Below, piece after piece: positions 1-55,653 of a stretch of 55,653 nucleotides of DNA (its first letter is position 1; each line of letters opens with the position of its first letter). The position numbers were made by a program, and so were the translations under genes. This DNA is from a virus. Taxonomy: Duplodnaviria > Caudoviricetes. The notes beneath the pieces were generated by a model that saw only the letters and a program-made list of their open reading frames with translations, made no database searches and was not told the origin of the DNA. The stretch lies in the IMG/VR virus record IMGVR_UViG_3300011114_000465, positions 1 to 55,653 of that record; one strand, written 5' to 3'.

Positions 1-112
1 CGCTGTCTGCATCAAGCACGGTCTCCGGCACAGGGTTCAGTACATACCTGGCCAGCCCGCCTGCGATTGGCGGCACAGCGGCTGCTGCCGGTGCGTTCAC
101 CACGCTGTCTGC
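1..112 (+). repeat. Terminal overlap, identical to 55542-55653
   Basis: Direct sequence identity of first and last 112 nt. Confidence 0.95.
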
Positions 113-202
113 ATCAAGCACGGTCTCTGGCACAGGGTTCAGTACATACTTGGCCAGCCCTCCAGCGATTGGCGGCACAGCGGCTGCTGCCGGTACGTTT
201 AC
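1..202 (+). repeat. 102-bp (34-aa) tandem repeat in tail fibre gene
   Basis: CGCTGTCTGCATCAAGCACGG starts at 1 and 103; unit encodes LSASSTVSGTGFSTYLASPPAIGGTAAAAG(A/T)FTT. Confidence 0.9.
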
Positions 203-1091
203 AACCGTCACCGCAAACACTAGCGTCACCACGCCATTCGTCACTTCTGCTGCTGCAACATCGTTGCTTTTAAAGTCAGCAGGCACAACTGCCATCACGA
301 TTGACACAAGTCAGCGGGTCGGCATCAACGTCACGCCATCAACAGCCACAACAGCGCAGTTGCAAGTAACGGGCGGCACAACAAATGCAACCACACTTCT
401 CACGTCGTATTCACAAGCCACAGTTGCCTTAGTTCCAAAATCGTCTTCTGGATACTCGCTGGCTATTGCATCAGGCACAGGTGATCTTCCGCAGATACAG
501 GTCAGCACAAGTGGAACGGCGGCTGGAGCTTTGCTGATAAATCCTTATGGCGGCAATGTGGGGATTAACACATCTAGTGCGCCAGCAGGAAGTTTAGACG
601 TGGGCGGCAACGCATTCATGAACGGCTTGCGTTTGAATGGCGGAAATACAGCGGACACAATCTATCAGGCTACTGGAGATATTGGCATTTCAGTGGCTAC
701 TGCCGCAAACATAAAGTTCAATATCAACGGAACAAACCGTTTGACTTTAGATACCGTTGGCAGCTTAAACCTGTCTGGCTCGTACACCGAAGGCGTGGTC
801 GCAATTGGTAACTCAGGCACGGCTCAGACATTGTCCTTGGCCAACGGCACTGTGCAGACGGTCACCATGACAGGCAACTGCACGTTCACCATGCCAACAG
901 CCGTTGCCGGCAAATCGTTCATCTTGATCGTAAGCTCAGGCGCTGGCTCGTTTACAGGCACCTTCACTAGCGTGAAGTGGCCAAACAACGCAGCACCTAC
1001 ACTGACCACCACGGCAACCAGGTGGGACATTCTGACGTTCGTTTCCAACGGCACATCCTGGTACGGTAACTTTGCACAGGCATACGCATAA
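1..1091 (+). CDS. Tail fibre protein, 3' part (gene starts at 54989 and crosses the junction; ~547 aa if joined)
   Basis: Frame is continuous with 54989-55653; T/G/S/A-rich, with G(N/R)VGIN fibre repeats. Confidence 0.8.
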   Translation, partial: LSASSTVSGTGFSTYLASPPAIGGTAAAAGAFTTLSASSTVSGTGFSTYLASPPAIGGTAAAAGTFTTVTANTSVTTPFVTSAAATSLLLKSAGTTAITIDTSQRVGINVTPSTATTAQLQVTGGTTNATTLLTSYSQATVALVPKSSSGYSLAIASGTGDLPQIQVSTSGTAAGALLINPYGGNVGINTSSAPAGSLDVGGNAFMNGLRLNGGNTADTIYQATGDIGISVATAANIKFNINGTNRLTLDTVGSLNLSGSYTEGVVAIGNSGTAQTLSLANGTVQTVTMTGNCTFTMPTAVAGKSFILIVSSGAGSFTGTFTSVKWPNNAAPTLTTTATRWDILTFVSNGTSWYGNFAQAYA

Positions 1092-3580
1092 TGTTCTCAT
1101 CCAAGAATCAATTCCTAACAGGCGCTGGCGGCTACCAAATTCAGCGCAGTGTGCGTCTGCGCTCAAGTGCAAGCGGGTATTTCAATAGAACGCCTGGGAG
1201 TGCATCAAGCCGGACTACTTGGACGTGGAGTGGCTGGGTAAAACGTGGAGAGTTGTCAAGGTCAACTGTTGGTGGAGTAATAGGAATATTTGGCGCTGGA
1301 ACACTTGGGACGAGCCAATCAAATTTCAATTGCTACTTCAACAGCAACTTTGATATTTATTTGCAAGAAACGGTAAATAACGTATCAAATCAATTGATAT
1401 ATGAAACTACCTCTCTCTACCGTGACCCATCGGCTTGGTATCACATCATCATTGCGATGGATACAACGCAAGCCACTGCGTCAAATAGAACAAGAATATA
1501 TGTTAACGGCGTACTTGCACCCGGCTCGTTCTCCGTAACACCCGGACAAAACCAAACATTGTCTATCAACAATACCGTGCCTCAGTACATCGGTGGGGCG
1601 GGTGTCAATCCTCAAGCCTATGGCAACGTGCTTAGTTACCTTGATGGCTACCTCACTGAGATCAATTTTGTTGACGGCTACCCAACAGTATCAGGAACAA
1701 CCTATAACGCCACCACATGGGCGGCATTGAATGTTGCAACACTGTTTGGTGAAACAAACCCTGTCACTGGTGTATGGCAACCGAAAGCGTATATAGGCAC
1801 ATACGGCACAAACGGATATGAACTGAACTTTAGCGACAACTCCGCCTCTACTGCCGCAACCATTGGCAAAGACTACTCAGGCAACGGCAACAACTGGACA
1901 CCAAACAACATCAGCGTGACTGCTGGTGTTACATACGACTCCATGCTGGACACACCTACACCTTTTGCTGATGGCGGTAATGGCCGGGGGAACTACCCAG
2001 TCCTTAACCCAATCAAATTATTTGCCAATAATTTAACCATCACTGATGGCAATCTATCGGCGACGAATTCGTCGGCAACTGTCGCCACTCAAGCAGTTGC
2101 GTCCATGCGACTGCCGTCAACCGGCAAATGGTATTGGGAAGTCACAAACGTATCGGGCTCTGGATTGAACTGCTATGCTGGCATGGCTACTACTGAGGCG
2201 GTCGCCGATGGAAGCACGGTCACCAACAATATTGGCGGCTATCGATCAAATGGCGCAATAAATAATCTAGCTGGAACCGCGCAGACATCAGGCGCTACGT
2301 ATACAGCGGGTGACGTGATTGGCGTAGCAGTAGACGTTGATGCTGGCACTGTGCAGTTTTACAAAAACGGTGCAGCGCAAGGAGCAACCCCATCATTCAG
2401 TTTTACAGCCGGGACAATCATCGTTCCTGCGGTTGCCACTGACAACTCAGCAGGCACAAAAACCTTTGCAGCCAACTTTGGTCAACGCCCATTCAACAGC
2501 ACACCGCCCACTGGCTTTATTGCACTGAACACGCAGAACCTGCCTACGCCCAGTATCAGCAATGGCGCAAGCTACATGGCGGCTACTACATATACAGGTA
2601 CTGGGGCTTCTTTGGCTGTTACAAATACAGTCAATGGCATATCGTTTCAACCTGATTTTGTATGGACAAAAGTTCGCAACAACACTTACTCAAATCATCT
2701 TGAAGACGCTGTGCGCGGAGTCGGCCAGCGTTTGTTAAGTGATAGTACAGTAGTAGAAGCAACCGGTACAAATGGCAAACTGACAGCATTTAATTCAAAT
2801 GGATTTACGCAAGATGGCGGCGTAGAAGTTGGCGCATCTGCTGGTACTTACGTTGCTTGGCAATGGAACGCTGGCGGCTCAACTGTAACCAACACCAGCG
2901 GAACAATTTCAGCACAAGTAAGAGCAAATGCAACTGCTGGCTTTAGCGTGGTGACGTATACAGGCACAGGTGCTAACGCTACTGTTGGTCATGGCTTGGG
3001 TGTTGCGCCTAAGATGATAATACTTAAACCTAGAAGTATTGTTAGTTCATGGATTGTTTGGCACACCGCATTCGCTGGCACTGAATACATTGTCTTGGAA
3101 TCAACTGCCGCAAAAGCAACTTTGGCGGCTATGTGGAACAGCACAACTCCAACCAGCAGTGTTTTCAGCATTGGAACAAATGCCAACGTCAGTCAAAATG
3201 CAGCAACTTTTGTAGCCTACTGCTTTGCCGCAGTAGCTGGATACTCTGCATTTGGTAGCTACACAGGCAATGCAAGCACTGATGGGCCTTTTGTGTACAC
3301 AGGATTTAGACCGAGGTTTGTAATGTGGAAAAACGCATCCGCAGTAGGAGATTGGCAAATTTTTGATACATCTCGCAATCTATACAACTTAACAAACCTT
3401 GACCTTCGCCCCAATCTTTCGCAAGCCGAAACCACTCAAGCGACCACTAACCAGCCCTTAGATTTTTTATCAAACGGTTTTAAGATTAGAGGCAGTGGAG
3501 CAGGCGGCAACGGAAGCGGCAACACCATAATCTACGCCGCATTTGCCGAAAACCCATTCAAAAATTCACTTGCGAGGTAA
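1091..3580 (+). CDS. Tail/receptor-binding protein with LamG (ConA-like) and SPRY domains
   Basis: TWTWSGWVKR, DPSAWYHII, GKWYWEV, GDVIGVAVD motifs; follows tail fibre. Confidence 0.8.
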   Translation: MFSSKNQFLTGAGGYQIQRSVRLRSSASGYFNRTPGSASSRTTWTWSGWVKRGELSRSTVGGVIGIFGAGTLGTSQSNFNCYFNSNFDIYLQETVNNVSNQLIYETTSLYRDPSAWYHIIIAMDTTQATASNRTRIYVNGVLAPGSFSVTPGQNQTLSINNTVPQYIGGAGVNPQAYGNVLSYLDGYLTEINFVDGYPTVSGTTYNATTWAALNVATLFGETNPVTGVWQPKAYIGTYGTNGYELNFSDNSASTAATIGKDYSGNGNNWTPNNISVTAGVTYDSMLDTPTPFADGGNGRGNYPVLNPIKLFANNLTITDGNLSATNSSATVATQAVASMRLPSTGKWYWEVTNVSGSGLNCYAGMATTEAVADGSTVTNNIGGYRSNGAINNLAGTAQTSGATYTAGDVIGVAVDVDAGTVQFYKNGAAQGATPSFSFTAGTIIVPAVATDNSAGTKTFAANFGQRPFNSTPPTGFIALNTQNLPTPSISNGASYMAATTYTGTGASLAVTNTVNGISFQPDFVWTKVRNNTYSNHLEDAVRGVGQRLLSDSTVVEATGTNGKLTAFNSNGFTQDGGVEVGASAGTYVAWQWNAGGSTVTNTSGTISAQVRANATAGFSVVTYTGTGANATVGHGLGVAPKMIILKPRSIVSSWIVWHTAFAGTEYIVLESTAAKATLAAMWNSTTPTSSVFSIGTNANVSQNAATFVAYCFAAVAGYSAFGSYTGNASTDGPFVYTGFRPRFVMWKNASAVGDWQIFDTSRNLYNLTNLDLRPNLSQAETTQATTNQPLDFLSNGFKIRGSGAGGNGSGNTIIYAAFAENPFKNSLAR

Positions 3581-3583
3581 CAC

Positions 3584-4015
3584 ATGTTTTTACTCAACGG
3601 CAACCCACTACCCATCGACACCCCCTTTGAGATCGACGGCACTCAGTACCCATCCAACTGGCTACGCCTGACATCCATCGAAGAAAAGAACGCGGTTGGC
3701 ATCACCGAGGTTGCAGACCCTGAACACTACGACGACCGCTTCTACTGGGGCGTAGACAACCCCAAAGACTTGGCCGGTCTCAAAACCATCTGGACCGCCC
3801 AGGTTAAAGACACCACCAACAAGCTCTTGGCCGCGACTGACTGGATGTACATCCGCAAGTTGGAACGCAACGTAGACGTGCCTGCGGCCACGGTAACATA
3901 CCGCGCGGCAGTCATTACCGAATGCACCAGGTTGATCGCAAGCATCGATGCTGCCACCGACGTACCTGGTTTGATCACCGCCGTAACAACACAAACCTGG
4001 CCTGAAAGTGCGTAA
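3584..4015 (+). CDS. Tail fibre assembly/chaperone-like protein
   Basis: LLAATDW..R and terminal WP motifs; position after fibre genes. Confidence 0.6.
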   Translation: MFLLNGNPLPIDTPFEIDGTQYPSNWLRLTSIEEKNAVGITEVADPEHYDDRFYWGVDNPKDLAGLKTIWTAQVKDTTNKLLAATDWMYIRKLERNVDVPAATVTYRAAVITECTRLIASIDAATDVPGLITAVTTQTWPESA

Positions 4016-4212
4016 TGGAAAACAACCTTGAAAAAGACTTTGCCGTGCATGAGGCAATTTGCGCTCAACGCTATGAAGCCATCGAAGCAAAACTGGAAGC
4101 CGGTAAGCAGCGCATGAAGATGATAGAGATTCAACTCTATATCGTGATCGGCGCTATCTTGTTTGGCCCAGGTGTTGCTGCTGACATCGTGAAGAAGTTG
4201 TTGGGGCTGTAA
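4015..4212 (+). CDS. Small membrane protein (coiled coil + C-terminal TM), holin/antiholin-like
   Basis: HEAICAQRY motif, one TM; start of lysis cassette. Confidence 0.55.
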   Translation: MENNLEKDFAVHEAICAQRYEAIEAKLEAGKQRMKMIEIQLYIVIGAILFGPGVAADIVKKLLGL

Positions 4213-4216
4213 CGAT

Positions 4217-4924
4217 GTGGACCCCATATCGCTATGCCTTCTTGCTGCTGGATTAGTTAAGCAAATCCAGGCTGGGTGCGACCTTTATCGTGAGGCGAAA
4301 ACCCAGTTCATCCAGGTTAAGAAGACGGCTGACGAAGTCATAGCGATCGGTAAAGAAGCCCAGGGTTTCTTTACCAAGTTGGTTCAGTTTTTCAGTCCTG
4401 CGCCAGCAAAGCCCTCCAGTCCGGTTGCGGGCAAGCCCGCAGCAAAGAAAAAAGAAAAGTTCGTCGAAGTCGACGAACAACAAATCCTCAACGATGTCGT
4501 AGCCCGGCTCATCGAGTTCTTCCACCTTCAGGAGCAGCTCGCGGCTCACATACGCGAGGAGGAAGAAAAGTCACGAACTGTGTACGACCCCAACGCCAAC
4601 CTGATGGAAGCGGCGATCAAGAGGGTCAGGGCGCAGGACCAGATGGACCAGCTTGTCATCACCATAAGAGAGGCGATGACCTGGAACGCTCCGCCGGAAC
4701 TTGGTGCCCTGTACAGCAAGGTATTCGAGATGCGTGAAATTGTTGGTGCTGAACAGGAGGCTGCCAGGCTGGCGCAAGAATCAATTGCTAAAAGGAAGCG
4801 ATGGCAACGTCAGCAAAGAGAGGCGGACCGCAATCTAAAAATCGGAGCCAGCCTCCTGACTTTGGCTCTTATCGGATACCTGTGGATGTGGCTCCTGTGG
4901 GTCCAACACGCGAGGACACTTTGA
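4217..4924 (+). CDS. Coiled-coil membrane-anchored protein, lysis cassette
   Basis: 235 aa, MDPIS start, C-terminal TM. Confidence 0.6.
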   Translation: MDPISLCLLAAGLVKQIQAGCDLYREAKTQFIQVKKTADEVIAIGKEAQGFFTKLVQFFSPAPAKPSSPVAGKPAAKKKEKFVEVDEQQILNDVVARLIEFFHLQEQLAAHIREEEEKSRTVYDPNANLMEAAIKRVRAQDQMDQLVITIREAMTWNAPPELGALYSKVFEMREIVGAEQEAARLAQESIAKRKRWQRQQREADRNLKIGASLLTLALIGYLWMWLLWVQHARTL

Positions 4925-5154
4925 TGGGCGTACTGGGTTGGGTTCTTGCTGTGATTCTTGTGGCGTTCATGTTGCCCTTGCTTGGCTTTTTGTATCTGGA
5001 CATTTTGGAAGCTAAGCATGAGGCCAAAGCTCAACTGGAGCAGGTCCAAAAACTTAGACGCGAAATTGAAAAACAACAGCGGGACAATCGAAAGACAAAT
5101 GAGTTTTCCGACAACCCACTTTTTGACCGAAGGAGTAAGCGTGAACATTTTTGA
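4924..5154 (+). CDS. N-terminal TM + coiled-coil protein (76 aa)
   Basis: ATG overlaps upstream TGA; MGVLGWVLAVILVAFMLPLLGFLY hydrophobic segment. Confidence 0.6.
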   Translation: MGVLGWVLAVILVAFMLPLLGFLYLDILEAKHEAKAQLEQVQKLRREIEKQQRDNRKTNEFSDNPLFDRRSKREHF

Positions 5155-5326
5155 AATCTGGATTTTGTCGATCATGGTGGTCCTACTGTTTGGATGCGAA
5201 GACCACTTCCGATATCCATGCCAGGACCCAAAGAACTGGGCAGCCACTGAATGCAAACCGCCGATCTGTACGGCCACTGGCACCTGTCCTGAACAGCTTG
5301 TTAAACCTGAACCGGAGAAGAAGTAA
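5141..5326 (+). CDS. Cys-rich lipoprotein (61 aa)
   Basis: AAGGAG RBS before GTG; signal peptide with LFGC lipobox; four further Cys. Confidence 0.7.
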   Translation: MNIFEIWILSIMVVLLFGCEDHFRYPCQDPKNWAATECKPPICTATGTCPEQLVKPEPEKK

Positions 5327-5646
5327 TGCCGACAGTCGTAATGAATCAAAAGCATCGCATGGCCGTTGAAGAGATCGAAGTCCGAGTCTGGGCGTTCGTG
5401 ATCACAGCCCTGGTCCTGATCCTGCTTGGATCGATGGCCATGTTCTTGTACAGCGTCAGCTTTGTTCAACAGCCCATGGCTGCCATGGCACCCATCGACA
5501 AGGTGTACACGCAACAGATCAGCACAATCATGGTGTTCATCACCGGCGTGCTGGGTGGTGTTGCCGGTCGTTCTGGTGTCAAGGCTGTGGCCAACGCGAT
5601 TGCCAAGGCCGAAGCAAACGACAACGATGAACCGCCTGCGCCATGA
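5326..5646 (+). CDS. Two-TM membrane protein, holin candidate
   Basis: Two hydrophobic helices; directly upstream of spanins/endolysin. Confidence 0.55.
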   Translation: MPTVVMNQKHRMAVEEIEVRVWAFVITALVLILLGSMAMFLYSVSFVQQPMAAMAPIDKVYTQQISTIMVFITGVLGGVAGRSGVKAVANAIAKAEANDNDEPPAP

Positions 5647-6110
5647 GTATCTTCAACCCCTGGGTGCTGCTTGGCATCATTGCCGCCATCTTCACCAGTT
5701 TTGGTGGCGGCTATTACAAAGGAAAACATGATGAATCAAATCGCAATCAAATTGAAGTTGCTCGTCTCAATGCTGAAGCTCGACAGACTGAGCAGCGCAT
5801 GGGCGAAGTTGCTCGAACGTATTCGGAAACACTGAGGAAATCTCAAAATGCTGCACAAGCTAAAGAAACTAAGTTGCGTGCTGATCTTGCCACTGGCGAG
5901 CGCAAGCTGTTCATTCCTGTCAAAGCCGCCGAGTGTGCCGTACCAGCCGCCGCAGATTCCTCCACTCCCAGTGGAGATACAGAAACAAGAGCCGAACTTG
6001 ACGGACGAATTGCTCAAGCTCTTGTCGATCTCACCAGCCGAGGTGACCAAGCCATCCGCAGTCTCAACACCTGCGTCGACCAATACAACCAAATGAGGAC
6101 CATGAAATGA
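5643..6110 (+). CDS. Rz: Rz-like inner-membrane spanin
   Basis: N-terminal TM, coiled coil, C-terminal RGDQAIRSLNTC motif. Confidence 0.85.
   Translation: MSIFNPWVLLGIIAAIFTSFGGGYYKGKHDESNRNQIEVARLNAEARQTEQRMGEVARTYSETLRKSQNAAQAKETKLRADLATGERKLFIPVKAAECAVPAAADSSTPSGDTETRAELDGRIAQALVDLTSRGDQAIRSLNTCVDQYNQMRTMK
5848..6096 (+). CDS. Rz1: Rz1-like outer-membrane lipoprotein spanin embedded in Rz
   Basis: +1 frame inside Rz; basic N-terminus, ASASC lipobox-like site, Pro-rich mature part. Confidence 0.7.
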   Translation: MLHKLKKLSCVLILPLASASCSFLSKPPSVPYQPPQIPPLPVEIQKQEPNLTDELLKLLSISPAEVTKPSAVSTPASTNTTK

Positions 6111-6571
6111 ACTTATCCGCCAACTTCACCTTGAAAGAACTGACCAAGTCAGACACAGCCACCCGCCTGGGCATCGACAACACGCCCGACGAGGCCACAA
6201 TCGAAAACCTGAAGACCCTATGCGAGAACGTCCTCCAGCGCGTGCGCGACCACTTTGGCAAATCAGTGACCGTCAACAGCGGCTACCGCAGCCCTGAGTC
6301 CAATGCAGCCGTGGGCGGCAGCAAAACGTCTGACCACTGCAAGGGCCAGGCCGCTGACATCGAGATCGATGGCGTGCCCAACCCTGAGCTGGCCCAATGG
6401 ATCATGGATAACTGCGACTACACGCAGCTGATCCTGGAGTTTTACACCCAAGGCCAACCGAGTTCCGGCTGGGTCCACGTCTCTTACGACCCGAACAACC
6501 TGAAGAAACAAGAGCTGACCGCCGTCAAGGTGGCTGGCAAAACTCAGTATTTACCAGGATTGCAAGCGTAG
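6107..6571 (+). CDS. Endolysin, peptidase M15A family
   Basis: SGYRS, SDHCKGQAAD, WVHVSY zinc-peptidase motifs. Confidence 0.92.
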   Translation: MNLSANFTLKELTKSDTATRLGIDNTPDEATIENLKTLCENVLQRVRDHFGKSVTVNSGYRSPESNAAVGGSKTSDHCKGQAADIEIDGVPNPELAQWIMDNCDYTQLILEFYTQGQPSSGWVHVSYDPNNLKKQELTAVKVAGKTQYLPGLQA

Positions 6572-6572
6572 C

Positions 6573-6622
6573 TTGCGCCCAACATGCCTATGGCATAAAA
6601 TCTTTGTAGGGACCTCGCGTCC
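6573..6622 (+). promoter_or_regulatory. Late promoter with conserved 5' hairpin
   Basis: TTGCGC-17-TAAAAT followed by GGGACCTCGCGTCC; near-identical to 48402-48452. Confidence 0.75.
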
Positions 6623-6624
6623 GC

Positions 6625-6655
6625 AAAAAGCCGCTTTCGAGCGGCTTTTTCTTTT
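6625..6655 (+). terminator. Intrinsic terminator directly after promoter
   Basis: AAAAAGCCGC-tttcga-GCGGCTTTTT + T-rich tail. Confidence 0.85.
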
Positions 6656-6664
6656 GGAGCTTAC

Positions 6665-7651
6665 ATGGCAACAGCAGCAAATCCTTTTGACATTCAGACC
6701 GGGGGCACAACCGGCGGCACACTCACGCCAGGTACGGACACAACTGCCGCCCAGTTTGACCCGGTGCAGCGCCAGGTAAACGCCGCACAGGACACCACCT
6801 CTGGCCAGTTGCAGCGCATCATGGCCGAAGACAACCCGCTCATGCAGCAGGCACGCGCACAGGCCAAGCAAGGCATGGCAGCACGCGGCCTGGTCAACAG
6901 CTCTATGGCCCAAGGCGCGGGCGTTGCAGCCATGCTAGAGAAGGCCACACCGATTGCAAAGGCCGATGCCGATACTTATTTCAGTCAAGGCATAACCAAC
7001 CAGAATTCAGCCAACGTAGGTGGCCAGTTCAACGTCGGCCAGCAAAACCAGTTTGGCTTGCAAAAAGGTGCTCAGACATTTCAAGCTGGCCAACTGGCCA
7101 ACCAGCAAACATTCACGGCCACCCAAGCTGGCCTGGAACGCGAACAGCAATCCAAGCTGCAAGTGGCCCAACAGAACTTTACCGGTGCTCAGTCCGCCCT
7201 GGATCGCGCTCAGCAGCTGGCCTTGACCGACAAAAGCGTCCAGGCCCAGGCTGCATTGCAAAAAGCACAGCAAGATTTTGCTGGCGCTCAGGCTGGTCTG
7301 GACCGTGCGCAGCAAACAGCGTTGCAAACCGGCCAGCAAACCTTTACTGCTCAACAGGCAGCCCTTGACCGAACCCAAAGAACCGAGTTGCAAAACGATC
7401 AGCAGGCAGCGGCCCTGGAACAGATCGGGTTTAAGGCTAAGGTTGATTTGCAAAACATCCCGACCGCGTTTGCAGCCAACATCACCAACACCACCATGAG
7501 CGGCGTTAATTCAATCATGGCTGATGGCACGATGACGGCAGATGCTAAGAAGGCAGCCATCACCAACTTGATCACTTATGCCAACGCGCAAGTGGATTGG
7601 GCAAACAAGTTTTACAGTGCGGCCATTCCTCCCATCACACAACCGAAATGA
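6665..7651 (+). CDS. Internal virion/ejection protein (Q/A-rich)
   Basis: ARGLVNSS motif, repeated QxFxxxQxxLDR units; GGAG RBS. Confidence 0.65.
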   Translation: MATAANPFDIQTGGTTGGTLTPGTDTTAAQFDPVQRQVNAAQDTTSGQLQRIMAEDNPLMQQARAQAKQGMAARGLVNSSMAQGAGVAAMLEKATPIAKADADTYFSQGITNQNSANVGGQFNVGQQNQFGLQKGAQTFQAGQLANQQTFTATQAGLEREQQSKLQVAQQNFTGAQSALDRAQQLALTDKSVQAQAALQKAQQDFAGAQAGLDRAQQTALQTGQQTFTAQQAALDRTQRTELQNDQQAAALEQIGFKAKVDLQNIPTAFAANITNTTMSGVNSIMADGTMTADAKKAAITNLITYANAQVDWANKFYSAAIPPITQPK

Positions 7652-8094
7652 TTTACCGCAAAGCCAAATTAGAAGACGTGCCAGCCATCGTAGAGTTGGC
7701 CGTCATCTCTGTATCAAACGATCCGTTGCCCGTCAAAATCGACAAGTTGTCAATGGCGGACACGGCCAAGGTGTGTTTGAACCCAGCTCACTTTTTGTGG
7801 GTTGCTGAAGACGAGGACGGCAAGATTGTTGCCGCGTTTGCTGCATGTGTTCAAAAGAGTTTCTGGTTTGAACGCATGCAGTGTTCGGTGCTCTTGTATT
7901 ACACGACTGTCAAAGGCGCGGGCATTCAGTTGATTCGCGAATTTGCCAGATGGGTCAAAAGCAGATCGGGTATCAAGGTGGCAGTTATTTCATTGGAGCC
8001 AGGCGTGGATGAGCGCCTGGTTAAGTTTTTCAAACGCGTTGGGTTCTCGCGAGAGTCGCTCAACCTAACTTACGTTCGAGGAGTCTCAGCATGA
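7648..8094 (+). CDS. GNAT acetyltransferase-like protein
   Basis: IYRKAKLEDVPAI start, GAGIQLI, FFKRVGF; ATGA overlap gives start at 7648. Confidence 0.7.
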   Translation: MIYRKAKLEDVPAIVELAVISVSNDPLPVKIDKLSMADTAKVCLNPAHFLWVAEDEDGKIVAAFAACVQKSFWFERMQCSVLLYYTTVKGAGIQLIREFARWVKSRSGIKVAVISLEPGVDERLVKFFKRVGFSRESLNLTYVRGVSA

Positions 8095-9116
8095 GCAAAG
8101 TAGTTTCAGGCATTGGCAATGCTGTTAGCGGTGTCCTTAAAGGCGCTGTCAGCGTTGTCAAAAGTATTGGCGAAGGCGTTGGCAAAGTTGTTAAATCAAT
8201 CGCCAGTTCACCCATCGGCAAAGCGATTTTGATCGCTGGTGCAATTTACTTTGGAGGGGCAGCTCTAGCAGGCGGCTATGGCTCTGCCATGGGGGGTGGA
8301 TCGTTCTTCACGGGGATGGGGGCTGGAGTGTCGAGCGCGGCATCCAGCCTCTCCAGTGCTTGGACCTCTGCCATGGCCGGTAACTTTGCTGAAGCTGGCT
8401 CCACGATTGGCGGCTCATGGTCAACCGCTGCCCAGTCTGGCGCAATGACCAGCCCTGGTTATGCAGCCGCTTTAAGTGAGCCTACAGTGTCGTTAGCGGA
8501 AGCTCCCGCCGCTCCTAGCGCCGCTCCTAGCGCCGCTCCTAACGTGCCGCCTACTTATGAGGAACAAGTGAAAATGCTTGACTCGATTGGGGCCGAGTCC
8601 GGTGAGGTTGGAGATCAAGTCTCTCGAATGGATTTAAAGCAACTGTCAAATGTCGACCCGGCTGCTTCTCAATACAGTTTGAATGGGCCAGGCGTATCAA
8701 ATGGCGGTCTCACTCAGACAAGTGCTGGATACACCGGCGGCAACGGCATAAACCTAGGTAATACCTCAATACCGTACAACCCATCCTCGCCTGGAGTGAT
8801 GAGTAGCATTTGGAACAGCCCATACACCGCACCGGCTTTGATCAGTGGCGGCATGCAAGTTGGCGGCGCGATTATTCAAGGCAAGGCTCAAGAAGAAGCA
8901 CTGAAAGAGCAACGCGAGTATGAAGCCCGTATGGCCGCAGAAGCCCGTGCTCGTTACAACACCAACGTGGGTGCTCAGTTGTGGGACCCTAACCAACAGA
9001 CAGCCATTTATCAAAATCAAGGCCCAGCTTGGGACCCGTATGCTGAAGCTCGCGCACGCGCTGCGCAGTACGCGCCTGCGCCCACCGGCTTGGCTGCAAA
9101 ATACATGAACGCTTAA
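8091..9116 (+). CDS. Internal virion/ejection protein (Gly/Ala/Ser-rich, hydrophobic N-region)
   Basis: Composition and position typical of podovirus pilot proteins. Confidence 0.6.
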   Translation: MSKVVSGIGNAVSGVLKGAVSVVKSIGEGVGKVVKSIASSPIGKAILIAGAIYFGGAALAGGYGSAMGGGSFFTGMGAGVSSAASSLSSAWTSAMAGNFAEAGSTIGGSWSTAAQSGAMTSPGYAAALSEPTVSLAEAPAAPSAAPSAAPNVPPTYEEQVKMLDSIGAESGEVGDQVSRMDLKQLSNVDPAASQYSLNGPGVSNGGLTQTSAGYTGGNGINLGNTSIPYNPSSPGVMSSIWNSPYTAPALISGGMQVGGAIIQGKAQEEALKEQREYEARMAAEARARYNTNVGAQLWDPNQQTAIYQNQGPAWDPYAEARARAAQYAPAPTGLAAKYMNA

Positions 9117-9126
9117 AGGAAACATC

Positions 9127-16534: not shown

Positions 16535-19500
16535 ATGGCTAATTGCACGTATCGGTTCACCGACGCGGACGGCAAAGAGCAAGTCATCGAAGGCCAAGCC
16601 GCGTTCAAAGCGTACCTGGCCAGCGGTGGCCTGGAACACTTGCTTCCATCCAGAGCTGTAGAAAAAGCTGATGAAGGCAGCCCCTTCACGGTTGCTTTTA
16701 GCAATAAGCAGACACCGGTTTCCGAATGGCCGGAAACTGAAAAACACATAGGCCGAGTTACAAGCTACGAAGCAAAGCCGGGTGAGTTCATTACCGTGTT
16801 ACGCCTGGCCAATATGGAAGGACTAGATAACGCCAACGCGGCCAGCGTAGAAGGTTTGTATACCTACCTGTCAATGGTTGATGATAGAGAATCCGCAGCT
16901 GGCGGAGAAGCTAAAGACTCTGACACCATCTATGCTTACAAGGTTCAAGTTCCTGAAAAAGGATTTAAGGAGTACGCCGCAAACCGTGGCGGAAAAGCAA
17001 TCGGTTTGCAAGATGAGGTTACCGGTGCAGGGCGCATGCCTGCAAAATGGGGCGGCTTCTGGTATTCATTTCCAGTAGGAACAAAGGCCGAGCTGTTAGG
17101 TTCAATACCCCTGGCCACCGCGCGGTCCACGTTAAAGGAAATGGCGGACTCTGATAATTTCGATTACGCGGGATCAGAGCTTGGGGCCAAGGCTTTGTAT
17201 GCCGCATTTAACACGGAAAGCAGCCCGCTGTTTAGCCGGTCTCAAAACGTGCCCGAGCTGGAGCCGGAAGACGTACTCAAGCCAAGCACGATTGCAGCCG
17301 CTGAGGCAGCCATCAAGCGTTACAAAAAGGCCGAGGCACCCGATACCCTTACCGCCAAACAACGGGCCGATGGTGAGGCTTTGCTCAAGCCCATGTTCGA
17401 TGGGGCCACACGCAATAAGGCAGACTTCGACAAGACCCTGGACCAGATTGCCGAAGGCTTGGGTGGCTACGCCAAGAAGCCGGGCATCAAAGGTTTGACC
17501 AGGGCCGTGACCAAGTTGATCACCGAGAACGGCAACGATCCAACCACGATGAAGGATTTGCTGCGCGGCACGATCGTGGTCAATACCTTCCAGGAAGCCC
17601 AGGAAGCGATCAATCAGATCGGCAAGGCGTATACCTTCGATCGGATTAAAAACCGCTTGGCTGTCGATCTGACAAGCCCTGACGGTACTGTGCTCAAGGG
17701 TGTTCCTTTGTCAACCGGATACCAAGACATCCTGACAAACGTGACCCTGGAAGATGGCACGGTTGCAGAGATTCAGATCAGCACGCCCGAGATGTTGGCT
17801 GCCAAGCATTTAGGCCATGAGGTTTATGCGTTTACAAGGGAGATGCCAGAAAGCCCTATTAAGGCCAAGATGGTTGACCTTCAAAAGCAGATTTACTCTG
17901 AGGGGTACGACGCTTATTTGGCGCGTGAAGCAAAGGCTTTAAAGACCCGTTCAAATTCAGCCTTGTCGACTGGGTCTCCTTTTTCCCGCACGTCCGAAGG
18001 GTTGCGCGGCTCAGGTGCTGGCAACCAGGCGGTGGCAGAACGCCAGCCAGGTGCGACTGTCACTGGCACCTCGTTCCAGTCAAAGAACATGGTGCCTGGT
18101 GGTAAGGATTTGAAGTCGAAGTCCATGTCACCAAGTATACCTGAAAGCATTGGTATCAACGTAAACCAGGACGGAAACAATAAATACGCCGACAAAATCG
18201 TTGACGGCGAGAAGACCTTAGAGACCCGCGCGTCTGATTCGTTGCGCCCATACGTCGGCAAACGGGTAGCCATTGTCCGTACTGGCGAAGGCCCGGCCAA
18301 GGCAATTGGCGCAGTGACGATTGGTGAGCCTATCAAGGTCACCACACAAAAACAGTTTGATCAATACCGCAATCAAACCCTGGTGCCCAAAGATTCCAAG
18401 TTCGACATCGCTCCAGGTGGTGTGAAGTATTTGTACCCCCTGGAAAACCCTGTTCGCTATGAGACTGAGCGCGATGTTGGCCAAGGCATCGTGGCTCGTA
18501 AGGTCATCGTGCCGGTAACCCGGGCTGCGCAAAAGAACGCAGCAGCCAGTCGCGTGGACAACGTATCAGCTGATCGATTCAAACGAACCGAACAACTCCA
18601 GCAAGCCGTCGCCGATCTGCAAGATGGCAAGATTACACGCACCGAGTACAACCGCATGGTCGACCAGGTGCGCCCGGTCTACCCATACAAAGAAGTACCC
18701 GCAGTCACGGCGGTCAAAGACGCTCGATACGCCCTGGCCACAGGCAAAGGCCAAAGCCCAGAGAAGGCAGCCAAGTACGGCCTGCCTGCCATGACATTCA
18801 AGCAAGGCGATTGGGCACAGTTGCGTTTGGACATTCCGTCATATCAGCTGCATGACACCTGGGTGGTCAGCGTACACACGCCCAAGTCAACCAACCGCGA
18901 AGTCCAAGCTGCATACGACGCTGGTCCAGTGGTCGGCTATGAGTCCGTGGCCGCGTTGAAAGACGTGACCTTTGGCATGAACCAAAAGGCCGCAGCCAAG
19001 ATAGCTACAGGCACCGCCAAGGGCACGATCGCTACCATGCTTGGCAAGTGGTCACCCATCAGCAGGGCCGACGCTAAGGCCCGCGCTGATGCGGCCCTCA
19101 ATGACCCAGCCTGGGTACAGGTTGGCATGGACCCATTCCGCCACAGCTACTTCTACAACCGCGACACCATGCAGCCGATCGTTCGCGCTGATGAGGTGAT
19201 CCAGATCGGCCCCTTGGTCTTGGCCAAGAACCCAGGATACAGCGAGGACGTTGACATCACTGGTGCCCCTTTCGCGTTTAGCAAGCGTGAAGAGATTGTC
19301 CAGATCGCGGACGACGCTGCACGCCAGGCCGTGTTCCTCCAGCAAAAGGCCGAAGAGGCTGGCTACAAAACAGTCGATGATTTTGTTGACAACGACTACA
19401 ACAAATTTGTTGAAGCAGCTAAGCAATGGCGTGAAGAGAACCCGGCTGAGATGATGTTCCAGAAACGTCAGACCAACCCGCCGGAATTAAAACGCTGGTT

Positions 19501-22500
19501 CAGAGACAGCAAAGCGGTTGATGCTAACGGCGAGCCGATGGTTCTTTACCGAGGCGAACATGGCGAAAGCGGGGACATGGATTTCCAATCACGCGTTGCG
19601 TCGCTATCGTTCGGCACCAAAGAGCTGGCCAATTTGTATGCTGAAAAACCAAATAGGTTTGGCGATCGGACCGTCAACCCTCGCGTCATTCCTGTGTATG
19701 TGCGTATTGAAAATCCTTTGATCAATACCCCGAATGACCCGTTCATTGAGTTGGGCGATGTGATCGATAAACTGGGTATGGATGTGGCCAAGTCAGCCGC
19801 ACACAAACTGTATGACGACATCTATAACTCAGGCCCTTGGTTTAGCACGTACTCAGAAAAGTATGAAGGCATTGACGCGCTGATTAAAAAAGACCCCGAG
19901 GCTTTGCGCAATTTGTATGTGTTGGCCTGGAAGTTTTTTGATGATTTTGAATTTGTAAATGCGGCCAAGAAGGCGGGATACGATGGCGCTATTCATGCGG
20001 AATACGGCGCTCATTCTGAAAACGAACAAGGCGCAGAGTACAAAGTGTTTGACCAATCCCAGGTCAAGTCAGCCATCGGCAACAACGGCGAGTTTGATGA
20101 GAACAACCCAGACATCCGCTTTGCACGCAAGCCCCTGGGCCGTGAGACTGAGGGTTGGATATTCAGCCGCGATGAGTTGGGTCGCTTCCGCTTCGGCGCT
20201 GGCGCAAAGGCTTATCGATATGCAGCAGACGTGGCCAACATCGTTCTTGGCAAGATTAACTTGAAGCCAGTCAGCCCTGAGCTGTCACGCGCCCTGCGCA
20301 AGATGCGCGTTGAAATAGATAAGGCTCAAAACTTGACGGTCGATGTGGCCAAGAATCTCAAAGACTTGCCCAAGCAAGAACGCGACATGATCAGCGATGT
20401 GATTGAAGGCGAACTCAAAGCTGGTATTCGCCCACCAAAACGCGTGCTTGAATTAGCTGCGTCTATGCAGTCGATCATGTCTGAACAGACAGCAGAGCTG
20501 GTGCGCCTGGGCATGCTTTCGCCCCAGGCCGCTGGCCGCTGGGATGGCAAGTACCTGCCACGCTTCTACGAACAAAAGCTCGGCGACGAAACCAAGGCAT
20601 GGATGAAAGCGGTCAAGAATTTGCTGGCCCGCAAGACAACCATGCAAGGTATTCGCGGCAGCAGTCTGAAAGCACGGGGCATGTTCCAAAACGTACCAGT
20701 GGCTGAGCTTGATGACTGGACCAACGAAGGCTGGCAAGTTCGAGATGACAACTTTGATCCAGCGGTCGATGACACCATTACGATCTGGCGCGATTACACG
20801 CGCGATGAACGCGACGACATGGGTGAGATTCGTGATGCCATGTTCCGCTTTGTCATGGGCTACAACAAGAGCCAGCGCGACATTGCTCTTGGTCGTTTGT
20901 ATGAAAACCTAGCCGCCAACTACGGCAAAAAACGTGAAGAGCCTGGCTACGTACAAGTACCTGCGACCAAAGTCGAAGACACCATGGTCCCCCGATACGG
21001 CAAGCTCGCGGGCAAATGGGTGCCAAAAGAAATTCTTCATCAACTCGAAGGCTTTGATCAATCGATGCAAAACGATTTGATCAAGATATACCTCAAGGGT
21101 TTGTCGATGTGGAAAGAAGGCAAGACTGTTCTCAACCCAGTCGCTCACGCAAACAACGTGCTGTCGAACTTGACGATGGCCCACTTTGCTGGCGTGTCTT
21201 ACTGGGATACACACAAGTACGTTGGCGCAATTGCCGACCTGGTCAAAGGTAAGGCCATGGTTGACGAAGCAAGGGAAGCCGGTTTATTTGGTGCCACGTT
21301 TGATCGCGCCGAGCTGATGAAAGTCATGCCTGAAGAACTCAAAGCCATGGCGCAAATGACCGAGTCAGCCGTTGCTCGCAACGTCGACCGTCTGTGGAAC
21401 GCGCTGTCTTTGTTCTTGCGCAAACCAATGGGCGCAGCATACGGTGCTGAAGACGAATTCTTCCGGTACATGATTTATCGCGATGCACGCAATCGCGGTT
21501 TAGGCGTGGATGATTCAGTTGACTATGCGCAAAAGTACATCTTCACATACGACGATTTGCCAAAGACCGCACGCATCATTCGCGACATGCCTCTTGGTTT
21601 GCCTTTCTTCAGCTACACGTTCAAGGCCATTCCGGCTTTGGCCAACACCGCTTTGGAACACCCGTTCCGTTATGCCGCGCCAGCGGTTGCCTTGTACACC
21701 GCAAACGCAATGATGTATGCAATGGCTGCAAGCCTGGGCGGTGGTGATGACGAAGACTGGTGGACCGTGATTCGTCGTTACATGACAGACGAAGAGTTCC
21801 GCAACAAGGCCAAGGCCATGGAGAAGCAAGAGCGTCAGTTCTTGCCGGATTGGATGAAGGGCGCAAGCCTGTCATTGGGCACTGAAAAAACCATACGCTT
21901 AGGCATGGACGACGTGACGAACTTACCGGTCTTCCTGGACGTAAGTCGCATTTTCCCGGGCGGTGATTTGTTTGATGCTCACAACAATGCGGGTGGCGTT
22001 CCCATGCTGGCACCGTTGACACCGAACAACCCAATCTTGACTTCTATTGTTGCGCTTAGTTACAACAAAGACACATTCCGAAATAAAGAGATTACCCTTA
22101 AAACCGACACCGACGCAGAGGCCGCGCAAAAACGTGCGGCCTGGGCTTGGAAACAGGTTACACCTGCAATCTCTTTGGGCAACACATTGTTTGAACGTGC
22201 AATGAATGTGATCGCCAACAGCACCGGCGAACCAGTTGACGTGGGCCTGGCCGAGTACACCGGCATCGGCGCAGATGGTTTGCCCATCCAACCTAAATAC
22301 GCAGCGATGCAAACCGTGGGTATTAAGGCGCGACCTATTGACCTTGATACATCAGAGAAGATTCAAGAGTCGCAAACCAAGGCGATGATACGAGACTTGG
22401 ATACTCAGATGCGCAAGCTCAAGCGTTTGGAAGGCAAAGGCGCAATCACCCCCGAAACATCCGAGCGTGAACGTGAGAAATTGCGTCAGAAGAAACAGTT

Positions 22501-22543
22501 TCTAAAAGAGGGGCTGACTGTTGAGGGGGAGGAGAAAGACTAA
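16535..22543 (+). CDS. Giant polyvalent virion protein 2: RelA/SpoT-like synthetase, ASCH, unknown domains, ART-like domain, large helical C-terminus
   Basis: IKGLTRAVTK..DLLRGTI..GYQD..EIQI..HEVY; IVDGEKTLETR; GEPMVLYRG..GYDG..QVKSAIGNNGEFD. Confidence 0.8.
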   Translation: MANCTYRFTDADGKEQVIEGQAAFKAYLASGGLEHLLPSRAVEKADEGSPFTVAFSNKQTPVSEWPETEKHIGRVTSYEAKPGEFITVLRLANMEGLDNANAASVEGLYTYLSMVDDRESAAGGEAKDSDTIYAYKVQVPEKGFKEYAANRGGKAIGLQDEVTGAGRMPAKWGGFWYSFPVGTKAELLGSIPLATARSTLKEMADSDNFDYAGSELGAKALYAAFNTESSPLFSRSQNVPELEPEDVLKPSTIAAAEAAIKRYKKAEAPDTLTAKQRADGEALLKPMFDGATRNKADFDKTLDQIAEGLGGYAKKPGIKGLTRAVTKLITENGNDPTTMKDLLRGTIVVNTFQEAQEAINQIGKAYTFDRIKNRLAVDLTSPDGTVLKGVPLSTGYQDILTNVTLEDGTVAEIQISTPEMLAAKHLGHEVYAFTREMPESPIKAKMVDLQKQIYSEGYDAYLAREAKALKTRSNSALSTGSPFSRTSEGLRGSGAGNQAVAERQPGATVTGTSFQSKNMVPGGKDLKSKSMSPSIPESIGINVNQDGNNKYADKIVDGEKTLETRASDSLRPYVGKRVAIVRTGEGPAKAIGAVTIGEPIKVTTQKQFDQYRNQTLVPKDSKFDIAPGGVKYLYPLENPVRYETERDVGQGIVARKVIVPVTRAAQKNAAASRVDNVSADRFKRTEQLQQAVADLQDGKITRTEYNRMVDQVRPVYPYKEVPAVTAVKDARYALATGKGQSPEKAAKYGLPAMTFKQGDWAQLRLDIPSYQLHDTWVVSVHTPKSTNREVQAAYDAGPVVGYESVAALKDVTFGMNQKAAAKIATGTAKGTIATMLGKWSPISRADAKARADAALNDPAWVQVGMDPFRHSYFYNRDTMQPIVRADEVIQIGPLVLAKNPGYSEDVDITGAPFAFSKREEIVQIADDAARQAVFLQQKAEEAGYKTVDDFVDNDYNKFVEAAKQWREENPAEMMFQKRQTNPPELKRWFRDSKAVDANGEPMVLYRGEHGESGDMDFQSRVASLSFGTKELANLYAEKPNRFGDRTVNPRVIPVYVRIENPLINTPNDPFIELGDVIDKLGMDVAKSAAHKLYDDIYNSGPWFSTYSEKYEGIDALIKKDPEALRNLYVLAWKFFDDFEFVNAAKKAGYDGAIHAEYGAHSENEQGAEYKVFDQSQVKSAIGNNGEFDENNPDIRFARKPLGRETEGWIFSRDELGRFRFGAGAKAYRYAADVANIVLGKINLKPVSPELSRALRKMRVEIDKAQNLTVDVAKNLKDLPKQERDMISDVIEGELKAGIRPPKRVLELAASMQSIMSEQTAELVRLGMLSPQAAGRWDGKYLPRFYEQKLGDETKAWMKAVKNLLARKTTMQGIRGSSLKARGMFQNVPVAELDDWTNEGWQVRDDNFDPAVDDTITIWRDYTRDERDDMGEIRDAMFRFVMGYNKSQRDIALGRLYENLAANYGKKREEPGYVQVPATKVEDTMVPRYGKLAGKWVPKEILHQLEGFDQSMQNDLIKIYLKGLSMWKEGKTVLNPVAHANNVLSNLTMAHFAGVSYWDTHKYVGAIADLVKGKAMVDEAREAGLFGATFDRAELMKVMPEELKAMAQMTESAVARNVDRLWNALSLFLRKPMGAAYGAEDEFFRYMIYRDARNRGLGVDDSVDYAQKYIFTYDDLPKTARIIRDMPLGLPFFSYTFKAIPALANTALEHPFRYAAPAVALYTANAMMYAMAASLGGGDDEDWWTVIRRYMTDEEFRNKAKAMEKQERQFLPDWMKGASLSLGTEKTIRLGMDDVTNLPVFLDVSRIFPGGDLFDAHNNAGGVPMLAPLTPNNPILTSIVALSYNKDTFRNKEITLKTDTDAEAAQKRAAWAWKQVTPAISLGNTLFERAMNVIANSTGEPVDVGLAEYTGIGADGLPIQPKYAAMQTVGIKARPIDLDTSEKIQESQTKAMIRDLDTQMRKLKRLEGKGAITPETSEREREKLRQKKQFLKEGLTVEGEEKD
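17914..18126 (-). CDS. Putative antisense nested gene (70 aa), candidate antitoxin of RelA/SpoT-like domain
   Basis: TATACT 7 nt before ATG (leaderless layout); globular-looking aromatic-rich product opposite a low-complexity linker. Confidence 0.65.
   Translation of the reverse strand: MDFDFKSLPPGTMFFDWNEVPVTVAPGWRSATAWLPAPEPRNPSDVREKGDPVDKAEFERVFKAFASRAK
18134..18139 (-). promoter_or_regulatory. -10 box for leaderless antisense transcript
   Basis: TATACT on minus strand; no correctly spaced -35 found. Confidence 0.5.
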
Positions 22544-22745
22544 GGCGCATGTCGTCCAGTCTTTCCACCAATCGATTGATTCGTTTCTGGTTGTACTCAA
22601 CCATGGCCACGTAATATTCAACCGATGTCTCTGCATCCATCTTGGCCAGCTGAGCTTCAAGCAGTTCATGTTCAGCAATTTCAATCGGTGTTTTGGACCG
22701 AAAGAAGTCGCGCACAAATTGAAGAATCAGTTCACGCTTGGTCAT
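22446..22745 (-). CDS. Hypothetical protein
   Basis: ATGA-coupled to upstream ORF; overlaps 3' end of polyvalent gene convergently. Confidence 0.6.
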   Translation of the reverse strand: MTKRELILQFVRDFFRSKTPIEIAEHELLEAQLAKMDAETSVEYYVAMVEYNQKRINRLVERLDDMRLSLSPPPQQSAPLLETVSSDAISHVHARMFRG

Positions 22746-22981
22746 GGTTTGTCCTTCACCCATAGGCAGTCAAAACAAATTTTCATCATCCAACGCACAA
22801 ACCAATTTGGCTCCTTGCCTTTGGTTGGTCGATAAATAATTCCTACGCCACCGGGTCGATTGCCAAACAAATAGCATTGCCATTCAGACTGTTGTGGTGT
22901 TGGTTGAAATTTGTAGTCTTTTTTTACGATGAACTTGGCGTATTCCTCATCAAATGCTTTGTTGATTTCATAGTTGTTCAT
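22742..22981 (-). CDS. Hypothetical protein
   Basis: Coupled ORF in leftward operon. Confidence 0.65.
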   Translation of the reverse strand: MNNYEINKAFDEEYAKFIVKKDYKFQPTPQQSEWQCYLFGNRPGGVGIIYRPTKGKEPNWFVRWMMKICFDCLWVKDKP

Positions 22982-23211
22982 TGCTTGAGGTCCCTGATAT
23001 AGACCGCGAAGCTGCTCATGGTGTCGTGGCCAAAGCCTTTGAGCTTCTCGACGTGTTGAGCTACTTCTTCGATCACGTTGTTGCGCAGCTCATCGTAAAA
23101 CTCTTGAGGAGTTTTGGATTCGATGACCTCGACGCGTTCTTTGACACCTTGCATGTCTTGCTCCAATCTTTGCACTTGATCTTCAATTTGTCTTTTGCGA
23201 TTTAGTGACAT
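22978..23211 (-). CDS. Hypothetical protein
   Basis: Probable start MSLNRKRQ; coupled stop/start. Confidence 0.6.
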   Translation of the reverse strand: MSLNRKRQIEDQVQRLEQDMQGVKERVEVIESKTPQEFYDELRNNVIEEVAQHVEKLKGFGHDTMSSFAVYIRDLKQ

Positions 23212-23413
23212 CTTTTTTCCTGGCTGCGTGAAGTCTTGCAATTCTCTCTTCTTTGCTTTTCTTTTTGAACTCTTCGTCGTAAACGGCAATCACAGATTCC
23301 AATGTTCCAAACGTGTGCAAGTTACCGCATTCATAACGGCGGTAAATTCCGCCTTGCCGTTTACGCGTTTCTTTAAGATCAACCCAGGCGTTGCATACTG
23401 CGCACGTCTTCAT
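23183..23413 (-). CDS. Zinc-ribbon protein (NrdR N-terminal-like)
   Basis: CAVC..ETR..RRYECGNLHTFGTLE. Confidence 0.7.
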   Translation of the reverse strand: MKTCAVCNAWVDLKETRKRQGGIYRRYECGNLHTFGTLESVIAVYDEEFKKKSKEERIARLHAARKKDVTKSQKTN

Positions 23414-23766
23414 GTCATCACCCCGGCCAGGGCCTGAGTCATTTCACGCATGCGCTTTTTCGCGCGGTATGCAGCAGACCGCTCAGTCGCTGGCTTGCGA
23501 TGCCGGGCCTTGTCTTTACCTGGACCCAGCTTGTAAATCTTTATCACGTCCCTACCCCTGGCATCTTTCTCCCAGCTGTTGATGTGCGCAGCACCGGCTG
23601 AGTGCAACTCGCGCGTGTACTGCAACACGGTGACATAGTGCAAGCCGGTCATCTCGGCCAGCTCCACGCAACTGTAGTTGCCGTCCCACAAAAACTTGAT
23701 CAGCTGAGCTTGGCTGATGGCGTTAATCTTAATGAGCTTCTTGTTCTTGGTGTTGGGCGGGTTCAT
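23410..23766 (-). CDS. HTH DNA-binding protein
   Basis: ELAEMTGLHYVTV helix-turn-helix. Confidence 0.7.
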   Translation of the reverse strand: MNPPNTKNKKLIKINAISQAQLIKFLWDGNYSCVELAEMTGLHYVTVLQYTRELHSAGAAHINSWEKDARGRDVIKIYKLGPGKDKARHRKPATERSAAYRAKKRMREMTQALAGVMT

Positions 23767-23864
23767 GCAAGACCCCAGCCTGCCCATATAAAGCCCGAGA
23801 TAATCCCGGTGCATAGCCAAGCCAAGCACCAGATCAATACAAAGATGACGAAGTACTTCACCAT
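23763..23864 (-). CDS. Small membrane peptide (33 aa)
   Basis: GAGG RBS, hydrophobic, coupled to next gene. Confidence 0.45.
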   Translation of the reverse strand: MVKYFVIFVLIWCLAWLCTGIISGFIWAGWGLA

Positions 23865-24079
23865 GTCACCTCTTGAAGTTTCTGTATGTAGTGCGCGAGC
23901 TTGCCAGCGTCGTCGCTGTTTTCTTTCTTGCCTTGGCGCATGCTGTACTTGATGATGTTGCCTTTGAGAAACCCCTGGAACTCTTCGGGCGTGAGCACTG
24001 CCTGCATCACGGTCCAGGGCTGCACTGGCATATCTTTGTAGTGGCTGCCGCCAACTTGTGTTTCGTCTGCGCTCATCAA
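23858..24079 (-). CDS. DUF3310 (SaV-like) protein
   Basis: QVGGSHY..GFLKGNIIKY..R.GKK..D..K..HY. Confidence 0.85.
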   Translation of the reverse strand: MMSADETQVGGSHYKDMPVQPWTVMQAVLTPEEFQGFLKGNIIKYSMRQGKKENSDDAGKLAHYIQKLQEVTW

Positions 24080-26097
24080 TCAATCTCCTTCATGTAATAG
24101 TCTGTTGCAAATCCATCGGCACGCAAGGGTAAGCCTGGTGCCCAACTAATTGATCGGCCCATGATCTCTTCGACCTTGGCCAAATCGGTTTCATGTGTTG
24201 TCTCAATGATGATCTCATCGTGAACCGTAAACAGTTGATCATGGCCACCAGCATCCAGGGCCAGCATCGACTCACGCAGACAGTCGCGTGCGATCGCCTG
24301 TGTGATGTTCTCCACCAGCTTGCCCCCATACGTTGCAAGCCTGGTCCACTGTTTGGTCTTCTGGTCCTGGCCTTCGTATGTCAACGACCCGGCACTGGCC
24401 ACCACATACACCCCGCCAGTCTTGCTGTTCTCCTTCACCAGGTCCTGGTTCTCTATCCGGGGTTTCACGTAGAACAGCTTGCGACCGCTTGGCAATTGGA
24501 TAGTGAGAAACCCTGATTCGTAGCGGAAAAACAACTTCGACTTGTGGTCGGCAATCTCCAGCGCGACCGCTGTCTTGTTGCTCACCGCCTGCTTGGCTGC
24601 ACGCTCGACTGCATACCAGAGCTGCACGATCTCAGGGTTGGCTTCGCGCCACGCCACCTTGATCGGGTCCAGCTCTTCTTCGGTCAGGCCCATGGACAAA
24701 GCACCCATGGTGGCCAAAGCGCCGACCCCGCCCTGGTAGCCTAGTGCCAACTCGGCGACCTTGCCACGCTGGCGGTATGGTGACTTCTTGTCAACGCTGC
24801 CAACAGTCAGCTTGAACATTTGCTCAGCCGATGCCTCGTAGATTTTGCCGTGGGTCTTGAACACTTGCAGCCGCCACTCAGACCAGCCCAGCCAAGCGAT
24901 CACGCGGGCCTCGATGGCACTGAAGTCGACCGACAGTAGGGTAGCCCCAGGGCGTGCGATAAAGGCCGTCCTGATGAGCTGTGACAGCGTGTCAGGTACT
25001 GTTCCAAACATCATGGCCAGGGTGTCGAAGTCGCGGGCCTTGACCAGCTTGCGTGCCAGGTCCAAATCCTTGAGCTTGTTCTGCGGCAGGTTCTGCACCT
25101 GGACGATCCGACCGGCCCAGCGACCGGTGCGGTTGGCCCCGTAGAACTGGGTCAGGCCACGCACGCGACCGTCGCGACAAACGGCCCGCTTCATGGCGCT
25201 GAACTTGGTCACGCTGGTCTTGGCCAACTCCTGGCGCAACAGCAGCACCTGGTGCACGGTCTTGTTGTCGGTATTGGCCAACAACGTGGGCACGGTCTTC
25301 TTGGTCAGATCGGTGATGGTGTCATCGTCTTCAGCTTCTTGCAGCCACTTCAGCAATTGGTTGCGGCTGTTCGGGTTGTCCAAGCCGGTGAGCTGGATGG
25401 CCTGGCTGGTCAGTCGTTCTTTGAATAGCTCGGCGCACTCGATGGCCGCATCGACCAAGACGGTGTCAAGCATTACGCCTCGCATCATCATGCGTTGATC
25501 CAAGTGCCACAAACGCCATTCGATTTCAGGCACTGGGAACTTGGCCAACCTGGTAGCGACCTCAGCTTCAGACTCAACGTCTCGCAAGCAGTAGTCTTTG
25601 AACAGCTGCCACTTGGCTGGGTCGTGGTGCGCCCGGTTGCGTGTGCGGCCACCGTTTGTTTTGGTCGGCTTGCATGGGATGCAGAAGTACCGAATCAGTC
25701 CCCAGCCTATGGCCATCTTCTGTTTGTCCGGGGTAATGCCCACAACCTTACCAACGTCGGCCAGGTTGCCCGGCAAGCCAAGGTAGAGGGCGTGCACACT
25801 TGTGCATCTCCACTGCTCGGGCTTGATGAGGTGCGGGCCAAAGTGTGACCCAATACAAGCCATCTCAAACGCTGCGTTAAATGCGGTCTTGATGATGGTC
25901 GGGTCCGTCAGTGCGTCCAGGATGTGGTCGGGCAACTGCTCGCCGTTGGCCAAGTCATACACGACAGTCTGGCCATCACCGTATTTGAAACCGAACAGCA
26001 TGATCTCGAAGTCGTCGCTCTCAACGTACTTGTGCACGCCACACTTTTTCAAGTCGACGCTGCTGTACGTCTCCAGGTCAATGCGAAGTGTGATCAT
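24076..26097 (-). CDS. Phage DNA polymerase, family A with 3'-5' exonuclease
   Basis: IDLETYS, DFSAIEAR, RQRGKVAELALGY, TVHDE; start set by ATGA overlap. Confidence 0.95.
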   Translation of the reverse strand: MITLRIDLETYSSVDLKKCGVHKYVESDDFEIMLFGFKYGDGQTVVYDLANGEQLPDHILDALTDPTIIKTAFNAAFEMACIGSHFGPHLIKPEQWRCTSVHALYLGLPGNLADVGKVVGITPDKQKMAIGWGLIRYFCIPCKPTKTNGGRTRNRAHHDPAKWQLFKDYCLRDVESEAEVATRLAKFPVPEIEWRLWHLDQRMMMRGVMLDTVLVDAAIECAELFKERLTSQAIQLTGLDNPNSRNQLLKWLQEAEDDDTITDLTKKTVPTLLANTDNKTVHQVLLLRQELAKTSVTKFSAMKRAVCRDGRVRGLTQFYGANRTGRWAGRIVQVQNLPQNKLKDLDLARKLVKARDFDTLAMMFGTVPDTLSQLIRTAFIARPGATLLSVDFSAIEARVIAWLGWSEWRLQVFKTHGKIYEASAEQMFKLTVGSVDKKSPYRQRGKVAELALGYQGGVGALATMGALSMGLTEEELDPIKVAWREANPEIVQLWYAVERAAKQAVSNKTAVALEIADHKSKLFFRYESGFLTIQLPSGRKLFYVKPRIENQDLVKENSKTGGVYVVASAGSLTYEGQDQKTKQWTRLATYGGKLVENITQAIARDCLRESMLALDAGGHDQLFTVHDEIIIETTHETDLAKVEEIMGRSISWAPGLPLRADGFATDYYMKEID

Positions 26098-26348
26098 TCC
26101 GCTGGCCTGGTATCGATAAACACCGGCGTGAGGTCGCCCATCCATGCGCCTATCGTGTTGAACTCGAAAAACTCTTCGGCATCTTCCCTGGACATATCGC
26201 GTGCCAGTATGTCGATCACTATGGTGCGGTCATAGGCAACGACCGGGTCCATACCAAACCTGTGTGCCACACCGATGATGGCCTCATCGAATGTGCTTGG
26301 CTCTAAAAATATTGCACTCTCTACTTCACTCATGATGCGTTCTCGCAT
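26094..26348 (-). CDS. Hypothetical protein
   Basis: AGGAG RBS; FDEAIIG..EFFEFN..GAW.G..TP conserved-looking phage family. Confidence 0.75.
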   Translation of the reverse strand: MRERIMSEVESAIFLEPSTFDEAIIGVAHRFGMDPVVAYDRTIVIDILARDMSREDAEEFFEFNTIGAWMGDLTPVFIDTRPAE

Positions 26349-26369
26349 AGCTGTTCTCCTGGTTAACTG

Positions 26370-26840
26370 TTTGATGAGAGGCCGGTTACTTTGAAGCCTA
26401 TCCCTTGCGGGACCTGCGTGATGCAGGGGAGCATGCTTGGCACAGGGAGCTCCAGCCCCTCATCAAAAAGTCCCCGTCTTTCCAGGGTGTCATGTCGGCT
26501 ACTCGCTGCACTGATTGCTATGCGCTTCACTTCAGAGTCACTCAGCATCCGCTTTTACCAACAAGGGTGAAGATTGCGGCCCCAGGTTCACGGTGCTCTA
26601 GAACACCCCCTCAGCAGATTAAGCAATCCCCACTCTTGTTAGTTGTTGGTGTCTGTGCGTCCGCATCAAGGCTGTGATAGCGGATATTCTTTACCTTTCA
26701 GATTGTCGCCTCGGTCGCTTTCGTTCGCTGCTCAGGGTCACTGAGCTTTCACCAACAAGGGTGAGGGCTGTGCGCTACCCCGAGAACTCCCGAAGTCAAC
26801 CCCCACTCTTGTTAGGCCCCGTCTTTCCGGGGTGTCATGG
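26370..26840 (-). ncRNA. Structured intergenic RNA: chain of long hairpins with duplicated modules
   Basis: Two copies of CATGACACCC(C/T)GGAAAGACGGGG, two of CTAACAAGAGTGGGG...TCACCCTTGTTGGT, plus a 16-bp closing stem; no credible ORF. Confidence 0.6.
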
Positions 26841-26844
26841 TTGA

Positions 26845-27060
26845 TTACTCCAATGGGTTAGTCGCAGGCTTTGGTGCCTTGGGAGCCTTCGGTGCTTTTG
26901 GCACTTGGGCTTCTTTGGCCAGGGCCTTTGTCTCATTCAGCATTTGCGTATGCAAATCCATCACAAGATCATGAATCTCGTCATGCGGGCGCTTGCGCAA
27001 CACCGCAATGATCAGCTCCAAGTTTTGCGCTGTCAGCTTGATGTTTAAGAACTGGATCAT
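26845..27060 (-). CDS. Hypothetical protein with KAP repeats
   Basis: Coupled to SSB gene. Confidence 0.65.
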   Translation of the reverse strand: MIQFLNIKLTAQNLELIIAVLRKRPHDEIHDLVMDLHTQMLNETKALAKEAQVPKAPKAPKAPKPATNPLE

Positions 27061-27602
27061 TTCAAAAAGTCCTCTACGTCATCGCTGAAGTCGTCCTCTG
27101 CGCGGCTGCGGCCAGACAGCGGTTCGCCATCAGCCAGCTTCTGCACATTGTTCAAACCACATGCGATACCCTTGTTGCCATCCACGCTGTACGCGTAGAA
27201 GTTAACCGACACGCGACCATAACAACCGCTGTAAACCTCATCAGCATCCATGATCTCGACCTTGTCAATGTCGATCACGCCAGGGCGTTGGTTGCTGTTG
27301 CAGTTAATGAAGTAGTGGCCCTTGTACTCAGGACTCTTTTCTACATCGCGGTCGGTGTCACCGTCGCGCAAAGGCAATTTGAAATTGGCCAAGAATTTAC
27401 CACCCCAAATTGACGTGCTCTTCGCGTCGGTCTTGACCGCGTCGACCGCGCCTTTGATCTTGTCGATCGTGGCTTTGTCGGACTTCGGAATCAAGATTGC
27501 CAAGCTGTATTTGTCCTTGTCATTTTTCTTGAAGATGTTGACGTAAGACAAACGCACCTTGCCGGTGACGATCTTCGTGCTTGCTGTTTGCTGTGTAGCC
27601 AT
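27057..27602 (-). CDS. ssDNA-binding protein (DUF2815)
   Basis: VRLSY, PLRDGD, VYSGCY, GLNNVQK..DGEPL, acidic tail. Confidence 0.92.
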   Translation of the reverse strand: MATQQTASTKIVTGKVRLSYVNIFKKNDKDKYSLAILIPKSDKATIDKIKGAVDAVKTDAKSTSIWGGKFLANFKLPLRDGDTDRDVEKSPEYKGHYFINCNSNQRPGVIDIDKVEIMDADEVYSGCYGRVSVNFYAYSVDGNKGIACGLNNVQKLADGEPLSGRSRAEDDFSDDVEDFLK

Positions 27603-27627
27603 TTAAGTGTTTTCCTTGTTCACTGGT

Positions 27628-28797
27628 TTACGAAAAATCTTCAACTGCTGATGCAGCCGAAGCGAGTGCTGGTCTTTTGTCCGAGACTTGGACCAGCGTT
27701 GGTTTGCCTTCAGGCTTGACGATAAGACCGTCAAGCAATTCAGCAAATTGCTTTTTACCAATCGCCTGCTGCATGGCCGTGAGGCCCAAGAGACTGCGTT
27801 CGTAAATAGTTGCTTCAGGTATGCCGGAAGCTATCAACTTTGCAGCGACCGCATCGGCGTTGCTGTACCTGCGGTTGCTGCGTCCTTCTACCAATTTAAA
27901 ACCTGGCACGATTGTGTTGTGCTCTGTTGCTTGCTTGAGTGCATACGCTTTCAAGTCGTTGAACCAATCGATCACCATGTCTGCTTTGGGTAGTATCTCT
28001 GCAATGCGATCCATTGAAAGGCTTGCCGGCAATGGTGGCTGCGCATCTTCGATCGGGCCAAACTCTTGTTGTGCAACCGCGATCGCTTGCTCTGCTCGCG
28101 CCGGGCATGTGAACCTGGCTTTGCAAAAGCAGCTGTTGCAGTGTTCGCCTGGAACGAATTCGCCACGGCCAAACCAAGCCTGTGTTGCGAGTGGCGCAAC
28201 AACATCATTGGCCCAGTCCATCAAGTCCTTGATGTGAATCTCTTCAGTGCCGAAGTTGTTAAGCCTTGGCTGCAACACCGTCATGCGCACGCGGAAGAGG
28301 TCATACAGGTGGCTCAATTCATTGACCGCACCCAAGCCATACAAACGCAGCTGGCTGTTCTCAAGCGGGTTAACGTAGATGCCCTTGCCATACTTCAGGT
28401 CCATCACTTCAACGATACCATCGGCCACGATCACCAGGTCACCAGTACCAAAGCCGTCGGGCACCCAGGTGCTGAAGTCCAACCGTCTTTCGACCATGAT
28501 GACCGGGTCCTTGCAGTCGAGTTTGATTTCCTCAATCCGTCGGATCGCAAACGCAACAGACTCAGCAACATAGTCGCGCAGCTCTTGGCTGTCAAAGTGC
28601 ATCAGCTCTTTGGGTAATGGGTCGACTGGTCGGCCCAGGTAGGTCAGCATCTCCTGCTCGAACACTGCATGGGCAAACGTGCCTTCGCGTGCGAACTCGC
28701 TACCCTCATCGGGGAACTGAGCTTCCAGGTTTGCACTGGGTGTGCACGTCATCCACTTCTCACTGCCGGATGCTGATAGCTTTGCGTGTGCTGTCAT
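27628..28797 (-). CDS. DUF2800 PD-(D/E)XK (Cas4-like) nuclease
   Basis: HAKLSAS..W..C, FGTGD, DLKYG, QLRLY, C..CFC...C. Confidence 0.9.
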   Translation of the reverse strand: MTAHAKLSASGSEKWMTCTPSANLEAQFPDEGSEFAREGTFAHAVFEQEMLTYLGRPVDPLPKELMHFDSQELRDYVAESVAFAIRRIEEIKLDCKDPVIMVERRLDFSTWVPDGFGTGDLVIVADGIVEVMDLKYGKGIYVNPLENSQLRLYGLGAVNELSHLYDLFRVRMTVLQPRLNNFGTEEIHIKDLMDWANDVVAPLATQAWFGRGEFVPGEHCNSCFCKARFTCPARAEQAIAVAQQEFGPIEDAQPPLPASLSMDRIAEILPKADMVIDWFNDLKAYALKQATEHNTIVPGFKLVEGRSNRRYSNADAVAAKLIASGIPEATIYERSLLGLTAMQQAIGKKQFAELLDGLIVKPEGKPTLVQVSDKRPALASAASAVEDFS

Positions 28798-28967
28798 GCT
28801 TGCCCCTTGAGTTTGCATTCATAAACTTTTTTGGCGACATAAAACTGCCCCATCTTTTCGCATTCTTCGCCAATGGTTGATGCTGATACTACCCATGCAA
28901 TTGCTGCCATAGACGCAACTGCAATTGATGTAACAACACCAAGTACAAAATCCGTAGAGTCCATCAT
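28794..28967 (-). CDS. Small membrane protein (57 aa)
   Basis: Read manually: MMDSTDFVLGVVTSIAVASMAAIAWVV...; coupled at both ends. Confidence 0.55.
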   Translation of the reverse strand: MMDSTDFVLGVVTSIAVASMAAIAWVVSASTIGEECEKMGQFYVAKKVYECKLKGQA

Positions 28968-29173
28968 GCCTCCCTCGCTAACATCATTGCGTCTGCCATT
29001 TCGTAGGCCCTACGAGAGACATACGCTTCATGGCTTTCTTTTGGCTTCATGTTGTATGACGTTTGAGGTGGCACCGTTGATATAGCTTTTGCCGCAAAGT
29101 AGTCACGTAATGTCATGCCGTCATACGACAACGGTTCGTGGGGGTGACAAGGAAATGCTGGTAAGGTGCTCAT
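28964..29173 (-). CDS. Conserved phage hypothetical protein
   Basis: PAFP..GMTLRDYFAAKA..AYEMADAM motif. Confidence 0.8.
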   Translation of the reverse strand: MSTLPAFPCHPHEPLSYDGMTLRDYFAAKAISTVPPQTSYNMKPKESHEAYVSRRAYEMADAMMLAREA

Positions 29174-29448
29174 TTGCCATACCTCGGTGCACAGGTTACA
29201 TCGACAGGGACTGTCGACAAAAAGCCGTTGATGCGGCGACGGGCCGTGATCATCACAGGGCGAAGGCCGCTCTCTTCGCATTCCTTCACGCTGTTGATGA
29301 CCTCGTTGCGTGTGAGCATGGTGATCTCTTTGTCGACGATCAGCTCAGTGTTTTGATATGTGTTGTGACTGGCGATGTGCGTGGGTTGCGGTGCAGGCGT
29401 AGAGCATGCAGTCAACGTGAGCACGGCCAGGATGGTAAGAGCTTTCAT
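29170..29448 (-). CDS. Lipoprotein
   Basis: MKALTILAVLTLTAC lipobox. Confidence 0.75.
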   Translation of the reverse strand: MKALTILAVLTLTACSTPAPQPTHIASHNTYQNTELIVDKEITMLTRNEVINSVKECEESGLRPVMITARRRINGFLSTVPVDVTCAPRYGK

Positions 29449-29729
29449 GCCTTCGCCTTTTCAATTGCTTCGAGTGCAGCGTACCTGATTTGATGCTTCT
29501 CGACTGAGTGCATCATGGCCAAAGAAAAAGCAAGCTGCCCTGCTTCTCGAATGTCAGGGTCCGAGTGCGATGCTATGGCAGCGCCAGCGATCTCAGCGCA
29601 AGAGCTGACAATCACTGCAATTGCAAAGGTCGCGCCCTCGCTTTCAACAAGATTGGCAAACTCTTTTAGCTGGCGCTCAACGCGTGCTTGCACGATCTCG
29701 GCAACACGATTGAGTTGTTGGTCGTTCAT
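29445..29729 (-). CDS. Hypothetical protein
   Basis: Coupled ORF. Confidence 0.6.
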   Translation of the reverse strand: MNDQQLNRVAEIVQARVERQLKEFANLVESEGATFAIAVIVSSCAEIAGAAIASHSDPDIREAGQLAFSLAMMHSVEKHQIRYAALEAIEKAKA

Positions 29730-29938
29730 ACAGGCACGCCAACAATGTTGGACGGGTCCATGCGGTTGTACCAAGCGATCGCATCGTCAGACACTTGCTT
29801 GGCGTTTGCGCTGATGTAGCTTGCAATGATCAGCGCAGGTGTCGGCACTTCTTCAATTGCTTCAGGTCGATCGAGTGCACCTTCAATGGTGAATTGATTG
29901 TCGGGTGCGTCTTTGATGATGATGGTTGCGATGGTCAA
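29726..29938 (-). CDS. Hypothetical protein
   Basis: GGAG RBS with TTG start. Confidence 0.55.
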   Translation of the reverse strand: MTIATIIIKDAPDNQFTIEGALDRPEAIEEVPTPALIIASYISANAKQVSDDAIAWYNRMDPSNIVGVPV

Positions 29939-29939
29939 T

Positions 29940-30287
29940 TTAAATCTCCAGTTCGGATGTGATCTGACAAATGTTGAGGTGCAGTCGTTCGAGGCGGCTG
30001 ACTTGATCGTTGAGCGATCCGACCAGGGGGCTGTAGCTGCGTTCAGGGCGCGGGTCTTTAGGGCCGACGGAGGGGCAGGGCTGGCGCAGGACATGCGTGC
30101 GCTGATCCAGTTCGTTGACTGCCTCGTCGATCGATCCAATCACTCGCATCAAGCGGTTCATGGTTTCGGCCATGGGCACTTCGCGTGCCAGGCTTGTGCC
30201 TGCGATCGCGCCGGAGCGAAGCTGTTGCTCTTGTGCGTAGGCGTCGCGCTTGGCCATCTCATCGGTTGCGTAGTTGCGGTCGTACAT
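29940..30287 (-). CDS. Hypothetical coiled-coil protein
   Basis: Coupled ORF. Confidence 0.65.
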   Translation of the reverse strand: MYDRNYATDEMAKRDAYAQEQQLRSGAIAGTSLAREVPMAETMNRLMRVIGSIDEAVNELDQRTHVLRQPCPSVGPKDPRPERSYSPLVGSLNDQVSRLERLHLNICQITSELEI

Positions 30288-30655
30288 TACAGAGCCTCCG
30301 CCTTGGCCATCAAGGCTGCGTAGTCTTCGGGTTTGACTTCAGTCAACTTGGCCACACCGAACTCAGCAATCAACGCAGCGACTTCAGTCTTCTTCCCTGC
30401 TTGGCTTATAGCGGTCAGCTTTGCCCGAACGGTTTCCAGGGTGATCGTCTCGACCGGTGCCTCGACCTTCGGAGGTGCTTCGGCTTGCTTCGCAGGTGCA
30501 GCGGATGCTTTCGCAGAAGAGGCACGGGGTGTAGTCTTTGGCGGTGCCTTTTCGGTCAGCTCGTCTAGGGGTGTTGAAGGTGGATAGTCTTTCAGCAGCT
30601 GTGTCACCACTGCGATTTGTTCCGACGTTGTCGGCACGATTGTGATTGTGATCAT
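30287..30655 (-). CDS. Replication-module protein with A/P/K linker and conserved C-terminal domain
   Basis: ITLETVRAKL..G....LIAEFG..KLTEV..EDY, typical upstream of DUF2800/DUF2815. Confidence 0.75.
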   Translation of the reverse strand: MITITIVPTTSEQIAVVTQLLKDYPPSTPLDELTEKAPPKTTPRASSAKASAAPAKQAEAPPKVEAPVETITLETVRAKLTAISQAGKKTEVAALIAEFGVAKLTEVKPEDYAALMAKAEAL

Positions 30656-30680
30656 TTGTCATCTCTCTTTTGAATGGGGT

Positions 30681-30869
30681 TTACTTGACGCGGCGAACGC
30701 GTTCTTCTAAAAACGGGGGTTTGATTTCGGGCTCTGGGTAGATGGGTTCTCTTCCTGTTGGCTGCCAGCCGAATCGTTTCCAGGTTGCCTGCACGTCCGC
30801 CCCTGGTGTCCACTTGAACTGGGGGTGTGACGCGGGTATCGTGGGTTCTGTGCGCCTAGCTCCTGCCAT
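30681..30869 (-). CDS. Hypothetical protein
   Basis: AGGAG RBS; DVQATWKRFGW motif. Confidence 0.7.
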   Translation of the reverse strand: MAGARRTEPTIPASHPQFKWTPGADVQATWKRFGWQPTGREPIYPEPEIKPPFLEERVRRVK

Positions 30870-30904
30870 GCTGTTTTCTCCTTGTTAACTGATTGGGTGG
30901 GCGG

Positions 30905-30961
30905 ATGATAGCATCACTTTCATGGGCCGTGTCAAATTTATTTTGAAAGTAGTGCTAACAT
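30905..30961. promoter_or_regulatory. Divergent promoters with inverted operator-like repeats
   Basis: Left: TTGACA-19-TATCAT with extended -10 TG; right: TGcTAACAT 8 nt before ATG; TAGCATCACTTTCA / TGAAAGTAGTGCTA inverted pair. Confidence 0.7.
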
Positions 30962-30969
30962 CGCGCCCC

Positions 30970-31197
30970 ATGACAACACGCGACATCATTAAAAAACTTG
31001 GAGGCCCCGTTTACGTGGGCTGGTATTTGGGTATCAACTCCCAGGCTGTGAGCCATTGGTCATCGAAGGATCGTATACCGGCTGCTCGCGTGCCTGAGCT
31101 GATGCTTCTATGCAACAGACTTGGCGTGAAGATTACGCCCAAACAAATGCGACCTGACATCAAATGGCACGGTATGACACAGCGTGGGTCTGTATGA
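30970..31197 (+). CDS. Cro/YdaS-like HTH regulator (probably leaderless)
   Basis: IIKKLGG..LGINSQAVSHW...IPAAR. Confidence 0.8.
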   Translation: MTTRDIIKKLGGPVYVGWYLGINSQAVSHWSSKDRIPAARVPELMLLCNRLGVKITPKQMRPDIKWHGMTQRGSV

Positions 31198-31391
31198 CAC
31201 AGACTCACTTCGACCTGGTGCTTTCCCTAGATGCCTTGCGTTCGATGATTGCGGGCGAGATACTTGAATTGCACATTGACGGAGACGTGATCATCACTTT
31301 GAAGTGCGATGACCCAACAGTTGAAAGTTTTCGTGACCACATCAACAAGGCAATGCTGGCATTGTTGCCGACACCACCACTTGTAAATTGA
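31194..31391 (+). CDS. Hypothetical protein
   Basis: ATGA coupling. Confidence 0.6.
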   Translation: MTQTHFDLVLSLDALRSMIAGEILELHIDGDVIITLKCDDPTVESFRDHINKAMLALLPTPPLVN

Positions 31392-31432
31392 ACCGGGCTG
31401 CGCGGATCGCAGTGTTTATTTTTGGAGACAGT

Positions 31433-31612
31433 ATGAGCACTAGGCTTGCTTACTTTGACGACCTTTTACGGGACTGCATGCGTGCAGTGCACGATGTAGG
31501 AATACCCGAAGAACACCACGGCGTTGTGATTGCAGCGTTGATTCAGTCTGACAGCTACAACGGTTTGCGCAAAGCGATGTTGCAAGCTGAAGCTAATCGG
31601 AGGGCTGCGTGA
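31433..31612 (+). CDS. Hypothetical protein
   Basis: GGAG RBS. Confidence 0.6.
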   Translation: MSTRLAYFDDLLRDCMRAVHDVGIPEEHHGVVIAALIQSDSYNGLRKAMLQAEANRRAA

Positions 31613-32022
31613 TGACACAAGAAATATTGAAGCTGTCACAGGCGGCGTTGGCAGGATTGAAAGATGTTAAGAAGCAAGTTCGTGAATTAGTTGCCGAAAA
31701 CAAAGCACTTAAAGAAGCCTTGGCACAGACGCAAGAGCCTGTGGCGCAACCGGCAAGCGAAGAAGATATGAAGATATACAAAACTATTGTCGCCAACTAT
31801 CACAAAGATTTGTCTACCCCACCACAGCGCACATGGGTAGGCAGTGGTGACCTCGAAGACTCAAACGCTTATTTAACACCACCACAGCGCACATGGGTAG
31901 GGCTTACCGAGGAAAGAGTCAAAGAGATATGGCTCAAAGGAAAAGACCACGGAGATGACTGGACAGATGTCTTGGCATTGGCTCGGTCGTTTGAAGCTGA
32001 ACTGAAGGGGCTCAACACATGA
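31609..32022 (+). CDS. Hypothetical protein with duplicated PPQRTWVG motif
   Basis: 23-bp direct repeat at 31819 and 31879. Confidence 0.7.
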   Translation: MMTQEILKLSQAALAGLKDVKKQVRELVAENKALKEALAQTQEPVAQPASEEDMKIYKTIVANYHKDLSTPPQRTWVGSGDLEDSNAYLTPPQRTWVGLTEERVKEIWLKGKDHGDDWTDVLALARSFEAELKGLNT

Positions 32023-34322
32023 CACGACCCTCAGTATTACCAGTGCAGCTGGAGACCATACCGGCTGAGATGCGTGCTCTTGACAGGTGGGTGATGTGGC
32101 AGCTGGTGCAGCGCAAAGGTCGATGGACCAAGATGCCCAAGACCATCAACGGTGCAGCAGCAAGCAGCACCAACGCTGCCACCTGGTCGACGTTTGACGA
32201 GGTGTGCGACACGCTCCTCATGGGCGACGGCTTTGACGGTATCGGCCTTGTGCTCGGTGACGACGTGCATGGCATCGACCTTGACGACTGTCGAGACCCA
32301 GTGACGGGTGACTTGACTGACCTGGCCAACGAGGTGCTTGGCCAAGTGCAAGGTTACGCAGAGGTGTCGCCAAGCGGCACGGGCATCAAGGTGTTTGCGA
32401 AGACCAACCTGGACAGCAGTCGTACCAAGAAGGAAGTTGGTGTTGAGCTGTACAAGGACGGGCGCTACTTCACAGTCACCGGCCACCGGCTTAACGGGCA
32501 TGACCATGTGGTCGATGACGTGCAGGACCTGGCCTGGTTGGTTGAGAAGGTTTGGTCCGAAGAGCTGAACCCGGTCGATGACGTTGACGCTGACGAACGA
32601 GCCTTGGCCAACTACAAGCCAGTGCTCGAAGACTGGGACTTAGATCGTGTGATGACGAACGTGCTCCCACACCTGGACCCTGACTGCGGTTACGAAGAGT
32701 GGCTGAAGATCGGCGCTGCTTTGCACCACCAGGGCGCGGGTTCGGAGGAATGGCTAGAAGCCTGGGACAGCTGGTCGAGTGTGTCAGGCAAGTGGGTTGA
32801 GGGTGTGTGCGCTTCTAAGTGGGACTCGTTCAGTGAGCAGCGCAACGTGGGCCGTGGTGCCGTGACATTGGCTTCACTGCTGAAGGCCACGAAGGATAAG
32901 AGGGAAGCGGCGAAGAGGTCCGAACGTGACCAGGCAATGGTCGACCTGTTGGCCCAGATCGATGACGCGACAGACCCGCGCGACCTGCAAGAGAAGATCG
33001 CTGCCAAGGTCGCACACAACGGTGACCTGTCTGACGTTGAGCGTGCACAGATCGCGTCTGCGATCCAGCTGCGTGCCAAGTCGCTGGGCACGAAGCTGGA
33101 GATCGGCACTGTGCGTGGTTGGCTGCGGCCCCGGGTGCGTGCATCGTTCCCACACCTGAACGACGACGGCCACCCGCTGTGCACGCTGGAGAATTTCCAG
33201 ATACTGATCGACCGGCTTGGCTTGACGATCCGGTACAACGTGATCAGCAAGGCGGTGGAGGTGTTGATACCCGAGTCGACATTCAGCCGTGACAACAAGG
33301 ACAACGTGTCAATCGGTTACGTGCTCAGCGAATGCGAGAAGGTGCGCATGCCGACTAAGTTCGTGCAGCAGTTCCTTCTCATGCTTGGTGACGCGAACCT
33401 GTACAACCCCGTTCAGACTTGGGTCGAGTCGCGTGCATGGGACGGGGTGAGCCGGTTGGAAGAGTTCTATGCGACCGTGGACACGGGCGGTCAGATGGAC
33501 CAGGGGTTAAAACATTTGCTGATGCGCAAGTGGTTGATCCAGGCAATAGGCGCAGCCTTCGAGCCCGACGGCATAGCGGCCCAGGGCATACTGACATTCA
33601 CCGGCAAACAAAACATTGGCAAGACAACCTGGTTCAAGCGACTTGCACCTGAAGAGATGAACCTGATCTACACCGGCCACACCTTGGACGTGAGGTCAAA
33701 GGACAGCCAGCTGATCGCCTTGAAGTATTGGATCGTTGAGCTGGGCGAGATTGATGCGACGTTCAGGAAGAGCGACGTGTCGGCGTTGAAGTCATGGACA
33801 ACCCAAGCGGTCGACAACATTCGCAGGCCATACGCGATGACCGAGTCGACCTACGGTCGGCGCACGGTCTTCGGCGCATCGGTCAATGATGAGATGTTCC
33901 TGGCCGATCCGACCGGGAACAGGCGGTTTTGGACGATACCTGCCGAGGCTTTGTTTTTAGAACATAAGATTGACATGCAACAGTTGTGGGCAGAAGTGCT
34001 TGAGCTGTGGAAAGCGGGCGAGCGTTGGTACTTGACGATGGCCGAGACCGGTCGGTTGAATGACCACAATGATGACTACACAGTGGCCGATCCGATTGAT
34101 GAGCGGATAGGTGCGGCGTGGGCCTGGAGTGACAGTGTGGTTGATTGGGATTGGGCCACCGCGACCGATGTGCTGATGCGCGTGGGGATCAAAGACCCTG
34201 GTAAGCAGCAGACGATTACGGCAGCTCGCGTACTCAAGCGTTTGAACGGAGGGCAAAGGAAAAAGTCGAACGGCAAGGTGCTTTTCGCGATTCCGGGTGC
34301 GGCAAATGACTTTTTGTCGTGA
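32019..34322 (+). CDS. Primase-helicase (AEP primpol + PriCT-2 + VapE-type P-loop)
   Basis: GIDLDDC, EVSPSGTG, YFTVTG; YEEWLKIGAALH; GKQNIGKT, DPTGNRRFW. Confidence 0.92.
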   Translation: MTRPSVLPVQLETIPAEMRALDRWVMWQLVQRKGRWTKMPKTINGAAASSTNAATWSTFDEVCDTLLMGDGFDGIGLVLGDDVHGIDLDDCRDPVTGDLTDLANEVLGQVQGYAEVSPSGTGIKVFAKTNLDSSRTKKEVGVELYKDGRYFTVTGHRLNGHDHVVDDVQDLAWLVEKVWSEELNPVDDVDADERALANYKPVLEDWDLDRVMTNVLPHLDPDCGYEEWLKIGAALHHQGAGSEEWLEAWDSWSSVSGKWVEGVCASKWDSFSEQRNVGRGAVTLASLLKATKDKREAAKRSERDQAMVDLLAQIDDATDPRDLQEKIAAKVAHNGDLSDVERAQIASAIQLRAKSLGTKLEIGTVRGWLRPRVRASFPHLNDDGHPLCTLENFQILIDRLGLTIRYNVISKAVEVLIPESTFSRDNKDNVSIGYVLSECEKVRMPTKFVQQFLLMLGDANLYNPVQTWVESRAWDGVSRLEEFYATVDTGGQMDQGLKHLLMRKWLIQAIGAAFEPDGIAAQGILTFTGKQNIGKTTWFKRLAPEEMNLIYTGHTLDVRSKDSQLIALKYWIVELGEIDATFRKSDVSALKSWTTQAVDNIRRPYAMTESTYGRRTVFGASVNDEMFLADPTGNRRFWTIPAEALFLEHKIDMQQLWAEVLELWKAGERWYLTMAETGRLNDHNDDYTVADPIDERIGAAWAWSDSVVDWDWATATDVLMRVGIKDPGKQQTITAARVLKRLNGGQRKKSNGKVLFAIPGAANDFLS

Positions 34323-34525
34323 AAGGGTATTAGACGTGATTACATTACCCTGTCCTAATACCCTGACTCAAGTCCTTGATTCTTCTACTCTTTTTACCTT
34401 AAAGGGTAATAGGGTAATTGAATTGTTAGTATAAAAGGGGAGGAGAATATTTTTTATGATTGAAAAAATATCCCCCAATAAGGATATAGGGTTTTTGACC
34501 CCTAATACCCTATGCCCTAATGCCC
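34323..34525. other. Putative replication origin with (T/G)ACCCT/AGGGT iteron-like repeats
   Basis: AT-rich tract directly after primase with clustered AGGGTA/TACCCT repeats in both orientations. Confidence 0.55.
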
Positions 34526-34788
34526 TGGAACGGGATGTCGAAAGGCACCTGGTGAAGAGGGCCAAGGAGGCCGGAGGTATGGCACCTAAGTGGGTTTCAC
34601 CTGGCCACAGTGGGGTCCCGGATAGGATTGTTTTTCTGCCAGGCGGGCGGATTATTTTTGTGGAAGTCAAAGCCCCGGGCAAAAAGCTGAGGCCGCTTCA
34701 GGTCCACGTCAAAGGTCAGCTGGAAGCGTTGGGCGTGGATTTCAGGGTCGTCGATTCAAAGGAGAGCGTTAATGCTTTATTCTGCTAG
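34456..34788 (+). CDS. VRR-NUC nuclease (start uncertain)
   Basis: ERDVE..KWVSPG..GVPDR..FVEVKAPG...RPLQ. Confidence 0.9.
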   Translation: MIEKISPNKDIGFLTPNTLCPNALERDVERHLVKRAKEAGGMAPKWVSPGHSGVPDRIVFLPGGRIIFVEVKAPGKKLRPLQVHVKGQLEALGVDFRVVDSKESVNALFC

Positions 34789-36100
34789 GCCAGCTCAGGC
34801 CGTCACCCAGGCACGGATGCTGGAAAACCCTTACCAGTTGGTTGCCTTGAGGATGGGTGGGGGTAAGACCGTGGCAACCCTGACCGCGATCAACGATTTG
34901 ATGTTCGACCGGTTTGAGTTGAGCAAGACCCTGGTCGTGGCACCCAAGCGAGTGGCCGAGATGGTTTGGCACAGGGAGGCTGCCAAGTGGGACCACCTGG
35001 CCAAGCTGCGTGTGGCCAAAGTCCTGGGGACCAAGGACCAAAGGATGCGTGGGTTGGTGCAAGACGCGGATGTGTACGTGATCAACCGGGAGAATTTCGT
35101 TTGGCTGGTCAAGCTGGTGGCCGAGAGCAAGCAGCCCTGGCCGTTTGAATGCGTGGTGATCGATGAGAACATCGGTTTCAAGGACCGGGGCAGCAAAAGC
35201 TGGAAAGCCCTGAAAAGCGTCAGGAAGGCCATACGCAGGCTTTACATCCTGACCGGTACCCCAGACCCTAACGGGGATTTACTGGACCTCTGGCCGCAGA
35301 TTAGCGTGCTGGATGGGGGTAAACGATTGGGCAAGGGGATCACGAAGTACAAGGACAGGTGGTATTTGCCGGACAAGAGGAACGGCACGACGATCTACAG
35401 CTGGAAGCTGAAGCCTGGGGCCAGGGCTGAGATACAGGACCTGGTCAGGGATGTGATGGTGAGCATTGACAGCGACACACAGCTGCCGGCCCGGGTCGAC
35501 AACGTAGTGCCGATACCGTTTAACCGCAAGAGGTATGACGAGATGGAGGCAACCCAGATCAGCGGAGCGGTGGTTGCGGTCAACCCGGCGGTGCTGGCGG
35601 GCAAGCTGGCGCAGATGGCCAACGGCGCTGTGTATGACGACCAGAAGGTGGTGCACCCAATACACGACGGGAAGCTGGAAGCGTTGGCCGAGATAGTGGA
35701 ACAGGGAGAGCCGGTCCTGTGTTTCATTTCGTATGTACACGACTGGGACCGGATCAAAGAGAAGTTTCCCCAGGCAGTCAAGTTCACCGGCGAAGATGTC
35801 CTGGACGATTGGCAGGCGGGGAATATCAAGTTGATGGTGATGCACCCAGCAAGCGGCGGGCATGGCGTGGACGGGCTACAGGTGGGCGGCAATGTGGCTG
35901 TCTGGTATGGCCTGCCATTCAGCTTGGACCTGTACGAACAGGCGAACGCCAGGCTTCAACGACCAGGGCAAAAGCACCAGGTAACGGTGCACCACCTGGT
36001 TGCGATCAACACGATTGATGAGAGGATCATGCAGGTTCTTGAGAACAAGGGCGACATGCAGCAGGCTTTGATGGATGCAGTAAAGGAGATTCGATCATGA
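34772..36100 (+). CDS. SNF2-like helicase
   Basis: MGGGKT, VIDE, LTGTP, QANARLQRPGQ. Confidence 0.92.
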   Translation: MLYSARPAQAVTQARMLENPYQLVALRMGGGKTVATLTAINDLMFDRFELSKTLVVAPKRVAEMVWHREAAKWDHLAKLRVAKVLGTKDQRMRGLVQDADVYVINRENFVWLVKLVAESKQPWPFECVVIDENIGFKDRGSKSWKALKSVRKAIRRLYILTGTPDPNGDLLDLWPQISVLDGGKRLGKGITKYKDRWYLPDKRNGTTIYSWKLKPGARAEIQDLVRDVMVSIDSDTQLPARVDNVVPIPFNRKRYDEMEATQISGAVVAVNPAVLAGKLAQMANGAVYDDQKVVHPIHDGKLEALAEIVEQGEPVLCFISYVHDWDRIKEKFPQAVKFTGEDVLDDWQAGNIKLMVMHPASGGHGVDGLQVGGNVAVWYGLPFSLDLYEQANARLQRPGQKHQVTVHHLVAINTIDERIMQVLENKGDMQQALMDAVKEIRS

Positions 36101-36558
36101 CAAGCAAAGAAAAAATAACGAGTGCGCAAACGAGCAAGAACTTGGGTGAGACACCGTCTTATGACCTGGGTGACATTGACATCATCAGGGCATGCGGGAT
36201 GGCGGGACAGAGCAACCCGTTGGGGCTGTCGATTTGGAGGTGGCGATATGCCGGTGACACGCGCGAGGTGTTTAAGGTCGCGGAGGGTTTGATTGCAAGG
36301 GGGTATGAAACCAGGGTGGTGTATGTGGTGCTGGATCACCTGGCCAACGATGTTTGCAAGGTATGCAAGGGCCGTGGGTATGGAACGATAGAAGGAGCCC
36401 CGGTATTGAACGGTGAGGTTTGCGTCGACTGCCGGGGCACCGGTCGACGACCTTTGATTGGTGAAGAAGAACAGGCCCTGATCGAAGTGATCATGAGCCT
36501 GGAGAGGGAGATCGCGGGCAGCATCATGCGCCGACTGGCGCAGGACCTTGATCTCTGA
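36097..36558 (+). CDS. Lambda Q-like late antiterminator
   Basis: CKVCKGRG...CVDCRGTG zinc finger; last gene of replication operon. Confidence 0.65.
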   Translation: MTSKEKITSAQTSKNLGETPSYDLGDIDIIRACGMAGQSNPLGLSIWRWRYAGDTREVFKVAEGLIARGYETRVVYVVLDHLANDVCKVCKGRGYGTIEGAPVLNGEVCVDCRGTGRRPLIGEEEQALIEVIMSLEREIAGSIMRRLAQDLDL

Positions 36559-36943
36559 TGACCTGGTTGCAGTGAGGGCAGATGTCTCTGCCTTCACGCC
36601 TCTTGATCGCACGGTGAACAGCTGACTCGTGCACGCCGACTTGTTTGGCAGCAGCGTACACGGTCATGCCTTCATCGAGAACCAAGGCCAGGGCCTGCAT
36701 GGTTTTGGACAAAGGCTGTGCCGCATTTCGTGGATCGTCTCCGCGCTTGGACCAGATAGCGAAGGCAGCGTCTGGCCAAGCATCGGGTTTGCCGGTGAAG
36801 GCAGAGCACGAAGGCTGGCCAGCGTTGCCCCAGGCTACCAGGTAACGCAGGTCGTCCCGATCGGCCATGACGCGCAGCTTGTGGCGCACGTTGTCAGACC
36901 ACGGGATGTCGTAGATGAACTTGTCAAAGTCGAGGAGGTTCAT
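36524..36943 (-). CDS. HTH protein with C-terminal CxxC
   Basis: TVYAAAKQVGVHESAVHRA, CPHC; GGAGG RBS. Confidence 0.7.
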   Translation of the reverse strand: MNLLDFDKFIYDIPWSDNVRHKLRVMADRDDLRYLVAWGNAGQPSCSAFTGKPDAWPDAAFAIWSKRGDDPRNAAQPLSKTMQALALVLDEGMTVYAAAKQVGVHESAVHRAIKRREGRDICPHCNQVIRDQGPAPVGA

Positions 36944-37137
36944 GTCAAGCCCTCCAAGATTGCAACAGCGATAGCACGCATCTGGTGCCGGGGCAGTGTG
37001 ACCGAGTAGGCCAACTGCCTGGCGTTGGGGTCCTTGGCTGCAAGCCACTGGGACTCGATCTTCAGGTGGTACTGGTCGAAAGTCTGGGTCGGTGTGACCG
37101 CGACGTGCAGTTTGTAGTCGTCGGAGACATCGATCAT
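36940..37137 (-). CDS. Hypothetical protein
   Basis: GGAGG RBS, coupled. Confidence 0.6.
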   Translation of the reverse strand: MIDVSDDYKLHVAVTPTQTFDQYHLKIESQWLAAKDPNARQLAYSVTLPRHQMRAIAVAILEGLT

Positions 37138-37379
37138 GTCGTCACCTCCGGGCATCTTTCAAACAAGGCGACCAGCTTAGGGTCATCGATCTGGGTCCAG
37201 CCGTCTGGCCGATACCAAACTCCGTCCAGCTCGTGTGCGACCTGGCGACCGTAGTCGATTGGCCATCGAGAGGATTCGAGGATGCCCTCGCGGGGCATGT
37301 GTTGTGGTTGCACCGAATACACGGCACGGTTGCCGCTGGGCAGCGTGACGAGCATGTTGGTGTTCGAGAGATTAGGCAT
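37134..37379 (-). CDS. Hypothetical protein
   Basis: Coupled ORF. Confidence 0.6.
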   Translation of the reverse strand: MPNLSNTNMLVTLPSGNRAVYSVQPQHMPREGILESSRWPIDYGRQVAHELDGVWYRPDGWTQIDDPKLVALFERCPEVTT

Positions 37380-37909
37380 TAGAGCTCCTTCATTTTGGCT
37401 ACGGTTTCAGTTAAAGCGGATGCCATGGGCGCACCCCTGGCAGCGATGATGCTGGCCAATTCGGTGTAGTACCACAAGACGTCTTCCTTGGGTGCCTTGA
37501 ATTTTGCAAACACTGTGGGACCGTCGGAGACGATCGCCCTGGCGTTGTGCAATTTGTCAGACCCGGCAATCAGAAGAGCGTCGTTGCTTGCCTTGGCTAA
37601 GTGAGCCAGGTACTCGATTCTTTTTTCTTTCCAAGTGCCTTTGCCGAGGTGGCTGACGGCCATCACCAGGTCAGCGACATAGGGGCCAAACTCTTCTCTG
37701 ATCGGGACGATGTACGCCCGACCAGCGTCTTCGACCACGTCGTGGAGAACGGCTGCAATGGCAACGTCCTCACTGCCACCGTACTCCATGGCCATGGCCG
37801 AGACAGCGAGCGGGTGAGATATGTAGGGCACGGTCGTGCCGGTTCTGAATACGCCGTAGTGGGCGGCAACGGCCATAGCCACGGCTTTGGCATAACGGGC
37901 TCTGCTCAT
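37379..37909 (-). CDS. HD-domain hydrolase, SpoT/Mesh1 (small alarmone hydrolase) type
   Basis: AH....R.....PYISHP, AAVLHDVVED, DKLHN. Confidence 0.88.
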   Translation of the reverse strand: MSRARYAKAVAMAVAAHYGVFRTGTTVPYISHPLAVSAMAMEYGGSEDVAIAAVLHDVVEDAGRAYIVPIREEFGPYVADLVMAVSHLGKGTWKEKRIEYLAHLAKASNDALLIAGSDKLHNARAIVSDGPTVFAKFKAPKEDVLWYYTELASIIAARGAPMASALTETVAKMKEL

Positions 37910-37995
37910 AGTGGTCTCCAGATAAAAATGTCCATCAACAAAGCGGCCATGGCCGCGATGTATACGAAGGTGAGTGCAATGGCTTCGCGGTTCAT
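37906..37995 (-). CDS. Small membrane peptide (29 aa)
   Basis: Read manually: MNREAIALTFVYIAAMAALLMDIFIWRPL; coupled both ends. Confidence 0.55.
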   Translation of the reverse strand: MNREAIALTFVYIAAMAALLMDIFIWRPL

Positions 37996-38327
37996 TCGAT
38001 CCCCTGTTCTTTGGCAGCAGCCAAAATGATTTCGTCCAACTTGGCTTCGATTGCATCAGCGGTTGACTTGCTGATCATGTCGTAGCGCCCGTAGTTCTGC
38101 TTGATTTCCCTTGATACGCCAGGGATGCGAAACACGGTGCTGAATTCACGGGCCATATTGCAAAGCCCGTTGTTGTACAAGTCGTAGTAGCAGTTCGATG
38201 CCTTACGAAACTTCTCAAGGTGCTTGTTGACAGTATTTCCTTTTGGCACGGGGCCAAAGAATGGCAACAAGTCTTTGAGGCTATCTGCCTTGGCCTGGTA
38301 TTGGCCTTTGCTTTCCCAATATGTCAT
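37992..38327 (-). CDS. Hypothetical protein
   Basis: AGGAGG RBS; YW...G.YQ..YYDLYNNG..N motif. Confidence 0.75.
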   Translation of the reverse strand: MTYWESKGQYQAKADSLKDLLPFFGPVPKGNTVNKHLEKFRKASNCYYDLYNNGLCNMAREFSTVFRIPGVSREIKQNYGRYDMISKSTADAIEAKLDEIILAAAKEQGIE

Positions 38328-38344
38328 GTCAGTCCTCCTGATCC

Positions 38345-38416
38345 CTGGCAACCGGCCAGATCGGTGTGCAAGCGCACTGGTCAGGGCACCCGGGTGGATG
38401 CCCTGCACCGCTGTGC
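38345..38416 (-). ncRNA. Structured leader element, family B copy 1
   Basis: CAGC/CAGT-bulged hairpin then ACACCGAT-CTGG-CCGGTTG-CCAG before RBS. Confidence 0.55.
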
Positions 38417-39373
38417 TTACGCGGTTAACAAGTCCAAAGCGCGGGACTTGAGGTCAGCGCCTGCACCCCACTGGGATGCAACGAAGCGGTTCTCATCGCT
38501 ACGAGCGCGGACGTGGTGGTCAGCGTATTCAGTGACCGCGTTGAGGAAGCCCCAACGTGTACCGAAGACACCGTCCATGGTGGAGCCCATGCCGCCGCCG
38601 TTGAAAAGGTCGAGGACCTTCTTAAAGCCAGCAGACTCGCGAGCCTTTTCACCACCACCGAAGAGCGCAACAGCCATGTCACCGGCCTCCTCTTCGTGCA
38701 TGTCGACGTTGGCCAGGCTTGTCACTGTGTGACGGAAGGCATCCCATGCAGCAGTGTTCAGGCCCATGAATTCTTTGATCGATTCGGGGTTGAACACAGA
38801 GCGGTGAGTTACCTTGAAAGACGCGGGAGCGTCGGTCATGGCCATCTGCAAAGTGTTCTTGCAGACGGTACGCACAGTGGTACGACGTACCTCAGTGGAC
38901 AACGAACCGTCAGCCGATGTGCTGATCAGGATGTAGCCACCGATCTTGTCGGCCAGTGAAGCGGGAGAGGCTTCGCCGATCTTGGCCGTAGCCCAGAAGC
39001 GTTTGCCACCGTAGATCGTGCCAGCAGCTGACAACTCCAGGCCACCGGCCTTGGCGATGTCGCGGAAGAACTCGATCACTTCACCAGGCTGCACGACCTG
39101 GTACTTGCGGGACACGACACCCAAGGGTGCTTTCGTGTCGGAGCGGAACAGAACGTGCTGGTCCGGCAATTCCACCTGGCCACCGTTGTATTCGGTGTTG
39201 AAGCGGACGATGCCACGCTTGATCTTCCAGTCCATGCCAGCGGCCTCGCGCCAAGCATCGAGGCTGGTGCCGTCGGCGAGTGCTTGGCCAAGGCCGTGCC
39301 AGGGTGTTCCGTCCGAAGCCAAGTAGGCAAATTCGACACGGCCATTAGCGCGGGTTGTGAGTTCGTGAGACAT
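38417..39373 (-). CDS. DUF932 family protein
   Basis: PWHGLG, AGMDW, LGVVS..Y..VQ, RTVCKNTL, NAVTEYADH. Confidence 0.9.
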   Translation of the reverse strand: MSHELTTRANGRVEFAYLASDGTPWHGLGQALADGTSLDAWREAAGMDWKIKRGIVRFNTEYNGGQVELPDQHVLFRSDTKAPLGVVSRKYQVVQPGEVIEFFRDIAKAGGLELSAAGTIYGGKRFWATAKIGEASPASLADKIGGYILISTSADGSLSTEVRRTTVRTVCKNTLQMAMTDAPASFKVTHRSVFNPESIKEFMGLNTAAWDAFRHTVTSLANVDMHEEEAGDMAVALFGGGEKARESAGFKKVLDLFNGGGMGSTMDGVFGTRWGFLNAVTEYADHHVRARSDENRFVASQWGAGADLKSRALDLLTA

Positions 39374-39394
39374 GATTCATTTCCTTTACAAAAA

Positions 39395-39450
39395 ACCAAG
39401 CAGTTGCGGTCGCCTGGATACACCGCCAATACCCGGCACGCCGGGCATTG
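39395..39450 (-). ncRNA. Structured leader element, family A copy 1
   Basis: Repeat shared with 41145 and 41561; hairpin + predicted pseudoknot before RBS. Confidence 0.65.
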
Positions 39451-39456
39451 CAAGGG

Positions 39457-39759
39457 CTATGCGCCCTCCATTTCAAAAAGCCAGTCCCCACCCATAGCAG
39501 CTTCGACAAAGCTGATGCTGCCCTTGGTGCCTTCTTTCACGTCGTCCCTTGAGGGGATCACGTTGCCGTAGTAGTCACGGGCAGCAGCTGGTCCGAGCAA
39601 GCAACGGCCAGAGCTGATGGCGTCCATCATCACCCGGCCATAGCTGCCTTGCAGCGACCAGGCACCGGAGTTGATGGCGCGTTGCACGGCCAGGTAAAAG
39701 TCGAGTTCGGTGACTTCGTCATCCGACTCAATCGCGGCGATGTCGTTGAGTGTCAGCAT
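39457..39759 (-). CDS. Hypothetical protein
   Basis: INSGAWSLQGSYGR motif. Confidence 0.75.
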   Translation of the reverse strand: MLTLNDIAAIESDDEVTELDFYLAVQRAINSGAWSLQGSYGRVMMDAISSGRCLLGPAAARDYYGNVIPSRDDVKEGTKGSISFVEAAMGGDWLFEMEGA

Positions 39760-39971
39760 TCCAATTCCCCTTTCATGGCCCGGAAGATCAGGGCCTTACC
39801 TTTGTTGAGAGATTGCCGAGCGCCTTCGATGTCACCGAAGGCCATCTGTTCTTGGGCGTCGGACATCAAGCCCGCGACGACCATGTTGACGCCAGCAACC
39901 TGGTACGTGATCGAGTCGACCACGCTGGCGATGAATTCATCGATGTCGCAACCGTACATTTGGTCAACCAT
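39753..39971 (-). CDS. Hypothetical protein
   Basis: GGAG RBS; MSDAQE motif. Confidence 0.7.
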   Translation of the reverse strand: MVDQMYGCDIDEFIASVVDSITYQVAGVNMVVAGLMSDAQEQMAFGDIEGARQSLNKGKALIFRAMKGELEC

Positions 39972-39972
39972 G

Positions 39973-40260
39973 TCAGTTCTCCAAAGGTTCGGTTTGAGCG
40001 GCCAGCAAGTTGTAGCTGACGGTGGTGTACTTGGTGACCAAGTCGGCGGGAGCTTCGAGCTCCTGGGCAACCTTGGCCCAAGCAACGCTTTTCTTTTCAG
40101 GCGTCAGCTTGACGGTGGTGACGTACATGCTGCCTCTGTAAGTGCCAGCACCCAGCAACTTGATTTTGTTTTTCAAGTCTTCGGCCTGTTCTTGCAAGGC
40201 GTCGATCTGGTCTTCCAACAGGCCGAGCTCGTCGACCATCTTCAAAGCGGTGGTATCCAT
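39973..40260 (-). CDS. Hypothetical coiled-coil protein
   Basis: GGAG RBS; VDELGLL..QI..L. Confidence 0.7.
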   Translation of the reverse strand: MDTTALKMVDELGLLEDQIDALQEQAEDLKNKIKLLGAGTYRGSMYVTTVKLTPEKKSVAWAKVAQELEAPADLVTKYTTVSYNLLAAQTEPLEN

Positions 40261-40279
40261 AAGAATCTCCAAAGAAACA

Positions 40280-40352
40280 CCAGCGACCGGCTGGTTCGGA
40301 GTGTTGATCACACTGCACTGCACCCTGTCACGGTGCAGCACGCTGGGATCAA
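40280..40352 (-). ncRNA. Structured leader element, family B copy 2
   Basis: CAGC/CAGT-bulged hairpin then ACACTCCGAA-CCAG-CCGGTCG-CTGG before RBS. Confidence 0.55.
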
Positions 40353-40528
40353 ACGGCCATCTGTTCAGCGAAGATGTAATTTGCAGCGGCCTTTGCATCC
40401 TTGAGCGAATCGACGTTCCAGCCTGTGTAGCTGTCGCCGTCTTTGTCAAAGAACAATTCATAAACCTGAGCGGCTTGGCTGAACTCAGCCCAGATTTCGA
40501 CGTTGCCTTTTGATGCGATGAATTTCAT
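40349..40528 (-). CDS. Hypothetical protein (59 aa)
   Basis: AAGGAG RBS; read manually MKFIASKGNVEIWAEF... Confidence 0.65.
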   Translation of the reverse strand: MKFIASKGNVEIWAEFSQAAQVYELFFDKDGDSYTGWNVDSLKDAKAAANYIFAEQMAV

Positions 40529-40543
40529 GTGATCTCCTTTAAG

Positions 40544-40723
40544 TTAAGCGGGGGCAAACAGTTTCCGACCTTCCCTCATAAACACGCGGAAGGCAACAGC
40601 TTCCCGGTTGTCGAGTTCGTCGGCAGCGAGCATCTCTTCCATGACGAGCAGCATGTCGAAAAAGCTCATGCCGTAAATCTCGCGCTTGTCGTCGATGATT
40701 TTGATTGCGGTTGTGATGTCCAT
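40544..40723 (-). CDS. Hypothetical protein
   Basis: GGAG RBS. Confidence 0.65.
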   Translation of the reverse strand: MDITTAIKIIDDKREIYGMSFFDMLLVMEEMLAADELDNREAVAFRVFMREGRKLFAPA

Positions 40724-40725
40724 GT

Positions 40726-40938
40726 TTATCTCCAAACTGAGTAAGGTTCGCCACCGCTGAGCGCGATGTCGTAGGGTGAAAAGATCGGGGTGTATGTGCG
40801 ATTGACGCGCATAAGGTTGACAGCGTTGTCGTAGAAGTCTTCGCGCAAGGTGTCAAAACGCTTGCCCCCTACTTCTACCAGCGGCATTTCCAGGTCGATC
40901 AGTTGTACGCTGATCGGTATTTCGCGGTACTTTTTCAT
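40726..40938 (-). CDS. Hypothetical protein
   Basis: GGAGG RBS, coupled. Confidence 0.6.
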   Translation of the reverse strand: MKKYREIPISVQLIDLEMPLVEVGGKRFDTLREDFYDNAVNLMRVNRTYTPIFSPYDIALSGGEPYSVWR

Positions 40939-41129
40939 ACGACCTCCGGTGTGTAGGCGCTGACGTACTCGATTTCGTAACCGAGGGCCTTGATCACGGC
41001 CAGGTCGCCGGTGCTGAAAGTCTTTGTGCCGACCAGGGCAGCAAGCAACTCAGCAGTGCGGTTGCCTGGTGCTGGGTAAACCTTGGGAAGGCCGTACACC
41101 GATTTGATTGTCAAAACGACAGTTGGCAT
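40935..41129 (-). CDS. Hypothetical protein
   Basis: AGGAG RBS; KSVYG...YP..GTKT...IKALGY. Confidence 0.75.
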   Translation of the reverse strand: MPTVVLTIKSVYGLPKVYPAPGNRTAELLAALVGTKTFSTGDLAVIKALGYEIEYVSAYTPEVV

Positions 41130-41144
41130 GTCTATCTCCTAAAA

Positions 41145-41203
41145 GTACCAAGCAGTTACGGTCGCCTGGATACACCGCCAATGCCGAGCACGCCGGGCAT
41201 TGG
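41145..41203 (-). ncRNA. Structured leader element, family A copy 2
   Basis: See 39395. Confidence 0.65.
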
Positions 41204-41223
41204 AAGGGCCGAAGCCCTGGGGG

Positions 41224-41319
41224 TTAGGAGTTCAACCACTCCTCGAAGGTTTTGATTGGCCAGCCAAGGTCCCTGGCACAGGCCACGTAAATTTGATAAC
41301 GCGATTGCAAAGTTTCCAT
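41224..41319 (-). CDS. Small hypothetical protein (31 aa)
   Basis: Read manually METLQSRYQIYVACARDLGWPIKTFEEWLNS; AAGGGG RBS. Confidence 0.6.
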   Translation of the reverse strand: METLQSRYQIYVACARDLGWPIKTFEEWLNS

Positions 41320-41334
41320 GTTTACCCCTTGAAG

Positions 41335-41547
41335 TTAAGTTCCGTAAGTAGCCCAGTCGGGCATGACCATCAGCCATTCGGCGGCTGAGTAAGGCAAGGA
41401 CTCTCTGGTCCGTTCGTTGTTGGCGTATGCAACCAGGGCAGCGCGATCCGACCGAAGCCGTTCGAGCGTGGCAGTTACATGCGCATCAGGCCGATACGAC
41501 TCAAACATCTTGATGTTGAAGTCGATCTTGGCAAGTGCTTTTTCCAT
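41335..41547 (-). CDS. Hypothetical protein, first gene of early operon
   Basis: GGAG RBS. Confidence 0.65.
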   Translation of the reverse strand: MEKALAKIDFNIKMFESYRPDAHVTATLERLRSDRAALVAYANNERTRESLPYSAAEWLMVMPDWATYGT

Positions 41548-41560
41548 GCTGATCTCCAAA

Positions 41561-41619
41561 GTACCAAGCAGTCACGGTCGCCTGGATACACCGCCGGAAG
41601 GCAGCACGCTGCCCTCTGG
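41561..41619 (-). ncRNA. Structured leader element, family A copy 3
   Basis: See 39395; first stem differs in sequence but keeps pairing. Confidence 0.65.
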
Positions 41620-41763
41620 TCCATCCTTCGCACTCGTCAGTCTTGGGGACTGGTTCTTAGCGGTCTGGCCTTTAGGTTCCCTGGTCGGTACTGCTTAATC
41701 AGCTGGTTCCCTTTTTGTATCCCCCTGGTCCTTCGGGGCTGGGTCGTTACCGACCACGAAGTA

Positions 41764-41791
41764 AATGTAGCACACTGACAGTCACTGTCAA
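41764..41791 (-). promoter_or_regulatory. Strong early promoter with palindromic operator
   Basis: TTGACA-16-TACATT with extended -10 TG; TGACAGT-C-ACTGTCA palindrome overlaps -35; AT-rich upstream. Confidence 0.75.
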
Positions 41792-41888
41792 GTAAATATT
41801 AAGTTTAGGCAAAAATACAACACAAATCTTTTTGCCGGCGTTGTTTTTACGCAACAAATATTTTGATTTTTTGGTGGTTTTCAGGCAC

Positions 41889-41938
41889 TTGACCGGGTTG
41901 GCACGCTGGGATACACTTTTTGCGGGACCGTGCGTCTC
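41889..41938 (+). promoter_or_regulatory. Late promoter with variant 5' hairpin
   Basis: TTGACC-17-TACACT then GGGACCGTGCGTCTC. Confidence 0.7.
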
Positions 41939-41952
41939 AAAAATCTGTCAGC

Positions 41953-41977
41953 AAGCCGCCTCTCAGGCGGCTTTTTT
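41953..41977 (+). terminator. Intrinsic terminator directly after promoter
   Basis: AAGCCGCC-tctca-GGCGGCTT + T run. Confidence 0.85.
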
Positions 41978-41990
41978 CATTGGGAAAACC

Positions 41991-42230
41991 ATGCAACAAA
42001 TCACAATCACCGTCGGCGACGACGGCAAACTCACTGTCGAAACGAGCGAGGGTGGCGAGCCGTACCAATGCCAAAGCCCCGACGAGTGCTTGCAATATGT
42101 AGGCATGATCCTCAAGGAAGAATCGGGTGAAAACCCACAAGAGCAATCCACTGAAGGCCCGGAGAACTACGGCAAGATGTGGGAGCAAGAGGCCCAAAAG
42201 CGCCCACCTCAACCTGGCCTGATGGCCTAA
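41991..42230 (+). CDS. Hypothetical acidic protein
   Basis: First late ORF; ATG after terminator. Confidence 0.7.
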   Translation: MQQITITVGDDGKLTVETSEGGEPYQCQSPDECLQYVGMILKEESGENPQEQSTEGPENYGKMWEQEAQKRPPQPGLMA

Positions 42231-42244
42231 CCCTGGAGAAAATT

Positions 42245-42478
42245 ATGCAAAGCTATTCAAACCCCGCATCCCGTAACACCATGCGTGCCGCAGGCGATCC
42301 GATGAAAACCGGTGCAGCTATCGGCGGTGGTGGCAATCAGACACAAGGCGCTGGCACATTGCCCGCCAAAGTGTCTGTTCCCCTGCCTGGCACTGACAAG
42401 ACCCAGACCGCGTACAAGGGCGGCATGGCCAAAGCGCCAGCAGGCTTTAACAACGGCCTGATCAACGGCAAAATCTAA
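42245..42478 (+). CDS. Hypothetical Gly-rich protein
   Basis: GGAG RBS. Confidence 0.7.
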   Translation: MQSYSNPASRNTMRAAGDPMKTGAAIGGGGNQTQGAGTLPAKVSVPLPGTDKTQTAYKGGMAKAPAGFNNGLINGKI

Positions 42479-42642
42479 TGCCTAGCAAGTCTGCTGCCCA
42501 GGCCAGGATGATGGCCGCAGCCGCTCACAACCCCGCCTTCGCAAAGAAGGTGGGCGTTCCTGTGTCTGTGGCGCAGGACTACAACAAGGCCGACAAGGGC
42601 ACGGGCATCATTCGCAAAGCCATGCAACCGAAGAAGCCATGA
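42478..42642 (+). CDS. Small basic protein (54 aa) ending GIIRKAMQPKKP
   Basis: Read manually MPSKSAAQARMMAAAAHNPAFAKKVGVP...; coupled. Confidence 0.75.
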   Translation: MPSKSAAQARMMAAAAHNPAFAKKVGVPVSVAQDYNKADKGTGIIRKAMQPKKP

Positions 42643-42809
42643 AGCCCGGTCTGTACGCCAACATCCATGCCAAGCAAGAACGCATTGCAGCTGGCAGCGG
42701 TGAGCACATGCGCAAGCCGGGCACCAAGGGTGCACCGACCGCAGAGGCTTTCCGCGAATCAGCCAAGACGGCCAAGCCTGGCATCATTCGCAAAGCGATG
42801 AGCAAATGA
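42639..42809 (+). CDS. Small basic protein (56 aa) ending GIIRKAMSK
   Basis: Read manually MKPGLYANIHAKQERIAAGSGEHMRKPG...; coupled. Confidence 0.75.
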   Translation: MKPGLYANIHAKQERIAAGSGEHMRKPGTKGAPTAEAFRESAKTAKPGIIRKAMSK

Positions 42810-43117
42810 AAACCCCAGCATGGCAACGATCTGAAGGGAAGAACCCCGAGGGTGGTCTCAATGCAAAGGGCCGCGCGAGCGCCAAGGCTGAGGGCATGAA
42901 TCTCAAAGCACCGGTCAAGTCCGGCGACAATCCACGTCGTGCCAGCTTCCTGGCCAGAATGGGCAACATGCCTGGTCCCGAACGCAAGAACGGCGAGCCA
43001 ACCCGGCTGTTGTTGAGCTTGCAGGCTTGGGGCGCGTCAAGCAAAGCAGACGCAAAGGCCAAGGCCAAAGCGATCAGCAACCGCAACGGCATCATTCGCA
43101 AAGCGATGAAGGATTGA
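42806..43117 (+). CDS. Small basic protein (DUF6321-like) ending GIIRKAMKD
   Basis: AWQRSEGKNPEGGLNAKGR..RRASFLARM. Confidence 0.75.
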   Translation: MKTPAWQRSEGKNPEGGLNAKGRASAKAEGMNLKAPVKSGDNPRRASFLARMGNMPGPERKNGEPTRLLLSLQAWGASSKADAKAKAKAISNRNGIIRKAMKD

Positions 43118-43118
43118 C

Positions 43119-43580
43119 ATGGGAAAGAAAACCGGAGCCACTCGATTGGCCGAACTAGCAGGTGCGCCGCCCAGGCTCGCGTCCGTTGAGGACCTTGAGG
43201 CTGCTGGCCCAGCTCCAGCTCGCAGGCATGCAAAGCAAACCTCCAGCAAGAAGCCTATGGGCATCAACCTCAAGGCGGTGGCCGAGGCGCTGAAGGAAGC
43301 TGGCATGGACCCGGCGGTCGAGATGATCAACATCTTGAAACGTCAGGTGCCAGTACGCGATGCGAATGGCAAGCCGCGCATTGACCCCGAAACCAAAAAG
43401 CCAATGATGGTTGATGCCATCGACGCAGACACCAAGCTGCGCGTGCTCAACGAGATGCTGCAATACACGCAGCCAAAGCTCAAGTCTGTCGAGATGAAAG
43501 TCTCCGGCAACCTGGAGCTCACAGCCGAACAGCTCGACAATCGATTGGCCATGTTCTTGTCAAAGGCTGCACGCAAATGA
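43119..43580 (+). CDS. Terminase small subunit candidate
   Basis: Immediately upstream of terL; LQYTQPKLKSVE motif. Confidence 0.6.
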   Translation: MGKKTGATRLAELAGAPPRLASVEDLEAAGPAPARRHAKQTSSKKPMGINLKAVAEALKEAGMDPAVEMINILKRQVPVRDANGKPRIDPETKKPMMVDAIDADTKLRVLNEMLQYTQPKLKSVEMKVSGNLELTAEQLDNRLAMFLSKAARK

Positions 43581-45058
43581 AGATTGACGACCTCGACCTC
43601 TCGAAACTTGATTTGTCATTGCTCAATCACGAAGAGAAGCTCGAAGTCTATGAGCTGCTGCGCATTCGCGAAGTTCGCGCCAAGCGCAACCGCCTGGCCA
43701 CCTACAAGCCATACGCCAAGCAGGTCGATTTCCACACAGCTGGCGCGTCGTTCCGTGAGCGTTTGTTCATGGCCGGTAACCAGTTGGGCAAGACATGGGC
43801 CGGTGCATTCGAGACAGCGATGCACCTGACTGGCCGCTACCCTGCCTGGTGGAAGGGCACTCGATTCCCCTATGCGATCCGCGCAATGGTTGGCTCCGAA
43901 TCAGCTGAACTGACGCGCAAAGGCGTGCAGCGTTTGCTGCTTGGCCCGCCTGAAGTTCGCGACGAATGGGGCACTGGATCAATTCCGCATGAGTGCATCC
44001 GCGACACCAGCATGAAGCAAGGCGTGCCGGACGCAGTGTCCAGCATCGTCGTGCGTCATGAGTGTGGCGAGGATTCGGTCATTCAGTTCAACTCATACGA
44101 CCAGGGCCGCACCAAGTGGCAGGCCGACACGGTTAACTGGGTGTGGTTCGATGAGGAGCCACCGCTTGGTGTTTACTCTGAGGGCCTGACTCGCACTCAG
44201 GCAGTCGGCGGTCAGGTGTGCGTCACCTTCACACCACTGCTGGGCATGTCCGATGTGGTCAAGCGTTATCTGATCGACAAGCCAGCAGGCACCAACGTCA
44301 CCAACATGACGATCTACGATGCTGAGCACTACACGCAAGAGCAGCGCGAAGCCATCATCGCCGCGTACCCTGAGCACGAACGCGAAGCACGGGCAAAGGG
44401 CATTCCTATCCTGGGCAGTGGCCGCATCTTCCCGGTTGCCGAAGAGGCAATCAAGGTGCGAGCTTTCCCGATCCCAGCGCACTGGCCGCGCATCACCGGC
44501 ATCGACTTCGGTGTGGACCACCCGACCGCTGTTGTCTGGCTGGCATGGGACCGAGACAGCGATACGATCTACGTCACTGACTGCTACCGCAAGAGTGAGC
44601 CTGGCATCGGTGGCCACGCCATGGCCGTTCGGGCCAGGGGCGATTGGGTGCCAATGGCCTGGCCGCATGACGGCTTGCAGCGTGACAAGGGCGGGTCGGG
44701 TGAGCAGTTGGCCAAGCAGTACCGCGACCAAGGATTGAACCTGTTGAAGGACAGAGCTACATTCGAGGACGGCAGCAACGGCGTGGAGGCCGGACTGTCT
44801 GAGATGCTGACACGCATGCAGACCATGCGCCTTCGTGTGTTCTCGCACCTGGAAGATTGGTTCGAGGAGTTCCGCTTGTATCACCGCAAAGACGGCCTGG
44901 TCGTCAAGCAAGCCGACGATTTGCTGTCAGCCACACGCTACGCCATCATGATGCGCCGGTTCGCCAAGACCCAGGAAGAAGCCGAAGTCCGCATCCGTGG
45001 CAACAAGATTCCCAACATCACGCCATTCGGCGTGTTCGACCCTGTGACTGGATACTGA
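43577..45058 (+). CDS. terL: Terminase large subunit, P22-like
   Basis: FMAGNQLGKT, WFDEEP, TFTP, GIDFG, DDLLSATRYA. Confidence 0.96.
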   Translation: MKIDDLDLSKLDLSLLNHEEKLEVYELLRIREVRAKRNRLATYKPYAKQVDFHTAGASFRERLFMAGNQLGKTWAGAFETAMHLTGRYPAWWKGTRFPYAIRAMVGSESAELTRKGVQRLLLGPPEVRDEWGTGSIPHECIRDTSMKQGVPDAVSSIVVRHECGEDSVIQFNSYDQGRTKWQADTVNWVWFDEEPPLGVYSEGLTRTQAVGGQVCVTFTPLLGMSDVVKRYLIDKPAGTNVTNMTIYDAEHYTQEQREAIIAAYPEHEREARAKGIPILGSGRIFPVAEEAIKVRAFPIPAHWPRITGIDFGVDHPTAVVWLAWDRDSDTIYVTDCYRKSEPGIGGHAMAVRARGDWVPMAWPHDGLQRDKGGSGEQLAKQYRDQGLNLLKDRATFEDGSNGVEAGLSEMLTRMQTMRLRVFSHLEDWFEEFRLYHRKDGLVVKQADDLLSATRYAIMMRRFAKTQEEAEVRIRGNKIPNITPFGVFDPVTGY

Positions 45059-45059
45059 C

Positions 45060-45479
45060 ATGGACGACGAGTATTTCAAGGGCAAGTACAACACCGAGCT
45101 GTCGCCCGAGGAAGAAACCAAATACCAGGAATGGGTGAAGGACGAAAGTGCCAAACGCAAACGCGATGTAGGCAAAGACGAAATTGACTATGACATGCGC
45201 GGGGATTGGAAAGCTGGCGCGTCGCGCGATGAGCGGGGCCATGGCGCAGATACTTACAAGAAACCCAACCACCCAACCTTTAGCGAACAGAGCCAGTACC
45301 ATGGCGCACCGGACGAAGAAGGTAATCCACAAAACGGTGGTCGTTGGGTACAAGACAAGAAGGGCCGCTTTGTGGCTTTTGAACCAAGCGAAACAAATGC
45401 TAAGCACTGGCCTGATTGGGCACTCAAGCAATACCTTAACGATACCGAGCCAGGCATCAAATTGCAGAAACGGAAATGA
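45060..45479 (+). CDS. Conserved phage hypothetical protein
   Basis: DYDMRG..H..D.YKKPNHPTFS..S.Y motif. Confidence 0.7.
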   Translation: MDDEYFKGKYNTELSPEEETKYQEWVKDESAKRKRDVGKDEIDYDMRGDWKAGASRDERGHGADTYKKPNHPTFSEQSQYHGAPDEEGNPQNGGRWVQDKKGRFVAFEPSETNAKHWPDWALKQYLNDTEPGIKLQKRK

Positions 45480-45781
45480 CCATGGACCAACCCTACAACA
45501 TGATGCAGCCGCAAAAAGACGTGCCACCTGCACAAGCCAATATCGCTGCGATGAATCAAACCGCTGCCCGCGATGCAGCCATGCAAGGGGCCAAATCGCA
45601 GAACGCGCAAACCATGCCTTCAGGCAAAGAGGTCATGCAGCGGCCACCCACATTGCAACCGGTCCAAGGTGGCCTGGTCGACGGTCAGGCGACCAAGACT
45701 GGAGTCAACCCCGAGAATCGCAACATCAGACAAACCATGGGCACGGGCATCATTGCTGCCCAGATGAACCGCCCGGCTTAA
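45476..45781 (+). CDS. Hypothetical protein ending GIIAAQM
   Basis: Coupled ORF. Confidence 0.65.
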   Translation: MTMDQPYNMMQPQKDVPPAQANIAAMNQTAARDAAMQGAKSQNAQTMPSGKEVMQRPPTLQPVQGGLVDGQATKTGVNPENRNIRQTMGTGIIAAQMNRPA

Positions 45782-45793
45782 CAGGACAAACAC

Positions 45794-48016
45794 ATGCAAC
45801 CCCAACAAATCGATGTAGAAGTAGACGTTGTCGATCCCCAGCTGGAGATGGAGCGCACGCAGGAACGTCTGCAAGCGTTTGGCCAATCCCTCTCATCCCA
45901 ACGTGATGACTGGATTCGCGCCCGTTACAGCTATGGGGTAGACAAGCGTTGGCTCGAAGACGAGGACCAATACAACGCAAAGGACAACATCAACAAGGCA
46001 GCCAGCCAGATGATGACCAGCGTTGAGCAGGGTTACCCGGTCACCACACAGAACGCCAAGCCTCACCGCTCGACCGTCTACATTGGCCTGACCAGACAGA
46101 AAACCAATGCAGCCGAGGCACGCATCTCCGACATTCTGCTGCCCACCGACGACCGCAATTGGGGCATCAAGCCAACACCGAAGCCCAAGCTCATGGCCAT
46201 GAGCCGCAACAACCAGATGGCCGGTGACAAGACAACCGGTCAGCCGTTGACCCATCCCGAGACTGGCCAACCTTTGGCCATGCGCGACATCGCCCGAGCG
46301 GCCATGCAGACCGCACGCGAGAAGGCAGATGCCATGCAGCTGGAGATCGAAGACCAGCTGGTCGAGTGCGACTACAACGGCGAGCTGCGCAAAGTGATTC
46401 ACAACGCGGCACGCCTGGGCACCGGTGTGATCAAGGGACCAATCGTCACCAACCTCACGCGCAAAGCCTGGCAGCCATACAAGGACATGGAAGGCAACAC
46501 GATCCACCAGCTGGACATCGTGACCGAAGTGACACCCGCGTCATTCAGCATTGACCCTCGCAACGTCTGGCCAGACCCAGGCTGTGGCGATTCGATCCAC
46601 AACGGCAAGGGCATCTACGAGCGTGAGCAGATGACCAGCCGCCAGGTTCGTGACCTGGCCAAGCAGCCAGGGTTTATGAAAGAGCAGCTTCGCAAGGTGC
46701 TGGAAGAAGGCCCAAAGAAGTCGGCCACCTTCCAGGAACTGAAGGACGAAGATCAGCGCGACATCGCCCGCGATGTCTATGAGATGTGGAGCTACTGGGG
46801 CGAAGTCGATCACGACGACCTGGAAGCAGCAGGCATCAAGCTGGGCGAGAAGGACGAGCTCCGCGCGGTCAGCGCGTGCGTCGTGATGATCAACAGCACG
46901 ATCGTCAAAGCATTCCTGAACCCGCTTGAAGGTGGCGACCTGCCTTATGACTTCTACGTTTGGGAGCGTGTGGCCGACAGCGTGTGGGGCTACGGCATCC
47001 CGTACCTCATGCGTGCACAACAGAAGGTCCTGAACGCTGCATGGCGGCAGATGATGGACAACGCAGGCGTGTCCAGCGGTCCGCAAATCATCGTCAAGGC
47101 TGGAGCCATCCAGCCAGCTGACAAGCAGTGGCAGATCAGCGCACGCAAGATATGGTTTGCCACCGATGAAGTGGACGACGTGCGCAAGGCATTCACCGCC
47201 GTGGAATTCAACAGCCACCAGACTGAGCTGTCAGGCATCATCAAGATGGCCATGGAGCTGGCCGACATGGAGACCGGCGTGCCGGTCCTCATGCAGGGCG
47301 AGAAGGGTGCAGCACCTGACACCGTCGGCGGCATGCAGATGCTGATGAACAGCGCCAACGTGGTGCTGCGCCGCTTGGTCAAACAGTTCGATGACATGGT
47401 CACCCGTCCGCACATCCGCCGGTACTACGACTACAACATGATGTACAACGAAGACGAAGAGATTAAGGGCGACTTCAGCATCGACGCTCGCGGCTCATCG
47501 GCTTTGCTGATCCGTGACATTCAGAACCAGGCGTTCCTGAACCTGTTGGCCGCTGGCGCAAACCCGGTCTACGGCGTTTACCTGGACACCCAGAAGCTGT
47601 TCGAGAAAGCCCTTCAGGCTCAGCACATCGATCCCAAAGAGGTGTTCAAGTCGGAAGATGAGCTGGAGAAAATCAAAGAGTTGCAAAAGAACCCACAGCA
47701 AGCACCGCCCGATCCAGCCCTGGCCGTGGCTCAGCTGCGTGGCCAGATCGAAATGCAAAAGGCCCAGGCCCAGAACCAGGGCGACATGGCCGAACTCAAT
47801 GTGCGCCAGGCGATCGCCAAGCAAGAAGGTGAATTGCGCATGGCCGAGATGCAGCTCACGCGCGAGATCGAGATGCTGAAGATGGCCAACACCCAGAACC
47901 TGACACTCGAACAGATCAAGGCCAAACTGGCCGACACGGCAATGCGCGAACGCAGCAAGAAAGAGCTGTATGCGGCAGAAGCGAATTTGAAAATGACCAC
48001 CGGTCAAGGCATCTAA
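45794..48016 (+). CDS. Portal protein
   Basis: 740 aa after terL; GTGVIKGP, WGYGIP, TVGGMQMLM; C-terminal coiled coil. Confidence 0.9.
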   Translation: MQPQQIDVEVDVVDPQLEMERTQERLQAFGQSLSSQRDDWIRARYSYGVDKRWLEDEDQYNAKDNINKAASQMMTSVEQGYPVTTQNAKPHRSTVYIGLTRQKTNAAEARISDILLPTDDRNWGIKPTPKPKLMAMSRNNQMAGDKTTGQPLTHPETGQPLAMRDIARAAMQTAREKADAMQLEIEDQLVECDYNGELRKVIHNAARLGTGVIKGPIVTNLTRKAWQPYKDMEGNTIHQLDIVTEVTPASFSIDPRNVWPDPGCGDSIHNGKGIYEREQMTSRQVRDLAKQPGFMKEQLRKVLEEGPKKSATFQELKDEDQRDIARDVYEMWSYWGEVDHDDLEAAGIKLGEKDELRAVSACVVMINSTIVKAFLNPLEGGDLPYDFYVWERVADSVWGYGIPYLMRAQQKVLNAAWRQMMDNAGVSSGPQIIVKAGAIQPADKQWQISARKIWFATDEVDDVRKAFTAVEFNSHQTELSGIIKMAMELADMETGVPVLMQGEKGAAPDTVGGMQMLMNSANVVLRRLVKQFDDMVTRPHIRRYYDYNMMYNEDEEIKGDFSIDARGSSALLIRDIQNQAFLNLLAAGANPVYGVYLDTQKLFEKALQAQHIDPKEVFKSEDELEKIKELQKNPQQAPPDPALAVAQLRGQIEMQKAQAQNQGDMAELNVRQAIAKQEGELRMAEMQLTREIEMLKMANTQNLTLEQIKAKLADTAMRERSKKELYAAEANLKMTTGQGI

Positions 48017-48034
48017 ACCTGAAAGGAACTCACC

Positions 48035-48397
48035 ATGGCATCAATCAGCGCAACCGTCAGCCGCGACACGGCTCCCGGCGCAATCATCATCACCTGGGCA
48101 TTGGGCAACGCCGACACCGGCCTGCCCTATCAGCTCAGCTCCGCATCGGATTTGACCTGCCACACGTTTGGCACGTTCGGCGCAGCGACCATCACCTGGC
48201 AGGGCTCCAGCGATGGGACCAACTGGCACCCGATGACGCAAAAGGGTGGCACGGCCAACATGGCCTACACCACCACCGGCAACCACTCGCCCAACGAAAT
48301 GCCTCCGTTCATCCGCCCAGTCTCAACTGGCGGTACAGGCACGGCGATCACCGCGTCTTTGTGCGTCTATCCGCGCTGGTCTAAGAACCAATTCTGA
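48035..48397 (+). CDS. Beta-rich structural protein
   Basis: GTFGAATITWQGSSDGTNW; AAGGA RBS. Confidence 0.65.
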   Translation: MASISATVSRDTAPGAIIITWALGNADTGLPYQLSSASDLTCHTFGTFGAATITWQGSSDGTNWHPMTQKGGTANMAYTTTGNHSPNEMPPFIRPVSTGGTGTAITASLCVYPRWSKNQF

Positions 48398-48401
48398 CCA
48401 C

Positions 48402-48452
48402 TTGCGCACAGCCCCCTGCCTGGCATAGAATCTGGGCAGGGACCTCGCGTCC
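48402..48452 (+). promoter_or_regulatory. Late promoter with conserved 5' hairpin
   Basis: TTGCGC-18-TAGAAT then GGGACCTCGCGTCC. Confidence 0.75.
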
Positions 48453-48463
48453 AAAAATTACAT

Positions 48464-48488
48464 AGCCAGGCAATGACCTGGCTTTTTT
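48464..48488 (+). terminator. Intrinsic terminator directly after promoter
   Basis: AGCCAGG-caatga-CCTGGCT + T run. Confidence 0.8.
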
Positions 48489-48494
48489 GATGGC

Positions 48495-48695
48495 ATGAAC
48501 GAATTCACAACTGACACCTGGCACAAACTGCGCAAATGGGCTGAAGCAGAGCTCGAACGCGCACGCGTGCGAAACGACGCAGTGGGTCTCTCCGAACACG
48601 ACACTGCGGCGATCAGGGGTGAGATCAGGATGCTCAAACGATTTCTCGACTTGCCGCAAGCGGCAACTCGGGGTGTAGTGGTTGAGCCGGACTGA
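48495..48695 (+). CDS. Small head-associated protein
   Basis: W........RGEI..L...L.LP pattern between portal and scaffold. Confidence 0.65.
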   Translation: MNEFTTDTWHKLRKWAEAELERARVRNDAVGLSEHDTAAIRGEIRMLKRFLDLPQAATRGVVVEPD

Positions 48696-48720
48696 AAGTC
48701 CCGCACAACCTGTCTGAGTG

Positions 48721-48744
48721 ACCGCCTTCGGGCGGTTTTTTATT
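48721..48744 (+). terminator. Intrinsic terminator
   Basis: ACCGCC-TTCG-GGCGGT + T run. Confidence 0.8.
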
Positions 48745-48756
48745 GGAGAGAGAAAA

Positions 48757-49656
48757 GTGGACCCACAACAACTATCCGAAGAGGAAACGCAGAAACTCTG
48801 GAATGAAGAAGCCGCAAAACTTGAAGCCGGTGAACCCTCACCCGCGTTCGAGACACAAGGCATTGCGCCGGTAGACCCGCCGCAAGACCCTCAACCCCAG
48901 GACCCTGCGCCAGCCCCAGGACCAGAAGTTGATCCGCTGGCAGGACTTCCAGAACCAGTGAAGCAGGCCCTGGCCCGCATCACCGAATTGGAAACAGCCA
49001 ACTCTCAACTGCTGCACCACGTAAAGACTGCCGAGGGTCGCGTGGCCGCAATGCAGCGAGAGTTCCAGCAGGCACGTCAAGCGCAACAATCTGTTGCACC
49101 GCAAGACGCGCCAACGCAAGGAGCTATCGCTGATGCCGCCAAGAACCCCGAGAAGTGGGAGCAGCTCAAGCAAGATTTCCCGGAATGGGCCGGGGCGATG
49201 GAAGAGTACGTTGGGGCAAAGCTCAGCGGCATGCAAAGCGGTGTTCAGGCCAATCAGGTCATCGAATACGTGCAAGCGCAGCAAGCTGAACTCAGAGCTC
49301 AAATGCAATCTGCCATTGAAGAGGCCCGAGTCGAAGGCAAATACGAAAACTGGAAAGAGACGATTAACACATCGGACTTTGCCCAGTGGTTCGCTATTCA
49401 GCCAGCTGAGGTGAAAGCCTTGGCCGACAGTCCGCACGGTAGGGATGCGATCAAGATGTTGGACATGTTCAACACCGTGAAAGCAAAACCTGCTTCGGAG
49501 ATCAGGCAAGAGCGAGGAGCACGTCTCGCCGCAGCCGCGACGACCCGACCTGGCCAGACACCGCCGCCCAAGACATTGGACGACTTGTCGCCAGAAGAAC
49601 TCTGGAACTACGAGGCCAAGAAGCGCGAAGAACAAAGAGCGCGACAAGGCTACTGA
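48757..49656 (+). CDS. Scaffolding protein
   Basis: Acidic/Pro N-terminus, coiled coil, upstream of capsid; GGAG RBS before GTG. Confidence 0.75.
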   Translation: MDPQQLSEEETQKLWNEEAAKLEAGEPSPAFETQGIAPVDPPQDPQPQDPAPAPGPEVDPLAGLPEPVKQALARITELETANSQLLHHVKTAEGRVAAMQREFQQARQAQQSVAPQDAPTQGAIADAAKNPEKWEQLKQDFPEWAGAMEEYVGAKLSGMQSGVQANQVIEYVQAQQAELRAQMQSAIEEARVEGKYENWKETINTSDFAQWFAIQPAEVKALADSPHGRDAIKMLDMFNTVKAKPASEIRQERGARLAAAATTRPGQTPPPKTLDDLSPEELWNYEAKKREEQRARQGY

Positions 49657-49679
49657 AAACTTTTTAAAGGAACCAAACC

Positions 49680-55653: not shown

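Follow-up and report, generated by a model that had tools for sequence, protein, structure and literature searches.

A probable antisense gene inside a phage polyvalent protein gene and its candidate role as immunity factor of a Tas1-like synthetase module

We have analyzed a window of 55,653 nucleotides (positions 1 to 55,653 of the Caudoviricetes record IMGVR_UViG_3300011114_000465) in which a giant gene of the plus strand very probably carries, on its opposite strand, a real and functional protein-coding gene of its own (17917-18126, minus). The product of this embedded gene is probably the immunity or antitoxin factor of the Tas1-like synthetase module that belongs to the same giant gene. 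A sequence-only reading had already picked it out as the candidate antitoxin of a RelA/SpoT-like domain, and this proposal gains support from selection on the antisense frame, a conserved start and -10 element, homologous proteins, co-occurrence with the synthetase and a model of the complex. To the overall account (an antisense gene, an immunity role, a cassette formed with the synthetase and a linker that corresponds to the mirror frame of the small gene) we give a probability of roughly 0.6.

The polyvalent gene and its modules

The host gene (16535-22543, plus) codes for a phage polyvalent protein of 2002 aa and follows the tail-fibre and lysis genes within the plus strand block of the phage, which is made of fibre, lysis and giant proteins. 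Its modules are, in this order, an N-terminal part, the synthetase, a linker, an ASCH-like module, an L5 gp82-like module, ART-PolyVal (19520-20095, plus; Pfam E 5.6e-11) and a long C-terminal part. That is, several unrelated effector domains are found in one giant polypeptide encoded in the structural region of a phage, as in other polyvalent proteins. The module content of the gene differs among its relatives. When positions 17300-18700 were compared with the phage GenBank collection (blastn, distant mode) no match was found.

The synthetase module (17318-17920, plus, host residues 262-462) is a Tas1/RelA-SpoT-like nucleotide pyrophosphokinase of the toxSAS-like type. The match to the Pfam family RelA_SpoT (17489-17815, residues 319-427) had an E value of 0.0077 and 16.9 bits, below the 27-bit cut-off, and reached 22.8 bits in the relative L048. 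A profile made from 13 sequences retrieved Tas1 from the PDB (6ox6_A) with an E value of 3e-9, while for RelA chains it was no better than about 0.1. The motifs DLLRGT, GYQD, EIQI and H..Y, which we take to be the conserved catalytic motifs of the module, were invariant in all 13. Judging from this likeness to Tas1, the module would presumably act as a toxin making an alarmone such as (p)ppApp. After the linker comes the ASCH-like module (18179-18319, plus, residues 549-595; Pfam E 0.013, below the cut-off), whose match reaches 21.9 bits in relatives. Three of them (L049, L051 and L053) are without this module and yet keep the synthetase and the small gene.

The small gene occupies 17917-18126 on the minus strand, with its ATG seen as 'cat' on the plus strand (18124-18126) and its TAA stop as 'tta' (17914-17916). 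It lies in antisense frame 1 of the host gene, opposite host residues 461-531, and is translated into the 70-aa peptide (MDFDFKSLPPGT...) that we propose as immunity or antitoxin protein. The sequence-only reading had reported this ORF, and its coordinates, stop and translation all agree with ours. It had also placed the ORF in the gap between the synthetase and ASCH domains, and residues 461-531 do fall between the RelA_SpoT (319-427) and ASCH (549-595) matches. The plus frame had been described there as an S/G-rich linker; this host-frame 'linker' (17915-18139, plus, residues ~461-535) is rich in S, G and T and is what the small gene gives when read in the mirror frame. The stop-to-stop frame around the small ORF has 148 codons, with a GTG at 18345 and an ATG at 18273 upstream of its start.

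Openness and selection of the antisense frame

The ORF by itself is not beyond chance. The host gene contains seven antisense ATG-ORFs of at least 70 aa, and shuffled versions of it had means of 5.4 (synonymous shuffling) and 5.0 (whole-codon shuffling). The probability of an open antisense frame given the host protein sequence was 0.27-0.70 per sequence, and a different antisense ORF (18940-19128) was likewise open in 13 of 14 relatives. Besides, Tyr, His and Gln are scarce in the small-protein family (19 of 870 residues, the only count into which the profile matches P0018, P0019 and P0022-23 entered), so that the mirror frame seldom meets stops and openness is cheap evidence. With about five such ORFs per shuffled gene, we have rejected openness as proof of a gene. 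All this is what would be seen if the ORF were open simply because the S/G/T-rich linker is free of Tyr and His codons, and were conserved merely via the host protein; a search of the ESM Atlas, with no usable match, would fit as well.

The manner in which the ORF is conserved is, however, far beyond chance. It is open in all 20 related phage contigs that have the synthetase module, always with the same ATG start and a length of 70-77 aa, and the compared lineages have diverged by 18-29% at the nucleotide level. The sequence-only reading had named homologous linkers lacking the open antisense frame as evidence against the gene; the frame was open in the 14 linkers of a first scan and in the 20 contigs overall. 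As is proper of embedded overlapping genes, the ORF lies wholly inside an opposite-strand ORF and both frames are open in the 20 contigs. A profile of the synonymous rate in the host frame (synplot-like) gave no depression over the ORF (ratio 1.05, 63.5th percentile). A normal rate is expected because the two frames share their wobble positions, and gives no added support. This kind of test is insensitive for a shared-wobble frame and therefore a test based on degeneracy classes was used instead.

Specifically, we have examined the third-position differences among five representative sequences. Those that are synonymous in the host frame and alter the antisense product amounted to 1 of 148 inside the ORF versus 497 of 2995 in the remainder of the host gene (Fisher p 2e-10, for sequence pairs that are not independent). 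Columns that are 4-fold degenerate for the host and 2-fold for the antisense frame were mixed in purines and pyrimidines (R/Y) in none of 13 cases inside the ORF versus 108 of 220 elsewhere in the gene (15 sequences; p 2.5e-4). The antisense 4-fold columns within the ORF were R/Y-mixed in 14 of 20 cases (15 sequences; p 5e-5). Repeating the column test with 20 sequences gave 0/10 versus 15/19. When 928 windows of 70 codons were scanned, a mixed fraction of 0.1 or less was found only in 80 windows, those starting at host residues 407-486. The frame that appears relaxed over the ORF is that of the host, since its 2-fold columns with 4-fold antisense degeneracy were R/Y-mixed in 4 of 10 cases versus 32 of 320 elsewhere (p 0.016). 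The antisense Trp codons were kept in 15/15, 15/15 and 14/15 sequences and the ATG in 15/15, while the host residues opposite to them vary (N/T/V/S/P; S/F/V/A with M/I), and the position of the stop is kept within seven codons among relatives. A stop could be introduced into the small ORF by changes synonymous for the host, since W17, W28 and W34 of the antisense product each face the wobble base of a host codon that precedes one of three Gln codons. Purifying selection on the embedded frame exceeds what the host frame imposes. A chance ORF would hardly vary by transitions only, exactly at the antisense 2-fold codons and as a unique outlier in the gene, nor would its Trp and Met stay invariant opposite variable host residues. 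We regard such an origin as scarcely credible.

Start region and putative promoter

The hexamer TATACT (18134-18139, minus), a putative promoter element, is found upstream of the ATG and separated from it by seven nucleotides (tggtgac, 18127-18133, minus), a geometry of the leaderless type. The sequence-only reading had pointed to this element at the same distance; on the plus strand it appears as 'agtata', from which the host frame takes Ser-Ile, as was also noted. A -10 is present in the 20 related contigs, as TATAAT in 12 and TATACT in eight. The leaderless-type geometry is seen in seven of the 20 contigs, the window among them, but not in the other 13, which have a gap of 16 nt carrying GGAGG 5-6 nt before the ATG. 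The -10 is retained next to a different host module as well (L048, L049, L051, L053 and L029), and both the -10 and the GGAGG are kept across at least three different adjoining host modules. The host Ile codon ATA contained in the hexamer was invariant in 15 of 15 sequences, although ATA makes up only 5-10% of the Ile codons; among the columns that are Ile throughout, only 2 of 19 have an invariant codon. We infer that TATACT/TATAAT is the promoter -10 of the small gene. With this element of its own, plus a Shine-Dalgarno sequence in most relatives, the small gene could be expressed apart from the late operon.

The earlier remark that a well-spaced -35 is missing holds in the window, where only TTGATA at 14 nt and TTTACG at 20 nt were found. 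Among the contigs a canonical -35 was not found either (TTGATA/TTGAAA at 14 nt, TTGACG/TTTACG at 20 nt), and L048 has TTGCTT at 17 nt. A scan for sigma-70 consensus promoters gave no sites in 16000-23000, the -10 being missed by it because there is no -35. An intrinsic terminator just downstream of the ORF is absent on the minus strand, where the nearest matches are at 18392-18378 and 17343-17331. Among the sequencing runs listed as containing this region, none is registered as RNA. Logan contigs from four of the runs cover it; they are probably DNA and carry no strand or end information.

A conserved minus-strand -10 would also be expected if the conserved element were an antisense RNA and not a protein, be it an RNA antitoxin resembling those of type I/III or a molecule that regulates the late polyvalent mRNA, to which the transcript would be fully complementary. 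However, the constraint has codon periodicity and follows the antisense degeneracy classes, and there are homologues at the protein level with diverged DNA. An RNA might act alongside the protein but could not replace it; as a substitute for a coding function we consider it highly improbable. Something similar applies to the idea of a relic, a free small gene that was engulfed when two plus-strand genes fused across it and that, being unexpressed, would serve as DNA for a linker only. The lack of a canonical promoter would suit a relic, and the mirror frame of the family is so poor in stops that the giant ORF could have arisen by simple read-through. Yet a dead gene would lose its antisense wobble constraint, and no mixed column was seen with either set of sequences in spite of the divergence. 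The ATG, the stop, the -10 and, in 13 of 20, the Shine-Dalgarno sequence have all been kept, and the relaxed frame is the host one and not the antisense. We find a relic very unlikely.

A family with sense-encoded relatives

The small protein belongs to a family of about 60 residues, with four strands and a C-terminal helix in the predicted fold and the signature FFD[WV]..[VI]PV ... AW ... NPSDVR. The family has 43 members at E <=1e-3, all of them 'hypothetical' or unnamed and lacking Pfam domains. When 1.84 billion representative proteins were searched with a profile, 20 matches at E <=1e-3 were obtained, the best with an E value of 6e-19, and such matches to sense-encoded proteins again speak against a chance ORF. 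They include stand-alone proteins of 67-91 aa and tandem-duplicate forms that share the motif, and the independent relatives P0020, P0021 and P0026 begin at the equivalent Met. Three profile matches (P0024, P0025 and P0033) were left out, judged by eye to be repeats or low-complexity sequence. In Pfam there were no families for the 70-aa and 143-aa forms and none for nine of ten distant relatives, with sub-threshold noise only for P0017. A scan of viral contigs with the P0020-type alignment gave 51 pattern matches, of which none was confirmed.

At 13 metagenome loci a protein of ~220 aa, sense-encoded within a co-directional cluster, has the domain at its C-terminus. In these sense-encoded relatives constraint is seen in the sense frame (3 of 20 columns mixed) and not in the mirror frame (5 of 11), the mirror peptide being a short unselected ORF. 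Because sense-encoded homologues exist in bacteria and other elements, and because the host reading is the relaxed one, the embedded gene is not the younger partner of the pair. The clusters of the sense-encoded relatives include DUF3293, a metallophosphoesterase and an AAA_5 ATPase, and their neighbours showed no link to alarmone toxins. At 22 bacterial and metagenome loci (L023-L028 and L030-L045, up to 4 kb at each side) the synthetase was not found. The motif NPSDVR is conserved there too, so there is no general link between the family and toxSAS.

Co-occurrence and model of the complex

The sequence-only reading had raised the idea that the peptide might always lie antisense and adjacent to RelA/SpoT domains. 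Among the related phage contigs this is borne out, with the small gene present in 20 of 20 contigs with the synthetase versus none of seven relatives without it (L016-L022); beyond them it fails, given the 22 loci of sense-encoded relatives that have no synthetase nearby. Synthetase and small gene behave as one cassette that is kept across different neighbouring modules. The module found in L016/L017 was considered as a divergent RelA/SpoT domain and discarded, as it had no Pfam support at E <=0.05 and no match to the synthetase profile; we treat it as an unrecognised module.

The stand-alone fold model of the small protein was of moderate quality (best pLDDT 73.8, the other four models 51-59) and had no structural match at E <=1e-3 in the PDB or BFVD. 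The model of its complex with the synthetase reached an ipSAE of 0.85 (runs of 0.84, 0.85 and 0.85) versus 0.09 for the best control, with a pLDDT of the partner of at least 90 and an agreement of contacts between runs of at least 96%. A controlled result like this would be left unexplained by a chance ORF. Of 80 solved complexes 58 attain the mark used for complex scores, and of 110 mismatched pairs two do so; these figures hold only roughly here because own alignments were used. The modelled contacts join the invariant segment N42-V53 of the small protein with residues 129-135, 167-174 and 66-79 of the synthetase segment. According to this model, the small protein would sit on the conserved motif loops of the synthetase and not on a peripheral surface.

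The phage has a second candidate for an antidote, this one enzymatic. A HD_4 gene (37379-38056, minus) codes for a RelA/SpoT-type hydrolase of 225 aa, similar to small alarmone hydrolases, with 61.7 bits and an E value of 9e-17, over the cut-off. It could share the antidote role or take it. Among the records at least 90% complete, the hydrolase gene was found in three of the four with the cassette and in none of the three without it. The complete genome G005 has the cassette and no HD_4 hydrolase.

It may be asked then whether the small gene, real and selected as it seems, is something other than an inhibitor of the synthetase, for example a domain of general binding or adaptor function (serving the polyvalent protein as chaperone or packaging adaptor, or acting as an early regulator or against defence), with detoxification left to HD_4. 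The distribution of the hydrolase favours this possibility, as do the sense-encoded relatives, clustered with other genes and without a synthetase at hand, and the conservation in them of NPSDVR, the motif of the modelled interface. The complex mark is, in addition, reached by some mismatched pairs. On the other side, the co-occurrence with the synthetase is perfect, the modelled interface lies on loops with conserved catalytic motifs, G005 keeps synthetase and small gene without the hydrolase, and an inhibitor fits the published pattern, in which, in the text of PMC10083569, a binding immunity protein is always present and a hydrolase only sometimes. We consider a non-inhibitor unlikely, although less so than the other alternatives.

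In the preferred reading, that of an immunity protein, the small protein would bind the synthetase encoded upstream and cover the region of the GYQ loop and the H/Y motif. The toxin domain so bound might be kept silent in the cell that is producing phage; alternatively, the purpose could be to shut off the injected toxin after entry. An antidote is not obviously needed for a late-expressed virion toxin in a lytic phage.

As to the origin of this arrangement, we would give about even odds to an annexation by the polyvalent protein of its own linker. A convergent toxin-immunity cassette, in which the synthetase gene points at a small immunity gene that has a promoter of its own, would have been inserted into the giant gene, and the giant ORF would now read through the immunity gene. 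Toxin and antidote, located on the two strands of the same DNA, would then be inseparable by recombination, and they would be expressed from opposite promoters at different times, their products binding each other. The giant ORF crosses the small gene in the mirror frame, in which wobble positions coincide, and this reading would be just an open and flexible linker. With few Tyr, His and Gln residues in the family, this frame is naturally devoid of stops.

Comparison with known systems

Small binding proteins that occlude the acceptor site have been described, in the text of PMC11782079, as neutralising (pp)pApp toxSAS. Tas1(Apk1)-Tis1 and the phage system MuF-Apk2-BcTis1-Aph1, in which a (p)ppApp synthetase toxin is paired with an immunity protein that binds it and at times also with a hydrolase, resemble the case presented here in having a synthetase of the RelA/SpoT superfamily (the nearest solved relative is Tas1), here on a virion-type protein. 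As in Tas1-Tis1 and Apk2-BcTis1, there is a tightly linked small gene, whose product is modelled onto the region of the active site, and a gene for a HD-type alarmone hydrolase that is variably present. Unlike Tas1-Tis1, the small gene is on the opposite strand inside the toxin-bearing ORF and not downstream in an operon, and unlike in the MuF and PAAR fusions the toxin is not C-terminal but lies internally among the modules of the 2002-aa polyvalent protein. No similarity to Tis1 was found in a profile search of all PDB chains at E values up to 10, where the sole match was spurious (E 0.12), and 6OX6 was absent among the 50 Foldseek PDB matches listed for the small-protein model. With no PDB profile match, no Pfam family and 6OX6 absent among the matches listed, the small protein would not be a member of the Tis1 family. 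It would represent a new unannotated domain family, with a function that can be tested if the antidote reading is true. In that case it would also bear on a question left open in the text of PMC10083569, namely the role of virion-borne alarmone synthetases and how phages shield their own replication from them.

The host gene is comparable to the polyvalent proteins of phages and conjugative elements (Iyer, Burroughs, Anand, de Souza, Aravind 2017, PMC5512222), being likewise a multi-effector giant with ART-PolyVal. The main text of that work describes no embedded opposite-strand gene and no antidote for a module of a polyvalent protein. If annexation is true, it could be a general route by which polyvalent and polymorphic toxins gain a toxin module and its immunity gene at once, and such antisense immunity genes would be overlooked by standard gene calling.

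E. coli laoB, the long overlapping genes of Pseudomonas and HIV-1 asp are also ORFs wholly within an opposite-strand gene, with coinciding third positions and purifying selection. In the texts covering these cases (PMC5810103, PMC8850804, PMC8781085, PMC7457138) embedded antisense genes are described as young, born by overprinting of an older host gene. The case studied here differs in that the small gene belongs to a pre-existing family and it is the stretch of the large gene that constitutes the overprinted, relaxed reading; contrary to the usual polarity, the overprinter is here the large gene. It differs as well in that a model predicts binding between the two products. Homologues, frame-specific selection and the rest of the gene as internal control make this an unusually clean case of a functional antisense embedded gene. 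The 'linkers' of giant phage proteins deserve a check of their other strand, for which the shared-wobble R/Y test is a cheap screen.

If the small protein is the antidote, this would be the first protein antitoxin or immunity gene found antisense within the ORF of its toxin; no earlier one was found in literature searches or in the main text of the work on polyvalent proteins. A partial parallel exists in the operons of pore-forming colicins. There, the immunity gene is in opposite orientation, convergent to the toxin, and has its own promoter of constitutive type, and immunity is thereby independent of toxin induction. The immunity genes of colicins code for membrane proteins and are intergenic, without overlap with the toxin ORF. 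By analogy, the putative antidote described here would likewise be convergent to its toxin and served by its own promoter, and unlike the colicin genes it overlaps the toxin ORF.

The polyvalent gene and its phage

The virus record is complete, at 55,653 bp with direct terminal repeats; its plus strand encodes terminase, portal, major head, tail-fibre and lysis proteins, and its minus strand a DNA polymerase and an exonuclease. The ORF 16535-22543(+), of 2002 aa, is a phage polyvalent protein as defined in PMC5512222, where RelA/SpoT is listed among the phage-type domains of these proteins. Pfam detected an ART-PolyVal domain in it (E 5.6e-11), together with sub-threshold matches to Phage_L5_gp82, RelA_SpoT (residues 319-427, E 0.0077) and ASCH (residues 549-595, E 0.013). 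The gene is a mosaic, as seen in the window and in the related contigs L016-L022, L048, L049, L051 and L053. Its synthetase cassette, ASCH module and N-terminal insert are each present in some close relatives and absent from others. By eye, a recurrent sequence at the module junctions in the host frame is [LF]S[RK][RSTK] (LFSRSQ, PFSRTS, ALSRRE, AFSKRE), which could mark processing sites.

An open antisense frame

Opposite the linker between the synthetase and ASCH modules, the ATG at 18126, the TAA at 17916-17914 and the 70-aa peptide of the small gene (CDS 17917-18126, minus strand) described in the sequence-only reading are all present, in a stop-to-stop frame of 148 codons. The bare ORF, taken alone, means little. 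The host gene contains seven antisense ATG-ORFs of at least 70 aa, where codon shuffles average 5.0-5.4. Given the host protein sequence, an antisense stop could arise opposite only three Gln codons, so that the stretch stays open with probability 0.27-0.70.

A scan of viral contigs yielded 21 related loci, 14 of them spanning the whole region with 71-82% nucleotide identity across the gene, and later scans brought in L029, which belongs to a Burkholderiales MAG bin, as well as four further contigs. The refuting condition named in the sequence-only reading, homologous linkers lacking the open antisense frame, did not hold: the ORF is open in all 20 distinct contigs (window included), with the same Met start and 70-77 aa. 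In a codon alignment of 15 sequences, host residues 462-544 were the longest stretch free of antisense stops (83 codons, with a runner-up of 63), and the 14 of 1182 70-codon windows open in all sequences fell within it. Openness alone is not convincing, since another antisense ORF (18940-19128) was also open in 13 of 14 relatives. In the more distant L016 and L017 a different, longer linker aligns to 17914-18139; its antisense frame is open too (about 85 aa, same end point), gave no match to the profile of the small domain, and could be decayed, replaced or unrelated.

Selection on the minus strand

In this frame arrangement the two strands share their third codon positions. Where a site is 4-fold degenerate in the host codon and 2-fold in the antisense one, columns mixing purines and pyrimidines are expected unless the antisense protein is selected. 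Inside the small ORF none of the 13 such columns was mixed (10 vary, by transitions only), against 108/220 outside (p 2.5e-4). Sites 4-fold in both frames were mixed in 14 of 20 cases inside (188/307 outside), which differs from 0/13 with p 5e-5. The reverse test, with sites 2-fold for the host and 4-fold for the antisense frame, gave 4/10 mixed inside and 32/320 outside (p 0.016). The wobble result stands with all 20 sequences (0/10 versus 15/19 mixed). Of 928 sliding windows, only the 80 that overlap the small ORF had a mixed fraction at or below 0.1. Host-synonymous changes altering the antisense protein amounted to 1/148 inside versus 497/2995 outside, counted over pairs of five representatives that are not independent.

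Besides, the three antisense Trp codons were kept in 15/15, 15/15 and 14/15 sequences while the opposite host residue was N, T, V, S or P, and the antisense ATG was kept in 15/15 opposite S/F/V/A followed by M/I. From these columns and the wobble classes it follows that the DNA of this stretch evolves as a minus-strand gene, with the giant ORF doing no more than remaining open across it. Over the small ORF the overall rate of host-synonymous change was normal (ratio 1.05), as the shared-wobble arrangement predicts. We put the probability that the small ORF is a functional protein-coding gene at roughly 0.9.

Expression signals

TATACT lies at 18139-18134, 7 nt 5' of the ATG, where the host frame reads Ser-Ile, and the absence of a properly spaced -35 upstream of the ATG was also as reported. 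Among the 20 contigs the hexamer was TATAAT in 12 and TATACT in 8. The host Ile codon within it was ATA in 15/15 sequences, a codon used for only 5-10% of Ile. We infer that the hexamer is a putative promoter -10. The leaderless-type gap of 7 nt is seen in 7/20 contigs, the window among them; in the other 13 the gap is 16 nt long and includes GGAGG, 5-6 nt 5' of the ATG. A consensus promoter scan of 16000-23000 returned no matches, and neither a nearby terminator nor a canonical -35 was found for the small gene. The -10 and the gap or GGAGG signals are kept where the adjoining host module differs; this module is ASCH in most contigs, ASCH is absent from L049, L051 and L053, and L048 has another module. 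In L029 another flank lies beside the small gene and the signals are still kept.

A domain family found in both orientations

A word-indexed protein search retrieved only 15 close relatives, metagenome gene calls mostly of 77 aa with the same Met start. Searching 1.84 billion representatives with a profile returned 20 matches at E 1e-3 or better, among them free-standing proteins 67-91 aa long and tandem duplicates that share the motifs. The family alignment was convincing over its full length; the window's protein is 34% identical to P0032. Three of the matches were set aside by eye as repeat-like. The 43 members listed in a second profile search were all unnamed or 'hypothetical' and had no Pfam domain. 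Bacterial MAGs, most of them Burkholderiales, carry the domain as a short ORF of its own. Thirteen metagenome loci encode it in sense, where it makes up the last 60-odd residues of a roughly 220-aa protein; the gene for this protein runs in the same direction as those for DUF3293, a paralogue of the protein's N-domain, a metallophosphoesterase and an AAA_5 ATPase. There constraint falls on the sense frame (3/20 mixed) and spares the mirror frame (5/11 mixed), a pattern that matches the phage small gene. The mirror peptide of these relatives resembles the phage linker. The family is low in Tyr, His and Gln (19/870 residues), so that its mirror frame is naturally stop-free.

The order in these loci (L030-L042) is DUF3293, an unknown gene, the 138-aa N-domain paralogue, the 220-aa protein, metallophosphoesterase and AAA_5 ATPase. 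This conserved co-directional cluster may be an unrecognised conflict island; in L041 it lies, by eye, near an integrase-like ORF.

The proposed synthetase partner

Searching with a profile built over host residues 262-462 gave Tas1, a (p)ppApp synthetase toxin of solved structure (6ox6_A), at E 3e-9, versus only about 0.1 for RelA chains, and the synthetase motifs DLLRGT, GYQD and EIQI were invariant. This module is a putative toxin. According to PMC11782079, toxic small alarmone synthetases (toxSAS) producing (pp)pApp are kept in check by Tis1-like proteins, which block the acceptor site. In L018-L021 the N-terminal part is joined directly to ASCH and both synthetase and small gene are lacking; L016 and L017 have another, unrecognised module at the synthetase position, and L022 differs too. 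Since the small domain is absent from all seven of L016-L022, synthetase and small gene form one cassette.

The true antidote may instead be an HD_4 gene at 37379-38056 on the minus strand (225 aa, RelA/SpoT-type and small-alarmone-hydrolase-like; 61.7 bits, E 9e-17). Of the records with a completeness of 90% or more, 3/4 with the cassette have this gene, versus 0/3 without; one complete genome has the cassette and lacks the hydrolase.

AlphaFold2 modelled the small protein from a 23-row alignment as four strands and a C-terminal helix (best model pLDDT 73.8, pTM 0.53; the other four, pLDDT 51-59). Neither PDB nor BFVD gave structural matches at E 1e-3 or better. The complex of synthetase segment and small protein scored 0.85 (runs 0.84, 0.85, 0.85) versus 0.09 for the best control; the mark used was reached by 58/80 solved complexes and 2/110 mismatched pairs, counts that apply only approximately, custom alignments having been used. 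The partner had a pLDDT of at least 90, with contact agreement of at least 96%. The invariant N42-V53 stretch contacts segment residues 129-135, 167-174 and 66-79, which we take to be the strand and loop with GYQ, the H..Y motif, and the loop that precedes the catalytic Asp motif. This pass may reflect memory of the solved Tas1-Tis1 complex; against that, the small protein has no detectable likeness to Tis1, and the two gave no sequence match. The model supports predicted binding of the small protein to the segment.

The small protein would probably act by neutralising the adjacent synthetase module. Against this role, its sense-encoded relatives share the NPSDVR motif even though they have no synthetase nearby (22 loci, up to 4 kb on each side).

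Antisense embedded genes are already known, and so are toxin-immunity pairs built on alarmone synthetases carried by phages. For the combination seen here, a candidate immunity-type gene on the opposite strand inside the ORF that carries its putative toxin, the large gene as overprinter, and a new candidate immunity domain family, no printed precedent was found in literature searches or in the main text of PMC5512222.

Neighbouring ORFs

The 347-aa ORF 9570-10613(-) mirrors the 395-aa ORF 9576-10763(+) almost end to end, the latter without a match in a PHROG search. A second giant ORF, 10766-16030(+) (1754 aa), lies directly 5' of the polyvalent gene; at E 1e-5 or better it matched no PHROG family. 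A 163-aa ORF, 16039-16530(+), is wedged between these two genes, and its sole match is phrog_16594 (unknown function); its homologue in L029, 1105-1611(-), adjoins the polyvalent gene there too.

Follow-up and report, generated by a model that had tools for sequence, protein, structure and literature searches.

A complete 55.6-kb phage genome, which makes up the whole of the stretch of DNA analysed here (55,653 nt, hereafter the window), encodes within a giant polyvalent protein, designated P0001, what is almost certainly an RSH domain of the Tas1 type, and on the opposite strand it specifies a stand-alone small alarmone hydrolase (Table 1). The explanation that best accounts for these observations overall, and which we put forward with middling confidence, is that an RSH module of the Tas1/Apk1 type is ejected and makes (p)ppApp, and that the hydrolase then degrades this product.

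Table 1. Positions in the window of the genes and domains discussed in the text
Feature	Position	Strand	Remarks
Polyvalent protein ORF P0001, 2002 aa	16535..22543	+	several unrelated domains in one polypeptide
N-terminal leader, ~45 aa	16535..16669	+	75-88% identity in relatives with a differing next domain
Tas1/Apk1-like RSH pyrophosphokinase (alarmone synthetase) domain	~17252..17974	+	aa ~240-480
Core of the RSH synthetase domain, as delimited in the preliminary description	17400..17910	+	aa 289-459 of the 2002-aa ORF, in frame
ASCH-like domain	18080..18520	+	Pfam 20.9 bits, just below the cut-off of 21.2
Mycobacteriophage L5 gp82-like domain (PF25735)	18500..19480	+	fragment 27.3 bits (cut-off 27); whole protein 23.7
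ART-PolyVal ADP-ribosyltransferase domain	19481..20149	+	Pfam 43.8 and 49.5 bits (cut-off 31.2)
Conserved C-terminal module, ~800 aa	20147..22540	+	invariably C-terminal in related giant proteins
Stand-alone small alarmone hydrolase (HD_4 / RSH hydrolase domain)	37379..37909	-	176 aa from internal Met

A preliminary description of the sequence had placed a RelA/SpoT-like synthetase domain at 17400..17910, and this assignment was borne out by profile searches, by a sequence match in the PDB, by an AlphaFold model and by Foldseek. All of the motifs named in that description were found in the translation, as K319-GLT-R323-A324-VT-K327, D341-LL-R344, G395-Y396-Q-D398, E412-I-Q414-I and H428-EV-Y431, although the first had been given correctly in its residues but not in its spacing, being K...RA..K and hence one residue wider than K..RA..K; the resemblance to RSH synthetases is far above chance. 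When aa 240-480 were compared by phmmer with all PDB sequences, Tas1 (6ox6_A, E 2.4e-7) was the only match below E 0.5 among three matches at E<=10, and no RSH other than Tas1 was retrieved below E 10 in this single-sequence search. A profile constructed from 33 family members matched Tas1 in the PDB at E 2.6e-29, with RelA, the next RSH, at 1.5e-3 and SaEAS at 0.018. By profile and by phmmer, the RSH nearest in sequence to the domain is Tas1, which places the domain among the Tas1/Apk1-like ones, and the toxic relatives to which it had initially been compared, i.e. those that make (pp)pApp or pyrophosphorylate tRNA CCA ends, are the proper comparison group for a domain of this type. The Pfam model RelA_SpoT (PF04607) stayed below its cut-off of 27 bits both with the full-length protein (16.9 bits) and with a 233-aa fragment (21.3 bits, E 3.4e-4); of 15 large homologues of the domain, three passed it (P0007, P0021 and P0025, with 35.7, 29.3 and 27.4 bits, respectively). 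NCBIfam returned no matches for either the giant protein or the RSH domain, and a PHROGs search retrieved only families of unknown function.

The AlphaFold2 model of the RSH domain (mean pLDDT 95.9, pTM 0.90) presents the small-alarmone-synthetase fold, as judged from AlphaFold, Foldseek and VIA-align, and in this model a long N-terminal helical stretch lies beyond the limits set in the preliminary description. RSH synthetases accounted for all 26 of the matches listed by Foldseek against the PDB, Tas1 being at the top (E 1.3e-7, TM 0.72 by target length, rmsd 2.9), and VIA-align superimposed the model on Tas1 with Z 15.5 and rmsd 2.3 over 167 aligned residues at 26% identity, the highest identity of all rows with Z >=12; across the structure alignments, the identity to Tas1 ranges from 22 to 26%. 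Residues K319, R323, K327, D341, R344, G395, Y396, D398, E412, Q414, K424, H428 and Y431 are each kept in 95-100% of 147 aligned segments. In the Tas1 alignments R344, E412 and Q414 coincide with Apk1 R330, E382 and the glutamine two residues past E382, as far as these positions are given in the Apk1 descriptions, and the D341-x-x-R344 spacing is that of D121/R124 in the account of SaEAS. The 2025 mBio paper prints the glutamine in question as Q382 and describes the SaEAS crystal structure as that of a mutant protein carrying D121A. The roles outlined in the descriptions of FaRel2 and Apk1 are those of a basic triphosphate-binding helix, an Mg2+-binding aspartate, an acceptor-stacking tyrosine and an E-x-Q element, and the residues that define synthetase motif membership (K319/R323/K327, D341, Y396 and E412/Q414) are all present. 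The donor-ATP, Mg2+ and acceptor-base residues of the RSH domain are intact, and we consider it probable that the module is enzymatically active.

The hydrolase gene, which is directly relevant to the mechanism, had been overlooked in the preliminary description; its longest ORF extends to 38056. The encoded protein scored 61.7 bits with HD_4 (cut-off 27.2), and its HD motif residues show no variation among the 11 phage copies aligned. Its best PDB match was 7qoe (E 8.6e-31) and the (p)ppApp-specific Aph1 (7smg) was matched at E 1.7e-3, indicating a closer kinship of the hydrolase with small alarmone hydrolases in general than with Aph1. It is 35% identical, over 72% of its length, to the hydrolase of Salmonella phage SSU5, which neutralised all five of the toxSAS tested (Jimmy 2020). 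HD_4 was found in 10 of 27 domain-bearing viral contigs of at least 35 kb, and in 8 of the 19 of those that are at least 90% complete, as compared to none of 29 random contigs of at least 30 kb (none of 17 complete ones), the Fisher p for the enrichment being 2.4e-4 for all contigs and 3.3e-3 for the complete set, and in two contigs the synthetase domain and HD_4 are fused in a single ORF (5280 and 4893 aa). The 10 HD_4-positive contigs represent approximately six sequence groups and are consequently not ten independent events. The association of hydrolase and synthetase is asymmetric: HD_4 is absent from 11 of the 19 complete domain-bearing contigs, and the synthetase domain was present in only one of 47 large hydrolase-bearing viral contigs examined, with hydrolase relatives numbering at least 504 in the viral collection and occurring in 127 of 50,697 deposited phage records. 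Pfam scans of the phage ORFs recognised no Tis1-like or IapK-like protein. Functional coupling of the hydrolase to the synthetase module is, in our estimation, moderately likely.

The main product of the RSH module is, on balance, probably (p)ppApp. The foremost alternative, which we hold to be unlikely, is that the module is active and delivered and that it makes mainly (p)ppGpp, or both alarmones, thereby imposing a stringent-like shutdown of transcription and translation and not ATP depletion. VIA-align scores of Z 14.4-15.8 were obtained with SAS1, Tas1, RelP, RelQ-type and SaEAS chains, the model fitting SAS1 (5ded, Z 15.8) and RelP (15.4) as well as it fits Tas1, and the modelled structure by itself provides no separation of Tas1 from the (p)ppGpp-making enzymes. 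Within the Apk1-like group, moreover, SaEAS is described as making both alarmones and VpEAS as making (p)ppGpp, a difference on account of which homology leaves the product unfixed, and a stringent-like shutdown of the host is the very role that has been proposed for the RelA/SpoT domains of polyvalent proteins (Iyer 2017). Production of (p)ppGpp is also consistent with the position of the hydrolase, nearest to 7qoe and not to Aph1. Against this, however, the similarity of the domain to Tas1 by sequence and profile lies approximately 26 orders of magnitude above that to any (p)ppGpp synthetase, and its donor-site motifs match the Tas1 variants P-I-K...R...K and D-x-x-R.

P0001 is a phage-type polyvalent protein, as RSH, ASCH-like, L5-gp82-like and ART-PolyVal domains and the C-terminal module are combined in one 2002-aa ORF, and the same complete virus record encodes the packaging system (terminase, portal, major head protein and adaptor). 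Polyvalent-type domains (LPD38, LPD22, LPD3, ART-PolyVal, ddrB-ParB, MuF_C or similar) were identified in 12 of 15 large homologues scanned, with MuF_C in two of 15 distant homologues, and P0001 itself gave no hit to a MuF family in Pfam at E<=1. The N-terminal leader, which may represent a packaging or anchoring signal, was matched in all nine related loci, being approximately 40-45 aa in seven of these and longer in L003 and L004, and the ASCH-like domain is 78-98% identical in eight of the nine. The PF25735 domain is also found in gp54 of Roseobacter phage CRP-9, the product of a gene situated between the portal and coat genes. The order of the domains is reshuffled even between close relatives, the position of the C-terminal module remaining constant. 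For this module a Pfam scan returned no families, LPD38 included, language-model features point to LPD38 clusters (0.97), and an hhalign comparison (probability 96.7%, E 3.2e-10) ties it to the stretch that immediately precedes LPD38 in relatives. A reading of the C-terminus as a membrane channel was dropped, as the protein contains no window with a Kyte-Doolittle value >1.5 over 19 aa. A 104-aa ORF at 22521-22835 was considered as an adjacent immunity gene and set aside; its translation is unnatural-looking, and it is full-length in two of nine relatives and partial in three.

The preliminary description had assigned the gene to an ejection-protein cluster, a view that was not sustained by domain scans, in which the neighbouring genes gave no match to known ejection proteins. 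By analogy with other phages, the giant protein would seem somewhat more apt than not to be delivered in the virion. P0001 belongs to the class of phage polyvalent proteins which Iyer 2017 predicted to be packaged and in which RelA/SpoT is among the phage-only domains. Its gene closes a long block of late genes in the same orientation, starting 4 nt past the stop codon of a ferritin-like ORF and being the final plus-strand gene ahead of the minus-strand replication genes. Its C-terminal module is, in addition, remotely related to that of a close relative, P0002, the C-terminal half of which matches the Stx-phage giant protein (approximately 30% identity, E near 1e-94), and the corresponding LPD38-type giant protein of phi24B, gp47, is reported in a preprint to have been detected in virions by proteomics. 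The direct profile match between the C-terminal module and the Stx-phage giant protein amounts to only 3.4 bits, so that the link to the virion protein detected by proteomics is a remote one of two steps.

It is rather improbable, in our view, that the domain is a real enzyme that is not ejected, acting late in the producing cell or forming part of a structural or assembly protein, with the hydrolase being an unrelated counter-defence against toxSAS or the stringent response. Delivery of P0001 is suggested solely by analogy with the virions of other phages, and phage hydrolases are common without the domain, as is evident from the counts of relatives, of large hydrolase-bearing contigs and of deposited records given above; such hydrolases have, furthermore, been proposed to bypass alarmone-based defence (Jimmy 2020). 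This explanation is nevertheless opposed by the enrichment of HD_4 in domain-bearing contigs as compared to random ones, by the two contigs in which a single ORF contains both domains and by the reported presence of the giant LPD38-type protein in phi24B virions, and a toxin expressed late in the producing cell would be without obvious benefit. [quoted passage not shown] Least credible is a catalytically dead remnant retained as a structural spacer, as the sub-threshold Pfam RelA_SpoT score might suggest, given that the catalytic positions checked are kept in nearly all aligned members and that the domain is 58-97% identical over approximately 78 of the 93 clusters listed.

According to the mechanism that we favour, in which an ejected Tas1/Apk1-type module makes (p)ppApp, the giant protein would be synthesised late, incorporated into the capsid and ejected together with the DNA, whereupon a few copies of the module would move pyrophosphate from ATP onto the 3'-OH of adenine nucleotides. 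The product would be (p)ppApp, possibly with some (p)ppGpp; the host adenylate pool would be drained and host metabolism shut down within the first minutes, and the small alarmone hydrolase specified by the incoming genome would degrade the product and give the nucleotides back. Depletion of ATP looks costly to a phage that is dependent on host energy, and the two synthetase-hydrolase fusions speak against the timing of a simple 'late antidote'. A more tentative proposition, which we regard as doubtful, is that phage polyvalent proteins bear an alarmone 'pulse' device in two parts, a synthetase and then a hydrolase that is either made early or part of the same protein. The ejected Tas1-type synthetase would in that case collapse the adenylate pool in minutes and thereby bring host synthesis and ATP-dependent defences to a halt, and the phage hydrolase would end the pulse, with the nucleotides going back to the phage. 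If this is true, the pairing, repeated in separate hydrolase groups and accompanied by two fusions, would be a selected strategy of a large group of uncultivated phages, and would represent a pulse device rather than a toxin-immunity cassette that serves competition between bacteria.

The closest solved relative of the phage domain by sequence, profile and Foldseek is Tas1/Apk1 of Pseudomonas aeruginosa (6OX6), a T6SS effector that makes (p)ppApp. The two share the same donor-site and catalytic residues, and both are located within a larger carrier, Tas1 as a delivered effector domain and the phage domain as one presumed to be delivered; the carrier of Tas1 is, however, of the PAAR/T6SS type, and Tas1 is neutralised through binding of the immunity protein Tis1, whereas the phage domain resides in a polyvalent protein. 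A second comparison is with Apk2 (Ahmad 2023; Bartoli 2023, 2025), a group of (p)ppApp synthetases that temperate phages encode as MuF fusions, immunity being provided by IapK and Aph1; their injection with the DNA is a proposal made in those papers. Like Apk2, the system described here comprises a phage-encoded Apk-type domain on a presumed capsid-internal carrier, paired with an alarmone hydrolase. In contrast to Apk2, P0001 lacks a MuF domain (Pfam), the RSH domain is accompanied by at least four other modules, the hydrolase is encoded approximately 15 kb away on the opposite strand rather than adjacently and is not closest to Aph1, and an integrase was not seen in the ORFs scanned of this phage. 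The RelA/SpoT polyvalent proteins described by Iyer, Burroughs, Anand, de Souza and Aravind (Iyer 2017) are of the same architectural class and have the same proposed role, and as that work predates Tas1 it assumes (p)ppGpp. The hydrolases PaSpo and PbcSpo of Salmonella phages SSU5 and PVP-SE1, respectively, were shown to neutralise all five of the toxSAS tested and were read as counter-defence (Jimmy 2020); the present hydrolase resembles the SSU5 enzyme, and SSU5 was absent from the tblastn matches of the synthetase domain among deposited phages.

The lineage constitutes a clade of approximately 55-kb uncultivated phages. The domain was matched by 899 cluster representatives at E<=1e-3, and one peptide pattern recovered 145 viral contigs. 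Among deposited phages, megablast with the gene gave no matches, 17 records were hit by tblastn with the full-length protein, in no case across aa 240-480, and tblastn with the RSH domain alone yielded weak matches to four records representing two phages (Bordetella PHB04 and Sinorhizobium phiN3). A single-protein search of the genome collection for a host retrieved no relatives, and a degenerate motif pattern applied to the genome collection identified 20 stretches, 17 of which encode relatives of 23-36% identity from many phyla.

RelA/SpoT domains in polyvalent proteins (Iyer 2017) and MuF-fused Apk2 with its Aph1 hydrolase are already published, and the injection of an alarmone synthetase by a phage is stated as an open question in the MuF-Apk2 papers. 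The lineage described here represents a second, MuF-independent carrier of an Apk-type enzyme; the lineage is a large one, and its association with the alarmone hydrolases of phages can be measured. In practical terms, the analysis flags a family that is annotated in the source databases as 'predicted transcriptional regulator' or 'hypothetical'. If the pairing of synthetase and hydrolase is functional, phages would not merely protect themselves from alarmone chemistry but would also wield it to switch metabolism in a timed manner.

The positions 17400-17910 lie in frame with the ORF 16535..22543 (+), which encodes a giant protein of 2002 residues, and correspond to its residues 289-459. The motifs named in the preliminary description are all present in the translation (K319...R323-A324..K327, D341-LLR344, G395-YQD398, E412-IQI and H428..Y431), and its assignment of a RelA/SpoT-type domain was borne out by sequence and profile matches to Tas1 (Apk1), by an AlphaFold2 model and by Foldseek. 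Pfam RelA_SpoT scored 16.9 bits with the whole protein and 21.3 bits with a fragment, both below the 27-bit cut-off, and NCBIfam returned no match. When residues 240-480 were searched against all PDB sequences with phmmer, Tas1 (6ox6_A) matched at E 2.4e-7 and was followed by two entries at E 0.55 and 0.8. The E values obtained with a profile (A1) built from the window's domain plus 32 short relatives were 2.6e-29 for Tas1, 1.5e-3 for RelA and 0.018 for SaEAS, an exported synthetase. Relatives among 1.84 billion cluster representatives numbered 899 at E<=1e-3, of which 208 also reached E<=1e-10, mostly proteins of 1,500-5,200 residues in which the position of the domain varies. The AlphaFold2 model (mean pLDDT 95.9, pTM 0.90) gave 59 Foldseek matches in the PDB at E<=1e-3, where all 26 among the matches listed were RelA/SpoT homologue (RSH) synthetases and Tas1 ranked first (E 1.3e-7, TM 0.72, rmsd 2.9). 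In VIA-align, Tas1 (Z 15.5, rmsd 2.3, 167 residues, 26% identity) scored on a par with SAS1 (Z 15.8) and RelP (Z 15.4), two enzymes that make (p)ppGpp, and the tRNA-type toxSAS CapRel and FaRel2 scored Z 12.0 and 7.2. The predicted fold shows an alarmone-synthetase-type enzyme; as this fold is common to Tas1, SAS1 and RelP, it is the sequence, not the fold, that points to Tas1 in particular.

The module would transfer the beta-gamma pyrophosphate of ATP onto the 3'-OH of a purine nucleotide. We favour adenine nucleotides as acceptors, with (p)ppApp as the product and a consequent fall in ATP and ADP, because Tas1 is by a wide margin the nearest relative of the module; Apk1 itself has been described as producing (p)ppApp with a drop in ATP and ADP. 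The main rivals as regards activity are synthesis of (p)ppGpp or mixed alarmones, on which the level scores of SAS1 and RelP bear, and modification of tRNA in place of a nucleotide product, against which stand the lower scores of CapRel and FaRel2. An inactive domain, likewise a rival, is made unlikely by 13 catalytic or donor-site positions kept in 95-100% of 147 aligned segments (K319, R323, K327, D341, R344, G395, Y396, D398, E412, Q414, K424, H428 and Y431). In the Tas1 alignments R344, E412 and Q414 correspond to three Apk1 residues, R330, E382 and the Gln two positions beyond the latter, which the 2025 mBio paper describes as ATP-binding residues, printing the Gln as Q382. Y396 is the counterpart of the acceptor-stacking Tyr described for FaRel2. 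The D341-x-x-R344 spacing is that of D121/R124 in SaEAS, the crystal structure of which is given in that paper as that of a mutant protein with D121A. Nothing in these residue comparisons suggests a dead domain.

The architecture of the ORF is that of a polyvalent protein sensu Iyer et al. 2017, who place RelA/SpoT among the polyvalent domains confined to the phage type and propose an alarmone-like host shutdown. LPD38, LPD22, LPD3, ART-PolyVal, ddrB-ParB, MuF_C and other such families, plus Zeta_toxin, were found in 12 of 15 large homologues scanned, the remaining three giving no family, and BLAST among homologues established that the internal domain order varies and that the C-terminal module is always terminal. 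At locus L002 (9032-14626), a viral contig, a conserved 45-residue leader is followed by ART and then RSH, whereas in the window a different 190-residue N-terminal domain occupies the place of ART, which follows the gp82-like domain; since the order differs although the RSH domains are 95% identical, sequence comparison indicates recent domain shuffling, near relatives included. A motif of Phe, S/A/Q and R/K occurs eight times (residues 233, 483, 514, 915, 975, 1017, 1196 and 1210; for example PLFSRS, PFSRT, FAFSKR, MFQKRQ and RFARKP) as compared to 2.0 expected from shuffles, the P value of about 0.0015 being flattering as the pattern was set post hoc. As most copies fall at predicted domain borders, they may represent linkers or processing sites.

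Features of the giant ORF and of other loci in the window
Feature	Coordinates	Strand	Evidence or position
ART-PolyVal ADP-ribosyltransferase domain	in ORF 16535..22543	+	Pfam 43.8 bits, cut-off 31.2
L5-gp82-like domain	in ORF 16535..22543	+	27.3 bits on fragment, cut-off 27
ASCH-like domain	in ORF 16535..22543	+	20.9 bits, cut-off 21.2
C-terminal module, ~800 aa	in ORF 16535..22543	+	no Pfam family
GNAT-like acetyltransferase ORF	7597-8094	+	PHROG acetyltransferase E 1.5e-14; Pfam under cut-off
1754-aa ORF	10766-16030	+	immediately upstream of ferritin-like ORF
Ferritin-like ORF	16039-16530	+	Pfam Ferritin 60.9 bits; between two giant ORFs
VRR-NUC nuclease	34456-34788	+	adjoins helicase
Small alarmone hydrolase ORF	37379-38056 (longest); 37379-37909 (internal Met)	-	HD_4 61.7 bits, cut-off 27.2
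DUF932 protein	38417-39373	-	173 bits; adjoins hydrolase block

As a virus record the window is complete: it spans 55,653 bases and carries direct terminal repeats. Among its genes are those of the terminase, portal, major head protein, SU10-type adaptor and tail-fibre proteins, together with spanin, endolysin, DNA polymerase, primase-helicase and other replication genes. The giant gene closes a co-oriented block extending from head and tail genes through to lysis genes, and no sigma-70-like promoter was found on either strand of 6400-24300, as compared to 10.1 +/- 3.2 in shuffles, which fits a single long transcription unit or a promoter type other than sigma-70. Eight of nine related loci share the ferritin-like ORF at 83-98% identity; a gene of ferritin or Dps type is unusual among late phage genes. 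The 1754-residue ORF matched no family in Pfam, PHROG or NCBIfam, and its language-model features, at most 0.88 to other polyvalent-type phage proteins, are weak leads; it could represent another cargo or ejection protein. The GNAT-like ORF lies amid four family-less ORFs, with the lysis genes on one side and the giant ORFs on the other.

Four points argue that the giant protein may be packaged and ejected with the DNA. Its gene is last in the head, tail and lysis block, which is devoid of sigma-70-like promoter matches over 6400-24300; packaging has been predicted for the polyvalent class (Iyer et al. 2017); the gp82-like domain also occurs in CRP-9 gp54, whose gene is located between portal and coat genes; and in the close relative P0002 the C-terminal half is ~30% identical (E near 1e-94) to the Stx-phage giant protein, of which the phi24B representative, gp47, is reported in virions by proteomics and proposed as an ejection protein (2026 preprint). 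The C-terminal module in the window appears to be only remote kin of this Stx-phage/LPD38 family: hhalign gives a probability of 96.7% (E 3.2e-10) and language-model features reach 0.97 to LPD38 clusters, the direct profile match to the Stx-phage protein being no more than 3.4 bits. The main rival to delivery is that the module acts without it, and the 'ejection-protein cluster' of the preliminary description was overstated, as family scans of the ORFs matched no neighbour to a known ejection protein.

The small alarmone hydrolase is encoded among a group of small genes on the minus strand, some 15 kb away from the synthetase domain, and likely starts at the internal Met (176 residues). Its best PDB matches are the stand-alone HD-domain proteins 7qoe (E 8.6e-31) and 7qoc (8.2e-23), with weaker matches to PaSAH (2.4e-5) and the (p)ppApp-specific Aph1 (1.7e-3), and its catalytic HD, ED and D...N residues are intact, being invariant across 11 aligned phage copies. 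It is 35% identical to the hydrolase of Salmonella phage SSU5, for which Table 1 of Jimmy et al. 2020 reports neutralisation of five of five toxSAS tested; tblastn matches were present in 127 of 50,697 deposited phage records.

HD_4 was found in three of nine close phage relatives, the other six being fragments of 16-56% completeness. A profile scan yielded 145 domain-bearing viral contigs, of which 80 were kept, and among the 27 of these of at least 35 kb HD_4 was present in 10 (9 above cut-off), or 8 of 19 at >=90% completeness. The control, drawn with one arbitrary 14-mer (119 stretches, 80 listed, 29 of at least 30 kb examined), gave 0 of 29 and 0 of 17 complete contigs (Fisher p 2.4e-4 and 3.3e-3, respectively). 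By hydrolase sequence the ten positives form some six groups, with 20-31% identity between groups, so that independent events are fewer than ten. In the reverse direction, 80 hydrolase-bearing contigs were kept and the synthetase domain was present in one of the 47 of at least 35 kb (1 of 16 complete). The few sequence groups, this weak reverse association and the 11 of 19 complete domain-bearing contigs devoid of HD_4 weaken the link. Single ORFs of 5280 residues (L105, 1186-17028, -) and 4893 residues (L106, 3649-18330, +), on viral contigs distant from the window, carry both Tas1-like and HD_4 domains, in addition to ddrB-ParB, Eco57I-type methylase and helicase domains and either LPD38 or InPase. 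These cases support a functional link of synthetase and hydrolase, and do not support a simple delayed-antidote timing.

Three forms of this kind are known: RelA/SpoT domains within phage polyvalent proteins, as described by Iyer et al. 2017, Apk2 fused to MuF with the immunity proteins IapK and Aph1, and the phage small alarmone hydrolases reported by Jimmy et al. 2020; predicted structures of relatives are present in a viral structure library, with labels that include 'RelA/SpoT' and, at 69% identity, 'ART-PolyVal-like domain-containing protein'. In a full-text literature search 'polyvalent protein' and 'ppApp' never occurred together, and 'polyvalent' was absent from the main text of the two Whitney-lab papers searched. 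Within the scope of these searches, the specific Tas1/Apk1 identity of these polyvalent-protein modules, the size of their clade in ~55-kb uncultivated phages and their statistical link to hydrolases appear to be new in print.

The ATP pool of a bacterial cell amounts to a few million molecules. Given the turnover of about 180,000 per minute stated for Apk1 in the 2025 mBio paper, we infer that one to a few ejected copies of the module could be enough to matter within minutes; the hydrolase of the phage would subsequently curb or undo the action of the synthetase.
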